Assembly: GCA_033856275.1 (NCBI GenBank)
Contig: JAWVFJ010000016.1
Coordinates: 51,656 to 91,655 of the forward strand
Length of the DNA: 40,000 bases
Source of the DNA: Solirubrobacterales bacterium
Lineage (GTDB): Bacteria; Actinomycetota; Thermoleophilia; Solirubrobacterales; 70-9
Direction of reading: 5' to 3'
The position numbers were made by a program, and so were the translations under genes. Position 1 is the first letter of the stretch, and each line of letters opens with the position of its first letter. The notes beneath the pieces were generated by a model. It saw nothing but the letters and a program-made list of their open reading frames with translations, was not told the origin of the DNA and did no database searches. Of the stretch, positions 1-40,000 are shown piece by piece.

Positions 1-265
1 CGTCGAAGCTCTCCAGCGCGGCGAGCAGGCCCTCGTCACTGGCGGGTGCCGCCTGGCGCTGTTGAGCCAGCTCGATCGCCGAGGAGATGTTGCCGGTCTG
101 GGCGAGTGCGTCGCGCAGGGTCTGCAGCTCGACCAGTTCGTAGTTGCGGTGGTTGCCGACGGTGCGCTTTGGAGTTGGATAGCCGTAACGGCGCTCCCAG
201 CTGCGCAGCGTGTTGGGGCTTACCCCCAGTACTTCGGCGGCTGCGTTTGTGCGTATGCCTGGCAT
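1..265 (-). CDS. MerR-family HTH transcriptional regulator (C-terminal part runs off the window)
   Basis: Manual reverse-strand translation from ATG at 265..263 gives MPGIRTNAAAEVLGVSPNTLRSWERRYGYPTPKRTVGNHRNYELVELQTLRDAL, a typical MerR-type N-terminal HTH. The frame stays open to position 1, so it is absent from the ORF track. Confidence 0.6.
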   Translation of the reverse strand, partial: MPGIRTNAAAEVLGVSPNTLRSWERRYGYPTPKRTVGNHRNYELVELQTLRDALAQTGNISSAIELAQQRQAAPASDEGLLAALESFD

Positions 266-367
266 CTCAGATCGGTTCCTCGCCCAGCGATCGATTTCGC
301 CGAGCTGCGGCATTCTCCCACTGGAATTCCAGGTTTACGCAAGTTATGGACAGATTTGCGAAATCTG

Positions 368-1096
368 TCAGCGATCTTGCAGAGCGCCAACGCCCACTGG
401 CTGCCCCACCGCACGGGCACGCCACATCGCCTCGTCAGCTTTGCGCAGCAGTTCATCTGCGTCATTGCCATGTTCCGGACAGGCCACGACGCCGGCCGAG
501 ATCGCGATCCTCAGACCGCCGGCGGCCTCTAGCTCGTCGAGCATCCGCAGCAACCGCTCCGTCATCTGCACGCCCTCGACGGTGGACTGGTTGGGGGCCA
601 GCACGCAGAGCGCGTCCTCTTCGAGCAGAAAGGTCTCGTCGACGATCCGCACCGCGTCGCGCAGCGCGGCGCCGACCACGGCGAGCATCGTCTCGCGGGC
701 TTGACCCTCATCTTCCTCGCGTGCCCCCGGCCCATCGACGTCGAAGACGACAAGGCCAAAGGGGTGCCCGTAGCGCTTGTTGGTCTCGATCATCTGGTCG
801 AGACGCCGGCGCATATGGCCTGGCTGGAAGAGGCTGTTGGGCACCGCCGCCTGTGGCTGTGCTGGCGGTGAGTTCGCCTGCTGCTCACAAACCGCCGCCA
901 CGGCGGTCGCGGTGACCGAGCCGAACTCCTCGGCCAACCTCTGCGCCGCCTCAGCGAACGGCTCTGCGTCGCTCGAGCCTAGCTCGGCCCGCAGCTTGGC
1001 CAGCAGGGAAGCCTGCAGCGAGGAGACCTCGCGGGCGACCTGGCCGGCCGGAGATCCGTTGGAACCAGCATCTTTTGTCGGGATTCCCGTCGCCAC
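368..1096 (-). CDS. GGDEF-domain protein with degenerate active-site motif (LEEDA in place of GGDEF)
   Basis: 242-aa ORF. The C-terminal half has the GGDEF-domain layout (FGLVVFDVDG..., ALRDAVRIVDETFLLEEDALCVLAPN, ISAGVVACPEHGNDADELLRKADEAMWRAR). The signature GG(D/E)EF is replaced by LEEDA. Confidence 0.6.
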   Translation of the reverse strand: MATGIPTKDAGSNGSPAGQVAREVSSLQASLLAKLRAELGSSDAEPFAEAAQRLAEEFGSVTATAVAAVCEQQANSPPAQPQAAVPNSLFQPGHMRRRLDQMIETNKRYGHPFGLVVFDVDGPGAREEDEGQARETMLAVVGAALRDAVRIVDETFLLEEDALCVLAPNQSTVEGVQMTERLLRMLDELEAAGGLRIAISAGVVACPEHGNDADELLRKADEAMWRARAVGQPVGVGALQDR

Positions 1097-1194
1097 TCGA
1101 AGACCTTCTCGAAAGCAACGGACGCAAGTCCCGCAAAATCTCGCTATTTGCGGTCCGACACTTGTCTAGTCAAATCGTCCGTTCTACTCCGCCG

Positions 1195-1239
1195 GGTGCA
1201 ACGTTTTGTCCCCCTGTGGCGGGGACAAAACGTTGCACC
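1195..1239. repeat. Perfect 19-bp-arm palindrome GGTGCAACGTTTTGTCCCC / GGGGACAAAACGTTGCACC; probable recR terminator and member of a repeat family
   Basis: Arms at 1195..1213 and 1221..1239 are exact reverse complements. It sits about 30 nt downstream of the recR stop (1268, minus strand). Related copies lie at 29458..29504 and 29520..29564. Confidence 0.65.
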
Positions 1240-1267
1240 ATGACATCCGTTGGGGGAGGGCGGAGCG

Positions 1268-1870
1268 TCAGTCGAGACTGCGACGGCCGGCGAAGGCCTT
1301 GCCCAGCGTCACCTCATCGGCGTGCTCGAGGTCGGCGCCGACGGGCAGGCCGCTGGCGAGGCGGGTGACGGCTACCTGGCCGCGCAGGCGCTCGGCGATG
1401 TGCAGCGCGGTCGCCTCGCCGGTGGTCGTCGGGTTGGTGGCGAGGACGACCTCGCTCACCCCCCCACCCTCGACTCGACGCAGAAGCTCGGCGATCTTCA
1501 GGTCCTCGGCATCGACGCCGTCGATCGGCGAGAGGGCGCCGCCGAGCACGTGGTAGAGACCGCGGTACTCGTGCGTGCGCTCGATCGGGATCACGTCGGC
1601 CGGTTCCTCGACCACGCAGATCGTCGCCTGATCGCGGTTTGGATCGGCGCAGATCCGGCAGCGCGGCCCCTCGGAGAGGTTGAAGCACTCCTCGCAGAGG
1701 CCGACCTTCTCCTTCACCTCGCGGATCGCGACCGAGAGCGCCGTTGCCTCTTCGTCGGGCGCGCGAAGGATGTGGAAGGCGAGCCGCTGCGCCGTGCGCT
1801 GGCCGATCCCCGGCAGCCGCGAGAGCTCGGCGACGAGGCGCGCCAGCGGCGCCGGTCCCTCGGCGCTCAA
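1268..1870 (-). CDS. recR: Recombination protein RecR
   Basis: 200-aa ORF with an N-terminal HhH (LSRLPGIGQRTAQRLAFHIL), a C4 zinc finger (CEECFNLSEGPRCRIC) and a Toprim region (ICVVEEPADVIPIERT...GLYHVLGG). It sits in the conserved dnaX-ybaB-recR synteny. Confidence 0.95.
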   Translation of the reverse strand: MSAEGPAPLARLVAELSRLPGIGQRTAQRLAFHILRAPDEEATALSVAIREVKEKVGLCEECFNLSEGPRCRICADPNRDQATICVVEEPADVIPIERTHEYRGLYHVLGGALSPIDGVDAEDLKIAELLRRVEGGGVSEVVLATNPTTTGEATALHIAERLRGQVAVTRLASGLPVGADLEHADEVTLGKAFAGRRSLD

Positions 1871-1936
1871 GACACACGACCTTCGCCAATGCTTCGGTCG
1901 CGAAGAGTCAGATATGCACGCGCCCTACGCACTGGC

Positions 1937-2269
1937 TCAGAGGCCGGGGAGGCCGCCAAGGCCTCCGGTGATCCCGCCCATCTTCGAGCTGGCCAGCTCC
2001 TGGGCGGCGCGCAGGCCCTCGTTGACGGCGGCCTGCACCATCTCGGCGAGCATCTCGGCGTCCTCGGGGTCGATCGCCTCGGGGTCGATGACGATCTCGC
2101 GCAGGGTCAGGTCGCCGCCCATCTTCACCTTGACCATGCCGCCGCCGGCGCTGGCCTCGACCACCTCGTCCTTGAGCGACTCCTGCGCCTGCATCATCTC
2201 GTCCTGCATCTTCTGCGCCTGTTTCATCAGCGCATTGACGTCAAAACCACCGGGTCCACCCCTAGCCAC
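1937..2269 (-). CDS. ybaB: Nucleoid-associated protein YbaB/EbfC family
   Basis: 110-aa ORF (NALMKQAQKMQDEMMQAQESLKDEVVEASAGGGMVKVKMGGDLTLREIVIDPEAIDPED) between dnaX and recR. Size, sequence pattern and synteny are typical of the family. Confidence 0.9.
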   Translation of the reverse strand: MARGGPGGFDVNALMKQAQKMQDEMMQAQESLKDEVVEASAGGGMVKVKMGGDLTLREIVIDPEAIDPEDAEMLAEMVQAAVNEGLRAAQELASSKMGGITGGLGGLPGL

Positions 2270-4254
2270 TAGCCGACCTCCTCCGCGTCGAACTCGCTCT
2301 TCAGCTTCTCCACCAGCGCATCGTGATCGATCTCGCCCTCGGGGGCTTTCGCCTCCTCCTCGGGAGCGGCATCCTCACCGTCCAGCAGCACGTAGGTCGG
2401 CCGCAACCTCTCCCCAAGCACGTCCTCGATCGCGTCTGCCATCAGCTCCCGCTTCTCCGGCGTCTCCGCCTTGCGCTTGTTGAACGTGAGCTCACCGGGA
2501 AATCCGACCTTGAGCCCCTCCTCGTCGAGCGATACCGGCCTAGCCCCGTCAAACGTCGCCGCCAGTGCCGGACTCGTCTCTCGTAGCTTGTCCAAGACAG
2601 CGGGCCACGTATTGACGATCTGCTCGAGGTCCAACTGGCCCGCGGGTCCTGTCGCGGCAGGAGACCCACCGTCCCCTCCGGTAGCTAAAGCTTCCTCGGG
2701 GGCGGTCCCCCCTGCCCCGCCAGCCGCGGGAGAGTCCTCTTCGGCAGATGGCCCGGCTTGTTCCGGGCTGTCCGCTGACGTTTCGGGCTCGGAGCTATCC
2801 GCGGGTGCCTCGGGCTCAGGCTCTTCAGCGGAAGCAGGCTCTGCCGGCGCTTGGGCCTCAGGCTCGTCAACCGGTGGGGTCTCTGCCGGGGGTGGCGCAG
2901 GGGGAGGGGGGTCGAGGACAGCCCGTGGACTGCCCGCAGTGCCCCCCTCCTCCTGCGACAGGACCCGCGGCCGACCACCTCCAGTCCCTTGCTCGAGTCT
3001 CTCGATACGCCTGAGCAATCCCTCAGTCGAGGGGTCTAGGTCTGGGCGCGCCGCCTTGAGCAGTGCGATCTCCACGGCCATCCGGGCATCGTCTCCCTCG
3101 CGAACAGAGGTAAGAGCATTCGCAAGCTCGTCGATCGTGCGAACGAGAGTCGCTGGGCCGATTGAGCTTGCTTGCGCCGTAAGTCGATCGGCGTCAGTCG
3201 CGGTCACCACGAAGGTATTGGGCACCTCGCCGACCGTCTGCGTCACCAGCAGATGCCGCAGGTGCGCCAGCAGGTCACGGGCAAACTGGGCGGGATCGCG
3301 GCCGGAGCGGGCCATCTTCTCGACTCCGAACAGGACGCCCTTTGGATCCTCCGCGACGACTGAGTCAACCGCGTCGAAGAGCAGTTCGGCGTCAGCCGCC
3401 CCGAGCAACTCGAGCACGTCATCGAGTTTGACCTGGTTGCCACCGAAGGCGACCAGCTGGTCCAGGGTGCCGAGCGCGTCGCGGAAGCTGCCCGAGGCAG
3501 AGCGGGCGATCATCGCCACCGCGGCGTCCTCGGCCTCGATCCCCTCGGCAGCGGCGACCCGGTTCAGCACCTCGGAGATCTGCTCCAGCGAAGGGCGCTG
3601 GAAGTCGAAGCGCTGGCAGCGGTCGGCGATCGTCGCCATCACCTTGTGCGCCTCGGTCGTGGCGAGCACGAAGACCGTGTTGGGCGGCGGCTCCTCGAGC
3701 GTCTTCAGGAAGGCGTTCCAGGCCTCCTTGGTCAGCATGTGCGCCTCGTCGAGGATGTAGACCTTCCAGCGCCCGCCGGCCGGCGCGTAGGCGACCCGCT
3801 CGCGCAGGTCGCGCACGTCGTCGACGGAGCGGTTGGAGGCGGCGTCCATCTCGATCACGTCGATTGAGCTGCCGGCGGCGATCGTCAGGCACGATTCGCA
3901 CTCGCCGCAGGGCGTCACGGTCGGCCCGCCGCGCTCGCAGTTGAGCGAGCGGGCGAGGATCTTCGCCATCGAGGTCTTGCCGGTACCGCGCGAGCCGACG
4001 AAGAGGTAGGCGTGGTGGACCTTGCCCTGCTCGACCGCGTTGCGCAGCGTGCGCACGACGTGCTGCTGGCCCACCACCTCGTCGAACGAACCGGGGCGGT
4101 GGCGGCGGTAGAGGGAGATCGAGTCGCTGGACGGCGGCACCAGGGCCAGTGTATCCGCGGGACTCGGTGGCCTCTGGCGACTTATCGGGCTATGTGACGG
4201 ATAAGTCGCCAGAGACCCGCCGGCAACTGCATCTGTAGGTTGCGCCGGTGCCAA
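2269..4254 (-). CDS. dnaX: DNA polymerase III subunit gamma/tau (start uncertain: ATG 4254 or in-frame GTG 4140)
   Basis: Contains LYRRHRPGSFDEVVGQQHV, Walker A GSRGTGKTS, a Zn module CGECESC, the box YILDEAHMLT and SGSFRDALG, followed by a P/E/A-rich linker and a tau C-terminus. The conserved core begins just after the GTG at 4140..4138. The 38-aa extension to ATG 4254 spans a 15-bp palindrome. Confidence 0.9.
   Translation of the reverse strand: MAPAQPTDAVAGGSLATYPSHSPISRQRPPSPADTLALVPPSSDSISLYRRHRPGSFDEVVGQQHVVRTLRNAVEQGKVHHAYLFVGSRGTGKTSMAKILARSLNCERGGPTVTPCGECESCLTIAAGSSIDVIEMDAASNRSVDDVRDLRERVAYAPAGGRWKVYILDEAHMLTKEAWNAFLKTLEEPPPNTVFVLATTEAHKVMATIADRCQRFDFQRPSLEQISEVLNRVAAAEGIEAEDAAVAMIARSASGSFRDALGTLDQLVAFGGNQVKLDDVLELLGAADAELLFDAVDSVVAEDPKGVLFGVEKMARSGRDPAQFARDLLAHLRHLLVTQTVGEVPNTFVVTATDADRLTAQASSIGPATLVRTIDELANALTSVREGDDARMAVEIALLKAARPDLDPSTEGLLRRIERLEQGTGGGRPRVLSQEEGGTAGSPRAVLDPPPPAPPPAETPPVDEPEAQAPAEPASAEEPEPEAPADSSEPETSADSPEQAGPSAEEDSPAAGGAGGTAPEEALATGGDGGSPAATGPAGQLDLEQIVNTWPAVLDKLRETSPALAATFDGARPVSLDEEGLKVGFPGELTFNKRKAETPEKRELMADAIEDVLGERLRPTYVLLDGEDAAPEEEAKAPEGEIDHDALVEKLKSEFDAEEVG
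4172..4214. promoter_or_regulatory. Perfect 15-bp inverted repeat (CTCTGGCGACTTATC ... GATAAGTCGCCAGAG) in the dnaX / GT-C divergent region
   Basis: Arms at 4172..4186 and 4200..4214 are exact reverse complements with a 13-nt spacer. The repeat lies between the candidate dnaX GTG start (4140) and the GTG start of the plus-strand gene (4248). Confidence 0.4.
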
Positions 4255-5759
4255 CGCGAGCCCGCAACTGGCTCATCCCGATCGCCTGGATTTGCGCCGT
4301 CAGCGCCCTTCTGCTGATCCTCTTCCCGCTCGGCTTCCCCAACTACGACACGATCTACGCGCTGGTCTGGGGGCGCGAACTGGCGCACGGCGTCAGCCCC
4401 GACTACGGCGCCGCGCTGCCCCCCACGCCGCACCCGCTCGCGGACCTGCTCGGCGTGGTGACGACGCCGCTCGGCGACGGGGCGATCACGGTGACGATGG
4501 TCGTCGCCTACCTCTCGCTCGGCCTGGTCGGCTACCTCGTCTACCGCCTCGGCTCGCTCTGGTTCGACCGCCCGATCGGCGCCGTCGCAGCCCTGATCGT
4601 GCTCACCCGCGCCCCCTTCCTCTCCAACGGCCTACGCGCCTACGTCGACATCCCCTACATCGCCCTCGTCCTGGGAGCTCTAGCCCTGGAGACCCGCCGC
4701 CCCCGTGCCGGCTGGCCCGTCCTGGTTCTTCTCGCCCTAGCCGGTCTGCTCCGCCCCGAGGCCTGGCTGTTCTCCGTTGCCTACCTGATCTATCTGCTGC
4801 TCGAACCCTCCAAAGCTTCTGCTGTCCCAGACACGAGAGACCCTGGCAACTCGTCCCGTCAGGACGCCCCTAAGGGAGAGATGAGGGCACCCCTCGTCTC
4901 CCCCGCCGGTGCCCTCCTTGCAGGGCTCGCCCTATCCGCCCCGCTCCTCTGGGCCCTCTTCGACTGGATAACAGCCGGCAGCCCCACCTACTCGTTCACC
5001 GGCACCCGCGAAACCGTCGACGCCCTCGCCCGCCAGACTGGCCCAGTCGACCTCATCCTCTACGGGCCGCGCCGGCTCGGCGAAGTTCTGCAGTGGCCCG
5101 GTATGGTCGGCGCGGCCGGTGGCATTGTTCTCGCCTTCGCCTTCCTGCGCCGCCGCGCCGCCCTCGGGCTCGTCGCCACTGCACTCGCTCTCGGCGCCTT
5201 CGCCCTGCTCGGCTCCGCCGGCCTCGCGATCATCGCCCGCTACACGATGCTCGGCGCGGCGATCCTGGCGATCTTCATTGCCGTCGCCCTACTCGGCTGG
5301 CGACTGCTCGAAGCGGGGCACCCTTGGCGCCGGCGCTGGCAGGTTTTTGCCGGTGTGGTGGCACTGATGTTCGTGCTCTGGCTCCCCAACCAGTGGAATC
5401 TTGACTCGACCGTGCACAGCGACCTCGCCAACCAGGGCAGGATCGAGCGCGACCTCACCGACCTCGTCAACACGGGTGCCTTCGCCGAGCCGCTCTGCGG
5501 CCCGGTCGCCGTGCCCAACCACCGTGCGATCCCACGGCTTGCCTTTGGCCTCGACGTGAAGCCGACCCGAATCGTCAGTGCCAGCGAGGAGGGCGTTCCC
5601 CGCCGCGGCTACTTCCTCGACCCCGCCAGCCCCTTCGTCATCCACAACTTCATCCTCGACCCCAATGACCCCACCCGCTTCTCGCTGACGCGCTTGAAGC
5701 CGCGCGGCTTCAAGCGCGTCGCCGCCAACGACTCCTGGCTGCTCTTCAAGCGCTGCTGA
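4248..5759 (+). CDS. Polytopic membrane protein, GT-C-type glycosyltransferase-like (ArnT/PMT_2-like)
   Basis: 503-aa ORF with many hydrophobic helices. An acidic/aromatic motif lies in the first loop (FPNYDTIYALVWGRELAHG) and a soluble C-terminal domain follows. The layout resembles 4-amino-arabinose/mannosyl GT-C transferases. No catalytic assignment is possible by eye. Confidence 0.45.
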   Translation: MPTRARNWLIPIAWICAVSALLLILFPLGFPNYDTIYALVWGRELAHGVSPDYGAALPPTPHPLADLLGVVTTPLGDGAITVTMVVAYLSLGLVGYLVYRLGSLWFDRPIGAVAALIVLTRAPFLSNGLRAYVDIPYIALVLGALALETRRPRAGWPVLVLLALAGLLRPEAWLFSVAYLIYLLLEPSKASAVPDTRDPGNSSRQDAPKGEMRAPLVSPAGALLAGLALSAPLLWALFDWITAGSPTYSFTGTRETVDALARQTGPVDLILYGPRRLGEVLQWPGMVGAAGGIVLAFAFLRRRAALGLVATALALGAFALLGSAGLAIIARYTMLGAAILAIFIAVALLGWRLLEAGHPWRRRWQVFAGVVALMFVLWLPNQWNLDSTVHSDLANQGRIERDLTDLVNTGAFAEPLCGPVAVPNHRAIPRLAFGLDVKPTRIVSASEEGVPRRGYFLDPASPFVIHNFILDPNDPTRFSLTRLKPRGFKRVAANDSWLLFKRC

Positions 5760-5881
5760 GCGCTGTAGGCTGGCGCCGCAATGGCCGGAGGGTTCAGCGG
5801 TCGAGCCTCTTCGGGCTGATCGGTGTCTTCGTCGTCGCGGCGATCTACGGCAGCATCCGCTCCTGGCGCCCGGGCGGCGCG

Positions 5882-6079
5882 ATGGACAGCGCCTATGAGA
5901 AGGTCGGGATCGCGATGGCTCCGTTCGGTTTCGAGGTCACGGAGCGGCCAAAGATCAGCATCGAGGCGCGTGAAGCGACGACGGGGCGCGTCGGCTCGAA
6001 GATCCACGGGCCGCTTGGCTTGACTCGCTGGAAGAAACTGACGGTCGAGGGCCCCGGAGGGCGTCGTCGTTACCCGTAA
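5882..6079 (+). CDS. Small hypothetical protein (possibly longer, N-terminal TM segment upstream lacks a canonical start)
   Basis: 65-aa ORF with G/C-rich third codon positions in a 400-bp gap between convergent genes. The same frame is open upstream to about 5762 and encodes a hydrophobic stretch (SSLFGLIGVFVVAAIYGSI), but without ATG/GTG/TTG. Confidence 0.25.
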   Translation: MDSAYEKVGIAMAPFGFEVTERPKISIEAREATTGRVGSKIHGPLGLTRWKKLTVEGPGGRRRYP

Positions 6080-6157
6080 GGGAGGAGCGCAGGCTGACGG
6101 CTTTACGATCTATGGCTCGCCGAGCGCCTCGCCGACGTCAGCGGAACCTGAGAGCGC

Positions 6158-6943
6158 TCAGCTGCCGCGCTCGACTCGCTCGACCGCGTCATGGGTGCTG
6201 GCCGCCAGAGCTGGATCGGCCAGCTCGATCCCCGGCGGCAGCTCGACGTGCAGATCGCTCGACGGATCGAGCTGAACGCGCAGAGCGCCACCGCAGCGCG
6301 AGCCGAGCACGTGGCCGCCGCGGCTGCGGTCGTCGCTGATGAAGTGGAGGTGGTAGCCGCTCACCTCGATCCCCTCGACGTAGGCCGGGAAGCGAAAGCC
6401 GAGCATGGTTCCGCTGACGTCGGCGAGCTCGAAGACGTGCTGCTCGGCGACGACCTCGGTCAGCGGCCGGTAGGGCGGACGCTGCCGCGGCACCGAGCGG
6501 GCGCGGACCAGCTCGAACTGGCCGTCGATGCGGATCGCGCAGGAGGCAGCGCCCGCGGGAATCAGCTGGTCGAGCTTCGCCAGCAGAGCTTCGTGGTCAA
6601 GAGGCCCTGCGATCTGTACGTCGACGGTCGGCTCGAAGCGAGTCACCACCGCGAATGGCGTCAACGCCTCGTCGGCCACCTCCCCGACCGCACCGTCCAC
6701 ATCAGCGCGGTAGAAGCGGCCGTCGAGAGCGACCATCTCGCCGTCGAGCCCATTCAGCGTGCCGAGCCCAAGGTCACCGTGCTCGGCCAAATCGGCGAAG
6801 GAGAGGTCGCCGTCATAGGCGCCCTCGAGCAAGGCCCCGATCGTCGAAGCCTGAAAGAGCACGTGCGCCTCCCGCTCCGCGTGCAGTTCCACCTCGCGCA
6901 GCGTCTCCACGTGCAGCGACCTGATCCAGCGCTCGTCCAACAC
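6158..6943 (-). CDS. budA: Alpha-acetolactate decarboxylase
   Basis: 261-aa ORF with family-typical blocks LFQASTIGALLEGAYDGDLSFADLAEHGDLGLGTLNGLDGEMVALDG and GYHLHFISDDRSRGGHVL. Confidence 0.85.
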   Translation of the reverse strand: MLDERWIRSLHVETLREVELHAEREAHVLFQASTIGALLEGAYDGDLSFADLAEHGDLGLGTLNGLDGEMVALDGRFYRADVDGAVGEVADEALTPFAVVTRFEPTVDVQIAGPLDHEALLAKLDQLIPAGAASCAIRIDGQFELVRARSVPRQRPPYRPLTEVVAEQHVFELADVSGTMLGFRFPAYVEGIEVSGYHLHFISDDRSRGGHVLGSRCGGALRVQLDPSSDLHVELPPGIELADPALAASTHDAVERVERGS

Positions 6944-6966
6944 GCCGCCAGTCTCCCACCCAACGA

Positions 6967-7016
6967 GGCGTGTCTGACTTAAACCCCTACATACGGTGGG
7001 TAAGCTCAGACACGCC
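6967..7016. promoter_or_regulatory. 11-bp perfect inverted repeat (GGCGTGTCTGA ... TCAGACACGCC) in the budA / channel divergent promoter region
   Basis: Arms at 6967..6977 and 7006..7016 with a 28-nt spacer. It sits in the 75-bp gap between the start codons at 6943 (minus) and 7019 (plus). Confidence 0.3.
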
Positions 7017-7018
7017 CA

Positions 7019-8449
7019 ATGCTGAGACGCGCGACTGAGACCACGCGGGGACGCGTCGCGTTGCTCCTCTCAGCCGTGGCGCTGGTGATCGTCGGCAGCG
7101 CCGCCCTCGTCCACTTCGCCTTCGGCGCCTATGAGGACTTCGGCGCGGCACTCTGGTCCGCTGTCCTGCACGTGCTCGATCCGTCGAGCCTGCACGACGA
7201 CAGCGGCGTGGCCGAGCGGGCGATCGGGGTCTTCCAGGTGGTCTCCGGGCTGGTTTTGCTTGTCGGCCTCCTCTTTACCTTCGTCGCCGAGGTAGTGAGC
7301 AGCTCGCTCGAGCGGCTCGGCCAGTCCGACCGGCCGGCCAGAGCCCGCGACCACCTGCTCGTCGTCGGTGGCATCGACCTGATCGGCGTGGCGGCATCGA
7401 CCGCGGCAGAGGCACAGCTCGAGACCGAACTGGATCGCCTGGTAGTACTGGCTCCCGAGTCGGCCCGCGATTCACGTGCCCAGATCCGCGACGAGCTGGA
7501 AGAGGTCGGCGGCAACCTCAAGATCGACCTCGTCTTCGGCGACACAGCGGGGGACTCGGGCTTCGAACTGGCGGGCGCCGAGCGAGCCCGCGCCATCCTG
7601 CTGATGTCGTCCAGCAGTGGCCCGGTCCCCGCCGAGGCCGCCGACGTCGAGGTGACGCAGAGCGGCCTCGCCCTGCTCGACTACCTCAAGGAGCACGACG
7701 CAAACCCTGCTGTACGGCTGCTCTTCCGCCGCGGCCGCAACGTCGATGCCAGCTGGGAACTCTTCCCGCCGGACTGGGATGCCGTCGTCGCCGACCGCAC
7801 CGTCTCGGCGGTGCTGCGCCTGGCGATCACGCGACCGCCGGCGCTGGCAAAGTTGCCCGGCTGGGTTGCCGAGCACGGGGCGATCGAGCCTTTCGCCAGG
7901 CTCGTCGACGCCGCCTGGTCGGCGCGAGACGGAGGGCCATTGCGCCTGACGATTGTCGGTTGCGGGATCAACGCACCGGCGCTGATGGAGGACCTGGCGG
8001 AGGTCGGGACCGAGTATTTCGCGGTGACGATGATCGCGCCCCGCGAAGCCTTCGACCGCTACCTCGGCACCGCCGAGCCCTCCGGAGTGAAGATCCACTT
8101 CATCGGGGCAAGGCCCGCCGACACCAACCACCTGCCGCGCAACCTGATCGAGTCGCGGCCTCACGTGGTCGTCGTCACTCCCAGCCCTTCCAGCTGGGAT
8201 CAGCGCACCTCCGACGCCGGCGCCACACTCTCCGTCTTCCACGTCCTGCGCACTGCCGGTGGCCGCGACCTGCCCGTGCTCGCCGAGCTCTTCCTGCCCG
8301 AGTCGGCAAAACGCCTTCCCAACGATCCCCGCCTCCTGGCGATATCGAGCCTGCGCGCGGTCGCCACCGCGATCGCTCTCAGCCTCTTCGACGCGCCGCG
8401 GGCGGCAGAGCTGGAGCGCCAGCTCGCCGCCGGCGCGAGCGATCGTTGA
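7019..8449 (+). CDS. CASTOR/POLLUX-like putative ion channel with RCK/TrkA-like cytoplasmic domains
   Basis: 476-aa ORF. N-terminal TM helices and a pore-like segment (FGAALWSAVLHVLDPSS...GVFQVVSGLVLLVGLLFTFVAEVV) are followed by LLVVGG Rossmann-like repeats. There is no canonical TVGYG K+ filter. Confidence 0.5.
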   Translation: MLRRATETTRGRVALLLSAVALVIVGSAALVHFAFGAYEDFGAALWSAVLHVLDPSSLHDDSGVAERAIGVFQVVSGLVLLVGLLFTFVAEVVSSSLERLGQSDRPARARDHLLVVGGIDLIGVAASTAAEAQLETELDRLVVLAPESARDSRAQIRDELEEVGGNLKIDLVFGDTAGDSGFELAGAERARAILLMSSSSGPVPAEAADVEVTQSGLALLDYLKEHDANPAVRLLFRRGRNVDASWELFPPDWDAVVADRTVSAVLRLAITRPPALAKLPGWVAEHGAIEPFARLVDAAWSARDGGPLRLTIVGCGINAPALMEDLAEVGTEYFAVTMIAPREAFDRYLGTAEPSGVKIHFIGARPADTNHLPRNLIESRPHVVVVTPSPSSWDQRTSDAGATLSVFHVLRTAGGRDLPVLAELFLPESAKRLPNDPRLLAISSLRAVATAIALSLFDAPRAAELERQLAAGASDR

Positions 8450-8459
8450 GAATCGCTGC

Positions 8460-9350
8460 ATGACAGCGATACATCTCCGCGGCGTAGTCAAGCGCTTCGG
8501 CCCGATCACGGCGGTCGACGGGCTCGACCTCGAGGTGCCGGAGGGCATCTGCCTCGGCCTGCTCGGTCCCAACGGCGCTGGCAAGTCGACGACGATGCGA
8601 CTGCTCACCGGCCAGGCACTCCCCGACGCCGGCGAGCTGCACGTGCTCGGGCACGAGCTACCCGGCGACTCCAAGGCCGCCCGCGCCGAAATGGGCGTCG
8701 TTCCCCAGCTCGACAACCTCGACGTCGACGTCACCGTCGAAGACAACCTGGCGATCTTCGCCCGCCTCTACCGCGTGGCGGACGTCGGCGCCGCGATCGA
8801 CCGGGCGCTCGACCTGGCCCGCCTGCGCGATCGCCGCCGCGACGCCGTCGACGAGCTCTCCGGCGGCATGCGGCGGCGCCTGCTGCTGGCCCGCGGGCTG
8901 ATCCACGACCCGAAGCTGATCCTGCTCGACGAGCCCACGGTCGGCCTCGACCCGCAGATCCGCACCGAGCTGTGGACGCTGATTGGCGAGCTGCGCTCGC
9001 GCGGCACGACGATCCTGATGTCGACCCACTACATCGAGGAGGCCGAGCGCCTCGCCGACGAGGTGGCGGTGATGACGAAGGGCAAGATCATCAGCCGCGG
9101 CCGGCCGGTGGAGCTGATCACCGAGCACGCCGGCATCCAGACCGCCGAGGTCTACGGGCCGCCCGAACGGCTGATCGAGGCGCGAGCGACCGCCGAAGCG
9201 CACGGCCTCTCGGTCCGCCCGGCCGGACCTGCGATCGCGATCGTCGGCTCCGAGGAGGCAGCCAATGGTGCCATCCCCGACGACGCCGTCGTGCGCGCCG
9301 CCTCGCTTGAGGACGTCTTCGTCCTGCTGACCGGGGAGGAGGCGGAGTGA
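8460..9350 (+). CDS. ABC transporter ATP-binding protein (DrrA/NodI-like exporter ATPase)
   Basis: From ATG 8460: MTAIHLRGVVKRFGPITAVDGLDLEVPEGICLGLLGPNGAGKSTTMRLLTG (Walker A), LSGGMRRRLLLARGL (signature) and LILLDEPTVGLD (Walker B). The track ORF starting at 8259 overlaps the upstream gene and is an over-extension. Confidence 0.9.
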   Translation: MTAIHLRGVVKRFGPITAVDGLDLEVPEGICLGLLGPNGAGKSTTMRLLTGQALPDAGELHVLGHELPGDSKAARAEMGVVPQLDNLDVDVTVEDNLAIFARLYRVADVGAAIDRALDLARLRDRRRDAVDELSGGMRRRLLLARGLIHDPKLILLDEPTVGLDPQIRTELWTLIGELRSRGTTILMSTHYIEEAERLADEVAVMTKGKIISRGRPVELITEHAGIQTAEVYGPPERLIEARATAEAHGLSVRPAGPAIAIVGSEEAANGAIPDDAVVRAASLEDVFVLLTGEEAE

Positions 9351-10114
9351 GGCGGCTCGAACCGGCGGCGATCGGCGGCGTGATGAGCCGCGAGCTGGCC
9401 AACTTCCGCACCTACTGGAAGGGCACGACCTTCTCCAGCGTGCTCGAACCGATCGTCTACCTGCTCGCCTTCGGCCTCGGGCTGAGCGCCACGCTCGTCG
9501 ACGAAGTCAACGGCGTCCCCTACATCGAGTTCGTCGGCACCGGCATGGTGGCGACGGCGGTGATCTTCTCCAGCGCCCTGCCGGCGATGTTCGGTACCTT
9601 CGTCAAGCACCGCTTCCAGAACACCTACGACGCGATCCTCGCCGCGCCGGTCGACGTCGAGGAGCTGGTCAGCGCCGAGATGCTCTGGATCGGCATCCGC
9701 TCCGGCACTTACGGCTGCGTCCCGCTGCTGGTCACGATCGGATTCGGCCTCGACCCGGCCTGGGGCATGCTGCTGGTGCCGCTCTTCTGCTTCGTCACCG
9801 CGCTCGGCTTCGCCGGTTTCGGCGTGGCGATGGCGGCGACCGTGGCCAAGATCGACCAGTTCAACTACGTCACCGCGCTCTGCATCACGCCGCTCTTCCT
9901 CGTCGCCGGCACCTTCTTCCCGATCGATGGCCTGCCCCAGGGCGTGCAGGTCGTGGCGCAGCTCAACCCGCTGCACCAGCTGGTCGAACTCGTCCGCGGC
10001 GGCGCCTTCGGCTTCGAGGCGGTCGACCTAGCCCGCTTCGCCTTCCTCGTCGGTTTCGCTCTGCTCACCTGGCGCGTAGCGATCAACCGCATGCAGGCGC
10101 GCCTGATCGACTGA
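9347..10114 (+). CDS. ABC-2 type transporter permease
   Basis: 255-aa six-TM ORF whose GTG start overlaps the ATPase stop (GTGA). The sequence style (FRTYWKG...LNPLHQLVELVRG) is typical of ABC-2/NodJ-like permeases. Confidence 0.85.
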   Translation: MRRLEPAAIGGVMSRELANFRTYWKGTTFSSVLEPIVYLLAFGLGLSATLVDEVNGVPYIEFVGTGMVATAVIFSSALPAMFGTFVKHRFQNTYDAILAAPVDVEELVSAEMLWIGIRSGTYGCVPLLVTIGFGLDPAWGMLLVPLFCFVTALGFAGFGVAMAATVAKIDQFNYVTALCITPLFLVAGTFFPIDGLPQGVQVVAQLNPLHQLVELVRGGAFGFEAVDLARFAFLVGFALLTWRVAINRMQARLID

Positions 10115-10124
10115 GCGCGCAGGC

Positions 10125-10169
10125 TGACTTCGCCTTTTGTCCCGGATAGCGAGACAAAAGGCGAAGTCA
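10125..10169 (+). terminator. 17-bp perfect stem hairpin after the ABC-2 operon
   Basis: TGACTTCGCCTTTTGTC (10125..10141) pairs with GACAAAAGGCGAAGTCA (10153..10169) across an 11-nt loop, 11 nt after the stop at 10114. No U-tract follows, so it may be a processing or factor-dependent element rather than a classic intrinsic terminator. Confidence 0.5.
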
Positions 10170-10243
10170 CCAGGAAGAAAATGGACCGTGCGCCCCGTCC
10201 TCCGAGACGAAGTCACCGGGCGTGTCCGTCGCGGTTGGCTCGA

Positions 10244-10337
10244 GCCGGGCTCGCCTGCGGCACCCGCGGCTTCCGCTTAAGGCTGCTTCCTTCCGGACCT
10301 GACCTGGTTCGCGTGCCTACGTCGCGCAGGACCCGGC
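10244..10337 (-). ncRNA. ffs: Signal recognition particle RNA, small bacterial (4.5S-like) type
   Basis: The plus strand at 10271..10298 reads GGCTGCTTCCTTCCGGACCTGACCTGGT. That is the exact reverse complement of the universally conserved SRP helix-8 core ACCAGGUCAGGUCCGGAAGGAAGCAGCC. The minus-strand ends GCCGGGUCCUGCG and CGCAGGCGAGCCCGGC pair to close a roughly 94-nt hairpin. Confidence 0.85.
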
Positions 10338-10485
10338 CGTCAACGCCGCCCGCGGCGCACTGACCCCGACGGCCAGCCCCTCGGAACGGGATTCGGCCCC
10401 GCTAGAGCGGATTGCGGGTTACAGGGCACCGCTGATTCCCCGCCTAGCACGGTCCGCGACCATCGTATCCGGCCACGGCGTCCGG

Positions 10486-10530
10486 TGAGTTCGCACTTAA
10501 TCGCGCATAGGGCGAATAAGTGCGAACTCA
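10486..10530 (-). terminator. 14-bp perfect stem hairpin just downstream of the secreted-protein gene
   Basis: TGAGTTCGCACTTA (10486..10499) pairs with TAAGTGCGAACTCA (10517..10530). It begins 8 nt past the minus-strand stop at 10538. Confidence 0.5.
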
Positions 10531-10537
10531 GCCGATT

Positions 10538-11614
10538 TCAGCGGCGGATCAGGCGGCGGTTCTTGACCACCGTCGCCGTCACTTTGCCGGCGCGGACTTT
10601 CTGGCGGACCAGTAGGCGCTTGCGCTTCGCCATCTGCTTACGGGCCTTCGGCTTGACCTTCAGCACGACCAGTCGCGACTTGCCGCTGCGCAGGTGGACC
10701 GTGCGCTTGCCGGTCGCCGGGCGGTTCTTGCGCAGCAGCCCCTGCGCCGTGGTCCGGCAAGCGTGGCCGATCTTGCGCGGGCAGTTGACCCGCACGAAGA
10801 GACGCCTGCCGTTGAGGACCGCCGTGCCAGGGGTCGCCTGGCGCAGCAGGTCCTCAAGCCGCTGCTCGTTCAGCGCGCCCCCACCATTGCCTTTGCCGCC
10901 TTTGCCTTTGCCGCTCGTGCCGTCGGACGCCGCGAGCACGACGTTGTCGTAATCGGCGCTACCGGTAACCAGAGCGCTGGTGCCAGTCGTGTAGCTGCTC
11001 ATGATCTGGATCCGGTAGTCATGCCCGGAGGTGAGGCTTTCGGGGTCGATCGAGCCGCGCGACACGTTGGTCCAGGAGTGAGCGCCGGCGAGCGTCGTCG
11101 CAGGGATCAGCGTCAGTGCCTCTCCCCCGTCGCTGGCATCGATCAGGCGCACCGTGTACTCGGCCGAGTTGCCCTCTACCGCGAGCAGTTTGTCGACACT
11201 GGCCCTGCGGTCGAGGGCGAAGCTGACCGCGGTCGCTTTTCCTCCGCCGGTGCCCGCGTAGGTGAACGGTGGGCTTTCCCAGGTCCCAGTTGTGGTACCA
11301 CCGACCGCGGTCGCACCGACCGCGCCGGTGTAGGCGGAGCGGACGAAGCCACCGCCGTCAGCGCCCCCTGCTCCCTGATAGCTGTTTTCGACGCTGGCGC
11401 AAAGGAGCGGCGCCAAGCAGTTGCCCTCTGTAGCCGACGAGGAGGTCCAACCGGCGGGACCACCACTGAATCCACGCGCGGCTCCGCCTGGCGGGTATTG
11501 GTTGGTCGCAGCACTTGTGGTCGCCGGAAGGACCAGCGAGAGCATCGCCAGGAAGGCGACAAAGGCAGCGGCGTTGCGGCGGGACGGTGAAAGGCGGGAC
11601 GGTGAAAAAACCAT
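10538..11614 (-). CDS. Secreted hypothetical protein with Lys/Arg-rich C-terminal tail
   Basis: 358-aa ORF with a signal peptide (AAFVAFLAMLSLVLPATTSAATN), a Gly/Thr/Ala-rich beta-type body, a GKGKGGKGNGGG spacer and a strongly basic C-terminal roughly 90 aa. No family recognised. Confidence 0.55.
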   Translation of the reverse strand: MVFSPSRLSPSRRNAAAFVAFLAMLSLVLPATTSAATNQYPPGGAARGFSGGPAGWTSSSATEGNCLAPLLCASVENSYQGAGGADGGGFVRSAYTGAVGATAVGGTTTGTWESPPFTYAGTGGGKATAVSFALDRRASVDKLLAVEGNSAEYTVRLIDASDGGEALTLIPATTLAGAHSWTNVSRGSIDPESLTSGHDYRIQIMSSYTTGTSALVTGSADYDNVVLAASDGTSGKGKGGKGNGGGALNEQRLEDLLRQATPGTAVLNGRRLFVRVNCPRKIGHACRTTAQGLLRKNRPATGKRTVHLRSGKSRLVVLKVKPKARKQMAKRKRLLVRQKVRAGKVTATVVKNRRLIRR

Positions 11615-11722
11615 CGGAATTCCTCTTTCGTTCTGTTGCGCCTAACAGGCGCTTACCGAATTCTTGGTACCCAGCACAATCTCCGCCGGTCCGCCTGTGG
11701 ACGAACGTAGGATCGGCGCCAC

Positions 11723-12943
11723 GTGATCGACGTCGACACCTCTTCTTTCTTCGCGATCGTCCTCGTCGCGGCGATCGCCGCGACCCTCGTCGCGATCGCG
11801 CCGAAGGGGATGGCGCCCCCCGTCGTGGTTCTGGAGCTGCTCCTGGGGATCCTGATCGGGCCGCAGGTGCTCGACCTCGCCCAACCCTCCGATTTCATCG
11901 AATTCTTCTCCAACCTCGGGCTCGGCATGCTCTTCTACTTCGCCGGCTACGAGATCGACTTCGAACGGATCAAGGGGGCGCCACTGAAGCTGGGCGCACT
12001 CGGCTGGGCCCTCTCGGTGGCTCTGGCCTACGGCATCGGCGGCATCCTCGCGGCTGCCGGCATCGTCGTCTCCTTCCTCTACACGGGCTCGGCATTGGCG
12101 ACGACCGCGATCGGAACGCTGATCCCGATCCTCAAGGACAACGGTGGCTTGAAGACGCGCTTTGGCACCTACCTGCTGGCGGCCGGTGGCGCCGGCGAGT
12201 TCGGCCCGATCCTGCTCGTCACGCTCGTCCTCACCACCGCCAGCCCCCTCCACGAGGCGGCGATCCTGGTCGCCTTCGTGGTGCTGGCGCTGGGCGTCGC
12301 GCTGGCCTCGGTGCGCCTCGCCTGGCGCGGCTGGCCGGCCTTCGAAAAGACCTTCGAGGCGAGCAGCCAGCTCGCGGTGCGAATCACCGTCGTTCTCGTC
12401 TTCGGTCTCGTGCTGCTGGCCAGCCAGCTCGGCCTCGACGTCCTGCTCGGCGGCTTCGTCGCCGGCATGATCACCCGCGCCGCCCTGCGCGGCCATGAGT
12501 TGCAGGTCTTCGAGTCGAAGCTCACCGCGGTCGGCTTCGGCTTCTTCGTCCCCTTCTTCTTCATCACCAGCGGCCTCGAGTTCAACCTCGACGCCCTCGG
12601 CTCGGTGGAAGCGATTGCCAAGATGGCCCTCTTCCTCGTTCTCTTCCTCGTCGTCCGCGGCACCCCCGCCCTACTTCTTTACCGCCGCGTCCTCAGCGCC
12701 ACTGAGCGCCGTGCGCTCGCCTTCTTCAGCGCCACCGAGCTCCCCCTCGTGGTGGCGATCACCACCATCGCCATCGACGCCGGCAAGATGCGCACCTCCA
12801 CCGCGGCCGGCCTGGTCGGCGCCGCAATGCTCTCGACCCTGATCTACCCCTTCGTCGGCATGGCGCTGCAGAAGCGAGCCATGGCGGAAGAAGACGATGA
12901 GCCTCCCCCAAGCGAACCCGCCGGGGCCCCGGCCCCCGCCTGA
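11723..12943 (+). CDS. Cation:proton antiporter (CPA2 / Na+/H+ exchanger family)
   Basis: 406-aa polytopic ORF. The N-terminus VVLELLLGILIGPQVLDL...FFSNLGLGMLFYFAGYEIDF and the later FFVPFFFITSGLEFNL are characteristic of the Na_H_Exchanger family. Confidence 0.8.
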   Translation: MIDVDTSSFFAIVLVAAIAATLVAIAPKGMAPPVVVLELLLGILIGPQVLDLAQPSDFIEFFSNLGLGMLFYFAGYEIDFERIKGAPLKLGALGWALSVALAYGIGGILAAAGIVVSFLYTGSALATTAIGTLIPILKDNGGLKTRFGTYLLAAGGAGEFGPILLVTLVLTTASPLHEAAILVAFVVLALGVALASVRLAWRGWPAFEKTFEASSQLAVRITVVLVFGLVLLASQLGLDVLLGGFVAGMITRAALRGHELQVFESKLTAVGFGFFVPFFFITSGLEFNLDALGSVEAIAKMALFLVLFLVVRGTPALLLYRRVLSATERRALAFFSATELPLVVAITTIAIDAGKMRTSTAAGLVGAAMLSTLIYPFVGMALQKRAMAEEDDEPPPSEPAGAPAPA

Positions 12944-12980
12944 ACCGCCCCCGCGTCCCGCCTATGATTCAAGCCCTCCC

Positions 12981-13052
12981 GGGCGCGTAGCTCAGTGGGA
13001 GAGCGCTCGCCTCACACGCGAGAGGTCGCTGGTTCGAACCCAGCCGCGCCCA
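12981..13052 (+). tRNA. tRNA-Val (anticodon CAC)
   Basis: GGGCGCG TA GCTC AGTGGGA GAGC G CTCGC CTCACAC GCGAG AGGTC GCTGG TTCGAAC CCAGC CGCGCCC A folds as a canonical cloverleaf. The anticodon loop CU-CAC-AC gives anticodon CAC. CCA is not encoded. Confidence 0.95.
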
Positions 13053-13138
13053 TCACTCAGATCCGCTGACAAAAAGCCGCCAGTTTCCGGCGATCCGCCC
13101 GTAAGTCGCGTCCGCTTCGCTGCCTACCGTGACAGCGC

Positions 13139-13396
13139 GTGACTGAATCTGAAAGGAACCTCGTACCGAGCCCGGCCCTGGAGCCCCTGCTCTCGATCGA
13201 GGAGGTATCTGAACTCCTGCGGATCTCGGAGAGCGGGATCTACCGATTGCTGCGGCGAAGCCAGTTGGTGAGCGTCAAGGTCGGTGGCCGCACGCTCTTC
13301 GAGCCCGGCGCGATTCGGGCCTTCATCGCCGCCAGTCGTCGGGCCGGCAGCGCTGAGGGAGGTTCCGACATCCCCGACAACAAGGAGGCGGCATGA
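13139..13396 (+). CDS. Excisionase-family (Xis/AlpA-like) helix-turn-helix DNA-binding protein
   Basis: 85-aa [50 protein letters not shown] matches the excisionase-family HTH pattern. Its stop overlaps the queC ATG (ATGA at 13393..13396). Confidence 0.7.
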
Positions 13397-14097
13397 GCCA
13401 GGCAGAGAAAGCAGTCGTCCTCGTCAGCGGCGGCCTCGATTCCGCTACCGCCCTGGCAATGGCCAGGGACGAAGGCTTCGAGCCGTATGCGATCACGTTC
13501 CGATACGGCCAGCGCCACGGGGTCGAGTTGGAGGCCGCCAAGCGGGTGGTCGCGGCCGCAGGGGTCAGCGATCACATCGAGGTCGAGATCGACCTGCGGC
13601 GAATCGGCGGCTCTGCGTTGACCGCCGACATCGACGTGCCCAAGGGCCGTGACCTGGACGAGATGGCCGACGGCATCCCGATCACCTACGTACCGGCGCG
13701 CAACACGGTCTTCCTCTCCTTCGCGCTCGCCTGGGCCGAGGTGCTGGAGGCGGACCACATCTTCATCGGCGTCAACGCCCTCGACTACAGCGGCTATCCC
13801 GACTGCCGGCCGGAGTACGTCAAAGCCTACGAGCAGATGGCGAACCTGGCCACGAAGCGCGGGGTCGAAGGATCTCCGCTGAGGATCCACACGCCGCTGA
13901 TCGACCTGACCAAGGCGGAGATCGTCCGCCTTGGCACCGCACTGGGGGTCGATTACTCGATCACCCGCAGTTGCTATGACCCCTCCCCCGCGGGTGAGGC
14001 GTGCGGCGAGTGCGACTCCTGCCGGCTTCGGCTCAAGGGCTTTGCCGAGAACGGACTCGCCGATCCCGCCCCCTACCAGCTCGAGGCAGCGGCCTGA
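13393..14097 (+). CDS. queC: 7-cyano-7-deazaguanine (preQ0) synthase
   Basis: 234-aa ORF with the PP-loop [14 protein letters not shown], then FRYGQRH, and the C-terminal Zn cluster [24 protein letters not shown]. Confidence 0.95.
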
Positions 14098-14100
14098 GCG

Positions 14101-14850
14101 ATGGCGCTCCTCGCCGAAAAGCGAACCGAGGTCACCACCTTCCCGGTGATCGAGGTCTTCGGCCCGACGATCCAGGGCGAGGGTGCTGAGGCGGGTTTTC
14201 CCTGCCACTTCGTCAGGTTCGGCGGCTGTGACTACCGCTGCTCGTGGTGCGACACGATGTACGCGGTCGATCCTGATGAGGTTCGCCGCAACTCAAGTCG
14301 GCTGACTACCGCTGAGATCACAGAGCGAATCGAACGACTCGACGGCGCGCCGACCTGGGTCGTGCTCAGCGGCGGAAACCCCGCCCTGCACGAGCTGACC
14401 TCCCTCGTCGATGCCCTCCAGGCCCTCGGTCACAAGGTCGCGGTCGAGACCCAGGGGTCGGTCTGGCGGGACTGGCTTGGCACCGTCGACCGCTTGACGA
14501 TCTCGCCGAAGCCGCCCTCCTCCGGCATGGACAGCGAGGCGCACCGCGAGCAGTTCCAGCGATTCATGGCGAAGGCCGTCGAGAGAGGGGCCGACGGCGC
14601 AATTCTGAAGATCGTCTGCTTCGACGAGGTCGACGTGCGCTGGGCCTCGGATCTCTCGGCCTCCTGGCCGGCCTTCGATCTCTACCTATCGGCCGGAACC
14701 CCCGTCCCGGCTCCGGCCGACCTGCGGCAAGCAGTCACCGACCGCTTTCGCTGGCTCTGCGAGCGGACGGCCGGCGACGAGCGGCTGGCGAATGCGCGGG
14801 TCTTGCCGCAGTTGCATGTGCTCGCCTGGGGCGACGCGAGGGGCGTATGA
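14101..14850 (+). CDS. queE: 7-carboxy-7-deazaguanine synthase (radical SAM)
   Basis: 249-aa [43 protein letters not shown] carries the QueE CxxxCxxC-type cluster region. It sits between queC and queD. Confidence 0.9.
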
Positions 14851-15275
14851 GCGAGATAACCATCATCGACGAGCGCGCCGCACAAGCCGCGGGGGCCGTC
14901 ACGACCCGGGCCGAGATATTCCGTGAGTTCACCTTCGAGGCGGCGCACCGGTTGCCCAACGTACCTGAGGGACACAAGTGTGCACGCCTGCATGGTCACT
15001 CCTATCGGGTCGAGGTGAGGGTCAACGGTCAAGTCGGCGAGCAGACCGGTTGGGTCGTCGACTTTGCCGATATCAGCGCTGCTTTCAAGCCGATTCACGC
15101 AGAACTCGACCACCACTATCTGAACGAGGTGCCGGGCCTCGAGAATCCGACCAGCGAGGTCCTTGCCTGCTGGATCTGGGAGCGGTTGGCACCAAGCCTT
15201 TCCGGGCTCGCCGAGATAGTGGTGCGCGAGACCTGCACTTCGGGATGCTCGTACCGGGGGGTGACCGAAGCATGA
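14847..15275 (+). CDS. queD: 6-carboxy-5,6,7,8-tetrahydropterin synthase
   Basis: 142-aa ORF with [28 protein letters not shown] and WVVDFADI (the PTPS/QueD His triad region). It has ATGA overlaps at both ends. Confidence 0.9.
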
Positions 15276-16096
15276 ATCCCGCCGAGCAACTCGCCGCTCT
15301 CGGCGTCGAAGACGTGCAGGCGACGCGAGACGAGCGCGGTGTGCTCATCGACGAAGTGGGCATCGACGGGCTCTCATACCCGATCGCCGTGGAAGGTCGC
15401 GACGGCGACCGCCAGCAAACCGCGGCCGAGGTGAGCATGGCGGTGGAACTCGCCCACGATTCGCGTGGCGTTCACATGAGCCGCTTCGTCGAAGTGCTCG
15501 ATGCCCATGCCGCCGGCATGGGTCCCGATGGTTTTCGCGAGATGGTCAAGGCGACTCGGTACCGGCTCGGATCCGACTTCGCTCGGGTGAAGTTGGGCTT
15601 TCCGTACTTCCTGCGCCGCCGAGCGCCGACCAGCGAAATGCCCTCGATGGTCCGCTACGAGTGCACGCTCACCGGCGAATCGCGCGGCGAGGAGATCGCG
15701 ACCGAGGTCGGTGTACGGGTTGCCGTGACCAGCCTTTGTCCCTGCAGCAAGGAGATCAGCGACTACGGCGCCCACAACCAGCGTGGCTATGTCGAGATCT
15801 CCGCGACAAGCCCCTGGTCCGGTGGCGAAGCGTCCGGCATCTGGTTCGAGGACCTGGTCGACGTCGCCGAGGCGGCGGCGTCGGCGCCGATCTATCCCCT
15901 GCTCAAGCGCAGCGACGAGCGCACGGTGACGATGCAGGCCTACGACAAGCCCGCCTTTGTGGAGGACATCGTCAGGGACATCGTTGTGGCCTTGCGCACC
16001 GACGTTCGGGTTGCCAAAGCGCGCGTCCGCGCCTCCAACCAGGAGAGCATCCACGACCACAACGCGGTCGCCCAACTGCAGTGGGAGCGCCGGTGA
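15272..16096 (+). CDS. folE2: GTP cyclohydrolase I type 2 (FolE2/MptA family)
   Basis: From ATG 15272: ...[17 protein letters not shown]...[16 protein letters not shown]...[27 protein letters not shown]... These blocks ([20 protein letters not shown]) are typical of FolE2. The track ORF from 14978 is an over-extension overlapping queD. Confidence 0.8.
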
Positions 16097-16755
16097 GCGA
16101 GCGGCGCTCCATCCTGGCGATCACATCCTGCACCGGCCTGAAGACAATCGGGGACGGCGGCGCCAGCCTCCCCGCCGAGCGGCTTTACGCCGGCGAGCAA
16201 CACCGCCGGTTGATGCAGGGCGTCGACTATTTCCGGGCCTCGTCCTCTGGGCATGAACTCGACCTGCGGATCCTCTCGGCCGGTCACGGTGTCGTCGCCG
16301 GCGACCATCGGCTTCGGCACTACGACTCCTCCTTCGCCGCACTGGGCAAGGCGGAGATCGACGAGCGAGCCGCCGAGCTCGGCGTCCCAGGGCAGATCGA
16401 GCAGTTGCTCTCGCGCCCATACGCCCTCGTCCTCGTACTGCTGGGCGACGATTACATGCGCGCTGCCGCGATCGACAGCGACACCCAATTCTCAAGCCCG
16501 ACCATCGTCTTCTGCGGCGAGCGACTTGCCCGACGCTTGCAGGGAGTGCCTTCTCTTAAGCTCGTGCCGGCCGACAAGCGGCAGACACGTCGCTTTGCCT
16601 GTGGCCTCGTCGGCTTGAAGGGGGAGTTGGGGGGACGGCTCTTGCGCCTGCTCGCCGATGATCCCGGCCTCCTCCCCAAGGTTTCCGACCCCGGACTCGA
16701 CCTGCTCGCCATGCTCGACGCGGCAAGCGTCCGCCCACTCGGGGCCGCCGCGTGA
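16093..16755 (+). CDS. Hypothetical protein coupled between folE2 and dpdA; weak YaaA/DUF328-like pattern, possible DpdC-type accessory enzyme (tentative)
   Basis: The GTG at 16093 overlaps the folE2 stop (GTGA) and its own stop overlaps the dpdA GTG (16752). The 220-aa product is [17 protein letters not shown]...PAERLYAGEQHRRL...LRILSAGHGVVAGDHRLRHYDSSF. The LRILS-G-G...L..Y block recalls YaaA/DUF328. This is by-eye resemblance only. Confidence 0.5.
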   Translation: MSERRSILAITSCTGLKTIGDGGASLPAERLYAGEQHRRLMQGVDYFRASSSGHELDLRILSAGHGVVAGDHRLRHYDSSFAALGKAEIDERAAELGVPGQIEQLLSRPYALVLVLLGDDYMRAAAIDSDTQFSSPTIVFCGERLARRLQGVPSLKLVPADKRQTRRFACGLVGLKGELGGRLLRLLADDPGLLPKVSDPGLDLLAMLDAASVRPLGAAA

Positions 16756-17984
16756 AGTTCTATTTCCCCGACAGCCAGGATCAGATCGACCCGAGCTTCC
16801 CCTTCGAGAGCGAAGTGCGGTCGCCGCTGCGCGTACGTCAGCGCGACGACCGCTACGCGCACGAGTTCCTCAAGCCCCCGCCCTACGAAGGCCTGCTGGT
16901 CTCCAAGGCGATGATCGACGGCAACGGAGGGGCCGGTCGCTACAGCGCCCAGCAGCGGCAGCGCTTCTTCCGCGAAGGCGTCAGGGAGTTCTTTCGCCTC
17001 GACCAGTCGGCCGGACCGCGCATCGAGACTCTGGGTGACTGCGGCGCCTTCGGCTACATCGACGAGCCGCTGCCGCCGTACAGCACCGACCAGGTGATCG
17101 ACTTCTACGAGCAGGCCCGCTTCGACGCCGGCGTCTCAGTCGACCACGTGATCCCGGTCTTCGACGACGACGTGGATTCCTCCTGGAAGGACCGCTACAC
17201 GTTGACGTTGGGTCTGGCTGAGGAGTTCCTCGACCGCCACCGTGAGCGGGACTGCCGGTTCGAACCCGTAGGCGTGGCCCAGGGCTGGAGCGCGGCCACC
17301 TACGCCAACGCGGTGGGGCACCTGCAGAAACTGGGCTACGAGCGAATCGCGATCGGCGGCCTCGTCCCGCTCAAGACCGATGAGATCCTCCGCGTCCTGG
17401 CGGCGATAGACGAGATTCGCCATCCCCATACGAAACTCCACCTGTTTGGGGTGACCCGCTGTGAGCACGTTCCCCGCTTCAAGGGCCACGGCGTGACCAG
17501 CTTCGACAGTACCTCGCCGTTTCGGCGCGCTTTCAAAGACGGCACGGACAACTACTACGTGCTCGATCGCGCCTTCGTCGCCCTGCGCGTGCCGCAGGTC
17601 GAGGGCAACGCGAAGCTGCAGGCGCGAATCGGCGCGGGAGAGATCGACCAGGGGAAAGCTCGCAAGCTCGAGCAGGAGGCCCTGGCCGCGCTGCGCGCTT
17701 TCGACCGCGGCAAGGAAAGCCTCGAGAAAGCCCTGGAAAAGCTCTGCGACTACCAGGACCTCCACGACGAAGGACACGCCCGGCACGAGCAGTACCGTGA
17801 AACGCTCGCCGACGCACCTTGGCGCGAATGCAAATGCAATGTCTGCAGCAGCGCCGGCATCGAGGTTGTCCTCTTCCGGGGCAGTGAGCGCAACAAGCGG
17901 CGGGGCTTCCACAACCTCCACGTATTCGCTCAGCGCCTCGCACAGGAACTACAGCCCCAAGACACCGCGCTCGCAGCGGCATAA
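16752..17984 (+). CDS. dpdA: DpdA-type tRNA-guanine-transglycosylase paralog (7-deazaguanine DNA transglycosylase)
   Basis: 410-aa ORF with N-terminus MKFYFPDSQDQIDPSFPF and TIM-barrel TGT-like blocks (GDCGAFGY, IAIGGLVPLK, LHLFGV). The TGT zinc motif CKCNVC...HNLH is present. It is embedded in a preQ0 biosynthesis operon next to a DGQHR protein. Confidence 0.85.
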   Translation: MKFYFPDSQDQIDPSFPFESEVRSPLRVRQRDDRYAHEFLKPPPYEGLLVSKAMIDGNGGAGRYSAQQRQRFFREGVREFFRLDQSAGPRIETLGDCGAFGYIDEPLPPYSTDQVIDFYEQARFDAGVSVDHVIPVFDDDVDSSWKDRYTLTLGLAEEFLDRHRERDCRFEPVGVAQGWSAATYANAVGHLQKLGYERIAIGGLVPLKTDEILRVLAAIDEIRHPHTKLHLFGVTRCEHVPRFKGHGVTSFDSTSPFRRAFKDGTDNYYVLDRAFVALRVPQVEGNAKLQARIGAGEIDQGKARKLEQEALAALRAFDRGKESLEKALEKLCDYQDLHDEGHARHEQYRETLADAPWRECKCNVCSSAGIEVVLFRGSERNKRRGFHNLHVFAQRLAQELQPQDTALAAA

Positions 17985-17993
17985 GGAGAAGAA

Positions 17994-19130
17994 GTGGCCA
18001 AATACGAGATGCGCGTCCCAGCTCTGGCCGTCCGGCAGGGAGAGAGGTTGCTCTACAGCTTCGCGATCGACGGCAAGACGTTGCCGCTGTTCACGACGGT
18101 CTCCCGCGTTCACCGCGACGAGGATCGCAAGCTGGGCGGTTACCAGCGGCCGGAGGCCCTCGCCCACATCGCGGCGATCAAGCGCTACCTCGAGACCGCC
18201 GATGCGGTGCTGCCCAACGCGCTCGTCATCGCCTTCGACGGGCGTGTCAAGTTCAAGAAGAGCCCGGGCGGTGGCGGTGGTGTCACCACGCAGGGCGAAA
18301 TCGTCATCCCCGTGGACGAGAAGCTCGCCGACGAGGACAAGCCGGGCTGGATTGTCGATGGCCAGCAGCGCTCGGCGGCGATCCGCGAAGCGAACGTCGA
18401 GGGATTCCCCGTCTTCGTCACTGCGTTCGTCACCGACAGCGTCGAGGAGCAACGCTCGCAGTTCATCCTGGTCAACTCGACCAAGCCCCTGCCCAAGGGG
18501 TTGATCTATGAGTTGCTGCCGGCGACTCCCGAAGCCGACCTCCCGGTCGCCCTGCTGCGTCGGCGCTATCCCGCCCTCCTGCTGGAGCGACTCAACTTCG
18601 ACGACGACTCGCCGATGCGTTCCCGGATCCGCACCCCAACGACGGCCGGTGGCACGATCAAGGACAACTCGATCCTCAAGATGCTCTCGGCCAGCATCGA
18701 GGACGGCGCGCTCTACCAGTACTTCGACAGCGGGACCGGTAGCGGCGATACAGAGGCGATGCTCGAACTGCTGAAGAACTTCTGGACCGCCGTCGAAGAG
18801 TGCTTCCCAGACGAGTGGGAGGAGTCGCCCCGGCGCTCCCGCCTCGTCCACGGCGTCGGCATCGCCAGCCTGGGCTGCCTGATGGACGAGATCACCTATG
18901 TGAGCGGCCCGGGACGCGTCCCCACCAGCGACGAGTTCGCCGAGGAGCTGCGGCTGATCAAAGGTCAGTGCCACTGGACGAAAGGCAACTGGAAGTTTGC
19001 CGGCGGCGACAGTTGCGCCTGGAACGAACTGCAGAACACGCCCAAAGACATCCTCCGCCTCAGCGACCACCTGCTGCGCCTGTATCGAGAGGCTCGGGGA
19101 TCGACCGAAGAGCAACGTCAGGCTGCCTGA
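17994..19130 (+). CDS. dpdB: DGQHR-domain (DndB-like, ParB superfamily) protein, DpdB-type
   Basis: GTG start preceded by AAGGAG (17983..17988). 378-aa ORF: ALAVRQGERLLYSFAIDGKTL...LGGYQRPEALAHIAAIKRYLE...LPNALVIAF...GWIVDGQQRSAAI...SQFILVNSTKPL, the DGQHR/DndB architecture. Confidence 0.8.
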   Translation: MAKYEMRVPALAVRQGERLLYSFAIDGKTLPLFTTVSRVHRDEDRKLGGYQRPEALAHIAAIKRYLETADAVLPNALVIAFDGRVKFKKSPGGGGGVTTQGEIVIPVDEKLADEDKPGWIVDGQQRSAAIREANVEGFPVFVTAFVTDSVEEQRSQFILVNSTKPLPKGLIYELLPATPEADLPVALLRRRYPALLLERLNFDDDSPMRSRIRTPTTAGGTIKDNSILKMLSASIEDGALYQYFDSGTGSGDTEAMLELLKNFWTAVEECFPDEWEESPRRSRLVHGVGIASLGCLMDEITYVSGPGRVPTSDEFAEELRLIKGQCHWTKGNWKFAGGDSCAWNELQNTPKDILRLSDHLLRLYREARGSTEEQRQAA

Positions 19131-19149
19131 GCCGCCCTCCGATGTCACG

Positions 19150-19491
19150 GTGAACCGATCCGAAGCGAACGAGTCTCTCCGTGCCCTGCACAAACGAGCG
19201 CATGCCGAGCTCCAACAGCTCAAGGACCGCCAGCACCGCCTTGAGCGCCTGATCGAGTTCATCGACGAGTACGGGGCGGGGAAACCCAAGCGCGCGCGGA
19301 AGAGACGACAGGTAAGAGCGAGGTCGCCTTCGCTGCTCGAGGTGATCGGCGACCGGCCTGGCGTGCGCAAGAGCATGCTCGCGATGGTCATGGACCGCTC
19401 GCCGGAGGAGGTTGGCGCGGAACTCGAATACCTAGAGCGAGAAGGCAGCATCCGCCGCGACGGATTGGGGTGGTCAAGGGCCGACCAATAG
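19150..19491 (+). CDS. Small coiled-coil plus winged-helix-like protein (start uncertain)
   Basis: Read in the track ORF frame (18997..19491) from the first start after the dpdB stop, GTG 19150. Sequence: VNRSEANESLRALHKRAHAELQQLKDRQHRLERLIEF...SLLEVIGDRPGVRKSMLAMVMDRSPEEVGAELEYLEREGSIRRDG, which looks like a MarR/ArsR-style wHTH. No obvious SD. Confidence 0.45.
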   Translation: MNRSEANESLRALHKRAHAELQQLKDRQHRLERLIEFIDEYGAGKPKRARKRRQVRARSPSLLEVIGDRPGVRKSMLAMVMDRSPEEVGAELEYLEREGSIRRDGLGWSRADQ

Positions 19492-19563
19492 CGGCGTAGC
19501 CATTGTTTTGGATCGTGCCTATCTATGTGCTATTTTTTTGGCACACGGATAGAAGGAGGCGCG

Positions 19564-20823
19564 ATGTCAACCCATCTCGAAGAGCACAAAGCCGTTCCCC
19601 TCGAGGCCCTTTTCCTCGACGCGAACAACCCTCGCCTGGCGCCGGAGAATCCGCCGGGATACGAAGATGCCGACGCCCTCTTCGATCCCGAGGTTCAAAA
19701 GGAACTGCAGGAGCGGGCCAAGGAGTCGTTCGATCTCGACAGCCTCGAGGCGGCAATGGTCGGTCAGGGATGGCTGCCGATCGATTCGATCCTGGTATGG
19801 GAGCACCCTGACGAACCGGGAAAGTTCGTCGTGGTCGAGGGCAACCGCAGACTGGCGACGTTGCGGCTGCGCATTCTGCCGCGTCTCGCCAAAGCCAAAA
19901 CCAAGCTGGAAAAAATGGGGGGAGGCGGCCGGAGCAAGCGCTACACGGCAGGCGACGTGGAGCAGCAAGAAGCGGAAATCGCCCGGCTCGAGCGCCTGCA
20001 GGACGAAACCGATCCGCTGGCGGTCCTGAAGGTCACGGCCGCCACGCCGACGGAGCTCGACCAGACCCTGAACCGCATCCTCGCCGTGCGCCACATCACC
20101 GGCCCCAAGGAATGGGGTAACTACGCGGAGGACATCTGGCTACTGCGGCGCTACCGCGACCTCTTCGACCGGCGATTCCCCGGGGAGCAGCTGCGCTGGG
20201 AGCCGTCGACGATCGGTCAGGTGGCGGACGAGGCTTCCCTGTCTCCGGTCATGACCAAGCGCCATCTGCGGGCGGCGAGCGCGTTTGGACGCTTCCGCGA
20301 CGACTTCGAAGATGACCTGCCCAACGAAGAAAGCTTCGAAGAGGGCGACTACTACCTCTTCGAGCTGATCGCGCAGCAGCCGTTCGCACGCGAGAAGTTC
20401 GGCCTCGGCGAGGATCTCCTGGGCCTGCCCGAGGACAAGGCGCAGATCCTCTTCGACTGGGTCTTCAAGGAGCCCCGGCCCCAGAAGGCCGCCGACAACC
20501 CAAACGTCTTCTACCGCCACGAGAACATCAGGCTCTGGGGCCAGATGAAGAAATACGACGAGAGCAACGGCACCACGTTCGCCGATCGCTTCGACGTCAC
20601 CGATCACAAGAACGCGCCGTCGATGCACTCGGTCGAGGCCGACTTCCACTCCCACAAGGCCCGCAAGACCCCGATCGACGTCCTCGACTCCCTCCTCACT
20701 CAGCTCAAAGAACTGGATGCGGAGACGATGATGGCCGAGGGCGAGTTCCTCCACAAGCAGCTGGAAATGCTCGAGACGCGAATCGAGAAGCTGCTGCGGA
20801 TGGTCGAGGCGGCGGAAGGCTGA
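19564..20823 (+). CDS. ParB/Srx N-terminal-domain protein (second ParB-like protein of the island)
   Basis: ATG 19564 lies 5 nt after a strong SD GAAGGAGG (19552..19559), following an AT-rich gap. Sequence: MSTHLEEHKAVPLEALFLDANNPRL...FVVVEGNRRLATLRL (ParB-type GxRR box), then about 300 aa with no recognisable domain. The track start at 19525 is likely an over-extension. Confidence 0.65.
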   Translation: MSTHLEEHKAVPLEALFLDANNPRLAPENPPGYEDADALFDPEVQKELQERAKESFDLDSLEAAMVGQGWLPIDSILVWEHPDEPGKFVVVEGNRRLATLRLRILPRLAKAKTKLEKMGGGGRSKRYTAGDVEQQEAEIARLERLQDETDPLAVLKVTAATPTELDQTLNRILAVRHITGPKEWGNYAEDIWLLRRYRDLFDRRFPGEQLRWEPSTIGQVADEASLSPVMTKRHLRAASAFGRFRDDFEDDLPNEESFEEGDYYLFELIAQQPFAREKFGLGEDLLGLPEDKAQILFDWVFKEPRPQKAADNPNVFYRHENIRLWGQMKKYDESNGTTFADRFDVTDHKNAPSMHSVEADFHSHKARKTPIDVLDSLLTQLKELDAETMMAEGEFLHKQLEMLETRIEKLLRMVEAAEG

Positions 20824-20826
20824 CGG

Positions 20827-23229
20827 ATGGTCCGGCGCCGTATCGACGACCCTGAGATCCGCCCGCTGATCGACCGCTTGGCGACCCTCTTCCTCCGCGA
20901 GGGAAGCGTCAACCGGGTGCAGCAACTGTTGGTGGCGCAGCTCGCCGACGACAGGAGCGAGGGATACGTCCACTCCAACCGGCTGCACGCTCTGCTCAGC
21001 GAGGACCCGGCGAAGTCCGTCAACCCGAGCACTCTCCGCACCATCGAGACCGCGGTCGAGCGGCTCGACCCCGAGGGGGAGGGGAGCATCCCGGCATCCG
21101 CCGCAGCGTTGAAGGACGAGGTGGCGGGCCGCTGGCCTGGGACGGTGGCCAGCGTGCCGGGCGGAACCTCCGCGGAGCGAATCCGCCATCTTGCCGCGGA
21201 GATCAACGTCCCGCCGGGGGTCGTCAGCCTGCTGCTCGACGCCGGCACCGCCGATGCCGGCGACCGTTCTGCCGCTCGCCGAGACACCACGATCGCAACC
21301 GTTCGCAGCCCGGATTGGTCATTCCAGGACACCGCCTACGAGCGCTGTGTGAGGGCCCTTGCCGGCGGTCCGAATGAAAAGGTCGGCCTGGTCCTACCCA
21401 CTGGCGGCGGCAAGACCCGGCTGGCCATTCGCATCATGCTCCAGGTGCTCGACCGAGCCGAGTCCGAGAACCCCGTCGTTGTCTGGGTGACGCATCGTAA
21501 GCAGCTTCGAACCCAGGCCACGCGCGAGCTCCAACGCGCGATCAACCTGGGAACTCCGGACCTACCGGCTCACGCTACGGCTCTGCTGGCGGGCCAGGTC
21601 GAGATCTGCATGGTCTCGAAGCTCGCCGAGACGCTGGATCGTCACGCCGGACGGGTGGCGCTGGTCGTCGTCGACGAGGCCCACCACGCCGCGGCCGAGT
21701 CGTATAGGCCGATCTTCGACCGGACTCCGCAGCGGGGGCTCTTCCTCACGGCGACCCCCAACCGGACCGACTCGATGCCGATCGGCGTCGACCAGATCGC
21801 CTATGCGACTACCTACCGCGATCTGTTCGACAGAGGGGTGATCGTCGAGCCCGTCCTCGACGAGCTGACCATCGACGGATTCGACTGGAATCTGGCCGAG
21901 CGGGTCGAGGAGCTCGCCGCCTATCTTCTCGACGAGGCGGGCGACCGTTTCCTGAAGACCCTGGTCGTCGTCTCGCGGGTTGAGAACGCCGAGCGCCTCC
22001 ACGAGGCCCTCCTCCGACTGCTCTCCTCCGACCATGTCTTGAACGAGGAGGACATCGGGTTCGCGCACGGCAGCGGCAGTTCGACCGGCCAGGGCATCCA
22101 GGACTTCCTCGACGAGTTCCAGGCACGCCCGCGCGGGATCTTGATCGCAACCAGCCAACTACTGGGAGAGGGCTTCGACGATCCGAGTGTCGACAGCACA
22201 GTCATCACCTACCCCACGCAGAGCGTTCTCGACCTGATGCAGGTCGCCGGGCGCTGCATGAGGTACGCCCCGGGCAAGCACAAGGCTTTCGTCGTCCAAG
22301 TGCGAGATTCCGCGCTCACGTACCACTGGGAGCAGGGATGGCTCTACCAGGACATTTCCGACGCGCTCCGCCCGCGCCTCGAAACCGTGCCCTTTACCGG
22401 CGGCAGGGATCTGGAAACCACCATCGCGGACATCCTTACCTCCCACAACGTCTCGCGGCCGGTGCGCAAAGCGGCGCTCGAGGCCGCGTCGAACCTCGAC
22501 GTCAACGACCGATTCTCATTGCTCCTCACGGGCCTTCCCTACGGGGGTCCCGCTGACCGATTCGACGTCGACGCCCAGTGGGGGGCCGTTTTCGTGACCC
22601 CCGAGGAGCGCGATCTGTTCGTGCGGGTGTTCAACGGCTATTCGGAGCGTTACACCGAGATCAACGACAAGAAGGCGTTTCTCGAGCAGTACATCTCGGT
22701 CGACCACCAGCCCGGTAGCCGCTGGCGCCGGTACATGGACATGCTCGCGGCCATGGAGGCAGCCGGAACCGAACGCCGCGGTGAAACTTTTGCCCTCGCC
22801 TCATCGCGGCCGAACAACACGGAGACTGGAACGACATGGCTTACATACATCACCTTCGTCTACGAACCGGCCCTGCCGATCGATCTCGAGGCCTTTCTGG
22901 CAGACGCCGTCAACCGCAAGGAAGTTGCCGACATGTTTCTCGACGATCCCACTGCATGGAGCCTCGCGGTGAAGGCGCCCCTGCCGCTGGACGGCAGCCT
23001 TGCCGCGCTTGTCTCCGACGCCGGGGCCGATTGGGTCGAGCGGGAACGCAAAGCACTCAGAAGCCATCTGGGGTCTGCGGACCAGCGCCAGACCTTCGGT
23101 GCGCTGGCAGCCTGGCGGACGGAACTCGACGGCGAATCCCCTCTGCCTCAATTCATGCTCGACCGCTTCGAGTTGCTGCTTGCCGACGAGGGATGGACGC
23201 ACTTCGCGCTTTCGTTGGACAATTCTTAG
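20827..23229 (+). CDS. DEAH-box SF2 helicase (ResIII + Helicase_C core) with unassigned N- and C-terminal domains
   Basis: 800-aa ORF with motif I LVLPTGGGKTRLA, motif II VVDEAHHAAA, motif III LTATPNR, and motifs V/VI ILIATSQLLGEGFDDP and QVAGRCMR. The roughly 170-aa N-terminal and roughly 300-aa C-terminal regions are unrecognised. It starts 4 nt after the ParB-like stop. Confidence 0.8.
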   Translation: MVRRRIDDPEIRPLIDRLATLFLREGSVNRVQQLLVAQLADDRSEGYVHSNRLHALLSEDPAKSVNPSTLRTIETAVERLDPEGEGSIPASAAALKDEVAGRWPGTVASVPGGTSAERIRHLAAEINVPPGVVSLLLDAGTADAGDRSAARRDTTIATVRSPDWSFQDTAYERCVRALAGGPNEKVGLVLPTGGGKTRLAIRIMLQVLDRAESENPVVVWVTHRKQLRTQATRELQRAINLGTPDLPAHATALLAGQVEICMVSKLAETLDRHAGRVALVVVDEAHHAAAESYRPIFDRTPQRGLFLTATPNRTDSMPIGVDQIAYATTYRDLFDRGVIVEPVLDELTIDGFDWNLAERVEELAAYLLDEAGDRFLKTLVVVSRVENAERLHEALLRLLSSDHVLNEEDIGFAHGSGSSTGQGIQDFLDEFQARPRGILIATSQLLGEGFDDPSVDSTVITYPTQSVLDLMQVAGRCMRYAPGKHKAFVVQVRDSALTYHWEQGWLYQDISDALRPRLETVPFTGGRDLETTIADILTSHNVSRPVRKAALEAASNLDVNDRFSLLLTGLPYGGPADRFDVDAQWGAVFVTPEERDLFVRVFNGYSERYTEINDKKAFLEQYISVDHQPGSRWRRYMDMLAAMEAAGTERRGETFALASSRPNNTETGTTWLTYITFVYEPALPIDLEAFLADAVNRKEVADMFLDDPTAWSLAVKAPLPLDGSLAALVSDAGADWVERERKALRSHLGSADQRQTFGALAAWRTELDGESPLPQFMLDRFELLLADEGWTHFALSLDNS

Positions 23230-23443
23230 GTCTGGCGGGTATTCGCGAGGCTCCATCCAGCCGGGTCCCGTCCTGATTGAACTTCCGGATCAGGATTCGC
23301 CCTCGCCAAGCCGGGTTCGCCGGCCCGTGCGAAATGCCTATTTGCATCGAGTGCGTAGGGTTCCACGATTTAAAATGCAACGCTTAAGCGGGTAATTAAG
23401 TGTTTCTATCCTTAGTACGGCTCTTTAATGGTAGCTTCGGCAA

Positions 23444-24454
23444 GTGGGTCTCTTCCGCAAGGACCGAGAGGCGCGTTCAAAGACCAAGGTGCCGGCACCG
23501 AACTCGGTGGACGCCGACAGGCAGAAGCATGAAGACGCGGCCGCTGCGCCTCTTCCGGCTCAGCTCCTTTGGCTCATCGATGCGCCGATGTTCATCGACG
23601 AGCACCGGGTCGAGGCTTTCTACGACGCCATTCTTCGACCCGACTTCGAAGGCGCCAGCCTGACGCTCTCCGAGTCGCTGACCAAAGGCCGAACCTTCAG
23701 TGGCGGTATGACGGTGGGCGCGGCGTTGCCATGGCTGGTCAAAGCGGAGGGAAAGGCAGAAGCGGCAAGCAGCAGGCAGAAGGCGCGCGGTCAGGAGGCG
23801 ACGCTGCACCGCGTGATCAATCCCTACCGCCATCTACTCGCCCTCGCGATTCACTACGCGACCCAGCAAGAGTTTCAGCACCGACTCGTCTTCGCCCAAC
23901 CCACCACAGCGAAAGACGCCGCCGCAACTGACGTCTCATCGACCTGGACAACGGATTCCTTCAGCCGCGAGTCGCCCCGGGCGATCGTGGTCCTGGACCT
24001 GCCAGAGGGGACACCATTGATTCCACTGGCGGCCGAGACCACGGAGGGCAAGGTCGTGCCGGTGTACAAGCAACTTGCCGCGCGCCTGCAGAGGCCGGGA
24101 CAGCGAGCATTGCCCGAGTTCGTCAGGCGTGACAAGCCCAACTACCTGCAGGGCCAGCGCGACTACTGGCGTTGGTTCGCCGAGTTCTTCGATCCCCAAG
24201 TGGCGATTGAGGTCGTCGAGGAGGCTTCGGAGTCCGGTCGGTTTGCTTGGATCGCCTTTAGGCTTCCGGTCGGGTCCGTCGACCCCCTCCAGGCTGAGAC
24301 GTTTCTCCATCTCCACATCTCACCGCGAGGGGAATACGACACCGGGGTCGTCGCCTACAACTTCATCGCGCGCGGTTACGAGCACGGCGTGAGGATCGTT
24401 GGAACATTGAAGTCCGATCCCGACCTCAACGTCCTCGCCGTGTTCGAGCGCTAG
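23444..24454 (+). CDS. Hypothetical protein (no recognisable domain)
   Basis: 336-aa ORF (GTG start; alternative ATG at 23588) after a visibly AT-rich 200-bp gap. G/C-rich third codon positions support coding. No motif recognised by eye. Confidence 0.5.
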   Translation: MGLFRKDREARSKTKVPAPNSVDADRQKHEDAAAAPLPAQLLWLIDAPMFIDEHRVEAFYDAILRPDFEGASLTLSESLTKGRTFSGGMTVGAALPWLVKAEGKAEAASSRQKARGQEATLHRVINPYRHLLALAIHYATQQEFQHRLVFAQPTTAKDAAATDVSSTWTTDSFSRESPRAIVVLDLPEGTPLIPLAAETTEGKVVPVYKQLAARLQRPGQRALPEFVRRDKPNYLQGQRDYWRWFAEFFDPQVAIEVVEEASESGRFAWIAFRLPVGSVDPLQAETFLHLHISPRGEYDTGVVAYNFIARGYEHGVRIVGTLKSDPDLNVLAVFER

Positions 24455-25510
24455 TTAGTAGTACCGGGTCAGCTCAAGCGGCAGGGGAAACTCGACCGCC
24501 TGGATGCAGGCGCCGTAGAACGGGCACCGCAACGCGGTCGCCGGGTCGAGGCAGACGGGATCGATGTCGGTGCAATTGACGCGGTTGAGCCAGAATTTGT
24601 TGTCGAGGATGGCTCCGGAGAGCCCGGTGCGCTCGGCGATCGCGACGAAGGCGACGAGGGCCAGCCTCCGCAACTCCAGCGCCTCCTCGCCCGACAGCAG
24701 ACGGCTCGCCTTCAGCTTCTGCTCCAGTCGCGGCTCCGGGCGGAGCATTCCTTGGCGCAGGGCGTGTCTCAACAGGTGGTAGTCGATCGCCGGCAGTGGC
24801 TCGTCCCTGAACTCGAAGACCCCGCTGCCCGAAAGCAAGATCGCGTTGAGCATGGTCAGCTTGAAGATCGGGTCGTCGAACGCCCGGAATCCCCGTGACA
24901 ACTCGGCGAATCGCACGAGTGAGCCCCCCGTCTCCTCGAGCAGGTTGAGAAACTCCCCATTCCACTCGGCCAGCAGGTGTCGACCGAGGTCCCGCAGGTT
25001 GGCGAGACGATCGTCCGCCCCTATCGCAAGCGGGTTGAGCCCGGTGTCGTCGCTGAAGATCGCATCGAAGTCGCTCTCGCTCATCGTCGCCAGGAAGCCG
25101 GCGTCGAGGATCCGGCCCCCACCCCGGTCCAACTCACGACGCAGCGCCCTCCACATGTACATCGCGCCGCGGTACGTCGTGCCGTCCAGCGTGCCCACCG
25201 CGGGAGCCATGCTCTCCCCTTCGAGTCGCCAAAAGCGGAAGTTGATCGAATTTCCGACGGCGAAGAACTGCGAGCGCTCAGACCTGTTCCCAGCGACGTT
25301 CCAGAAGAGGTCGTCATCCCAGCTCGCGGGTTCGAACTCTCGAAAGTCGGGCGTGCTCGCGATTTGCCGCGCAATCGCTTCCACCTGGCGCCAATCGATC
25401 TCGGCCAGGCCGCCAGTCGATTGATCGATTCCGAGAGCGATGCTAAGTCCGGCAGTGCTCAAGCCGGAGCTCTCGGTGCCGACAAACCTGGTCGCCATTG
25501 CATTGCCCAT
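24455..25510 (-). CDS. Queuosine-salvage family protein (DUF2419 / Qng1-like N-glycosidase fold)
   Basis: 351-aa ORF. FFAVGNSINFRFW, YRGAMYMWRAL, IFKLTMLNAILL, AIDYHLLRHALRQGMLRP...LLSGEEALELRRLALVAFVAI and the terminal TRYY follow the block order I recall for the Q_salvage family. By-eye assignment only. Confidence 0.6.
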   Translation of the reverse strand: MGNAMATRFVGTESSGLSTAGLSIALGIDQSTGGLAEIDWRQVEAIARQIASTPDFREFEPASWDDDLFWNVAGNRSERSQFFAVGNSINFRFWRLEGESMAPAVGTLDGTTYRGAMYMWRALRRELDRGGGRILDAGFLATMSESDFDAIFSDDTGLNPLAIGADDRLANLRDLGRHLLAEWNGEFLNLLEETGGSLVRFAELSRGFRAFDDPIFKLTMLNAILLSGSGVFEFRDEPLPAIDYHLLRHALRQGMLRPEPRLEQKLKASRLLSGEEALELRRLALVAFVAIAERTGLSGAILDNKFWLNRVNCTDIDPVCLDPATALRCPFYGACIQAVEFPLPLELTRYY

Positions 25511-25567
25511 AGCCCCAATGACGGTAGCGGCCCTCCCAGATGGCGCAGACTGTCGCCCCGGAGCGTT

Positions 25568-25954
25568 CTAGCCCGCTGGCTGCTGCAGCACCGAGAGAAT
25601 GTTGCCGGCCGGGTCCTTGAACCAAGCGATCGAGGGGCCGGGACCGCGGGCAATGCCCTTCTCGTCCTGCTCGAAGCCCTCATAGCGCTCGCAGGCGATC
25701 CCCTTGGCGGCGAGCTCGTCGACGGCGGCGTCGATGTCGTCGACCTCGAAGTTGAGGATCGTGTAGGTGGCCGGGACGAAGTCGGACTTGGCGTAGAGCA
25801 GGGTGTCGCGGCCACCGGCCAGCTGGATCGAGGCGACGCCGTGCTCCTCGCTCAGCACGGTGACCCCGAGGCCCAGCGCCTCGCCGTAGAACCGCTTCGC
25901 CGCATCGATCTCGTCGACGGCGAAGCCGTTGGTCGCTTTCGTGTTCGCGAACAT
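25568..25954 (-). CDS. VOC-family (glyoxalase/bleomycin-resistance fold) protein
   Basis: 128-aa ORF. FAVDEIDAAKRFYGEALGL...ILNFEVDDIDAAVDELAAKG...AWFKDPAGNILSVLQ is the typical paired beta-alpha-beta-beta-beta pattern. Confidence 0.8.
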   Translation of the reverse strand: MFANTKATNGFAVDEIDAAKRFYGEALGLGVTVLSEEHGVASIQLAGGRDTLLYAKSDFVPATYTILNFEVDDIDAAVDELAAKGIACERYEGFEQDEKGIARGPGPSIAWFKDPAGNILSVLQQPAG

Positions 25955-25984
25955 GCCGCTCCTTTCGTTGCCTGCGTATCGCCC

Positions 25985-26332
25985 CTACCCGGCCAGCTCC
26001 GGGATATATCGCTCGAGGTGCGCGGCGATCGTCTCACGGACCCACTGCTGGGTGGGCGAGTCGGCCATCCGGTAGCGCCCGAGCAGCATCTTCTGGTCGG
26101 TTAGCGGCAGGCCCGCGATCTCCCAGCGCACCGCGAGCCGCTCGAAGAGCAGCTCCGAGCGCCGCCGCCAGGCATCGTCCTGGCTGGTCGCCGCGGTCGT
26201 CGGTCCATCCTCCAGCTTGGCGATCGTGGCGGCGCTGAGGGACTCGCGCAGGGTCAGGGTGTTGCCCTCAGCGTCGACGTAGTCGACGCTCGCCGCCTTC
26301 TGCCGCGCCCGCCGTTGCTTGCGCTTCGCCAT
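25985..26332 (-). CDS. Hypothetical protein
   Basis: 115-aa ORF. Its ATG shares one nt with the upstream arfB stop (TGATG). Basic N-terminus MAKRKQRRARQKAA. No family recognised. Confidence 0.5.
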   Translation of the reverse strand: MAKRKQRRARQKAASVDYVDAEGNTLTLRESLSAATIAKLEDGPTTAATSQDDAWRRRSELLFERLAVRWEIAGLPLTDQKMLLGRYRMADSPTQQWVRETIAAHLERYIPELAG

Positions 26333-26733
26333 CAGTACTCGCCTCCCGGCCGCCGCCGCGCCCGCTTGCGTTCGCCCGCCCGCCGCTTCTCTTCCAGCCG
26401 CCGCTCGCGCGAGGCGCGGGTGGGCCGGGTCGGGCGGCGGCGCACCGGTTCGTCGAGGCCGGCGGCGATCTTCTCGGCTAGACGCTTCAACGCGAGCTCC
26501 CGGTTGCGTGCTTGACCGCGCGCGTCCTGCGATACGGCGGTGATCAGCGCTCCGCCGCGCCCGACCAACAACTCGCGCTGCCGTTCGTCGAGCGCCCGCG
26601 AGGCCTCGACGTCGAAGACCGCTTCGACCCGCGAGGCGGTGACATTGGCGTGCTGCCCGCCTGGCCCCGAGGAACGACTGGCGCGCAGCTCGATCTCCGC
26701 CAGTGGGATCGAGAGCCGCGAGTCGATTCTCAG
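26332..26733 (-). CDS. arfB: Peptidyl-tRNA hydrolase ArfB (alternative ribosome-rescue factor, GGQ domain) with apparent non-canonical CTG start
   Basis: Manual translation gives LRIDSRLSIPLAEIELRASRSSGPGGQHANVTASRVEAVFDV...ITAVSQDARGQARNRELALKRL plus a basic tail. This is the ArfB/ICT1 layout with the GGQ motif. An in-frame TGA at 26763..26761 bounds the ORF. The first ATG/GTG/TTG start lies after the GGQ motif. The CTG at 26733..26731 overlaps the upstream stop. Confidence 0.75.
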   Translation of the reverse strand: MRIDSRLSIPLAEIELRASRSSGPGGQHANVTASRVEAVFDVEASRALDERQRELLVGRGGALITAVSQDARGQARNRELALKRLAEKIAAGLDEPVRRRPTRPTRASRERRLEEKRRAGERKRARRRPGGEY

Positions 26734-27017
26734 CTCGTCGGCGATAGGGCGTCGACCTTCTCAGCCAGTTCGAAGTCGGCGCCGGTGAGGCCGCCCTCGG
26801 AATGGGTGGAAATCGTCACCGTCACCGTGTCCCAGGAGATCTCGACGTCGGGATGGTGGCCCATCGCCTCAGCCGGCTCGACCAGACTCGAAACGAACTT
26901 GACCGAGCCGACGAAATCGCCGCAGCCGAAGCGCTTCGAAATCGCTTTGCCCTGGAGCTCCCAGCCATCTCGCTGGGCCAGCTTCGCCTCGATCTCTTCA
27001 TCGCTCAGCAGTGCCAT
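26730..27017 (-). CDS. phhB: Pterin-4-alpha-carbinolamine dehydratase
   Basis: 95-aa ORF. LSDEEIEAKLAQRDGWELQGKAISKRF...AEAMGHHPDVEISWDTVTVTISTHSEGGLT is the PCD/DCoH signature (HHP...W). Confidence 0.85.
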   Translation of the reverse strand: MALLSDEEIEAKLAQRDGWELQGKAISKRFGCGDFVGSVKFVSSLVEPAEAMGHHPDVEISWDTVTVTISTHSEGGLTGADFELAEKVDALSPTS

Positions 27018-27203
27018 CTACGCGACCCCATCGCTTTCTGGGCCCGTTTGCGGCGCGCGATCCGAGCACGCCGTAGGCCTCGAATTTCTGGTCAGTGTAG
27101 AGCTGGTCGATCGTCGGATTGTTGGGAAAGCGTGGTCGGCTCCCATGGTGCGGTGCTCGCTTCAGATCGTCACTCGATTCAACTAAGCTGCTCGAAGCGA
27201 GCG

Positions 27204-27986
27204 ATGCCCAGCTCCACTCCCATCCTTTGGCACATCACTGTCTCGCACTACAGCGAGAAGGCGCGCTGGGCGCTCGACCACAAGCAGATGCCGCACAGGC
27301 GCCGCGCGGTCTCGATCCCCGGCCTTCACATCCCGGCCTCGATGCTGCTCACGCGCGGCGCCAGCCACACCTTTCCGGTGCTCGAACTCGAGGGACGGGC
27401 GATCGGCGACTCGACCGAGATCATCGCCGCGCTGGAGGAGCGCCATCCGGAGCGGCCGCTCTACCCGGCCGATCCCGAGCAGCGCCATCGCGCGCTCGAG
27501 CTGGAGGACTTCTTCGATGAGGAACTGGGGCCCCACCTCCGCCTGCTCGCCTTCCATGAGTTGGGCAAGGACCCAGAGCGCTTCGAGGCGGTGATCGCAC
27601 GCTCCACGCCCGGCCCCGTCGCGAGCCTCGGCAGCGGCGCAGTCACCTACGCCCGCACCTACACCGGCCTGCGCTTCGGCGTTCGCAGCGAGGAGGCCGC
27701 CGAAGTCGCCCGCGGCAAGATCCTGGCGGCGATGGACCGCCTCGACGCCGAGATCGGCCCAAGCGGATACCTGGTCGGCGACTCCTTCAGCGTCGCCGAC
27801 CTCACTGCCGCGGCCCTCTTCTACCCGCTGGTCCTCCCCAACGAGGGGCCGCTGACCGTAGATGAACCGCCCCCAGCCGGAATGGAGAGCTTCCGCGCGC
27901 CGCTGCGGGATCGCCCTGGCTACCGCTGGGTCGAGGAGATGTTCCGCCGGCATCGCAGACCGGGCGCGATCGCAGTGGCTGCCTAG
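27204..27986 (+). CDS. Glutathione S-transferase family protein
   Basis: From ATG 27204: MPSSTPILWHITVSHYSEKARWALDHK...FPVLELEGRAIGDSTEIIAALEERHPERPLYP, a thioredoxin-like GST N-domain, followed by a helical C-domain. The track ORF from 26802 is an over-extension. Confidence 0.75.
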   Translation: MPSSTPILWHITVSHYSEKARWALDHKQMPHRRRAVSIPGLHIPASMLLTRGASHTFPVLELEGRAIGDSTEIIAALEERHPERPLYPADPEQRHRALELEDFFDEELGPHLRLLAFHELGKDPERFEAVIARSTPGPVASLGSGAVTYARTYTGLRFGVRSEEAAEVARGKILAAMDRLDAEIGPSGYLVGDSFSVADLTAAALFYPLVLPNEGPLTVDEPPPAGMESFRAPLRDRPGYRWVEEMFRRHRRPGAIAVAA

Positions 27987-28052
27987 TCCGTACGCCATCG
28001 GGTGACTGACTTGCGTCCGTCACTCCTAAATTTTCAGTAGCTCCCAGTCGAT

Positions 28053-29030
28053 ATGGGCGCTATGAGGGAGACAAGCGGCGACCGCCTGCGGGCGATCATC
28101 CAGATGCAGACCGAGATCGCGGCGAGCGACCTCGATCTCGACGCGGTGATGCAGCTGATCGCCTCGCGCGGGCAGGAGCTGACCGGGGCGAGCGCGGGGG
28201 TGATCGAGGTCGCCGACGGCGACGAGACGGTCTACCGCGTCACCACCGGCGAGGCGACGCCCTTCCTCGGCCTGCGCCTGAAGATGACCGCGAGCCTCTC
28301 CGGCCTCTGCGTTGCCCAGGGCCGGCTGCTGCGCTGCGACGACACCGCCGACGATCCGCGCGTCGATGCGGAGGCCTGCCGGCGGGTCAACACCCGCTCG
28401 ATGCTCTGCGCGCCGCTCTTCCACCACGACCAGACGGTCGGGGTGCTCAAGGTCTACTCGCCGCAGGCAAAGACATTCGACGACGGCGACGTCGAAACGC
28501 TCGAGCTCTTGAGCAACCTGATCGTCGCCCACATGTCGCACGCGAGTCTCTTCGTCACCGAGGTGCACGGCGGTCGCCATGACGCGCTCACCGGCCTGCT
28601 CAACCGCCGTACCTACGAGGAACGCCTGCCGGTCGAGATCGGGCGGGCGTCGCGCTATGCCTGGCCGCTCTCGCTCTGCCTGCTCGACCTCAACGGCTTC
28701 AAGAAGATCAACGACACACTTGGCCACCCCTCTGGGGACAGGACCCTGCAGCAGGTCGCCGCGCTGCTCGACGAGTTGCGGCTCGCCGACGACAGCTTTC
28801 GCATCGGCGGCGACGAGTTCGCGATTCTGATGCCGAAGACCTGCCGCGAAGACGCCGAAGGGGCGGCCGACCGCCTATGCAAGTCGATCACCGAGATCGG
28901 CATGTCGGATGGCTCGCTGGGCGCCTCCTTTGGAGTCGCCGAAGGAGCCAACGACCCCGCTGTCCTGCACGCGATGGCCGACGAACGACTGCTAGCCGCA
29001 AAGGACCGGCTGCACCGGCGCTCGGGCTGA
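28053..29030 (+). CDS. GAF-domain diguanylate cyclase (intact GGDEF)
   Basis: 325-aa ORF with an N-terminal GAF-like region (LSGLCVAQGRLLRCDDTADDPRVD...SMLCAPLFHHDQTVGVLKVYS), then DALTGLLNRR, LLDLNGFKKINDTLGHPSGD and RIGGDEFAIL. Confidence 0.85.
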   Translation: MGAMRETSGDRLRAIIQMQTEIAASDLDLDAVMQLIASRGQELTGASAGVIEVADGDETVYRVTTGEATPFLGLRLKMTASLSGLCVAQGRLLRCDDTADDPRVDAEACRRVNTRSMLCAPLFHHDQTVGVLKVYSPQAKTFDDGDVETLELLSNLIVAHMSHASLFVTEVHGGRHDALTGLLNRRTYEERLPVEIGRASRYAWPLSLCLLDLNGFKKINDTLGHPSGDRTLQQVAALLDELRLADDSFRIGGDEFAILMPKTCREDAEGAADRLCKSITEIGMSDGSLGASFGVAEGANDPAVLHAMADERLLAAKDRLHRRSG

Positions 29031-29441
29031 GCCCGCCGACTGATGCTGCGCAGTAGCGCGGAGCCTCTGGGGTGCGATTACCCCACAGATCCCACCGAAC
29101 CAACGGCCGTGGCGGTGCGAGAGGAAAAGGCCGTAGCTGCGCTCGGTGCGGCGTGGCAGCGCGCAGGCGGCGGCCCGCCGCGAGCTGCGCACGTCGAGTA
29201 TCTGACTGGCGTCGATCGAGTTGGCGCCCTTATAGACGTGGCGCACTTCGTAGCGGAAGTCCGCGTGCAGCGGCCCGTGCGGCAGCACTTTGACCAGCCG
29301 CCCGACGATCGCCGCATCGGATTCGCGCAGCGACTCCCCCGGCGGCTGCGGCGCGCACGAGCAGGCGGCAGCACCGCTGGCACCGACGAGCGCAATCAGC
29401 GCGACCACCAGCCAAGTCCCCCACAGACGCTTCCCCCACAT
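28992..29441 (-). CDS. Secreted TIMP-like (NTR/OB-fold) protein, tentative
   Basis: 149-aa ORF. A signal peptide is followed by a mature N-terminus CSCAPQPPGESLRESDAAIVGRLV, resembling the Cys-X-Cys N-terminus of TIMP/netrin-module proteins, with further Cys residues downstream. Its 3' end overlaps the convergent GGDEF gene by 39 nt. Confidence 0.4.
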   Translation of the reverse strand: MWGKRLWGTWLVVALIALVGASGAAACSCAPQPPGESLRESDAAIVGRLVKVLPHGPLHADFRYEVRHVYKGANSIDASQILDVRSSRRAAACALPRRTERSYGLFLSHRHGRWFGGICGVIAPQRLRATAQHQSAGSARAPVQPVLCG

Positions 29442-29457
29442 CCGCCCAATCTACGCT

Positions 29458-29564
29458 GGGTGCAACGCGTTGTCCACGCCCTGGGGGGACAACGCGTTGC
29501 ACCCGCAGGGGAACTCGAAGGTGCAACGCGCTATCCCCCCGGTAGGGGGACAAAACGTTGCACC
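29458..29564. repeat. Two tandem palindromic units of the GGTGCAACG..TTGTCC family
   Basis: Unit 1 has perfect 18-bp arms GGGTGCAACGCGTTGTCC (29458..29475) and GGACAACGCGTTGCACCC (29487..29504). In unit 2 (29520..29564) the right arm GGGGGACAAAACGTTGCACC carries the 1221..1239 arm sequence plus one extra 5' G, and the left arm has 4 central mismatches. Unit 2 ends 2 nt from the ADH stop. Confidence 0.65.
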
Positions 29565-29565
29565 G

Positions 29566-30600
29566 TTACGGCGTCAAGACGATCTTCAGCGCTTCGCGCT
29601 GGTCGTAGAGCGCGTAGGCCTCGGCGGCCTGATCCAGCTTCATGTGGTGGGTAACTAGGGGCGAGGGATCGAGCTTGCCGGCCTCGATCAGCGCCAGCAC
29701 CCGGTCGACGTGGGCGATCACGTTGGCGAGGCCGAGGCGCAGGGTCAACCCCTTGAGCCAGGCGAGGCCGAGCGGCACCTCCCCGCGGCCGGCGTAAGCG
29801 CCGATGCCAGAAACCGTGCCGGCGTCGCGGGCGAGGCTGACCGCCATCTCCAGCGGCCCCGCATCGCCGACCGCGTCGACGACGACGTCGACGCCGCGTT
29901 TCTCGGTCGCCGCCCGCACGACTCGCTTGGGCTCCTCCTCGGTCAGGTGGATCGAGCTGGCGCCAAAGTCCTTGGCCATCGCCAGGCGCTGCTCGACCGA
30001 GTCGATCGCAAAGACCTTGGTCGCCCCGCCCGCCAGCGCGGCCTGCACCGCACAGAGGCCCACCGGTCCCAGACCGAGGACCGCGACCGTGTCGCCGGAG
30101 CGCATGCCGGCGTGGGCCACCGCGTGATAGCCGGTCCCCATTACGTCGCCGGCGAAGAGCGCCACCTCGTCGGACATCCCCTCCGGCACCCGGCGCAGGG
30201 TCAGGTTGGCGCGGGGCACCAACAGCTGCTCGGCCTGGGCGCCCTGCAGGTCGCCGAGCTTAGAGCCGTGGCCGAAGGTCTGGCCGTTGTCGCAGCGGTG
30301 GTAGTCGCCGCGCAGACAGGAGACGCAGGTGGCGCAAGCGGTGTGGAAGCAGCCGAGCACGCGGTCGCCGACCGCGACGCGCTCGACGCCGGGGCCGGTG
30401 GCAAGCACCGTGCCGACGAACTCGTGGCCGATCGTGAAGCCCCGCTCGACCGGCACCCGTCCATGGAAGATGTGCAGATCCGAGCCGCAAATCCCGCTCG
30501 CCTCGACCCGGACCAGCGCCTCGTCGGCGGCACCGACGACAGGATCGGGCTTCTCCTCGACCCGAACCTCGCCGGGAGCTTGGAAGGTGACGGCGAGCAT
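29566..30600 (-). CDS. Zinc-dependent alcohol dehydrogenase (MDR superfamily)
   Basis: 344-aa ORF with GICGSDLHIFHG...GHEFVGTV, the structural-Zn Cys cluster CATCVSCLRGDYHRC, and the Rossmann motif VAVLGLGPVGL. Confidence 0.85.
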   Translation of the reverse strand: MLAVTFQAPGEVRVEEKPDPVVGAADEALVRVEASGICGSDLHIFHGRVPVERGFTIGHEFVGTVLATGPGVERVAVGDRVLGCFHTACATCVSCLRGDYHRCDNGQTFGHGSKLGDLQGAQAEQLLVPRANLTLRRVPEGMSDEVALFAGDVMGTGYHAVAHAGMRSGDTVAVLGLGPVGLCAVQAALAGGATKVFAIDSVEQRLAMAKDFGASSIHLTEEEPKRVVRAATEKRGVDVVVDAVGDAGPLEMAVSLARDAGTVSGIGAYAGRGEVPLGLAWLKGLTLRLGLANVIAHVDRVLALIEAGKLDPSPLVTHHMKLDQAAEAYALYDQREALKIVLTP

Positions 30601-30665
30601 GAGCCAGAACCTACCCGCTGATCGGCTGAACAGTTGGCGCGACTAACGCGCCCGAGGGAACTCGT

Positions 30666-32075
30666 CTAGCCGACGCTGACGCCGGGCACGCCGAAGCGGT
30701 TGCCGTTGCCCACCGGGTCGGCAGTCTCGGCGATCCGCGCCTCCAGTGCCAGCTCTTTCTCGAAGTCGGCGGCCTCACCGTGCTGGAAGGAGACGTCCTT
30801 GCCCTCGAGCAGCTCGATGAAGACCTCGACGAAGCGCGGGTCGAGCTGTTTGCCGGCGACGCGGCGCAGCTCCTGCATCGCCTCGTAGGTGGAGACGGGC
30901 GTACGGTAGGAATCGCGCGCGGTCATCACGTCATAGGTGTCGGCGACGGAGATGATCCGCGCCAGCTCCGGGATGGCGTCGCCCTCGAGCCCGCGCGGAT
31001 AGCCCTTGCCGTCGATCCGCTCGTGGTGGGCGAGGATGATCTCCGCCACCGGGCCATAGCCGTCGAGCGAGGAGACGACGCGGGCACCCTGCTGGGGATG
31101 GCGCTTGATCAGCATCCAGTCCTCGTCGGTGAGCGGCACGTTGGCCTTGAGGATCCGGTCGGGGAGGATGAACTTGCCGATGTCGTGCAGCAGCGCGGCA
31201 ATGTGGACGAGCTCCTCTTCCTGGCGCGAGTAGCCGGCCCTCTGCGCGATCGCCCGCGAGTAGCGCGCAACGGCGGCGGAGTGCCGCGCGGTCATCTGGT
31301 CCCGCAGGTCGAGCGTGCGCAGCATCGCGCTCAACATCCCGACCTGGAAGCTGGCGAGCTGCTTGCTGCGGCGCTCCAGCTCGTCGCCGCGCTGCTGGGA
31401 AAGCAGCAGTTGGCCGAGCAGGTACTGGAAGGTGATCAGGACGACGCCGAAGAGGGCGATCGCGGCGATGCCGATGATGTGGAAGATGAAGGCGACAGCG
31501 ACGGCAAGCATCGCGCTGGCGAACTCGGAAGGCAGCACTGGGGGCAGCACCTTCAGCTTGCTGCGGAAGGAGACGCGCTCGACGTAGCAGCCATAGCTGG
31601 CGATCATCACGAAGTTAATCGCCAGGGCGAACTGGAAGAGGGCGAAGACGAGCAGGTAGAAGGAGGGGTCGGATGGGGTCAAGCCGATCGCCTGCGTCCC
31701 CTCGTGGAAGGCGATCCCGCCGAGCAGCGGGAAGACCGCGTAGGTGAGGATGTTGTTGAGCAGATAATGCCCCTCGTCGTGCCAGCGGGCGAGCCAGCCG
31801 ACGAACATCGCGGCGACGCCTATCAGCGCCGCCGGCGTGCCGCCGAGGAAGACCATCGCCAGGACGAGGGCGAGGAAGGTGCCGGAGACCTTGACCTTGG
31901 ACTCGGTCGAGACCGCGGTCAGGTAGCTGAAGACCGAGAAGGCGAGCAGAACGGCGAAGAGCGCGAGGTCCCAGTTGGACTCCGATGCATCCCAGACGCC
32001 GACGGCGGCACTCGCCAGCAGTCCGGCGACCATGACGCCGATTGCGAGACGGGTGGGGCGCTTGTCGTCAGCCAT
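30666..32075 (-). CDS. Membrane-anchored HD-GYP domain phosphodiesterase
   Basis: 469-aa ORF with about 7 N-terminal TM helices, then HSAAVARYS, LLHDIGKFILPD, HPQQGARV and ILAHHERIDGKGYPRGL (the HD and GYP motifs). Confidence 0.85.
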   Translation of the reverse strand: MADDKRPTRLAIGVMVAGLLASAAVGVWDASESNWDLALFAVLLAFSVFSYLTAVSTESKVKVSGTFLALVLAMVFLGGTPAALIGVAAMFVGWLARWHDEGHYLLNNILTYAVFPLLGGIAFHEGTQAIGLTPSDPSFYLLVFALFQFALAINFVMIASYGCYVERVSFRSKLKVLPPVLPSEFASAMLAVAVAFIFHIIGIAAIALFGVVLITFQYLLGQLLLSQQRGDELERRSKQLASFQVGMLSAMLRTLDLRDQMTARHSAAVARYSRAIAQRAGYSRQEEELVHIAALLHDIGKFILPDRILKANVPLTDEDWMLIKRHPQQGARVVSSLDGYGPVAEIILAHHERIDGKGYPRGLEGDAIPELARIISVADTYDVMTARDSYRTPVSTYEAMQELRRVAGKQLDPRFVEVFIELLEGKDVSFQHGEAADFEKELALEARIAETADPVGNGNRFGVPGVSVG

Positions 32076-32306
32076 AGCGTTCTTGGAGAACAGGCGTCAC
32101 GCGGGGACGCCGTCACCGTGGCTTACAAGGTTCATGAGCCGAAGCCCATTCCCTGCGCCTGGTTGACTGGGCTCGCCATGCGCAACTTAAGCTGCATCCA
32201 AGGTACTTGGCAGGCTGAATGCTCGCAAGGCATCTGGCCCCATTGCGAGGCTCCGCCCAAAGCACTACCTACCCTCACCCCAACGAGGGTTCCAGGCATC
32301 GGGCCC

Positions 32307-32342
32307 CGAAAAACGCGAGGGGCGTCCGTTGGACGCCCCTCG
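32307..32342 (-). terminator. Intrinsic terminator-like hairpin plus U-tract, read on the minus strand, with no annotated upstream gene
   Basis: CGAGGGGCGTCC (32316..32327) pairs with GGACGCCCCTCG (32331..32342). On the minus strand the stem is followed by CG then TTTTT (plus-strand A-run 32309..32313). Confidence 0.5.
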
Positions 32343-32540
32343 AAACTGGGAAGAGCGTCTCAACTACCGCTCTCAAGAAGATCTAGTGATGGAAGCCCAT
32401 GTGCCTTATCCCTTCGATCGTTGAAACCCTCAGATGCGCAGTCGCGATCTGAAACTCGTCAATTGCCTGTCAACTTTGTAGCACAACCCGGCGGAAACTT
32501 GTGCATCTGGAGCAAATCTTGTGCATAAATGCAGTAGTTC

Positions 32541-33872
32541 GTGCAGCCAATCATGCGTAGAGCACGACTAACCGACCCCCTGAGAAAGCCGCAATTCCGG
32601 CGCCTGGCCGCCAGCTACGCGGTCAACGAGCTGGGCGACTGGATGGGCATCGTCGCCCTCTCGGTGCTGGTCTTCGACCGCACGGGGAGCGCCCTGGCGA
32701 CCGCCGGCCTCTTTCTCGGCACCCGCTTCCTGCCGGCGCTGATCGCCCCGATCCTGGTCGCAAAGGTGGAGCAGCCTCCCCCGCGCTTCGCTTTGCCAGT
32801 GATCTACTGCGGCGAGGCAGCGGCCTTCGGAGCGCTGGCGCTCTTCGCCGGTGATGGCTTCCTGCTCATCGGAGTGATCGTCCTCGCGACCATCGACGGG
32901 GCGTTGGCCTTGACCGGGCGGGCGCTCACCCGCGCCGTCGTCGTCGCCTTACTCGAGCCGAGCGGGGAACTGCGCGCCGGCAATGCGGTGCTCAACGTCG
33001 CCTTTACCGGCAGTGCCGCGATCGGCCCCGGCATTGCCGGCCTCATCGTCGCGGGCTTCGGCGTGCAATCGGCGCTGCTGCTTGACGCCGTCTCCTTCTA
33101 CGCGATCGCCTGGATCCTGCTCACCGCGGGCCCGCTGCCCCAGGCAGAGCCCGATCCGGGGCTGGTACGTGACCGTGTGCGCGCGGGCCTTGCCTACATC
33201 CGCGAGCGCCCGAGGCTGCGCCGGCTGCTGGTCGCCCAGGGCGCCGCCTTCGTCTTCTTCGCCGCGGTGATCCCGATCGAGGTGATCTACTCGAAGGAGA
33301 CACTGGGGGTGGGCGACTCGGGCTACGGCCTGCTGCTGGCCAGCTGGGGCGTCGGCATGGTGATCGGCAGCTTCGTCTTCGCCCTGGTGCGCCGAGCGCC
33401 ACTCCCCGTCCTGCTCTTCTTCAGCACACTGGCCGTCGGCGTCGGCTACCTCGGGCTCGCGGCGGCGCCGACGCTGGCATTCGCCTGCGGCGCCTCTGTC
33501 GTCGGCGGCGCCGGCAACGGCGTGCAGTGGGTGAGTGCGATCAGCGCCGTGCAGGAGTTGACCGTGGCGGGAATGCAGGCGCGCGTAATGAGCGTGCTGG
33601 AGTCGATCGGGGCGGCGATGCCCGGCCTGGGCTATCTCCTCGGTGGCCTGATCGCCAGCGGCGCCAGCCCCCGCACGACCTTCCTCGTAGCCGGCATCGG
33701 CGTGCTGACGCTCGTCGCCATTGCCGCTCCCCTGATGGGCACGAAGTGGCCTGAGCGCAGGGAAAAAACAGGTCCAGATGGCCTTGACGCCGAAGAGGAG
33801 ATTATGGTGGAGTTGATTCCAGTGGGAGGACGAAGTACCCCTGCCCGGTCCGATTCGGAGGTCATCCGTTGA
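32541..33872 (+). CDS. MFS transporter
   Basis: 443-aa ORF with about 12 predicted TM helices. The N-terminus RKPQFRRLAASYAVNELGDWMGIVALSVLVF is typical of MFS_3/EntS-like exporters. Confidence 0.8.
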   Translation: MQPIMRRARLTDPLRKPQFRRLAASYAVNELGDWMGIVALSVLVFDRTGSALATAGLFLGTRFLPALIAPILVAKVEQPPPRFALPVIYCGEAAAFGALALFAGDGFLLIGVIVLATIDGALALTGRALTRAVVVALLEPSGELRAGNAVLNVAFTGSAAIGPGIAGLIVAGFGVQSALLLDAVSFYAIAWILLTAGPLPQAEPDPGLVRDRVRAGLAYIRERPRLRRLLVAQGAAFVFFAAVIPIEVIYSKETLGVGDSGYGLLLASWGVGMVIGSFVFALVRRAPLPVLLFFSTLAVGVGYLGLAAAPTLAFACGASVVGGAGNGVQWVSAISAVQELTVAGMQARVMSVLESIGAAMPGLGYLLGGLIASGASPRTTFLVAGIGVLTLVAIAAPLMGTKWPERREKTGPDGLDAEEEIMVELIPVGGRSTPARSDSEVIR

Positions 33873-35497
33873 GAAAGATTGGTCTCGTTGCGCTGGTGCT
33901 CGTCCTTACCATCGGTGCCGCTTTCGGCCTCGCCGCCTGTGGCAGTTCGGGTGGCAAGGAAGGCGGCACGCTGACCGGCACCTACGCCTCCTTCCCAGGC
34001 TTCCTCGACCCGGCGCTGTCCTACGAAGTAGAAGGCTGGACGGCGATGTACGACACGTACCTGCCGCTGCTCACCTACGCCCACGCCAACGGTGCGGCGG
34101 GCAGCAAGGTGGTCCCCGCCCTCGCCGAGAGCCTGCCCAAAATCACCAACGGCGGCAAGACCTACACGCTAACCCTGCGCAAGGGGCTCAAGTACTCCGA
34201 CGGCACGTCGGTCAAGGCATCGGACTTCAAAAGCACGATCGAACGCCTCTTCAAGATCTCCTCGCCGGGCTCGGGCTTCTACGAAGGCATCGTCGGCGCC
34301 GAAAAGTTCGCCGAAACCAAGAGCGGCGGCATCCCCGGCATCAAGACCGACGACAAGAGCGGCAAGATCGCCATCAACCTGGTCTCGCCGCGAGGCACGT
34401 TTACCAACGAGCTGGGAATGCTCTTCGCGGCCCTGCTCCCGCCCGGCACCCCCGCCAAGAACCTAACCGCCGACCCGCCACCGGCCACCGGCCCCTACGT
34501 AATTTCCAAGTCCGAACCGGGCCGTGGCTGGTCCTATGTGCGCAACCCGCAATGGGCAAAGAACAACAGCGCGATCATGCCCGACTTTCCGAGCGGTCAC
34601 GTCGACCGGATCGAGATCAAGGTGGCCCGCAACGACTCCACCCAGGTCAACGAAATCGAACGGAACAAGACCGACTGGATGCAGCCGCCGATCTCGGCCG
34701 ATCTCTACAACAGAGTCAAGGACAAGTACGAAGGCACCCAATTCCGGGTCGAGCGCCCGATCAACCTCTATCTCTTCTGGATCAACACGACCAAGGCGCC
34801 CTTCGACGACGTCAAGGTCCGTCAGGCAGTCAACTACGCGGTCGACACGGCGGCCCTGGAACGAATCTACGCCGGCTCGCTTGCCGCGACGCACCAGATA
34901 CTGCCCGAGGGGATGCCGGGCCACAAGCCGTTCGACCTCTATCCGCACAACATGGCCAAGGCCAAGGAATTGATCGCGGAAGCCAACCCGTCGGATCGCA
35001 ACATCACGGTCTGGACCGACAACGAAAGCCCCAACGACGAAGCGGGTGCCTATTACCAGGGCGTGCTCAGCGAACTCGGCTTCAACGCCAAGCTGAAGAC
35101 GATCAACGCCGACAACTACTACACGATCATCGGCAACGAATCGACGCCCGATCTCGATACCGGCTGGCTCGCCTTCTACGAGGACTACCCCCACCCGAAC
35201 GACTTCTTCCAGCCAATGCTGTCCGGCGAACGCATCGCTCCGACCGGCAACACGAACTTCTCGCGCATGGACGACCCGAAGCTGAACGCGAAGATCGCCA
35301 AACTCGGCGAAGAACCACTCGGGCCCAAGCAGGAAGCCGAATACGCGGCGCTGGATAAGGCCTACATGGAACAGGCACCGATGGTGCCCTACGGGACCAA
35401 CACGGTCTCGACCTTCGTCAGCAGCGAAATCAACCTCGACAGCGTGATCTTCAACCCGACCTTCGGGCAAGACCTGACCAGCTTCGAATTCAAGTAG
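33869..35497 (+). CDS. ABC transporter substrate-binding protein, family 5 (peptide/nickel type), lipoprotein
   Basis: 542-aa ORF with a lipobox-like LAACGSSGG. Family-5 SBP style blocks are present (YTLTLRKGLKYSDGTSVKASDF, GPYVISKSEPG, FNAKLKTINADNYY). Confidence 0.85.
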   Translation: MRKIGLVALVLVLTIGAAFGLAACGSSGGKEGGTLTGTYASFPGFLDPALSYEVEGWTAMYDTYLPLLTYAHANGAAGSKVVPALAESLPKITNGGKTYTLTLRKGLKYSDGTSVKASDFKSTIERLFKISSPGSGFYEGIVGAEKFAETKSGGIPGIKTDDKSGKIAINLVSPRGTFTNELGMLFAALLPPGTPAKNLTADPPPATGPYVISKSEPGRGWSYVRNPQWAKNNSAIMPDFPSGHVDRIEIKVARNDSTQVNEIERNKTDWMQPPISADLYNRVKDKYEGTQFRVERPINLYLFWINTTKAPFDDVKVRQAVNYAVDTAALERIYAGSLAATHQILPEGMPGHKPFDLYPHNMAKAKELIAEANPSDRNITVWTDNESPNDEAGAYYQGVLSELGFNAKLKTINADNYYTIIGNESTPDLDTGWLAFYEDYPHPNDFFQPMLSGERIAPTGNTNFSRMDDPKLNAKIAKLGEEPLGPKQEAEYAALDKAYMEQAPMVPYGTNTVSTFVSSEINLDSVIFNPTFGQDLTSFEFK

Positions 35498-35525
35498 CCG
35501 CCAGGCCCTGCTTCACACTACGCCG

Positions 35526-36572
35526 GTGGCTTCCGAGTCCCATGCCGAGGTCACCCGCGTTGCGGCCGGCAGCCCCTGGCACCTCGCCTGGCGGCGCTTG
35601 CGCCGCAATCGCGTGGCGCTGGGGTTCTTCGGGCTCTTTGTCTTGATCGTCGCCTTCGTCCTCTCCGCGCCGCTCTGGGCCAGCGATGTCGCCCACACCG
35701 GGCCGAACAAGACGCACACGCTGGAAAAGATCGAAGTCGACGGTGAGCAGCGCGAAGTCGTCAACCGCGAAGGCAAGCCGATCGGCCCGGTCTGGCTCGG
35801 CGCCGGCGGCAGGTTCTTCCTCGGCGCCGACGGTCGCCTCGGCCGTGACGAGATGGTGCGACTGATGTACGGCGGGCGCATCTCGCTGTTCATCGGCATC
35901 GTCTCGGCCCTGATCACAACTCTGCTGGCGACGATCCTCGGCCTGCTCGCGGGCTACTACCGCGGCTGGGTCGACACGGTGATCTCGCGAGCGCTGGACG
36001 TGATCTGGGCCTTCCCGGTGATGCTCCTGGCGATCGCCCTCGGTCTCTCGCTCGCGGTCGGGGGGCTGCAGATCGGGCCGCTCCACCTTTCCGGCGACTC
36101 GATCTGGATTCCGATCCTGATCATCGGCGGCGTCTCGGTGCCCTACATCGCGCGGCCGCTTCGCGGCCAAGTGCTCTCCCTGCGCGAGAAGGAGTTCGTC
36201 GAGGCGGCCGTGGCCCAGGGGGCCGGCCCGCTGCGGGTGATGTTCGGTGAGCTGCTGCCCAACCTCTGGTCGACGATCATCGTCTTCTTCACCCTGACGA
36301 TCGCCAACAACATGCTGCTCGAGGCGGCGCTCTCCTTCCTCGGGGTCGGGGTGCAGCCGCCCAACACCTCGTGGGGAACGATGATCGCCGGCGGCTTCGA
36401 GCTGCTCACCAGCGCGCCGCTGCTGACGATCGCCCCCAGCACGATGATCCTGCTCACGGTTCTCTCGGTCAACGTCTTCGGCGACGGCCTGCGCGACGCG
36501 CTCGACCCGAACTCGAAGCTGCGGCTCGAGGCGCACGCGGGCATGCCCGAGCCGAGGGGAACAGCGGTCTAG
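35526..36572 (+). CDS. ABC peptide/nickel transporter permease (DppC/OppC-like)
   Basis: 348-aa ORF. SPWHLAWRRLRRNRVALGFF is an OppC-type N-terminus, followed by the EAA-loop region REKEFVEAAVAQGAGPLRVMFGELLPN. Confidence 0.85.
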   Translation: MASESHAEVTRVAAGSPWHLAWRRLRRNRVALGFFGLFVLIVAFVLSAPLWASDVAHTGPNKTHTLEKIEVDGEQREVVNREGKPIGPVWLGAGGRFFLGADGRLGRDEMVRLMYGGRISLFIGIVSALITTLLATILGLLAGYYRGWVDTVISRALDVIWAFPVMLLAIALGLSLAVGGLQIGPLHLSGDSIWIPILIIGGVSVPYIARPLRGQVLSLREKEFVEAAVAQGAGPLRVMFGELLPNLWSTIIVFFTLTIANNMLLEAALSFLGVGVQPPNTSWGTMIAGGFELLTSAPLLTIAPSTMILLTVLSVNVFGDGLRDALDPNSKLRLEAHAGMPEPRGTAV

Positions 36573-37529
36573 GTGGCCCGCTTCGCGCTCAGGCGGCTGG
36601 TCGGGATGGTCGCGGTCCTCTTTGCGGTCTCGGTGCTGACCTTCCTGATCTTCAACGTGATCCCCAACTCCGACCCGGCACAGCGCATGGCGGGCAAGGC
36701 GGCGACTCCCACTCTCGTCGCCAACATCACCAGGGAATGGGGATTCGACGACTCGCTGCCGGTGCAGTACGTGACGATGATGAGAAAGGTCTTCAGCGGC
36801 GACCTGATCTCCTACTTCGGGCGGGAAAACGTCGATGAACGGATCGTCGAAGGGATTCCGGCGACCTTCTCGCTCTGCTTCGGCGCGGCGGCAATCTGGA
36901 TGTTCTTCGGGATCCTCTTCGGCTATCTCTCGGCGGTGCGCGCGGGCGGGCTGCTCGACCGGGTGCTGACGATCCTCGCCGTGGTCGGGATCTCGATGCC
37001 GGTCTTCTGGCTGGCGGCGATCTTCCTCAACTACCTGACCTACAAGACCGAAATCTTCCCCTCGGGGGGATACGTCGAATTCGCCGACAGCCCGCTCGAA
37101 TGGCTCGAACACCTGATCCTGCCGTGGATCACCCTGGCGATCCTCTACGCCGGCTTCTACAGCCGCGTGCTGCGCTCCAACATGCTCGACGTGATGAACG
37201 AGGACTACGTGCGCACGGCCCGCGCCAAGGGCCTTGGCGAGCGCCGGGTGATGACCCGGCACGTGATGCGCAACTCGCTGATCCCGATCATCACCCTCTT
37301 CGGCCTCGACTTCGGCGCCCTGCTCGGTGGCTCGATCCTGATCGAAGCGATCTTCAGCCTCAATGGCGTCGGCCAGTACGCATACGAATCGCTGATCAAC
37401 ACGGACCTGCCGCCGATCATGGCGATCGTCCTCTTCGGCGCCTTCTTCGTCGTCCTCTTCAACGCGCTCGTCGACATCGCCTACGCCTGGCTGGACCCGC
37501 GGATCCGACTGGGGAGCTCGGCCCAATGA
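36573..37529 (+). CDS. ABC peptide/nickel transporter permease (DppB/OppB-like)
   Basis: 318-aa ORF. MARFALRRLVGMVAVLFAVSVLTFLIFNVIP is an OppB-type N-terminus, followed by the EAA loop EDYVRTARAKGLGERRVMTRHVMRN. Confidence 0.85.
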   Translation: MARFALRRLVGMVAVLFAVSVLTFLIFNVIPNSDPAQRMAGKAATPTLVANITREWGFDDSLPVQYVTMMRKVFSGDLISYFGRENVDERIVEGIPATFSLCFGAAAIWMFFGILFGYLSAVRAGGLLDRVLTILAVVGISMPVFWLAAIFLNYLTYKTEIFPSGGYVEFADSPLEWLEHLILPWITLAILYAGFYSRVLRSNMLDVMNEDYVRTARAKGLGERRVMTRHVMRNSLIPIITLFGLDFGALLGGSILIEAIFSLNGVGQYAYESLINTDLPPIMAIVLFGAFFVVLFNALVDIAYAWLDPRIRLGSSAQ

Positions 37530-39187
37530 ATCCGGCGGCGCCGCTGCTCAGCGTGAGCGATCTTCGCGTTTCCTTCGCGACGCAGAGCGGTCGCGTGCGG
37601 GCGGTCGACGGCGTCTCCTTCGAGCTTTCACCCGGGGAGGTGCTGGCGATCGTCGGTGAGTCGGGATCCGGCAAGAGCGTCACCGCGCAGACGATCCTCG
37701 GCCTCACCCGCTCGCCCAACGCCGAGATCGTCGGCTCGGCATGGATCGGCAAGCAGGAGCTGTTGAAGGCAAGCGAGCGCGAACTGCGGGCGGTACGGGG
37801 GGCGCGAATCGGCATGGTCTTCCAGGACCCGATGACTTCTTTCAACCCGGTCTACAAAATCGGCTGGCAGGTCGCCGAGGCGATCCGTGCCCACAGCAGC
37901 GGGACAAGCGGGCGCGAGGCGCGCAAGCGGGCGATCGAGCTGCTCGACTCGGTCGGTATCCCGAAAGCGGGGCAGCGCATCGACGACTACCCGCATCAGT
38001 TCTCGGGTGGGATGCGCCAGCGGGCGATGATCGCGATGGCGCTCGCGCTGGAACCGGAAGTGCTGATCGCCGACGAGCCGACCACTGCGCTCGACGTGAC
38101 CGTGCAGGCGCAGATCCTCGCTCTGCTCGAGCGGCTCAACCGCGAGCGCGGCCTGGCGACGATCCTGATCACCCACGACCTCGGCGTCGTCGCTGAGGTC
38201 GCCGACCGCGTGCTCGTCATGCACGAGGGCGTGATCGTCGAGCGCGGCAGCCTCGACGAGATCTTCTACTCGCCCACCGATCCGTACACGCGCGAACTGC
38301 TCGACGCCGTGCTGCGACTTGACGCGCCGCCACCGCTGCGTCCGCGGCGCGAGAGCGAGCCGCTGCTCGAGGTCGCCGACCTGATCAAGCACTTTCCAGT
38401 CAAGCGTGGACTGCTCTTCAACCGCGAGGTCGACAAGGTGCGGGCGGTGGACGGGGTCAGCTTCAGCGTGCGCCAAGGCGAAACGCTCGGCCTCGTCGGT
38501 GAGTCGGGCAGCGGCAAGTCGACGCTCTCGCGCACGATCCTGCAGCTGCTCGCGCCCAGCTCGGGCTCGGTCCGCTTCGAGGGCCGTGAGATCGCCGGGC
38601 TCTCGCGGCGGCAGATGCAGCCGCTGCGGCGGCAGATGCAGATGGTCTTCCAGGACCCTTATGCCTCGCTCAACCCGCGCAAGCGGATCGGTCAGATAGT
38701 CGGCGAGCCACTGCGGCTGCAGGGCGAGTCGCGCGGCGCCGAGCTGCGCCGGGAGGTGCAAGGACTGCTCGACCGAGTTGGGCTTTCGGCCGAGCACTAC
38801 GACCGCTTCCCACACGAGTTCTCAGGCGGCCAGCGGCAGCGGATCGGGATCGCCCGGGCGCTGGCGCTGCGACCGAAGCTGATCGTCGCCGATGAGCCGG
38901 TCTCCGCCCTCGACGTCTCGATCCGTGCCCAGATCCTCGACCTGCTCTCCGAGTTGCAGGCCGAGTTCGGCCTTACCTACATCTTCGTCGCCCATGACAT
39001 CGGCGTCGTCCGCCACGTCTCCGACCGAATCGCGGTGATGCACAGAGGCAAGATCGTCGAGGAGGGCCCTGCCGACGAGGTCTGCGAGCGGCCCAAGGAC
39101 GCCTACACCAAGCAGTTGCTCGCCGCGGTGCCGATCCCCGACCCACGCGAGGCACGGGAACGTCGGCAGGCGCTGAGGCCCGCTTAG
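37526..39187 (+). CDS. Fused double ABC ATPase (DppD-DppF-like)
   Basis: ATG 37526 overlaps the upstream stop (ATGA). There are two full ABC cassettes: GESGSGKSV / FSGGMRQR / [11 protein letters not shown], and GESGSGKST / FSGGQRQR / [11 protein letters not shown]. The track ORF from 37100 is an over-extension. Confidence 0.9.
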
Positions 39188-39212
39188 CTCCGGCCCGGCA
39201 AACTGTCGGGGA

Positions 39213-40000
39213 GTGAACCTTCCGCTCACCCCACCGATCAAACCGCAGCTGGCACTGACTCGCAAAGTGCTGCCGGTCGGCGAGGAGTGGGCGTATGAGC
39301 AGAAGCTCGACGGCTTCCGCGCGATCGTCTTCGTCGACGGCGCCGATTCCTACATCCAGTCGCGCGGCGGCAAAGCGCTGGCCCGTTACTTCCCCGAGCT
39401 GAGCTTCCCGCTGGGCCGCTATGTGGTCGATGGGGAGCTGGTCATTCGCGATAGCGACGGCAACATCGAATTCGATGCCCTGCAGAGTCGCATCCACCCG
39501 GCCGAGTCGCGCATCACTTTGCTTTCCGAAGAGATCCCCGCACGTTTCGTCGCCTTCGATCTGCTCGCCGAAGGGGACGACGAGTTGCTCGAGGCGCCGT
39601 TCGGCGAGCGCCGGGAGCGGCTCGAGCGGCTCCTCGATGACACCTCGGTCGAACTGAGCACGCTCAGCCACGACACCGCTCAGGGGGAGGAGTGGCTACG
39701 TCGCACCGAGGGCACGATGGCGAAGCAACTCGACGCCCCCTATGTCTCCGGCAAGCGCAGAGGAATGGCGAAGGTGAAGCGCGAGCGCACGATCGACTGC
39801 GTCGTGATGGGCTGGCGGCCGGGCAAAGAGGAGGGTACCGTCGGCTCGCTGATCCTCGGCCTCTACGACGGCGGCGAGCTGCGCTCCGTCGGTCACATCT
39901 CGGGCTTCAGCCACGAGACGAAACGAAGCCTGCGCACGATGCTCGAACCCCTGGAGACCGGCGAGAGCGGCACCGCCGAGCCGAGCCGCTGGACCGGCGG
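39213..40000 (+). CDS. ATP-dependent DNA ligase (LigC/LigD ligase-domain type), 3' end beyond the window
   Basis: The GTG at 39213 is preceded by GGGGA. Manual translation gives VNLPLTPPIKPQLA...WAYEQKLDGFRAIVFVDG (adenylation motif I KxDG), then DGELV, FVAFDLL, GTMAKQLDAPY and KVKRERTID. The frame is open to the window end. Confidence 0.8.
   Translation, partial: MNLPLTPPIKPQLALTRKVLPVGEEWAYEQKLDGFRAIVFVDGADSYIQSRGGKALARYFPELSFPLGRYVVDGELVIRDSDGNIEFDALQSRIHPAESRITLLSEEIPARFVAFDLLAEGDDELLEAPFGERRERLERLLDDTSVELSTLSHDTAQGEEWLRRTEGTMAKQLDAPYVSGKRRGMAKVKRERTIDCVVMGWRPGKEEGTVGSLILGLYDGGELRSVGHISGFSHETKRSLRTMLEPLETGESGTAEPSRWTG

Follow-up and report, generated by a model that had tools for sequence, protein, structure and literature searches.

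The cluster lies in a 40-kb window (the whole stretch of DNA that was analysed) and is bounded upstream by a tRNA-Val(CAC) gene (12981..13052, + strand), identified by ARAGORN and by Rfam (72.7 bits). A tRNA-Val(CAC) gene likewise precedes the cluster in two other loci (L033 and L037); no repeat of the tRNA 3' end was present anywhere in the 40-kb window, and the window holds no integrase. Eleven same-strand genes follow the tRNA gene (13139 to 23229, gaps of at most 72 nt) in the order HTH_17, QueC, QueE, QueD, FolE2, a 220-aa protein, DpdA, DpdB, a small protein, a ParB-like protein, and a helicase, and downstream of the helicase is a convergent pair composed of a gene for a 336-aa protein (+) and a Qng1-like gene (-). 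The 4-nt overlaps described in an earlier note on this DNA, ATGA at 13393, 14847, and 15272 and GTGA at 16093 and 16752, are all real, and each motif that it quoted (MKFYFPDSQDQIDPSF, CKCNVC...H, and IVDGQQR) can be found in the sequence; the gene run after the tRNA was also as described, with a spacing of 86 nt rather than 87 nt to the first gene. Up to the helicase stop codon (23229), the gaps between non-overlapping same-strand genes range from 3 to 72 nt.

The array opens with a gene for an 85-aa DNA-binding protein of the HTH_17/excisionase family (13139..13396, +; PF12728, 42.6 bits; TIGR01764, 29.9 bits), in agreement with the Xis-type helix-turn-helix product claimed for this position. 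L031, L033, and L116 likewise have an HTH_17 gene in first position, and in L123 such a gene forms a fusion with QueC. The protein is probably an operon regulator rather than an island excisionase. The family matches likewise bear out the complete GTP-to-preQ0 gene set that had been proposed, comprising QueC, the 7-cyano-7-deazaguanine (preQ0) synthase (13393..14097, +; PF06508, 256.8 bits), QueE, the radical SAM 7-carboxy-7-deazaguanine synthase (14101..14850, +; TIGR03365, 251.9 bits, cut-off 206), QueD, the 6-carboxytetrahydropterin synthase or PTPS (14847..15275, +; PF01242, 130.8 bits), and FolE2, GTP cyclohydrolase IB (15272..16096, +; PF02649, 280.5 bits). All four enzymes, as well as DpdA and DpdB, pass their curated cut-offs. 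By homology to characterised enzymes, FolE2, QueD, QueE, and QueC would convert GTP to preQ0.

The predicted DNA-modification genes

The TGT paralog is a full-length DpdA, a DNA-guanine transglycosylase (16752..17984, +) that scores 553.7 bits with NF041059 (cut-off 200) and 559.6 bits with the PADLOC DpdA model. It aligns throughout, over residues 1-400, with the DpdA of S. Montevideo in PDB 7UI4 (crystal structure, E = 1.2e-114), and tRNA-type models score only 16-24 bits (tRNA Tgt, 16 bits; archaeal TgtA, 23 bits), so it does not group with the tRNA-acting Tgt enzymes. The protein keeps the catalytic Asp equivalents of D95, D130, and D256 (in GDCGAF, VDH, and FDST) and the CxCxxC...H zinc site, with Gln at the position of His181. 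The adjacent product, described earlier as a DGQHR/DndB-type protein, is DpdB, the DGQHR/ParB-superfamily ATPase needed by DpdA (17994..19130, +; NF041060, 469.5 bits, cut-off 300; TIGR03187, 223.9 bits; DGQQR motif). As judged from these sequence comparisons, the window DpdA and DpdB are genuine orthologs of their Salmonella counterparts.

The 220-aa protein directly upstream of DpdA (16093..16755, +), listed previously as an unknown, is not a plain unknown, since it shows weak DUF6884/DpdC similarity: the DUF6884 score is 25.8 bits (below the cut-off of 30), PADLOC DpdC models match with E-values of 2e-4 to 6e-3, and BLASTP gives 30% identity over 114 aa with the positional DpdC of L004 (E = 3e-7). 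Genuine DpdCs reach 241 to 345 bits. The short form precedes DpdA in six other loci (L031, L033, L116, L117, L123, and L052), and in Hymenobacter (L121) a similar domain is fused to DpdA. The protein is thus assigned to the DUF6884 family as a short member related to the N-terminal part of DpdC and is a candidate for the enzyme that converts preQ0 to ADG.

What DpdA, DpdB, and DpdC do in vitro has been published (PMC10164549). By homology to these characterised enzymes, DpdA would exchange selected DNA guanines for preQ0 with the assistance of ATP hydrolysis by DpdB, and the short DUF6884 protein may then hydrate the nitrile of preQ0 to yield ADG, the latter step being uncertain. In this soil actinobacterium, the cluster very probably swaps some guanines of the cell's own DNA for a 7-deazaguanine mark.

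Partner genes downstream of dpdB

The gene following dpdB most likely spans 19150..19491 (+), with a GTG start 19 nt after the dpdB stop codon, and encodes a small conserved protein of ~113 aa. Genes for 112-116-aa proteins are called at this position in L031, L033, and L116, with tblastn identities of 39-64%. The protein has no match in Pfam, NCBIfam, PADLOC, or PHROG, and the "wHTH" label that it had received is without HMM support.

The second ParB/Srx protein that had been claimed is a 419-aa product (19564..20823, +) for which a ParB/KorB fold is predicted by AlphaFold2 (pLDDT 84) and Foldseek, the best matches of the model being KorB (8qa9, E = 2e-4) and Caulobacter ParB (6t1f). We place its start at 19564, where AGGAGG precedes the ATG, and not at 19525; the resulting length agrees with that of the homologs. 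The predicted architecture consists of an N-terminal ParB/Srx-type domain with GNRR, a helix-turn-helix-like middle, and a helical C-terminal part that ends in a long helix. The PADLOC model PD-Lambda-5_A matches the N terminus only (E = 1e-11), and the family comprises 185 full-length homologs of ~418 aa with VVEGNRR among the invariant residues. Only 3 nt further lies the gene for an 800-aa SF2 DEAH helicase/translocase (20827..23229, +), and the single DEAH helicase described earlier is confirmed by matches to ResIII (59.7 bits), DEAD, and Helicase_C. Its Walker A GGGKT, DEAH, TATP, and QxxGRxxR motifs are invariant among 20 homologs and are accompanied by a helical domain at the N terminus, which is conserved, and by a C-terminal domain of 300 aa to which no fold could be assigned; a search of the C-terminal profile against PDB and Pfam gave nothing credible (best PDB E-value, 0.89). 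In the AlphaFold2 model (pLDDT 82) the core is predicted to resemble RadD, HsdR, SauUSI, and LlaBIII, and it is most akin to restriction-enzyme translocases.

The convergent pair begins with a conserved protein (23444..24454, +) of 336 aa as an open reading frame and with a conserved core of ~295 aa, for which an exhaustive search gave 343 representative relatives, none of them in Pfam, NCBIfam, PADLOC, PHROG, or PDB. Its partner, correctly described as a convergent Qng1-like protein, is a Qng1/DUF2419-like N-glycosylase of 351 aa (24455..25510, -; PF10343 Q_salvage, 49.6 bits, cut-off 25), and its profile matches S. thermophilus Qng1 (7uk3, E = 8e-13). The catalytic Asp is aligned (D243 to D231), and the proton-relay Asn (of NFRFW), the base-binding Asp/Trp (D303/W307), and the C-terminal Tyr also appear to be kept, corresponding by motif and spacing only as the reference part lies outside the printed alignment. 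The window protein differs from Qng1/QNG1, the queuosine-5'-monophosphate glycosylase, in its low identity (the confident alignment stops at ~residue 285), in an added four-cysteine motif that is invariant (C313, C320, C329, and C335), and in its linkage to DNA deazaguanine genes instead of queuine salvage for tRNA. These two genes had been listed in the differently composed partner set; both, however, also occur in canonical Dpd loci and are therefore placed on the modification or biosynthesis side. The 336-aa gene is found inside two such loci (L124 and L125), and in L125 it follows DpdC-B-A-B-QueE-D-C and faces DpdD-K-J. DNA turnover sets nucleotides free, and from these the glycosylase probably salvages the deazaguanine base.

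For DpdD-K, there was no NCBIfam or PADLOC membership in the window, the best score being 23.8 bits for DpdE against a cut-off of 500, and tblastn of actinobacterial DpdD, DpdK, and DpdJ against the 40-kb window gave no match. With these models, genuine DpdD, DpdK, and DpdJ of actinobacteria reach 182 to 1707 bits. On these grounds we rejected the downstream genes as DpdD-K orthologs, and the earlier view of a partner set unlike dpdD-K, with neither a recognisable PLD-type nuclease nor multiple helicases, holds: the window has no DpdD-K homolog, no PLD nuclease, and one helicase. Searches of the ParB-like protein, the C terminus of the helicase, and the 336-aa protein gave no nuclease domain.

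Neighbourhoods of the ParB-like/helicase pair

A helicase homolog adjoins every full-length ParB-like homolog (≥40% identity) wherever the contig reaches far enough, and the two genes form a strictly coupled module; this pair is the defining feature of the variant. The partner set recurs in the same order in at least five other loci and in permuted orders in more. No description of the ParB-like/helicase partner set was found in the searchable literature, and "undescribed variant" is a fair reading. In 11 distinct loci, the window and 10 others, dpdA/dpdB and/or preQ0 genes lie within 10 kb of the pair, with dpd upstream (window, L031, L033, L116, and L123), with the pair upstream of queC...dpdB (L117, L047, and L046), or with the pair on the strand opposite to dpd (L039, L052, and L121). 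Six further short contigs carry dpd-associated genes directly beside the ParB-like gene, namely QueC or other preQ0 genes (L044, L056, L070, and L074), p220-DpdA (L045), or the 336-aa/Qng1-like pair (L048). About half of the pair loci with usable flanks have dpd/preQ0 genes alongside, across several DpdA lineages and two phyla, and in a DpdA tree the pair-linked DpdAs occupy four or more separate positions, intermingled with DpdAs whose partners are DpdD/K/J or DpdE. In M. asiaticum, a solo pair is on HG964938 and a canonical Dpd locus on HG964939, and the consecutive accession numbers suggest a single assembly. The pair was absent at all 30 DpdA loci from species-representative genomes and is therefore a minority partner. 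Beside the helicase, close relatives have a further gene, of GHKL-ATPase/NucS-like type, which is missing from the window, so the window's set may be incomplete.

We consider it fairly probable that the locus is a Dpd-type system for marking self-DNA with 7-deazaguanine in which a standard modification half is joined to a non-standard effector half. From gene neighbourhoods only, we interpret the two genes as a substitute effector (restriction) module that serves DNA-marking systems. An unlikely reading, though the best of the alternatives, is that the pair is a self-contained, mark-independent defence system that sits beside dpd through island clustering only, the window then holding a modification-only Dpd module and an unrelated system. 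Dpd islands that lack a restriction operon have been reported (PMC12235509), and the pair does occur without a dpd gene in 7-10 loci, about 4 in 10 of those with usable flanks (available flank of up to 10 kb), including Micromonospora, Lentzea, Mesorhizobium, L041, and L065. In M. asiaticum (L119), a solo pair lies in a defence island amid genes for an N6 methylase, UvrD + PD-(D/E)xK, HEPN, and an SRA domain; in Lentzea (L118), a solo pair is near a GmrSD_N gene. Against such independence, the dpd/preQ0 adjacency is found in at least three gene orders in the 11 loci, often with operon-like gaps (3 nt in the window; ~110 nt from the helicase to queC in L117), and no other defence family recurs similarly beside the pair. 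Furthermore, two pTi plasmids of Agrobacterium larrymoorei encode full-length homologs of both pair proteins (36-38% identity) directly beside dndABCDE, and more distant ParB-like relatives adjoin dnd genes in L059, L062, and L091, which points specifically to DNA-marking systems.

The dnd association also argues against a second, distinctly improbable explanation, in which the pair belongs to the modification machinery, with a ParB-like loader and a translocase that transport DpdA/DpdB along the chromosome, or distribute them there, in place of a second DpdB, and with no restriction function; dnd chemistry is unrelated to transglycosylation. In its favour, dpdA is flanked by two DpdB genes in canonical actinobacterial loci whereas the window has one DpdB and a second ParB-fold protein, and the pair contains no recognisable nuclease. 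Nevertheless, the pair exists without nearby dpd genes, L039 and L047 have a long DpdC together with the pair, and S. Montevideo DpdA, DpdB, and DpdC modify DNA in vitro with no further factors needed (PMC10164549). An ordinary Dpd cluster with divergent DpdD-K, or a deazapurine locus for tRNA or secondary metabolites, is very improbable, for although queuosine and toyocamycin-type pathways likewise use preQ0 genes (PMC5699537), the DpdA and DpdB equivalog scores are far above cut-offs, tRNA Tgt models stay low, and no DpdD-K model or homolog matched.

Proposed mechanism and comparison with known systems

Under the favoured reading of the pair as an effector, its proposed function derives wholly from the statistics of gene neighbourhoods and from resemblance in fold. 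DpdD-K would be replaced by the ParB/KorB-like protein and by the SF2 DEAH translocase, whose gene comes immediately after it in this tight array. The ParB-like protein would load on DNA and serve there as a DNA-binding or sensing subunit that depends on nucleotide, and the helicase would then track along the DNA. Deazaguanine marks in host DNA would stop or release the complex, and unmarked incoming DNA would be attacked or blocked. Analogous logic has been shown for DndFGH and DndI with phosphorothioate marks. The pair recurs beside DNA-marking genes in many other bacteria.

The closest described system is Dpd, dpdA-K, reported from Salmonella Montevideo and Kineococcus radiotolerans (Thiaville 2016, Yuan 2018, Gedara 2023). 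The window resembles it in its DpdA and DpdB orthologs with intact catalytic residues, its clustered preQ0 genes, and its DUF6884 protein encoded just before dpdA, and also in its general plan, in which a modification operon is joined by partner genes that include a helicase. In contrast to that system, the window is without DpdD, E, F, G, H, I, J, and K, has a single helicase where that system has three, lacks a PLD nuclease, has a DUF6884 protein of 220 aa instead of the ~300-aa DpdC, and has as its putative effector a ParB/KorB-like protein and one SF2 helicase, a pair that also occurs outside Dpd loci. BRIGADE (haloarchaea) and the BREX-related capture systems with a TGT are Dpd-derived hybrids in which the deazaguanine module is recombined with other effectors; these use YprA-family helicases with PLD or PD-(D/E)xK nucleases, or HerA/FtsK with BREX proteins, and none has the pair of a ParB-like protein and an 800-aa SF2 helicase.

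The predicted N-terminal fold, helix-turn-helix region, and GxRR motif of the nucleotide-binding box liken the ParB-like protein to the CTP-dependent ParB/KorB clamps, although there is no Pfam ParBc match and a PDB profile search was empty. The window protein differs from these clamps in its extra 200-aa helical C-terminal part and in being obligately paired with a helicase, with no partition ATPase.

Phosphorothioate systems have exchangeable restriction halves, with DndABCDE combined with DndFGH, PbeABCD, or DndI and SspABCD with SspE or SspFGH. They resemble the window, as read here, in that a single DNA-marking module can be partnered by different effectors. In the phosphorothioate systems, DUF262 ParB-superfamily NTPase domains read the mark, as established for DndI and SspE (PMC11662687), and DndFGH translocation is mark-controlled. 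The window differs in that its predicted mark is a base exchange and not backbone sulfur, the motif of its ParB-like protein is GNRR, not DGQQR, with an HNH domain absent, and its helicase, which lacks the HKD nuclease, matches PbeA only in the helicase core.

Gene array and modification half

The cluster lies downstream of tRNA-Val(CAC) (12981-13052), and its 11 plus-strand genes span 13139-23229, with five junctions formed by 4-nt overlaps, all of them found where the earlier note had placed them, and with the remaining gaps measuring 3-72 nt. These overlaps and short gaps fit a single operon. Curated models bore out the proposed assignments of the Xis-type HTH protein, QueC, QueE, QueD, FolE2, the helicase, and the Qng1-like protein. 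The first gene of the array encodes the HTH_17/excisionase-family protein; the fusion of an HTH_17 domain to QueC in one relative (1-672 of L123, L numbers denoting the loci fetched for comparison) argues that this gene is a system component, either a regulator or a DNA-binding subunit, and not an island excisionase. The small gene after dpdB and the ParB-like gene (both on the plus strand) most likely start at 19150 and 19564, respectively. The small protein matched no family in Pfam, NCBIfam, PADLOC, or PHROGs, so that the label "wHTH" previously attached to it gained no support.

The description of the cluster as a tRNA-Val-adjacent island holds for the adjacency but not for the hallmarks of an integrated element. 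A mobile island was rejected on the basis that neither an integrase gene nor a repeat of the tRNA 3' end was found in the window; the composition deviates little, with a G+C content of ∼67% for the window and a dip merely from ∼0.68 to 0.62-0.65 across 19-25 kb. In two close relatives (L033 and L116), too, the space from the Na+/H+ exchanger and tRNA-Val to the glyoxalase/GST genes is occupied, and another (L031) carries the cluster in a different genomic context. The flanking genes are ordinary, and the remaining large ORFs in the window encode housekeeping products. Upstream are DnaX, an ABC-2 permease, a bacterial large SRP RNA (10186-10452, minus strand; Rfam RF01854, 156 bits), and the Na+/H+ exchanger (11723-12943); downstream are a glyoxalase, a GST, a GGDEF protein, an alcohol dehydrogenase, an HD-domain protein, an MFS transporter, and an oligopeptide ABC transporter. 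The GST ORF (26802-27986, plus strand) encodes 394 aa with GST domains only from residue 142, the calls in relatives are 255-266 aa, and the true start is probably ∼140 codons downstream of the ORF start. A 45-nt palindromic element (GGTGCAACGCGTTGTCC...GGACAACGCGTTGCACC) occurs twice, at 29459-29503 and 29520-29564 and thus 61 nt apart, in the intergenic DNA immediately upstream of the alcohol dehydrogenase gene. A promoter and terminator scan of the window was uninformative in this high-GC DNA.

The preQ0 pathway is complete, with scores of 280.5 bits for FolE2, 130.8 for QueD, 251.9 for QueE (TIGR03365), and 256.8 for QueC. The TGT paralog, earlier proposed to be a DpdA, scored at the ortholog level (NF041059, 553.7 bits versus a cut-off of 200), whereas tRNA-type TGT models gave just 16-24 bits. 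A full-length alignment (residues 1-400) was obtained with the S. Montevideo crystal structure (7UI4, E 1e-114); the counterparts of D95, D130, and D256 are conserved, as are the base-stacking Phe and the CxCxxC...H zinc site. In the Q179 region (GVAQGW) of the window DpdA (16752-17984), a Gln replaces the base-contacting His181 of the S. Montevideo enzyme, and we take Gln to be the residue at this position in tRNA TGTs. The DGQHR/DndB-type protein, whose gene begins 9 nt past dpdA, proved to be a DpdB ortholog (NF041060, 469.5 bits versus a cut-off of 300). By homology to characterised enzymes, the locus is predicted to make preQ0 and to insert it into DNA in the DpdA/DpdB manner; the mark would be dPreQ0 or dADG. 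The window's modification half thus belongs to the Dpd family.

The 220-aa protein encoded directly before dpdA (16093-16755, plus strand) is present as claimed but is not a plain unknown, as its N-terminal part is weakly similar to DUF6884, the family containing DpdC (PMC12235509). DpdC itself has roughly 300 aa and turns dPreQ0 into dADG. The score of the 220-aa protein with the Pfam DUF6884 model was 25.8 bits (below the cut-off of 30), several PADLOC DpdC models matched with E values from 2e-4, and it matched the DpdC-position protein of a canonical actinobacterial locus at 30% over 114 residues, whereas genuine DpdCs reached 241-345 bits with the same models. The short form precedes dpdA also in L031, L033, L116, L117, L123, and L052. 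A 700-aa fusion of a DUF6884/DpdC-like domain with DpdA is encoded in Hymenobacter sp. BT559 (L121, 1342-3444, minus strand), next to genes for a 504-aa DndB-family protein, QueE, QueC, QueD, and QueF and ∼5 kb from a ParB-like/helicase pair. We call the 220-aa product a putative short DpdC-related protein because of its sub-threshold DUF6884 and DpdC matches, its location at the DpdC position before dpdA, and the fusion in L121.

Restriction genes and the ParB-like/helicase pair

The canonical restriction half was sought as DpdD, the SNF2 protein DpdE, the helicases DpdF and DpdJ, DpdG, DpdH, DpdI, and the PLD nuclease DpdK. No NCBIfam or PADLOC model for these proteins reached its threshold with the window products (DpdE gave 23.8 bits versus 500), and DpdD, DpdK, and DpdJ of the canonical locus L004 retrieved nothing from the window as tblastn queries. 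These searches with NCBIfam, PADLOC, and genuine actinobacterial DpdD/K/J ruled out the downstream genes as divergent DpdD-K, in agreement with the earlier note. As no dpdD-K genes were detected in these searches, the system as a whole is not canonical Dpd. The comparison set comprised 30 DpdA loci from species-representative genomes, many of them arranged as DpdC-DpdB-DpdA-DpdB and about half with DpdD, DpdK, and DpdJ within 10 kb. In L004 and L016, which were annotated directly, these three proteins scored 182 to 1707 bits with NCBIfam models. Homologs of the window's ParB-like, helicase, 336-aa, and Qng1-like proteins were found in none of the 30 loci. The closest modification module lacking the pair, from a Solirubrobacteraceae MAG (L010), has a DpdE gene instead (458 bits).

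The pair comprises a ParB/KorB-like protein (419 aa, 19564-20823, plus strand) and an SF2 DEAH helicase (800 aa, 20827-23229, plus strand), with full-length homologs of ∼420 and ∼800 aa. Matches at E < 0.001 numbered 185 and 362, respectively, short and partial matches included, and the two lists cover the same organisms. A helicase homolog adjoins every full-length ParB-like homolog (at least 40% identity) for which the contig is long enough, usually at a spacing of 0-4 nt. After deduplication, dpdA/dpdB and/or preQ0 genes lie within 10 kb of the pair in the window and ten other loci (L031, L033, L116, L123, L117, L047, L046, L039, L052, and L121), and the partner set that had been called unlike dpdD-K is thus a recurrent variant. 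Six more short contigs have dpd-associated genes directly beside the ParB-like gene: QueC or other preQ0 genes in L044, L056, L070, and L074, the 220-aa protein and DpdA genes in L045, and the 336-aa and Qng1-like genes in L048. At least three gene orders were seen: the dpd genes may come first (the window), dpd genes and pair may lie on opposite strands (L039, L052, and L121), or the pair may be followed on the same strand by queC-queE-queD-folE2-DUF6884-dpdA-dpdB (L117). Pair-linked DpdAs occupied at least four places in a neighbour-joining tree (calculated without bootstrap and indicative), interleaved with DpdAs that have other partners, and a long DpdC is present in some pair-linked loci (L039 and L047). 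The pair was found with no dpd or preQ0 genes nearby in Micromonospora parathelypteridis, Lentzea sp., Mycobacterium asiaticum, a Mesorhizobium MAG, L041, and L065, and on shorter flanks in L036, L040, L042, and L054. In M. asiaticum, the solo pair (HG964938) and a canonical Dpd locus (HG964939) apparently belong to one assembly. A phage origin of the pair gained no support, as neither a set of 50,697 phage records nor IMG/VR contained a match. With the solo pairs in mind, we considered an independent system that is merely co-located with dpd genes, and we regard it as unlikely: DpdA is rare, with 37,198 islands detected by GATOR-GC in ∼1.9 million genomes (PMC12235509), and recurrent, rearranged adjacency to so rare a gene is hard to ascribe to chance or defence-island clustering alone.

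The AlphaFold2 model of the ParB-like protein (pLDDT 84) has an N-terminal alpha/beta domain, then helices, and a long terminal helix. The best Foldseek matches were KorB (8qa9, E 2e-4) and ParB (6t1f, E 9e-3), in structures that include a nucleotide-binding domain and a DNA-binding helix-turn-helix. Weak matches were to sulfiredoxin and to BrxU, a GmrSD enzyme. The sequence VVEGNRR is invariant among the homologs and resembles what we take to be the GxRR nucleotide-binding box of ParB. The proposed second ParB/Srx protein therefore stands as to its predicted N-terminal fold and GxRR motif, but not as a member of a curated ParB family, since the 419-aa protein had no Pfam or NCBIfam match (ParBc, DGQHR, and DUF262 included) and a PDB profile search was empty. 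PD-Lambda-5 was rejected as an identity, with residues 21-127 matching only positions 4-99 of the 466-position A model and with no match to the B-component models among the cluster products scanned with PADLOC. Relatives with ∼35% identity (L066-L069) were set apart as a separate family, no helicase homolog being detected in their contigs; in L069, the only one with annotated neighbours, the downstream gene encodes a TPR protein.

The helicase matched ResIII, DEAD, and Helicase_C above their cut-offs, and GGGKT, DEAH, TATP, and QxxGRxxR were invariant in 20 homologs. The claimed DEAH helicase is thus an SF2 helicase/translocase with intact Walker A, DEAH, III, and VI motifs. In a Foldseek search dominated by the motor core, the motor of the whole model (pLDDT 82) most resembled RadD, type I HsdR, SauUSI, and type ISP enzymes. 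The N-terminal helical domain is conserved in the family, as is the C-terminus (495-800), for which the best PDB profile match had an E value of 0.89, per-sequence Pfam scans gave nothing credible, and no obvious nuclease signature was seen. PbeABCD, in which PbeA is an HKD nuclease fused to an SF2 helicase and is accompanied by a CxC ABC ATPase and the DndE-like PbeD (PMC10853773), was also rejected; the PbeA models matched the motor core only (residues 190-314), with no PLD domain and no ABC ATPase. In the close relatives L031 (13680-15203), L033 (13648-15216, minus strand), L116 (12388-13905, minus strand), and L037, a 505-522-aa GHKL-ATPase (HATPase_c) protein is encoded beside the helicase. 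A direct scan, which covered the L031 copy alone, gave a weak NucS-like endonuclease match at its C-terminus. The window lacks this gene and has merely 214 nt at that place.

The 336-aa and Qng1-like proteins

The 336-aa protein (23444-24454, plus strand), which had been given no assignment, could not be linked to a known family: there was no match in Pfam, NCBIfam, PADLOC, or PHROGs, nor in the PDB when a 16-sequence profile was used. The family has 343 representative relatives, and its genes occur together with Qng1-like genes in L031, L033, L116, L048, L123, and L124. One member lies inside a fully canonical Mesorhizobium Dpd locus, where it ends the DpdC-B-A-B-QueE-D-C run and faces DpdD-K-J. 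On account of this occurrence, the 336-aa protein is a general accessory of the modification or biosynthesis side.

The Qng1-like protein (24455-25510, minus strand) matched PF10343 (Q_salvage) with 49.6 bits versus a cut-off of 25 and ends in TRYY. A profile of six homologs matched S. thermophilus Qng1 with an E value of 8e-13, and D243 aligned with the catalytic D231 of that enzyme, the Asp of its HhH motif. Motif and spacing also match for the NFRFW Asn, the Asp/Trp pair, and the terminal Tyr, in a part of the reference that lies beyond the printed alignment (catalytic and C-terminal Tyr residues of Qng1 as in PMC9881137). Near the C-terminus, C313, C320, C329, and C335 form an invariant C-x6-C-x8-C-x5-C motif. 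The motif resembles what we take to be the iron-sulfur loops of EndoIII/MutY-type glycosylases. No mention of a four-cysteine motif was noticed in the Qng1 structure paper (PMC9881137). A reasonable guess is that the protein recovers the preQ0 or ADG base from deoxynucleotides freed by DNA turnover, and it may also act on DNA itself. The 336-aa family and the Qng1-like glycosylase are new candidates for base recycling or control of the modification.

Comparison with other DNA-marking systems

A plasmid tblastn search yielded full-length homologs of the ParB-like protein (38% identity) and the helicase (36%) on two Agrobacterium larrymoorei pTi plasmids. In these the helicase gene precedes the ParB-like gene, and the two directly abut dndE-D-C-B plus dndA (L126, conjugative Ti plasmid pTiAF3.44, NZ_CP072169.1, 7368-17271; likewise NZ_CP039694.1). 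More distant ParB-like relatives lie beside dnd genes in L059, L062, and L091. The wider ParB-like/helicase family, with members next to dnd as well as dpd genes, is thus connected with two chemically unrelated kinds of DNA marking, which suggests a general effector module for such systems.

L062 (630-4704) encodes its distant ParB-like relative and a metallo-beta-lactamase-fold protein, and L091 (5465-11935) encodes a helicase, a ParB-like protein, two unknowns, and a PLD-domain protein ahead of dndEDCB; these candidate nucleases hint that further ParB-centred effector modules exist. SRA_ScoMcrA-domain genes follow the solo pairs of M. asiaticum (L119, 13676-15079) and the Mesorhizobium MAG (L122, 12991-13803), one of the two carrying an HNH nuclease domain. 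SRA/HNH type IV restriction-like readers are also common in Dnd neighbourhoods.

To our knowledge, the restriction half of canonical Dpd is not understood; it needs eight proteins, none of which has been established as the nuclease. Its natural replacement by two genes, found repeatedly next to DpdA/B, gives a much simpler way to study how 7-deazaguanine marks are read. From the gene neighbourhoods we infer that the pair is a functional partner, most likely an effector that discriminates marked from unmarked DNA, and we consider it probable that the system as a whole combines Dpd-type self-marking with the pair as its effector half; that the pair instead acts in modification is quite improbable. 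As such an effector, the pair would tell marked host DNA from unmarked DNA by analogy with DndFGH, in which translocation is stopped by the mark, and with DndI and SspE, in which a ParB-superfamily NTPase senses it (PMC11662687). More tentatively, and with considerable doubt, the pair could be a portable mark-reading effector that serves unrelated self-marking systems (7-deazaguanine exchange in the window, phosphorothioation in the Agrobacterium plasmids and several metagenomic loci) with no conventional nuclease. A nucleotide-gated DNA clamp could, for example, recruit a translocase that strips unmarked DNA or stalls replication on it. If the pair proved to be such a general nuclease-free reader of DNA marks, the finding would gain in interest. 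It would then be a restriction module of a new class, and a KorB/ParB-type clamp would have its first role in defence.

Detection rules that require dpdD-K would miss the variant or call it modification-only, and its frequency is therefore underestimated. The claim of an undescribed variant agrees with the searchable literature on dpd islands, hybrids, and Dnd neighbourhoods, in which no description of the pair was found, the 2016 and 2018 founding Dpd papers being outside that scope. The dpd islands are known to vary and may lack a restriction operon (PMC12235509), other Dpd hybrids have been described as BRIGADE (PMC12458937) and as BREX-related capture systems (PMC12839542), and Dnd neighbourhoods have been reviewed (PMC10853773). 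Two DpdB genes flank dpdA in the canonical loci (L004, 8847-12345; L016, 8871-12419) and in most of L001-L029; in contrast to canonical actinobacterial Dpd, the window type keeps the downstream DpdB copy only.

Follow-up and report, generated by a model that had tools for sequence, protein, structure and literature searches.

A ParB-like/helicase gene pair beside dpdA/dpdB and preQ0-synthesis genes as a possible modification-coupled effector arm

The stretch of DNA analyzed here (the window; 40,000 nt from a Solirubrobacterales bacterium) carries an island in which a deazaguanine modification module is followed by a small ORF, a ParB/KorB-like gene and a helicase gene, and then by genes for a 336-aa protein and a Q_salvage protein, which are convergent with 0 nt between them. 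The features are:

13139-19130, plus strand: modification module comprising HTH_17, queC, queE, queD, folE2, a short DUF6884 (DpdC-like) gene, dpdA and dpdB
19150-19491, plus strand: small ORF with GTG start, 113 aa, coiled-coil-like at the N-terminus and wHTH-like at the C-terminus
19527-19544, plus strand: AT-rich element GTGCTATTTTTTTGGCAC within a 72-bp gap, candidate promoter/operator for the ParB-like/helicase pair
19552-19559, plus strand: Shine-Dalgarno sequence GAAGGAGG, 4 nt ahead of the ATG at 19564
19564-20823, plus strand: ParB/KorB-like gene, ATG at 19564, 419 aa
20827-23229, plus strand: SF2 (ResIII/DEAH) helicase gene, ATG at 20827, 800 aa
23444-24454, plus strand: gene for the 336-aa protein, a member of an orphan family
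24455-25510, minus strand: Q_salvage/DUF2419 (Qng1-like) gene, 351 aa

A first-pass annotation, made from the sequence alone, had described the four ORFs between 19150 and 24454 as one candidate effector module on separate promoters. All four ORFs exist and all are conserved as proteins elsewhere, therefore none of them can be put down to chance in a GC-rich genome. The motifs VVVEGNRRLATLR and VVDEAHH were likewise found. The annotation had also noted that the coupling pattern breaks after dpdB. This holds, because the upstream que-dpdAB genes are tightly coupled with gaps of only -4 to +9 nt; dpdB ends at 19130 and the small ORF starts at 19150. The small ORF is separated from the ParB-like gene by a 72-bp gap (19492-19563) with 50% GC, compared to 65% for the island. 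While this AT-rich gap and its Shine-Dalgarno sequence were described correctly, the helicase ATG follows the ParB-like ORF after 3 intervening nt and not 4. The gap between the helicase and the 336-aa ORF measures 214 bp (54% GC). An alignment revealed that GTGCTATTTTTTTGGCAC is common to the window and loci L020 and L022 at the same gap. A scan with the sigma-70 consensus gave no promoter match, so that the proposed separate promoters were not recovered. A TTGGAT-17-TATTTT arrangement is visible by eye only in the 72-bp gap. No riboswitch or other RNA element was found in the AT-rich gaps, and a tRNA-Val to the left of the island is the sole RNA found; an att-type direct repeat of the tRNA end is absent from the right island border.

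The small ORF is conserved as a protein in close relatives only (64% identity in L020/L021, 41% in L022/L023/L027), and it does not precede the ParB-like gene at any other locus inspected. The ORF is real, as annotated, while its wHTH assignment is backed by sub-threshold matches only, namely to HVO_A0114 for three orthologues (E 0.0014-0.015) and to LexA_DNA_bind (E 0.019). We regard it as a candidate regulator and a putative lineage-specific accessory.

The modification module was readily identified. DpdA, a TGT-like DNA transglycosylase, matched NF041059 (E 2e-166, 553 bits, cut-off 200) and the PADLOC DpdA model (E 1e-168), and DpdB, an ATPase of the DGQHR type, matched NF041060 (E 6e-141, 469 bits, cut-off 300). 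As in the Dpd system of the Salmonella Montevideo type (DpdA-K), dpdA, dpdB, the queC/D/E and folE2 genes of the preQ0 pathway and a DUF6884/DpdC-like gene lie in one operon, and a helicase-containing gene set adjoins the modification genes. This arrangement of the modification module is syntenic in L001, L020 and L022. Different from DpdA-K, the DpdC-like protein (16093-16755) has only 220 aa and stays below family cut-offs (DUF6884 25.8 bits, cut-off 30; PADLOC DpdC E 2e-4); full-length DpdC, which turns dPreQ0 into dADG, measures about 310 aa and is present in other loci. More importantly, the PLD nuclease DpdK, DpdD and the DpdE/F/J-type helicases are missing, and the ParB/KorB-like protein and the 800-aa SF2 helicase, which is unrelated to those helicases, are found instead. 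PADLOC and Pfam revealed no DpdD-K in the four genes and their neighbors or in the larger ORFs that follow in the window, and tblastn with Mesorhizobium DpdD/K/J/I/H found nothing in the window or in the syntenic loci. The pair-linked dpd islands, including the window, lack DpdD/K/J/I/H.

The ParB-like protein has at least 310 homologues. D19, N22-P23-R24 and E92-G93-N94-x-R96 are invariant across 104 sequences, and N21 is nearly so. Pfam and NCBIfam gave no match, a PDB profile search was empty and no HTH was matched at sequence level. In an AF2 model (pLDDT 92.9), a ParB/Srx domain forms the N-terminus, the central domain is helical and DNA-binding-like, and long helices follow towards the C-terminus. 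In Foldseek searches of the PDB its best matches were KorB 8qa9/8qa8 (E 2.5e-4, prob 1.0), followed by Caulobacter ParB 7bm8/6t1f and Spo0J 1vz0. Alignments to KorB and CTD-lacking ParB cover 266-334 columns (TM 0.47-0.56, target-normalized; rmsd 7-10 Å). The structure prediction suggested by the first-pass annotation thus confirmed its ParB-N-domain assignment, together with the invariant motif residues. The analogy it drew to DndB, DUF262 and DpdB found no support: similarity to DpdB is not detectable, so that we rejected paralogy with DpdB, and the modeled fold resembles KorB/ParB CTPase clamps. With these clamps (ParABS; RK2 KorB-KorA) the protein shares the predicted fold of an NTP-binding N-domain, probably that of a following helical DNA-binding domain, and conserved NPxxPR and GxRR motifs, and judging from the model its long C-terminal helices could dimerize. 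On the contrary, it has a long helical hairpin after GxRR and an extra conserved helical region (about 250-350), and its gene invariably comes with a helicase gene and lacks a ParA/KorA partner or partition context; no ParA-like neighbor was seen in any locus examined. A ParB/Srx N-domain in a DNA-modification-related conflict system is also known from SspE, GmrSD/BrxU DUF262-DUF1524, DndB, DpdB and PD-Lambda-5_A, yet the ParB-like protein lies outside the DGQHR/DUF262 subfamily and carries no fused DUF1524/HNH or methyltransferase. PADLOC matched its residues 8-114 to positions 4-99 of the 466 in the PD-Lambda-5_A profile. PD-lambda-5 has been described as a compact methyltransferase-containing RM+Abi system (PMC9519451), and we rejected membership in it, as the ParB N-domain alone is shared and PD-Lambda-5_B is not matched.

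For the downstream gene the SF2 helicase assignment proved correct. ResIII (E 4e-16) and Helicase_C (E 3e-6) span residues 167-480, full-length orthologues occur in 13 aligned loci, and the motif I core (PTxxGKT; G193 only nearly), DEAHH, TATP and QVAGR are invariant in 14 orthologues. The core resembles restriction-type helicases (ResIII, EcoAI HsdR, mREase_IV and PbeA models), and the nearest solved cores are RadD 6jde, 7clg, HsdR 3h1t and XPB. The large flanking regions (residues 1-165 and about 495-800) are conserved and indeed without assignment, matching no Pfam family even at E<=10; a homologue search with the C-terminal 306 aa returned 3 fragments only. A ResIII-type SF2 motor next to a DNA-modification module is shared with DndFGH, PbeA, SauUSI-type type IV and type I HsdR arms, which are the closest profile matches. 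However, the helicase has no fused HKD/PLD, PD-(D/E)xK or HNH domain, and its obligate partner is a ParB-fold protein, not DndF/G or a methyltransferase. It is neither DpdE/F/J (DpdE 23.8 bits, cut-off 500; no PADLOC match) nor PbeA, since PbeA is an HKD nuclease fused to an SF2 helicase (PMC10853773) and the HKD domain is absent here.

That no canonical nuclease motif is recognizable, as noted before, was borne out by Pfam, PADLOC and NCBIfam profiles for both proteins of the pair and by the fold search for the ParB-like protein, none of which detected a nuclease domain. The 14 helicase orthologues matched no nuclease family at E<=1 and have no invariant Asp/Glu/Lys or His cluster in their termini. 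The modeled C-terminal region of the ParB-like protein is all-alpha, with neither beta-beta-alpha-metal nor PD-(D/E)xK topology. Furthermore, no nuclease gene is present in the window's island.

We then compared gene neighborhoods. The ParB-like and helicase genes are adjacent and co-oriented in the window and in 24/24 other unique loci with downstream sequence. The pair occurs in Actinomycetota, Bacteroidota, Verrucomicrobia and Proteobacteria, and its presence in several phyla at 40-50% identity therefore points to horizontal spread. Orthologues were absent from a phage collection and IMG/VR contained distant ParB N-domain relatives only, hence we rejected a phage origin. The first-pass annotation had expected conserved linkage to the dpdA/dpdB region, and had named its absence in advance as grounds for abandoning the proposal. 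Linkage was found: in genome and metagenome scans blind to dpd, deazaguanine-related genes lie by the pair in 13 of 25 informative loci, in 12 of them que/dpd genes and in L038 only the 336-aa/Q_salvage genes. Linked loci occur dispersed across the tree of ParB-like proteins, and their arrangements vary, with queC placed divergently 0.3-0.6 kb upstream or 0.3-0.6 kb downstream of the helicase, or dpdA 137 bp upstream. An obligate coupling to deazaguanine was not recovered, since about half of the pairs stand alone and one lies beside dnd genes. On the Agrobacterium Ti plasmid pTiAF3.44 a full-length pair (36-38% identical) lies directly against dndEDCB/dndA and is accompanied by an HNH gene. 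No que/dpd genes are within reach of the pair in 12 of the 25 informative loci, and there the pair must therefore be either autonomous or dependent on modification genes encoded at another genomic site. Stand-alone pairs were found in M. asiaticum DSM 44297, Micromonospora parathelypteridis and Lentzea sp. NPDC058436; the one in M. asiaticum is surrounded by N6-MTase, UvrD/PDDEXK, HEPN and ScoMcrA genes. In L013, L029, L042 and L046, UvrD+PDDEXK (PD-(D/E)xK) genes directly adjoin the pair, other pair loci add HNH or GHKL genes, and beyond the occasional UvrD/PDDEXK the dpd-less loci have no conserved third gene. By gene order and distribution, the pair is an undescribed, widely transferred unit recurrent beside DNA-modification genes; our literature search found no description of it, or of the DUF2419/orphan pair, for Dpd islands.

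The 336-aa protein follows a different pattern. For it we found 82 homologues and 492 cluster representatives; the best 150 of these 492 are short (about 150-415 aa) and none suggests a large-domain fusion. As previously stated, it has no recognizable motif: Pfam, NCBIfam, PADLOC and PHROGs contain no matching family, and its AF2 model (pLDDT 84.3) had no significant match in the PDB or BFVD (best E 0.12-0.18), with weak OB-fold-like sub-matches only. A Q_salvage gene adjoins the 336-aa gene in 10/12 unique loci, usually convergently. The Q_salvage protein matches Pfam PF10343 (E 5e-13, 49.6 bits, cut-off 25) and the DUF2419 queuine/queuosine salvage enzymes 7u5a/7u07/7ulc in the PDB (E 9e-9), with homology across its N-terminal half. 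In L022/L023 both genes sit together at the opposite island end instead. They are also found beside canonical DpdD/K/J islands that lack the ParB-like/helicase pair, and once alone on a conjugative element. Conversely, the 336-aa gene is absent in 12/12 genome-scan loci of the pair and present in only 2 metagenome-scan loci (L027, L038). The 336-aa protein is the partner of the Q_salvage gene and not of the helicase, and the trio of ParB-like, helicase and 336-aa genes proposed earlier dissolves. Most likely, 336-aa and Q_salvage/DUF2419 form a separate Dpd-associated accessory for the salvage or sanitation of 7-deazaguanine bases or nucleotides, not one for restriction.

Gene distribution thus replaces the single four-gene module by two independent two-gene units docked on a dpdA/dpdB and preQ0-synthesis module. 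In our preferred reading the ParB-like/helicase pair is a portable modification-coupled effector arm in a variant of Dpd. We hold it with middling confidence because roughly half of the cassettes stand alone. The gene content suggests that the pair probably stands in for the missing restriction genes DpdD-K. The central helical domain of the ParB-like protein would bind DNA, and its NTP-binding N-domain with the GxRR motif may serve as a switch or clamp, as in ParB and KorB. On DNA without the host mark the protein could recruit or license the translocating helicase, while on self DNA the mark (deazaguanine, or phosphorothioate in dnd-linked relatives) would block loading. A 7-substituted deazaguanine sits in the major groove and a phosphorothioate in the backbone. 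The invader might be damaged through translocation or replication interference, or else by a nuclease of separate supply.

The same pattern could arise if the pair were an autonomous two-gene defense without reference to a host mark, its proximity to dpd, que and dnd genes reflecting clustering in defense islands and co-transfer. The stand-alone half of the informative loci fits such autonomy, as do movement of the pair as an intact unit and its occurrence next to unrelated defense genes (CBASS in L010, ScoMcrA/HEPN in L013/L025) or, for L026 and L008, in an ordinary chromosomal setting. Clustering in islands is promiscuous, yet modification modules devoid of restriction genes recur in about 50% of loci across the tree, in differing que/dpd arrangements often within 0.1-0.6 kb. 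In addition, modification linkage recurs with dndABCDE, and the partner dpd islands are precisely those without DpdD-K. We therefore consider full autonomy rather unlikely.

Alternatively, the pair might work on the modification side, with clamp and helicase opening or scanning DNA so that DpdA (or Dnd) reaches its sites. ParB-like proteins can assist DNA-modifying enzymes: DpdB is a ParB-superfamily ATPase needed for transglycosylation and insertion by DpdA, for which a helicase-like role has been discussed (PMC10164549), and for this reason we keep such a role in consideration. DpdB paralogues number two or three in several dpd islands, and the lack of a detectable nuclease in the pair would fit as well. 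However, DpdA and DpdB are sufficient in vitro (PMC10164549), the window already has a DpdB, and the pair bears no detectable similarity to it. Moreover, the pair occurs away from any modification genes in many loci, as well as inside defense islands, and several loci add PD-(D/E)xK or HNH nucleases, making this role distinctly improbable. Finally, all four genes could constitute one effector operon with the 336-aa protein as the missing nuclease or sensor. The helicase-then-336-aa order recurs in L001 and, with a GHKL gene inserted, in L020, and a fold without match leaves room for a catalytic role. Against this stand the 214-bp gap, the constant Q_salvage neighbor, the relocation in L022/L023, the absence of the 336-aa gene from nearly all pair loci and its occurrence without the pair. 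This version is largely refuted by gene distribution, and we give it very little credence.

How Dpd systems restrict is still being worked out, and a sizeable class of dpdAB islands without a restriction operon has been reported (GATOR-GC preprint, PMC11888242). The locus and its relatives suggest the two-gene cassette as a gap filler in such islands. It is far simpler than DpdD-K and should be easy to reconstitute. If it senses modification, it would offer a tractable model for reading 7-deazaguanine marks, add a defense role to the ParB/KorB CTPase-clamp fold and imply that effector arms can be exchanged between modification chemistries. Going further, and only tentatively, the cassette might be a generic nuclease-free plug-in for unrelated self-marks (Dpd 7-deazaguanine, Dnd phosphorothioate), read by a ParB/KorB-type NTP-gated clamp in an undescribed use of the ParB CTPase fold, with the 336-aa/DUF2419 unit acting in parallel in salvage or excision of 7-deazaguanine from DNA rather than tRNA. 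The 336-aa/DUF2419 pair also hints at a so far unstudied connection of queuosine-type salvage enzymes with DNA deazaguanine metabolism. Compared to Qng1/DUF2419 salvage enzymes, the gene found here lies in DNA-modification islands, always beside an orphan protein of 300-340 aa.

A gene array occupies the plus strand from about 13.1 to 25.5 kb of the window, whose overall GC content is 67%. Its features are:

13139-13396 (+), HTH_17 gene, which opens the island
after HTH_17 (+), queC, queE, queD and folE2
16093-16755 (+), DpdC-like short DUF6884 protein of about 220 aa, scoring under the Pfam and PADLOC thresholds
16752-17984 (+), DpdA (NF041059, E 2e-166)
17994-19130 (+), DpdB (NF041060, E 6e-141)
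19150-19491 (+), small ORF of 113 aa
19564-20823 (+), ParB-like ORF
20827-23229 (+), helicase ORF, 800 aa
23444-24454 (+), ORF of an orphan family, 336 aa
24455-25510 (-), Q_salvage/DUF2419 gene, 351 aa, convergent with the 336-aa ORF, 0 nt between

From HTH_17 through dpdB, neighboring genes either overlap or leave gaps no larger than 9 nt. As the first-pass annotation had claimed, the spacing changes after dpdB: the small ORF follows at 19 nt, a 72-bp gap of 50% GC with GAAGGAGG at 19552-19559 separates it from the ParB-like ORF, and a 214-bp gap of 54% GC lies between the helicase and the 336-aa ORF. ORFs and gaps were found where that annotation had placed them, except that the helicase starts 3 nt, not 4 nt, past the ParB-like ORF; the Q_salvage gene had been left outside its set. 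The small ORF, for which wHTH matches are consistent and sub-threshold, is conserved at the protein level in the closest relatives alone (identities of 64% and 41%) and diverges faster than its neighbors. The gap 5' of the ParB-like gene also holds an 18-nt element, GTGCTATTTTTTTGGCAC (19527-19544, +), common to the window and to two loci fetched for comparison, L020 and L022. It consists of a T-run between the short inverted ends GTGC/GCAC and could be the -10 region of a promoter, or else an operator on which the neighboring wHTH-like protein acts.

We analyzed the distribution of the ParB-like gene in scans that were blind to dpd, using the ParB-like alignment against contigs of one genome per species and against JGI metagenome contigs, and each fetched locus was searched by tblastn with all twelve island proteins. 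In every locus with downstream sequence (24 unique loci and the window), the helicase gene lies co-oriented 3' of the ParB-like gene, usually a few nt to some tens of nt away. The pair is a fixed cassette. Linkage frequency rests on 25 informative loci, 13 with deazaguanine-related genes versus 12 without any; five of the latter reach 5 kb or more in each direction. Twelve linked loci carry que and/or dpdA/dpdB (L014, L018, L027, L029, L034, L035, L036, L037, L042, L045, L051, L053), and the thirteenth (L038) carries the 336-aa/Q_salvage pair only. The first-pass annotation had taken a lack of conserved linkage to dpdA/dpdB as refuting its reading; the scans do not show such a lack. Arrangements vary, with queC divergent 0.3-0.6 kb upstream or 0.3-0.6 kb downstream of the helicase, dpdA 137 bp upstream, or the module on either strand, and linked and unlinked loci are interleaved in a neighbor-joining tree of the ParB-like proteins. 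The link is a recurrent association rather than a single synteny block passed down by descent. The window and the linked loci contain no DpdD, K, J, I or H; the sole exception is a weak DpdD-like fragment in L018.

A full-length homologous pair in swapped order (helicase 36%, ParB-like 38% identity) is present on the conjugative Ti plasmid pTiAF3.44 of Agrobacterium larrymoorei (L057, NZ_CP072169.1 382139-403143). There it is sandwiched between an HNH endonuclease gene, accompanied by a 566-aa hypothetical, on one side and dndEDCB/dndA on the other, with no dndFGH within 10 kb of the pair. The dnd genes of this plasmid are a second, chemically unrelated DNA-modification module beside the pair. 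Stand-alone copies adjoin CBASS (L010) or an integrase fragment (Micromonospora, L024), lie in a defense island with an N6-MTase, UvrD+PDDEXK, HEPN/DUF3320 and a ScoMcrA-like enzyme (M. asiaticum, L025), or occupy ordinary chromosomal contexts (L008, L026). Orthologues of the pair were found neither in phage genomes nor in IMG/VR. The cassette stays intact, spreads horizontally and has docked recurrently to restriction-less modification modules of two chemistries.

The ParB-like protein matches no Pfam or NCBIfam family, and its PADLOC matches (PD-Lambda-5_A and PDC-M38A) cover the first ~100 residues only. Its family is large and uniform in length (about 418 aa), with at least 310 members at 45-50% identity from Actinomycetota, Bacteroidota, Verrucomicrobia, a delta-proteobacterial MAG and Sericytochromatia; each is annotated as hypothetical. 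Across 104 sequences there is no variation at D19, N22-P23-R24 and E92-G93-N94-x-R96 and hardly any at N21. AlphaFold2 gave a confident model (pLDDT 92.9, pTM 0.78), whose significant PDB matches are limited to KorB of RK2 (8qa9/8qa8, E 2.5e-4, prob 1.0), CTP-bound Caulobacter ParB (7bm8, 6t1f) and Spo0J (1vz0). The matched structures comprise the NTP-binding N-domain and the DNA-binding domain of CTPase clamps, and the remainder of the model is all-alpha with long C-terminal helices. Similarity to DpdB was undetectable. From these results the protein is of the ParB/KorB type and not of the DndB/DUF262/DpdB type, the analogy drawn in the first-pass annotation. The fold is of ParB/KorB type with intact NTP-binding motifs, and the SF2 motor of its partner is likewise intact: the ResIII/DEAH core spans residues 167-490, and motifs I, II, III and VI are essentially invariant. 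The nearest profiles and solved cores belong to restriction or repair helicases (EcoAI HsdR, mREase_IV, PbeA, RadD 6jde, 7clg, HsdR 3h1t, XPB). For the termini noted earlier as large and unassigned, the conserved N-terminal 165 and C-terminal ~300 residues gave zero family matches even at E<=10. Neither protein of the pair contains a detectable nuclease domain. Assignment of the helicase to DpdE/F/J was rejected, the DpdE score being 23.8 bits against a cut-off of 500.

Some copies of the cassette have additional partners, located as follows:

L013/L025 5097-8662, UvrD-like helicase and PDDEXK_1 genes
L029 6645-9961, UvrD-like helicase and PDDEXK_1 genes
L042 13609-17111, UvrD-like helicase and PDDEXK_1 genes
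L046 3639-6726, UvrD-like helicase and PDDEXK_1 genes
L020 13680-15203 (+), GHKL gene
L022 13642-15159 (-), GHKL gene
window 23230-23443, corresponding position, GHKL gene absent

In at least four loci, dpd-linked and unlinked, the UvrD-like and PD-(D/E)xK genes directly adjoin the cassette in its own orientation and may be an optional nuclease module of its system; L050 and the end of L037 have UvrD without the nuclease. Directly after the helicase, the closest relatives of the window carry a gene for a GHKL (HATPase_c) ATPase of ~505 aa in either orientation. At this point the window has a gap of just 214 bp, meaning that the accessory was either lost in the window or gained in the relatives. 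UvrD+PD-(D/E)xK, HNH and GHKL partners are all absent from the window's island.

We consider it about an even call that the pair is an effector that licenses its helicase on unmarked DNA. The ParB-like protein would act as an NTP-gated DNA-binding switch or clamp, the loading of which the host mark would block; the 7-substituent of dPreQ0/dADG would point into the major groove, where helix-turn-helix readers touch DNA. On unmarked DNA the ParB-like protein would license the helicase, and damage might arise from translocation or replication interference, or from nucleases encoded separately. The main rival is an autonomous defense pair that merely co-travels with modification genes. This would agree with the many stand-alone copies, but the partnership with modification genes is specific and repeated, and we regard this explanation as rather unlikely. 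A role as helper of DNA modification is conceivable because ParB-fold ATPases do assist DNA modifiers, as DpdB does (PMC10164549). However, it fits poorly with stand-alone copies in defense islands and with the nuclease accessories, and we hold it to be improbable.

The 336-aa protein, in which the first-pass annotation had seen no recognizable motif, found no family and no PDB sequence match. Searches of PDB and BFVD with its model (pLDDT 84.3) yielded no significant structural neighbor, only weak, recurrent OB-fold-like sub-matches. Its orphan family is moderately large: 82 close homologues and, at E<=1e-3, 492 representatives were found, and the best 150 representatives are about 150-415 aa long with no fusion-sized proteins among them. 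The gene is absent from all 12 genome-scan loci and occurs in only two metagenome-scan loci (L027, L038), whereas Q_salvage directly adjoins it in 10 of 12 unique loci, usually convergent and 0-15 nt apart (tandem in L005 and L054). It lies beside canonical DpdD/DpdK/DpdJ clusters without the ParB-like/helicase pair in L002 and L003; together with Q_salvage it lies beside dpdA/B/C+que modules in L005 and L054, near a dpd module that also holds HNH and DndB-like genes in L055, and alone on a conjugative element (TrwC relaxase, coupling protein T4CP) in L056. From this distribution and adjacency it follows that the 336-aa and DUF2419 proteins are a unit by themselves, which is tied to deazaguanine modification generally and not to the helicase. 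The single effector operon of wHTH, ParB-like, helicase and 336-aa genes proposed earlier is therefore largely refuted. The most economical guess, because the DUF2419 gene is homologous to Qng1-type queuosine-5'-phosphate hydrolases, is that the pair may salvage or sanitize 7-deazaguanine bases or nucleotides once these have been released from DNA; the constant neighborhood suggests a dedicated DNA 7-deazaguanine salvage, sanitation or excision unit. Loci with Q_salvage as neighbor of the 336-aa gene include the window, L003, L005, L020, L022, L038, L054, L055 and L056, and among them are canonical as well as non-canonical Dpd islands.

The window shares the modification half of Dpd systems, DpdA and DpdB, but lacks DpdD-K. 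Published surveys noted dpdAB islands without a restriction operon and left the substitute unnamed (PMC11888242). We found no description of the ParB-like/helicase pair in the Dpd, Dnd, BREX and ParB-fold surveys consulted, and PADLOC 2.0 has no model for it. We therefore describe the island as a Dpd-type modification system with a non-canonical, portable candidate effector cassette; new here are this cassette and the separate DUF2419/orphan pair. The short DUF6884 form of DpdC (about 220 aa) occurs in the window, L001, L014, L020, L022, L035, L042 and L055, and the full ~310-aa DpdC in L002, L005, L018, L029, L037 and L054; most full-DpdC islands with enough sequence also hold two or three DpdB paralogues. 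In L055 (19373-21032, -) an HNH endonuclease and a DndB-like protein adjoin dpdB in a restriction-less dpd/que island that has neither DpdD-K nor the ParB-like/helicase pair. This is a hint that several alternative effector sets partner Dpd modification modules.

The HTH_17 gene has a tRNA-Val(CAC) gene (12981-13052, +) 86 bp to its left; the island contains no integrase, and a direct repeat of the tRNA 3' end is absent at its right border (about 25.5 kb). The window and L022/L023 (GCA_900154525.1) have common flanks, with a Na+/H+ exchanger on the left and glyoxalase and GST on the right (matched window genes 11723-12943 (+), 25568-25954 (-) and 26802-27986 (+)). Inside the island the gene order is not the same, owing to a move of the 336-aa/Q_salvage pair, which in L022/L023 lies at the island's opposite end, upstream of HTH_17-queC. 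With shared flanks and a differing interior, the island therefore keeps to a single chromosomal site in this lineage while its interior is rearranged.

Follow-up and report, generated by a model that had tools for sequence, protein, structure and literature searches.

A 351-residue protein encoded on the minus strand of the 40,000-nucleotide stretch of DNA analysed here (the window) is a member of the Q_salvage/Qng1 superfamily with a predicted two-lobe, HhH-derived fold, and its gene, together with that of a 336-residue partner, recurs as a built-in component of Dpd islands in bacteria and archaea. Judged by its sequence, the protein is a distinct and divergent branch of the superfamily and no canonical Qng1. 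We propose, with moderate confidence, that it is an active, divergent Q_salvage/Qng1 N-glycosidase that would serve, with the 336-residue protein, as an accessory module in the Dpd island for modification of DNA with 7-deazaguanine. The Qng1-like enzyme probably frees a 7-deazaguanine base from nucleotides, a role so far undescribed for the Q_salvage family. The two genes and the landmarks of the Qng1-like protein are as follows.

24455..25510, minus strand: Q_salvage/Qng1-superfamily protein of the Dpd-linked, Cys4-bearing subfamily; 351 aa, ATG start
24779..24862, minus strand: active-site core, K217 to D243-Y244, from alignments; translation verified
24506..24574, minus strand: Cys4 insert CTDIDPVCLDPATALRCPFYGAC, C313-X6-C320-X8-C329-X5-C335, a putative [4Fe-4S] or metal site; absent in canonical Qng1
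24458..24469, minus strand: C-terminal TRYY directly before the stop codon; translation verified
23444..24454, plus strand: partner protein, 336 aa, adjoining the Qng1-like gene

A divergent branch of the Q_salvage/Qng1 superfamily

An earlier note on this DNA had described a 351-residue minus-strand reading frame that meets its neighbour stop to stop, and both points were borne out: the TAG of the plus-strand 336-residue gene (24452-24454) exactly abuts the minus-strand TAA (24455-24457). The motifs quoted there (NSINFRFW, YRGAMYMW, AIDYHLLRHALRQGML and the terminal TRYY) are all found in the translation, and an HMM check placed the protein in Q_salvage/DUF2419, with a match to PF10343 at 49.6 bits, above the cut-off of 25. 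This match is limited to residues 78-213, equivalent to positions 9-141 of the 285 in the profile and thus to its N-terminal half only, and a canonical homolog scores 248 bits with the same Pfam model. Comparison of profiles by HHalign extended the relationship to full length (probability 100%, E 4e-47, 304 columns for the subfamily versus canonical Qng1-like proteins), and the subfamily profile matched PDB entry 7u07 with an E of 1.6e-15. The AF2 model of the 351-residue protein (pLDDT 92.1) matched the Qng1 structures 7uk3, 7u1o and 7ugk in Foldseek at E values of ~1e-12 and TM scores of 0.67-0.79, with AGOG, MutY and EndoIII ranking next. Homologs share 36-77% identity with the protein and come from loci that span 28-69% GC. 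On the strength of the homologs, HHalign and Foldseek, the assignment to the Qng1-like family is far beyond chance. Profile searches detected no DNA-binding or signalling domain in the Qng1-like protein.

Conservation of the Qng1 active site

As the earlier note had suggested, the active site was compared with that of solved Qng1 structures, and the catalytic and base-binding residues proved to be conserved in alignments of 36 diverse, non-redundant homologs, over which conservation was scored. K217, D243 and Y244, which align with K199, D231 and Y232 of StQng1, are invariant in all 36; N90, D303 and W307 align with StQng1 N72, D298 and W302, the first two being invariant and W307 present in 35 of the 36. 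In StQng1, D231 is the nucleophile, Y232 stacks on the ribose and K199 is the catalytic Lys, with D298 and W302 binding the 7-deazaguanine ring and N72 acting as a proton relay (PMC9881137). Invariance of the catalytic machinery across very distant homologs is the pattern predicted by selection for catalysis.

TRYY or a close variant ends almost all 3'-complete homologs, the exception being locus L007, whose C-terminus is frameshifted. The terminal Tyr of StQng1 (Y323) and its carboxylate are part of the active site; the carboxylate touches the ribose 3'-OH of the substrate, and tagging the C-terminus abolishes activity (PMC9881137). By analogy, this contact suggests that the substrate would be a mononucleotide or a 3' end and not an internal DNA residue. 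Qng1 furthermore carries five specific insertions that obstruct the DNA cleft (PMC9881137). Model and alignments indicate that four of these are kept (the beta1/beta6 sheet, the beta2-beta3 hairpin, helix alpha12 and the C-terminal tail), and that the fifth, the beta4-beta5 hairpin inserted in the HhH motif (Qng1 R185-Y198), has suffered a 9-aa deletion in the subfamily as aligned by HHalign; DSSP assigned no strands to residues 206-216 of the AF2 model.

The phosphate ligands of Qng1 are R80, K233 and Q306 (PMC9881137), of which StQng1 K233 is replaced by H245 (His in 29 of the 36 homologs) and R80 is matched by no conserved residue in the alignments; R92, N309 and R310 are new invariant residues that lie near the phosphate-ligand positions in sequence. 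Within the pocket that confers cyclopentenediol specificity on Qng1, made up of P46, W48, H53, Y93, W94 and W299 (PMC9881137), W48 is kept as W64, Y93/W94 are changed to A116/M117 and W299 to N304, and alignable bacterial canonical-like proteins also vary at these positions. The change of D69 to N87 and those at Y93/W94 were considered as a sign of a non-queuosine substrate, an argument that was dropped because canonical-like bacterial homologs carry the same substitutions.

A Cys4 insert and likeness to HhH DNA glycosylases

Relative to canonical Qng1-like proteins, HHalign revealed a 23-aa insertion that corresponds to the Cys4 segment, and its four cysteines are invariant in the 36 homologs. 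In distant members of the subfamily the cysteines are spaced C-X6-C-X2-C-X5-C, as in the [4Fe-4S] motif of EndoIII and MutY, and X6/X2/X5 appears to be the ancestral spacing of the subfamily. A 46-column profile of the Cys segment gave the cluster motifs of EndoIII, MutY, MUTYH and MIG as its top PDB matches, at marginal E values of 0.009-0.3; this result required a profile built from the X2-spaced members, and alignment of the window protein's own C-terminus to the PDB yielded a spurious match only. Most probably, the cysteines would hold a [4Fe-4S] or metal centre with a structural or redox role.

EndoIII (Nth) and MutY share the superfamily fold with the Qng1-like protein (Foldseek E 1.5e-3 to 0.3), and the cysteines of the distant subfamily members, besides being identically spaced, align on the cluster ligands of these enzymes. 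The window protein nevertheless differs from EndoIII and MutY in its middle spacer (X8), in the loop between the first two cysteines, which is acidic and not basic, and in a DNA cleft that is predicted to be filled by the Qng1-type insertions and the C-terminal tail. The acidic character of the Cys loop (CTDxDPVC) extends to the whole protein (pI ~5; subfamily median 5.4). Hence an open, basic DNA-binding cleft or a basic cluster loop of the EndoIII/MutY type was not found, the loop being acidic and the cleft-filling elements being kept.

These features define how far the likeness to Qng1/QNG1 goes (DUF2419, PF10343; structures 7UK3, 7U1O, 7U91 and 7UGK), the queuosine-5'-monophosphate N-glycosidase. 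The fold (TM 0.70-0.78), the Lys, the Asp-Tyr pair, the relay Asn, the Asp/Trp ring binders and the Tyr-ending tail are held in common, whereas overall identity is ~21%, the Cys4 insert stands ahead of the tail, the hairpin is shortened, K233 has become a His and R80 lacks conservation; the gene moreover sits in a DNA-modification island with a dedicated partner rather than in a setting of tRNA queuine salvage. The protein was previously described as a Qng1 homolog, which holds for the superfamily and not for canonical Qng1, in view of the Cys4 insert and the partial loss of the HhH hairpin.

The gene pair is a recurrent part of Dpd islands

The island that neighbours the Qng1-like gene is a Dpd system, and its other components in the window are listed below.

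12981..13052, plus strand: tRNA-Val(CAC), found by ARAGORN; probable site of integration and left edge of the island
13139..13396, plus strand: small HTH_17-type (excisionase/MerR-like) gene, first of the island; syntenic HTH_17 genes in L004, L055 and L059
13393..14097, plus strand: QueC (preQ0 synthase); Pfam QueC 257 bits, TIGR00364 206 bits
14101..14850, plus strand: QueE (radical SAM CDG synthase); TIGR03365 252 bits
14847..15275, plus strand: QueD; Pfam PTPS 131 bits, TIGR03367 115 bits
15272..16096, plus strand: FolE2-type GTP cyclohydrolase (GCHY-1), with a chosen start; syntenic PF02649 genes in L002, L004 and L055, 52-74% identity by tblastn
16093..16755, plus strand: DpdC-like (DUF6884); weak DUF6884 match (24 bits) and weak PADLOC DpdC match, syntenic in all related islands
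16752..17984, plus strand: DpdA, DNA-guanine transglycosylase; NF041059 554 bits (cut-off 200), PADLOC DpdA 560
17994..19130, plus strand: DpdB (DGQHR/ParB-like ATPase); NF041060 470 bits (cut-off 300), PADLOC DpdB 483
19138..19491, plus strand: conserved small ORF 3' of dpdB, ~116 aa, start not fixed, translation verified; 39-45% identity by tblastn to its equivalents in L055, L001 and L004
19525..20823, plus strand: putative effector subunit of 432 aa with a PD-Lambda-5_A-like N-terminus (PADLOC, E ~1e-11)
20827..23229, plus strand: ResIII/DEAD helicase of 800 aa, putative restriction motor; Pfam ResIII, DEAD and Helicase_C

The 432-residue protein matches PHROG families without an assigned function and is syntenic in L001, L012 and L057, and the 800-residue helicase has PbeA-like and type IV REase-like matches in PADLOC. 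No direct repeat of the 3' end of tRNA-Val (attR) was found in the window, no consensus promoter or terminator sites were recognized around the gene pair, and profile searches detected no tRNA tgt, queA or queG near the Qng1-like gene.

The link to a DNA-deazaguanine system drawn in the earlier note is supported by recurrent linkage with dpd genes in many unrelated genomes, and the adjacency is thus not unique to this one. Homologs adjoin DpdA, DpdB or DpdC and preQ0-synthesis genes in 18 of 27 informative loci (scanned, non-redundant and flanked by 5 kb or more) and in nine of nine targeted look-ups; these statistics come mainly from metagenomic contigs, a scan of genome contigs with peptide patterns having given five loci. 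The linked islands, which include one from an archaeon, comprise at least four effector architectures: canonical DpdD/H/J/K, UvrD with PDDEXK, the ResIII helicase with the 432-residue protein, and a DndB-like protein with HNH. In L029 the Qng1-like gene lies directly 3' of dpdA-dpdB on the same strand, and in L049 it lies 3' of dpdA. The gene had been taken to converge on the last gene of the island from outside. The adjacency stands, but the outsider status does not, since the pair is island cargo between tRNA-Val and queC in L055 and L059. Between related genomes the pair swaps ends of the same tRNA-Val-bounded island, and the same tRNA-Val is found directly upstream of the pair in L055 and L012.

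The 336-residue protein is a conserved partner, and the two genes form a conserved module: it adjoins the Qng1-like gene in 22 of the 27 informative loci, and at several loci the two genes converge with abutting or overlapping stops. A homolog of the partner occurs on its own in one Mesorhizobium Dpd cluster. Searches of Pfam, NCBIfam, PADLOC and PHROGs gave no family for the partner, the Qng1-like protein had no match in the latter three, and consequently neither protein matches any NCBIfam Dpd or PADLOC model. Nor did Foldseek provide a fold for the partner, whose AF2 model (pLDDT 83) had no match at E < 0.1. A C-terminal alpha-beta-beta-alpha-beta-beta pattern and weak Foldseek matches to GTP cyclohydrolase I had raised the idea of a T-fold base binder, which was rejected when HHalign against FolE2 and QueD alignments returned probabilities below 1%.

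The pair also occurs by itself. In six informative loci, including two mycobacterial genomes (Mycobacterium bohemicum and Mycolicibacterium sp. CR10), there are no dpd genes within 10 kb, suggesting that the pair may be able to work without a resident Dpd system. Stand-alone pairs lie beside IrrE/HTH and transposase genes (Mycobacterium) or beside STAND NTPase and methyltransferase genes (L032), and L008 and L009 have the pair alone in common, with differing housekeeping flanks. No homologs were found in sequenced phages or plasmids by tblastn. Separately, one IMG/VR contig (L051) carries a homolog beside a Mom-family gene. In a sister branch that also bears the Cys4 motif, the Qng1-like domain is fused with PfkB nucleoside/sugar kinases, which would imply a route that leads from the nucleoside through the NMP to the free base. 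In the literature searched, no link of DUF2419/Qng1 to dpd was found.

Discussion

In the reading that we prefer, the enzyme would bind a mononucleotide in a closed pocket and hydrolyse its N-glycosidic bond, as Qng1 does. Instead of queuosine-5'-monophosphate, it would act on a (deoxy)nucleoside 5'-monophosphate that bears preQ0 or ADG and that could arise when DNA is turned over or when free preQ0 is mis-phosphoribosylated. The freed base would go back to the DpdA pool, ADG being turned back to preQ0 by the QueC of the island; re-dehydration of ADG to preQ0 is established QueC chemistry. The same reaction may keep 7-deazaguanine nucleotides from the substrate pool of polymerases and thereby sanitize it.

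The earlier note had offered two functional ideas, release of the base at the nucleotide level and direct action on duplex DNA, and the strictly terminal TRYY, the retained cleft-blocking insertions and the acidity of protein and loop lead us to favour the former on sequence grounds. Salvage is further suggested by the PfkB fusion of the sister branch and by the strong dpd linkage, and the preQ0 transporter gene yhhQ, embedded in some dpd clusters, sets a precedent for a salvage gene in this setting (PMC5699537). YhhQ is such a salvage-type accessory of 7-deazaguanine metabolism within Dpd islands (PMC5699537), but it is a transporter of an unrelated family that imports the free base rather than freeing it from a nucleotide. 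DNPH1/Rcl-type 2'-deoxynucleoside 5'-monophosphate N-glycosidases, functional analogues of Qng1 (PMC9881137), catalyse the type of reaction proposed here, from a modified dNMP to free base and deoxyribose-5-phosphate, with the same pool-sanitizing logic, although they have an unrelated, Rossmann-like fold and no sequence or structural similarity between them and the Qng1-like protein was found. Several observations do not sit easily with our proposal. De novo synthesis of preQ0 is already encoded in the islands, which blurs the flux that salvage would serve; the EndoIII/MutY-type Cys4 motif and the shortening of the hairpin by 9 aa both lean toward HhH DNA glycosylases; the phosphate ligands R80 and K233 of StQng1 are not conserved; and six loci carry the pair without nearby dpd genes.

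A DNA-level glycosylase is a rather unlikely alternative in our judgement, in which 7-deazaguanine would be flipped out of DNA and excised, with an Fe-S domain as in EndoIII and MutY. Such an enzyme would be an eraser or editor of Dpd marks, or an antiviral enzyme against phage DNA with a non-host derivative, resembling the Dag proteins, and the partner could then be a specificity, immunity or nuclease subunit. The HhH superfamily fold, with AGOG, MutY and EndoIII as the next structural matches after Qng1, the alignment of the Cys4 motif with the EndoIII/MutY cluster and the shortened hairpin are in keeping with this idea, as is the presence of the solo pair in contexts of mobile or defence type, L008 and L009 having nothing but the pair in common. 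HhH Dag enzymes that excise 7-deazaguanines from phage DNA have in fact been reported, as defence glycosylases from Vibrio integrons that act on DNA (bioRxiv 10.1101/2025.10.29.685425). The Dag and Qng1-like families have in common the HhH superfamily, the 7-deazaguanine link and a location in mobile or defence islands, but the Qng1-like family sits in a self-modifying Dpd module, unlike Dag, and the catalytic-residue numbering of Dag1 (K118, D132, D184 and W188) suggests a smaller protein. The comparison with Dag was made by description, and the preprint is silent on Q_salvage-type proteins (bioRxiv 10.1101/2025.10.29.685425). Against excision from DNA, the terminal TRYY and the cleft-blocking insertions suit a closed mononucleotide pocket, and both protein and cluster loop are acidic; host DNA would itself be a substrate unless the specificity differed from the host mark; in islands with effectors of at least four types, it is the modification genes that the gene accompanies rather than those of the effectors; and homologs were not found in the phage and plasmid collections or in PADLOC. 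That the protein and its partner carry out an Fe-S-dependent removal of 7-deazaguanine from DNA, as the first eraser or editor of Dpd marks or as a portable two-gene antiviral module, seems unlikely to us. If it were true, the antiviral module would attack phage genomes camouflaged with 7-deazaguanine, which would explain the stand-alone mycobacterial copies, and the Q_salvage superfamily would itself be a living intermediate that connects Fe-S DNA glycosylases with enzymes of nucleotide salvage.

Two further explanations were considered. A non-hydrolytic sensor or regulator, in which the protein or the pair binds the free 7-deazaguanine base or nucleotide and tunes the modification and restriction modules of Dpd, with a possibly redox-sensitive Fe-S cluster, would fit with the abutting or overlapping convergent stops, which permit antisense coupling, with a position beside HTH_17 or MarR genes that varies among loci, and with a partner devoid of an enzymatic signature. 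We nonetheless regard it as improbable, given that all catalytic residues of Qng1 are invariant across distant homologs and that no DNA-binding or signalling domain was detected. More improbable by far is ordinary salvage of queuine or queuosine for tRNA, with adjacency to the island due to chance or to a common pool of queuosine precursors. The Pfam Q_salvage match and the salvage of queuine by the bacterial Qng1 of Sphaerobacter (PMC9881137) speak for it, but the adjacency is seen in dozens of unrelated loci and at differing positions of the island, the protein belongs to a distinct branch (49.6 versus 248 bits, Cys4 insert, hairpin deletion), and tgt, queA and queG are not nearby; nor are housekeeping flanks conserved, as the pair shared by L008 and L009 illustrates.

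Among the known restriction-modification systems of bacteria, Dpd is, to our knowledge, the only one that uses 7-deazaguanines, and the parts described for it are DpdA-K and the preQ0 genes. To these our analysis adds two accessory genes that are widely conserved, with representatives from Actinomycetota to Thaumarchaeota, and contained in no annotation or defence-system model set, and it provides the first genomic tie of the Qng1 family to the 7-deazaguanine biology of DNA rather than tRNA. As an N-glycosidase acting on nucleotides, the Qng1-like enzyme would bring a new metabolic step, in which (deoxy)nucleotides give up preQ0 or ADG, either to recycle the base or to clean the pool. We know of no kinase that has been assigned to production of the 5'-monophosphate substrate of Qng1, for which the PfkB fused to the sister branch is a candidate. 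Finally, many non-canonical Q_salvage proteins may be unrecognised Fe-S enzymes, to judge by the EndoIII-type Cys4 motif, which also offers a possible evolutionary bridge from DNA glycosylases to nucleotide hydrolases.

Results

A Qng1-like protein beside a Dpd-type island

All the motifs that the earlier note quoted are found in the translated ORF at 24455-25510 (minus strand), whose 351-aa product, hereafter the Qng1-like protein, matches a hypothetical protein from a Solirubrobacterales MAG at 100% identity. The TAA stop of this ORF (24455-24457) abuts, stop-to-stop, the TAG (24452-24454) of a plus-strand gene for a 336-aa protein, hereafter the partner, and a complete Dpd-type island (DNA 7-deazaguanine modification genes) sits upstream of it in the window.

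Features of the island and the adjoining pair, in order
12981-13052: tRNA-Val(CAC), left border of the island
13139-13396: HTH_17 gene (excisionase-like), first island gene, at the left edge
Next: QueC, QueE, QueD and FolE2, in that order
Next: DpdC-like DUF6884 protein
Next: DpdA (554 bits), then DpdB (470 bits)
19138-19491, plus strand: small conserved ORF, ~116 aa, highly charged, directly 3' of dpdB
Next: 432-aa protein with a PD-Lambda-5_A-like N-terminus
Next: 800-aa ResIII/DEAD helicase
23444-24454, plus strand: partner
24455-25510, minus strand: Qng1-like protein

GC content is high across the window (about 62-70%), and from ~13 kb to 25.5 kb it is slightly below that of the flanks, a stretch that takes in the Qng1-like ORF. 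The same tRNA-Val(CAC) borders the island in a related locus (L055/L012); neither an integrase gene nor an attR repeat was found in the window. The ~116-aa ORF has no family match and recurs at the same position, with 39-45% identity, in L001, L004 and L055/L012.

Fold and active site

The protein is a member of the Q_salvage/DUF2419 superfamily (PF10343), as the earlier note had claimed, with a Pfam score of 49.6 bits (cut-off 25) that covers the N-terminal half only; likewise, phmmer against the PDB matched the Sphaerobacter and human Qng1 structures over residues 36-213 only. A profile of 55 subfamily members aligned with residues 20-293 of Sphaerobacter Qng1 (StQng1; E 1.6e-15), and HHalign against a canonical-like Qng1 set, one member of which scores 248 bits in Pfam over its full length, ran from the N-terminus through the last residue (probability 100%, E 4e-47). 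With an AlphaFold2 model (pLDDT 92, pTM 0.89), TM was 0.67-0.79 against every Qng1 crystal structure, and the HhH DNA glycosylases AGOG, MutY/MUTYH and EndoIII ranked next. Judged by profile, HHalign and superposition of the predicted model, the protein is homologous to Qng1 over its full length.

The functional residues of StQng1, as defined by Hung et al. 2023 (PMC9881137), were mapped onto the window protein.

Functional residues of StQng1 and their equivalents in the window protein
N72 / F75 / W76: N90 / F93 / W94
K199: K217
I203: L221 (Val or Leu among homologs)
D231 / Y232: D243 / Y244
D298 / W302: D303 / W307
C-terminal Y323: Y351

A Qng1-type active site is present in the window protein, and the mapped residues are invariant or nearly so across a non-redundant set of 36 complete homologs that are 36-77% identical and come from loci of 28-69% GC. 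Conservation of this kind is the mark of an active enzyme, and we predict that the protein works by the Qng1 mechanism.

A cysteine insert and other departures from canonical Qng1

A 23-aa insert, placed after the W307 helix and ahead of the C-terminal tail, has four invariant cysteines, spaced C-X6-C-X8-C-X5-C in the window protein and exactly C-X6-C-X2-C-X5-C in more distant members, mycobacterial ones included. The latter is the spacing of the [4Fe-4S] ligands in EndoIII and MutY. Searched as a 46-column profile, the segment had EndoIII, MutY, MUTYH and MIG as its top PDB matches, aligned on the cluster cysteines, with E-values that are marginal (0.009-0.3) and a match list that is strikingly uniform. 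The Qng1-like protein carries an extra, EndoIII-like Cys4 motif, whereas canonical Qng1 tails are ~20 aa shorter and Cys-free; the Qng1 structure paper mentions neither iron nor cysteine (PMC9881137). Although the motif resembles that of EndoIII and MutY, their basic DNA-binding features are absent from the window protein. Two further departures concern the beta4-beta5 hairpin inserted in the HhH motif of Qng1, which is 9 aa shorter, and the phosphate ligands of StQng1, of which K233 is replaced by His and R80 lacks a conserved counterpart. Since the protein departs from canonical Qng1 in this hairpin, a structural hallmark, and agreement at two other hallmarks, the phosphate ligands and the cyclopentenediol specificity pocket, is ambiguous, we do not file it as a Qng1 orthologue.

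Among 1.84 billion representative proteins, a profile search picked out 1010 relatives (44 with E no higher than 1e-30), and the superfamily falls into this subfamily, a Cys-free canonical branch and further Cys-rich branches. Judging from the C-termini of the relatives P0203-P0352, most non-canonical branches have Cys-rich inserts before the terminal Tyr, for example C-X7-C-X2-C-X5-C in '...CPEMxEPxCxxC...LFQPVxRTTxY', and 'GRxCC...' types carry 6-8 Cys, as against none in canonical Qng1-like tails ('...HHLTxTTAY'). Unrecognised Fe-S or metal sites may thus be widespread across the family. In one Cys4 branch an N-terminal PfkB-family kinase is fused to the Cys4-bearing Q_salvage domain (P0276, P0295, P0301, P0332 and P0278; ~600 aa, 425 aa in P0278). 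These fused sequences suggest PfkB as a candidate family for the kinase, yet to be assigned, that supplies Qng1 with its 5'-monophosphate substrate (PMC9881137).

Recurrent association with Dpd genes

In all, 59 loci were gathered, some from look-ups of exact proteins and others from scanning genomes, metagenomes and viral contigs with patterns; they were searched with the window proteins (tblastn, jackhmmer), and selected neighbours were annotated by Pfam and NCBIfam. The scans gave 44 non-redundant homolog groups, 27 of them informative (at least 5 kb of flanking DNA). The adjacency, which the earlier note allowed might be unique to one genome, recurs: DpdA/DpdB/DpdC, preQ0-synthesis or canonical restriction genes lie in the locus in 18 of the 27 groups, three being ambiguous and six showing none of these genes, counts that rest mostly on metagenomic contigs caught by two peptide patterns. 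One of the 18 (L037) shows canonical restriction genes only (DpdD, 374 bits; DpdJ, 1480 bits; DpdK; DpdH). All nine exact-protein look-ups were Dpd-linked; those made after the scans (L053-L059) add linked loci on top of the 18. At least four putative effector modules combine with the QueC-QueE-QueD-FolE2-DpdC-DpdA-DpdB modification module.

Putative effector modules
Window, 19525-23229: 432-aa PD-Lambda-5_A-like protein and ResIII helicase
L002/L004/L053: UvrD helicase and PDDEXK nuclease
L037: canonical DpdD/H/J/K
L056/L058: extra DndB-like protein and HNH

Under every effector type the Qng1-like gene keeps company with modification and preQ0 genes; it follows dpdA-dpdB on the same strand in L029 and dpdA in L049, and in the archaeon Ca. 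Nitrosopumilus salarius a 40%-identical homolog adjoins QueC, QueD, a DUF6884 protein and a large helicase. The Qng1-like gene is linked, by its genomic position, to the Dpd modification module.

Three loci deserve separate mention. In L043 a 551-aa protein (9124-10779, minus strand), encoded beside Qng1-like, radical SAM, Shedu SduA_C nuclease and 1615-aa helicase genes, has DUF5591 as its sole match, a domain associated with archaeosine TGT-type enzymes, and may be a highly divergent DpdA analogue. The sole match in the viral collection (L051, 4344-7938; IMGVR_UViG_3300038648_000070) is a 42%-identical Qng1-like gene, with a 577-aa Mom-family DNA-modification-domain protein ending ~700 bp upstream and a sigma-70-like gene ~550 bp downstream. 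In an Actinomycetota MAG (L007, 10001-11040) the gene is split into two frames near residue 295 with loss of the C-terminus, and no dpd genes were detected close by; decay of the copy and an assembly error are both possible explanations.

The partner and the position of the pair

The partner is more than the 'last island gene' of the earlier note, as 22 of the 27 informative groups have a homolog of it (33-78% identity) adjoining the Qng1-like gene. The pair is convergent in close relatives, with stops abutting or overlapping, and co-directional in more distant ones. L055/L012 and L059 share the left flank of the window (DnaX, ABC transporter, Na+/H+ exchanger, tRNA-Val), and there the pair stands between tRNA-Val and HTH_17-queC; its place in the window is at the opposite end of the island, past the helicase gene. 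The pair thus belongs to the cargo of the island and relocates as one. In Mycobacterium bohemicum DSM 44277 and Mycolicibacterium sp. CR10 (L008 and L009, 10001-11860) it is co-directional, no dpd or que genes were found within 10 kb, and the pair alone is common to otherwise unrelated surroundings, an IrrE/HTH gene and an rve transposase gene standing beside it in L008. In a Mesorhizobium (L052, 10001-10894; GCA_006443055.1) a 32%-identical partner homolog directly follows queE-queD-queC and has DpdD and genes for a PLD-like nuclease and a large DEAD-box helicase next to it, a layout similar to that of canonical DpdD/K/J. Within 10 kb of this homolog there is no Q_salvage gene, and the partner is thus a Dpd-island gene in its own right. 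The partner of the window has no matches in Pfam, NCBIfam, PADLOC, PHROGs or PDB sequences, and its confident model (pLDDT 83) none in Foldseek.

Discussion

We favour, at roughly an even chance, the reading that the Qng1-like protein acts on a 7-deazaguanine mononucleotide. Almost every homolog has the conserved Tyr as its very last residue; in StQng1 the carboxylate at the chain end touches the 3'-OH of the ribose, and extending the C-terminus abolishes activity (PMC9881137). The same contact here would need a free 3'-OH, excluding an internal DNA residue. Of the five Qng1-specific elements that occupy the DNA cleft, four are kept, which also argues for a mononucleotide. So does acidity, both of the proteins (median pI 5.4) and of their Cys loop (CTDxDPVC), the corresponding loop of EndoIII and MutY being basic and touching DNA. 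The main rival, a glycosylase acting on DNA itself, as an eraser or a Dag-like antiviral enzyme, we consider rather improbable; in its favour are the putative Fe-S motif of EndoIII/MutY type, the shortening of the HhH hairpin, the occurrence of the pair on its own in defence-like contexts and a recent report of HhH glycosylases that excise 7-deazaguanines from phage DNA (bioRxiv 10.1101/2025.10.29.685425). The PfkB fusions of the sister branch imply kinase-then-glycosidase chemistry on nucleosides, so that a nucleotide substrate is in keeping with the Cys4 motif, and salvage has a precedent inside dpd clusters in yhhQ (PMC5699537); both points favour the mononucleotide. A regulatory or sensor role and an ordinary role in tRNA queuine salvage are less likely.

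If the protein does act on mononucleotides, its substrates would probably be dPreQ0- or dADG-5'-monophosphate from DNA turnover or, alternatively, preQ0 ribonucleotides from adventitious phosphoribosylation. Hydrolysis would yield the free base and (deoxy)ribose-5-phosphate, and ADG could re-enter the pathway through QueC.

Full-text literature searches found no paper connecting DUF2419/Qng1 with dpd genes, nor one connecting the Q_salvage/Qng1 family with Fe-S clusters, and neither the Qng1-like protein nor the partner is in PADLOC or the NCBIfam Dpd models. New here are the partner of the Qng1-like protein and a Dpd genomic context for the Q_salvage superfamily.
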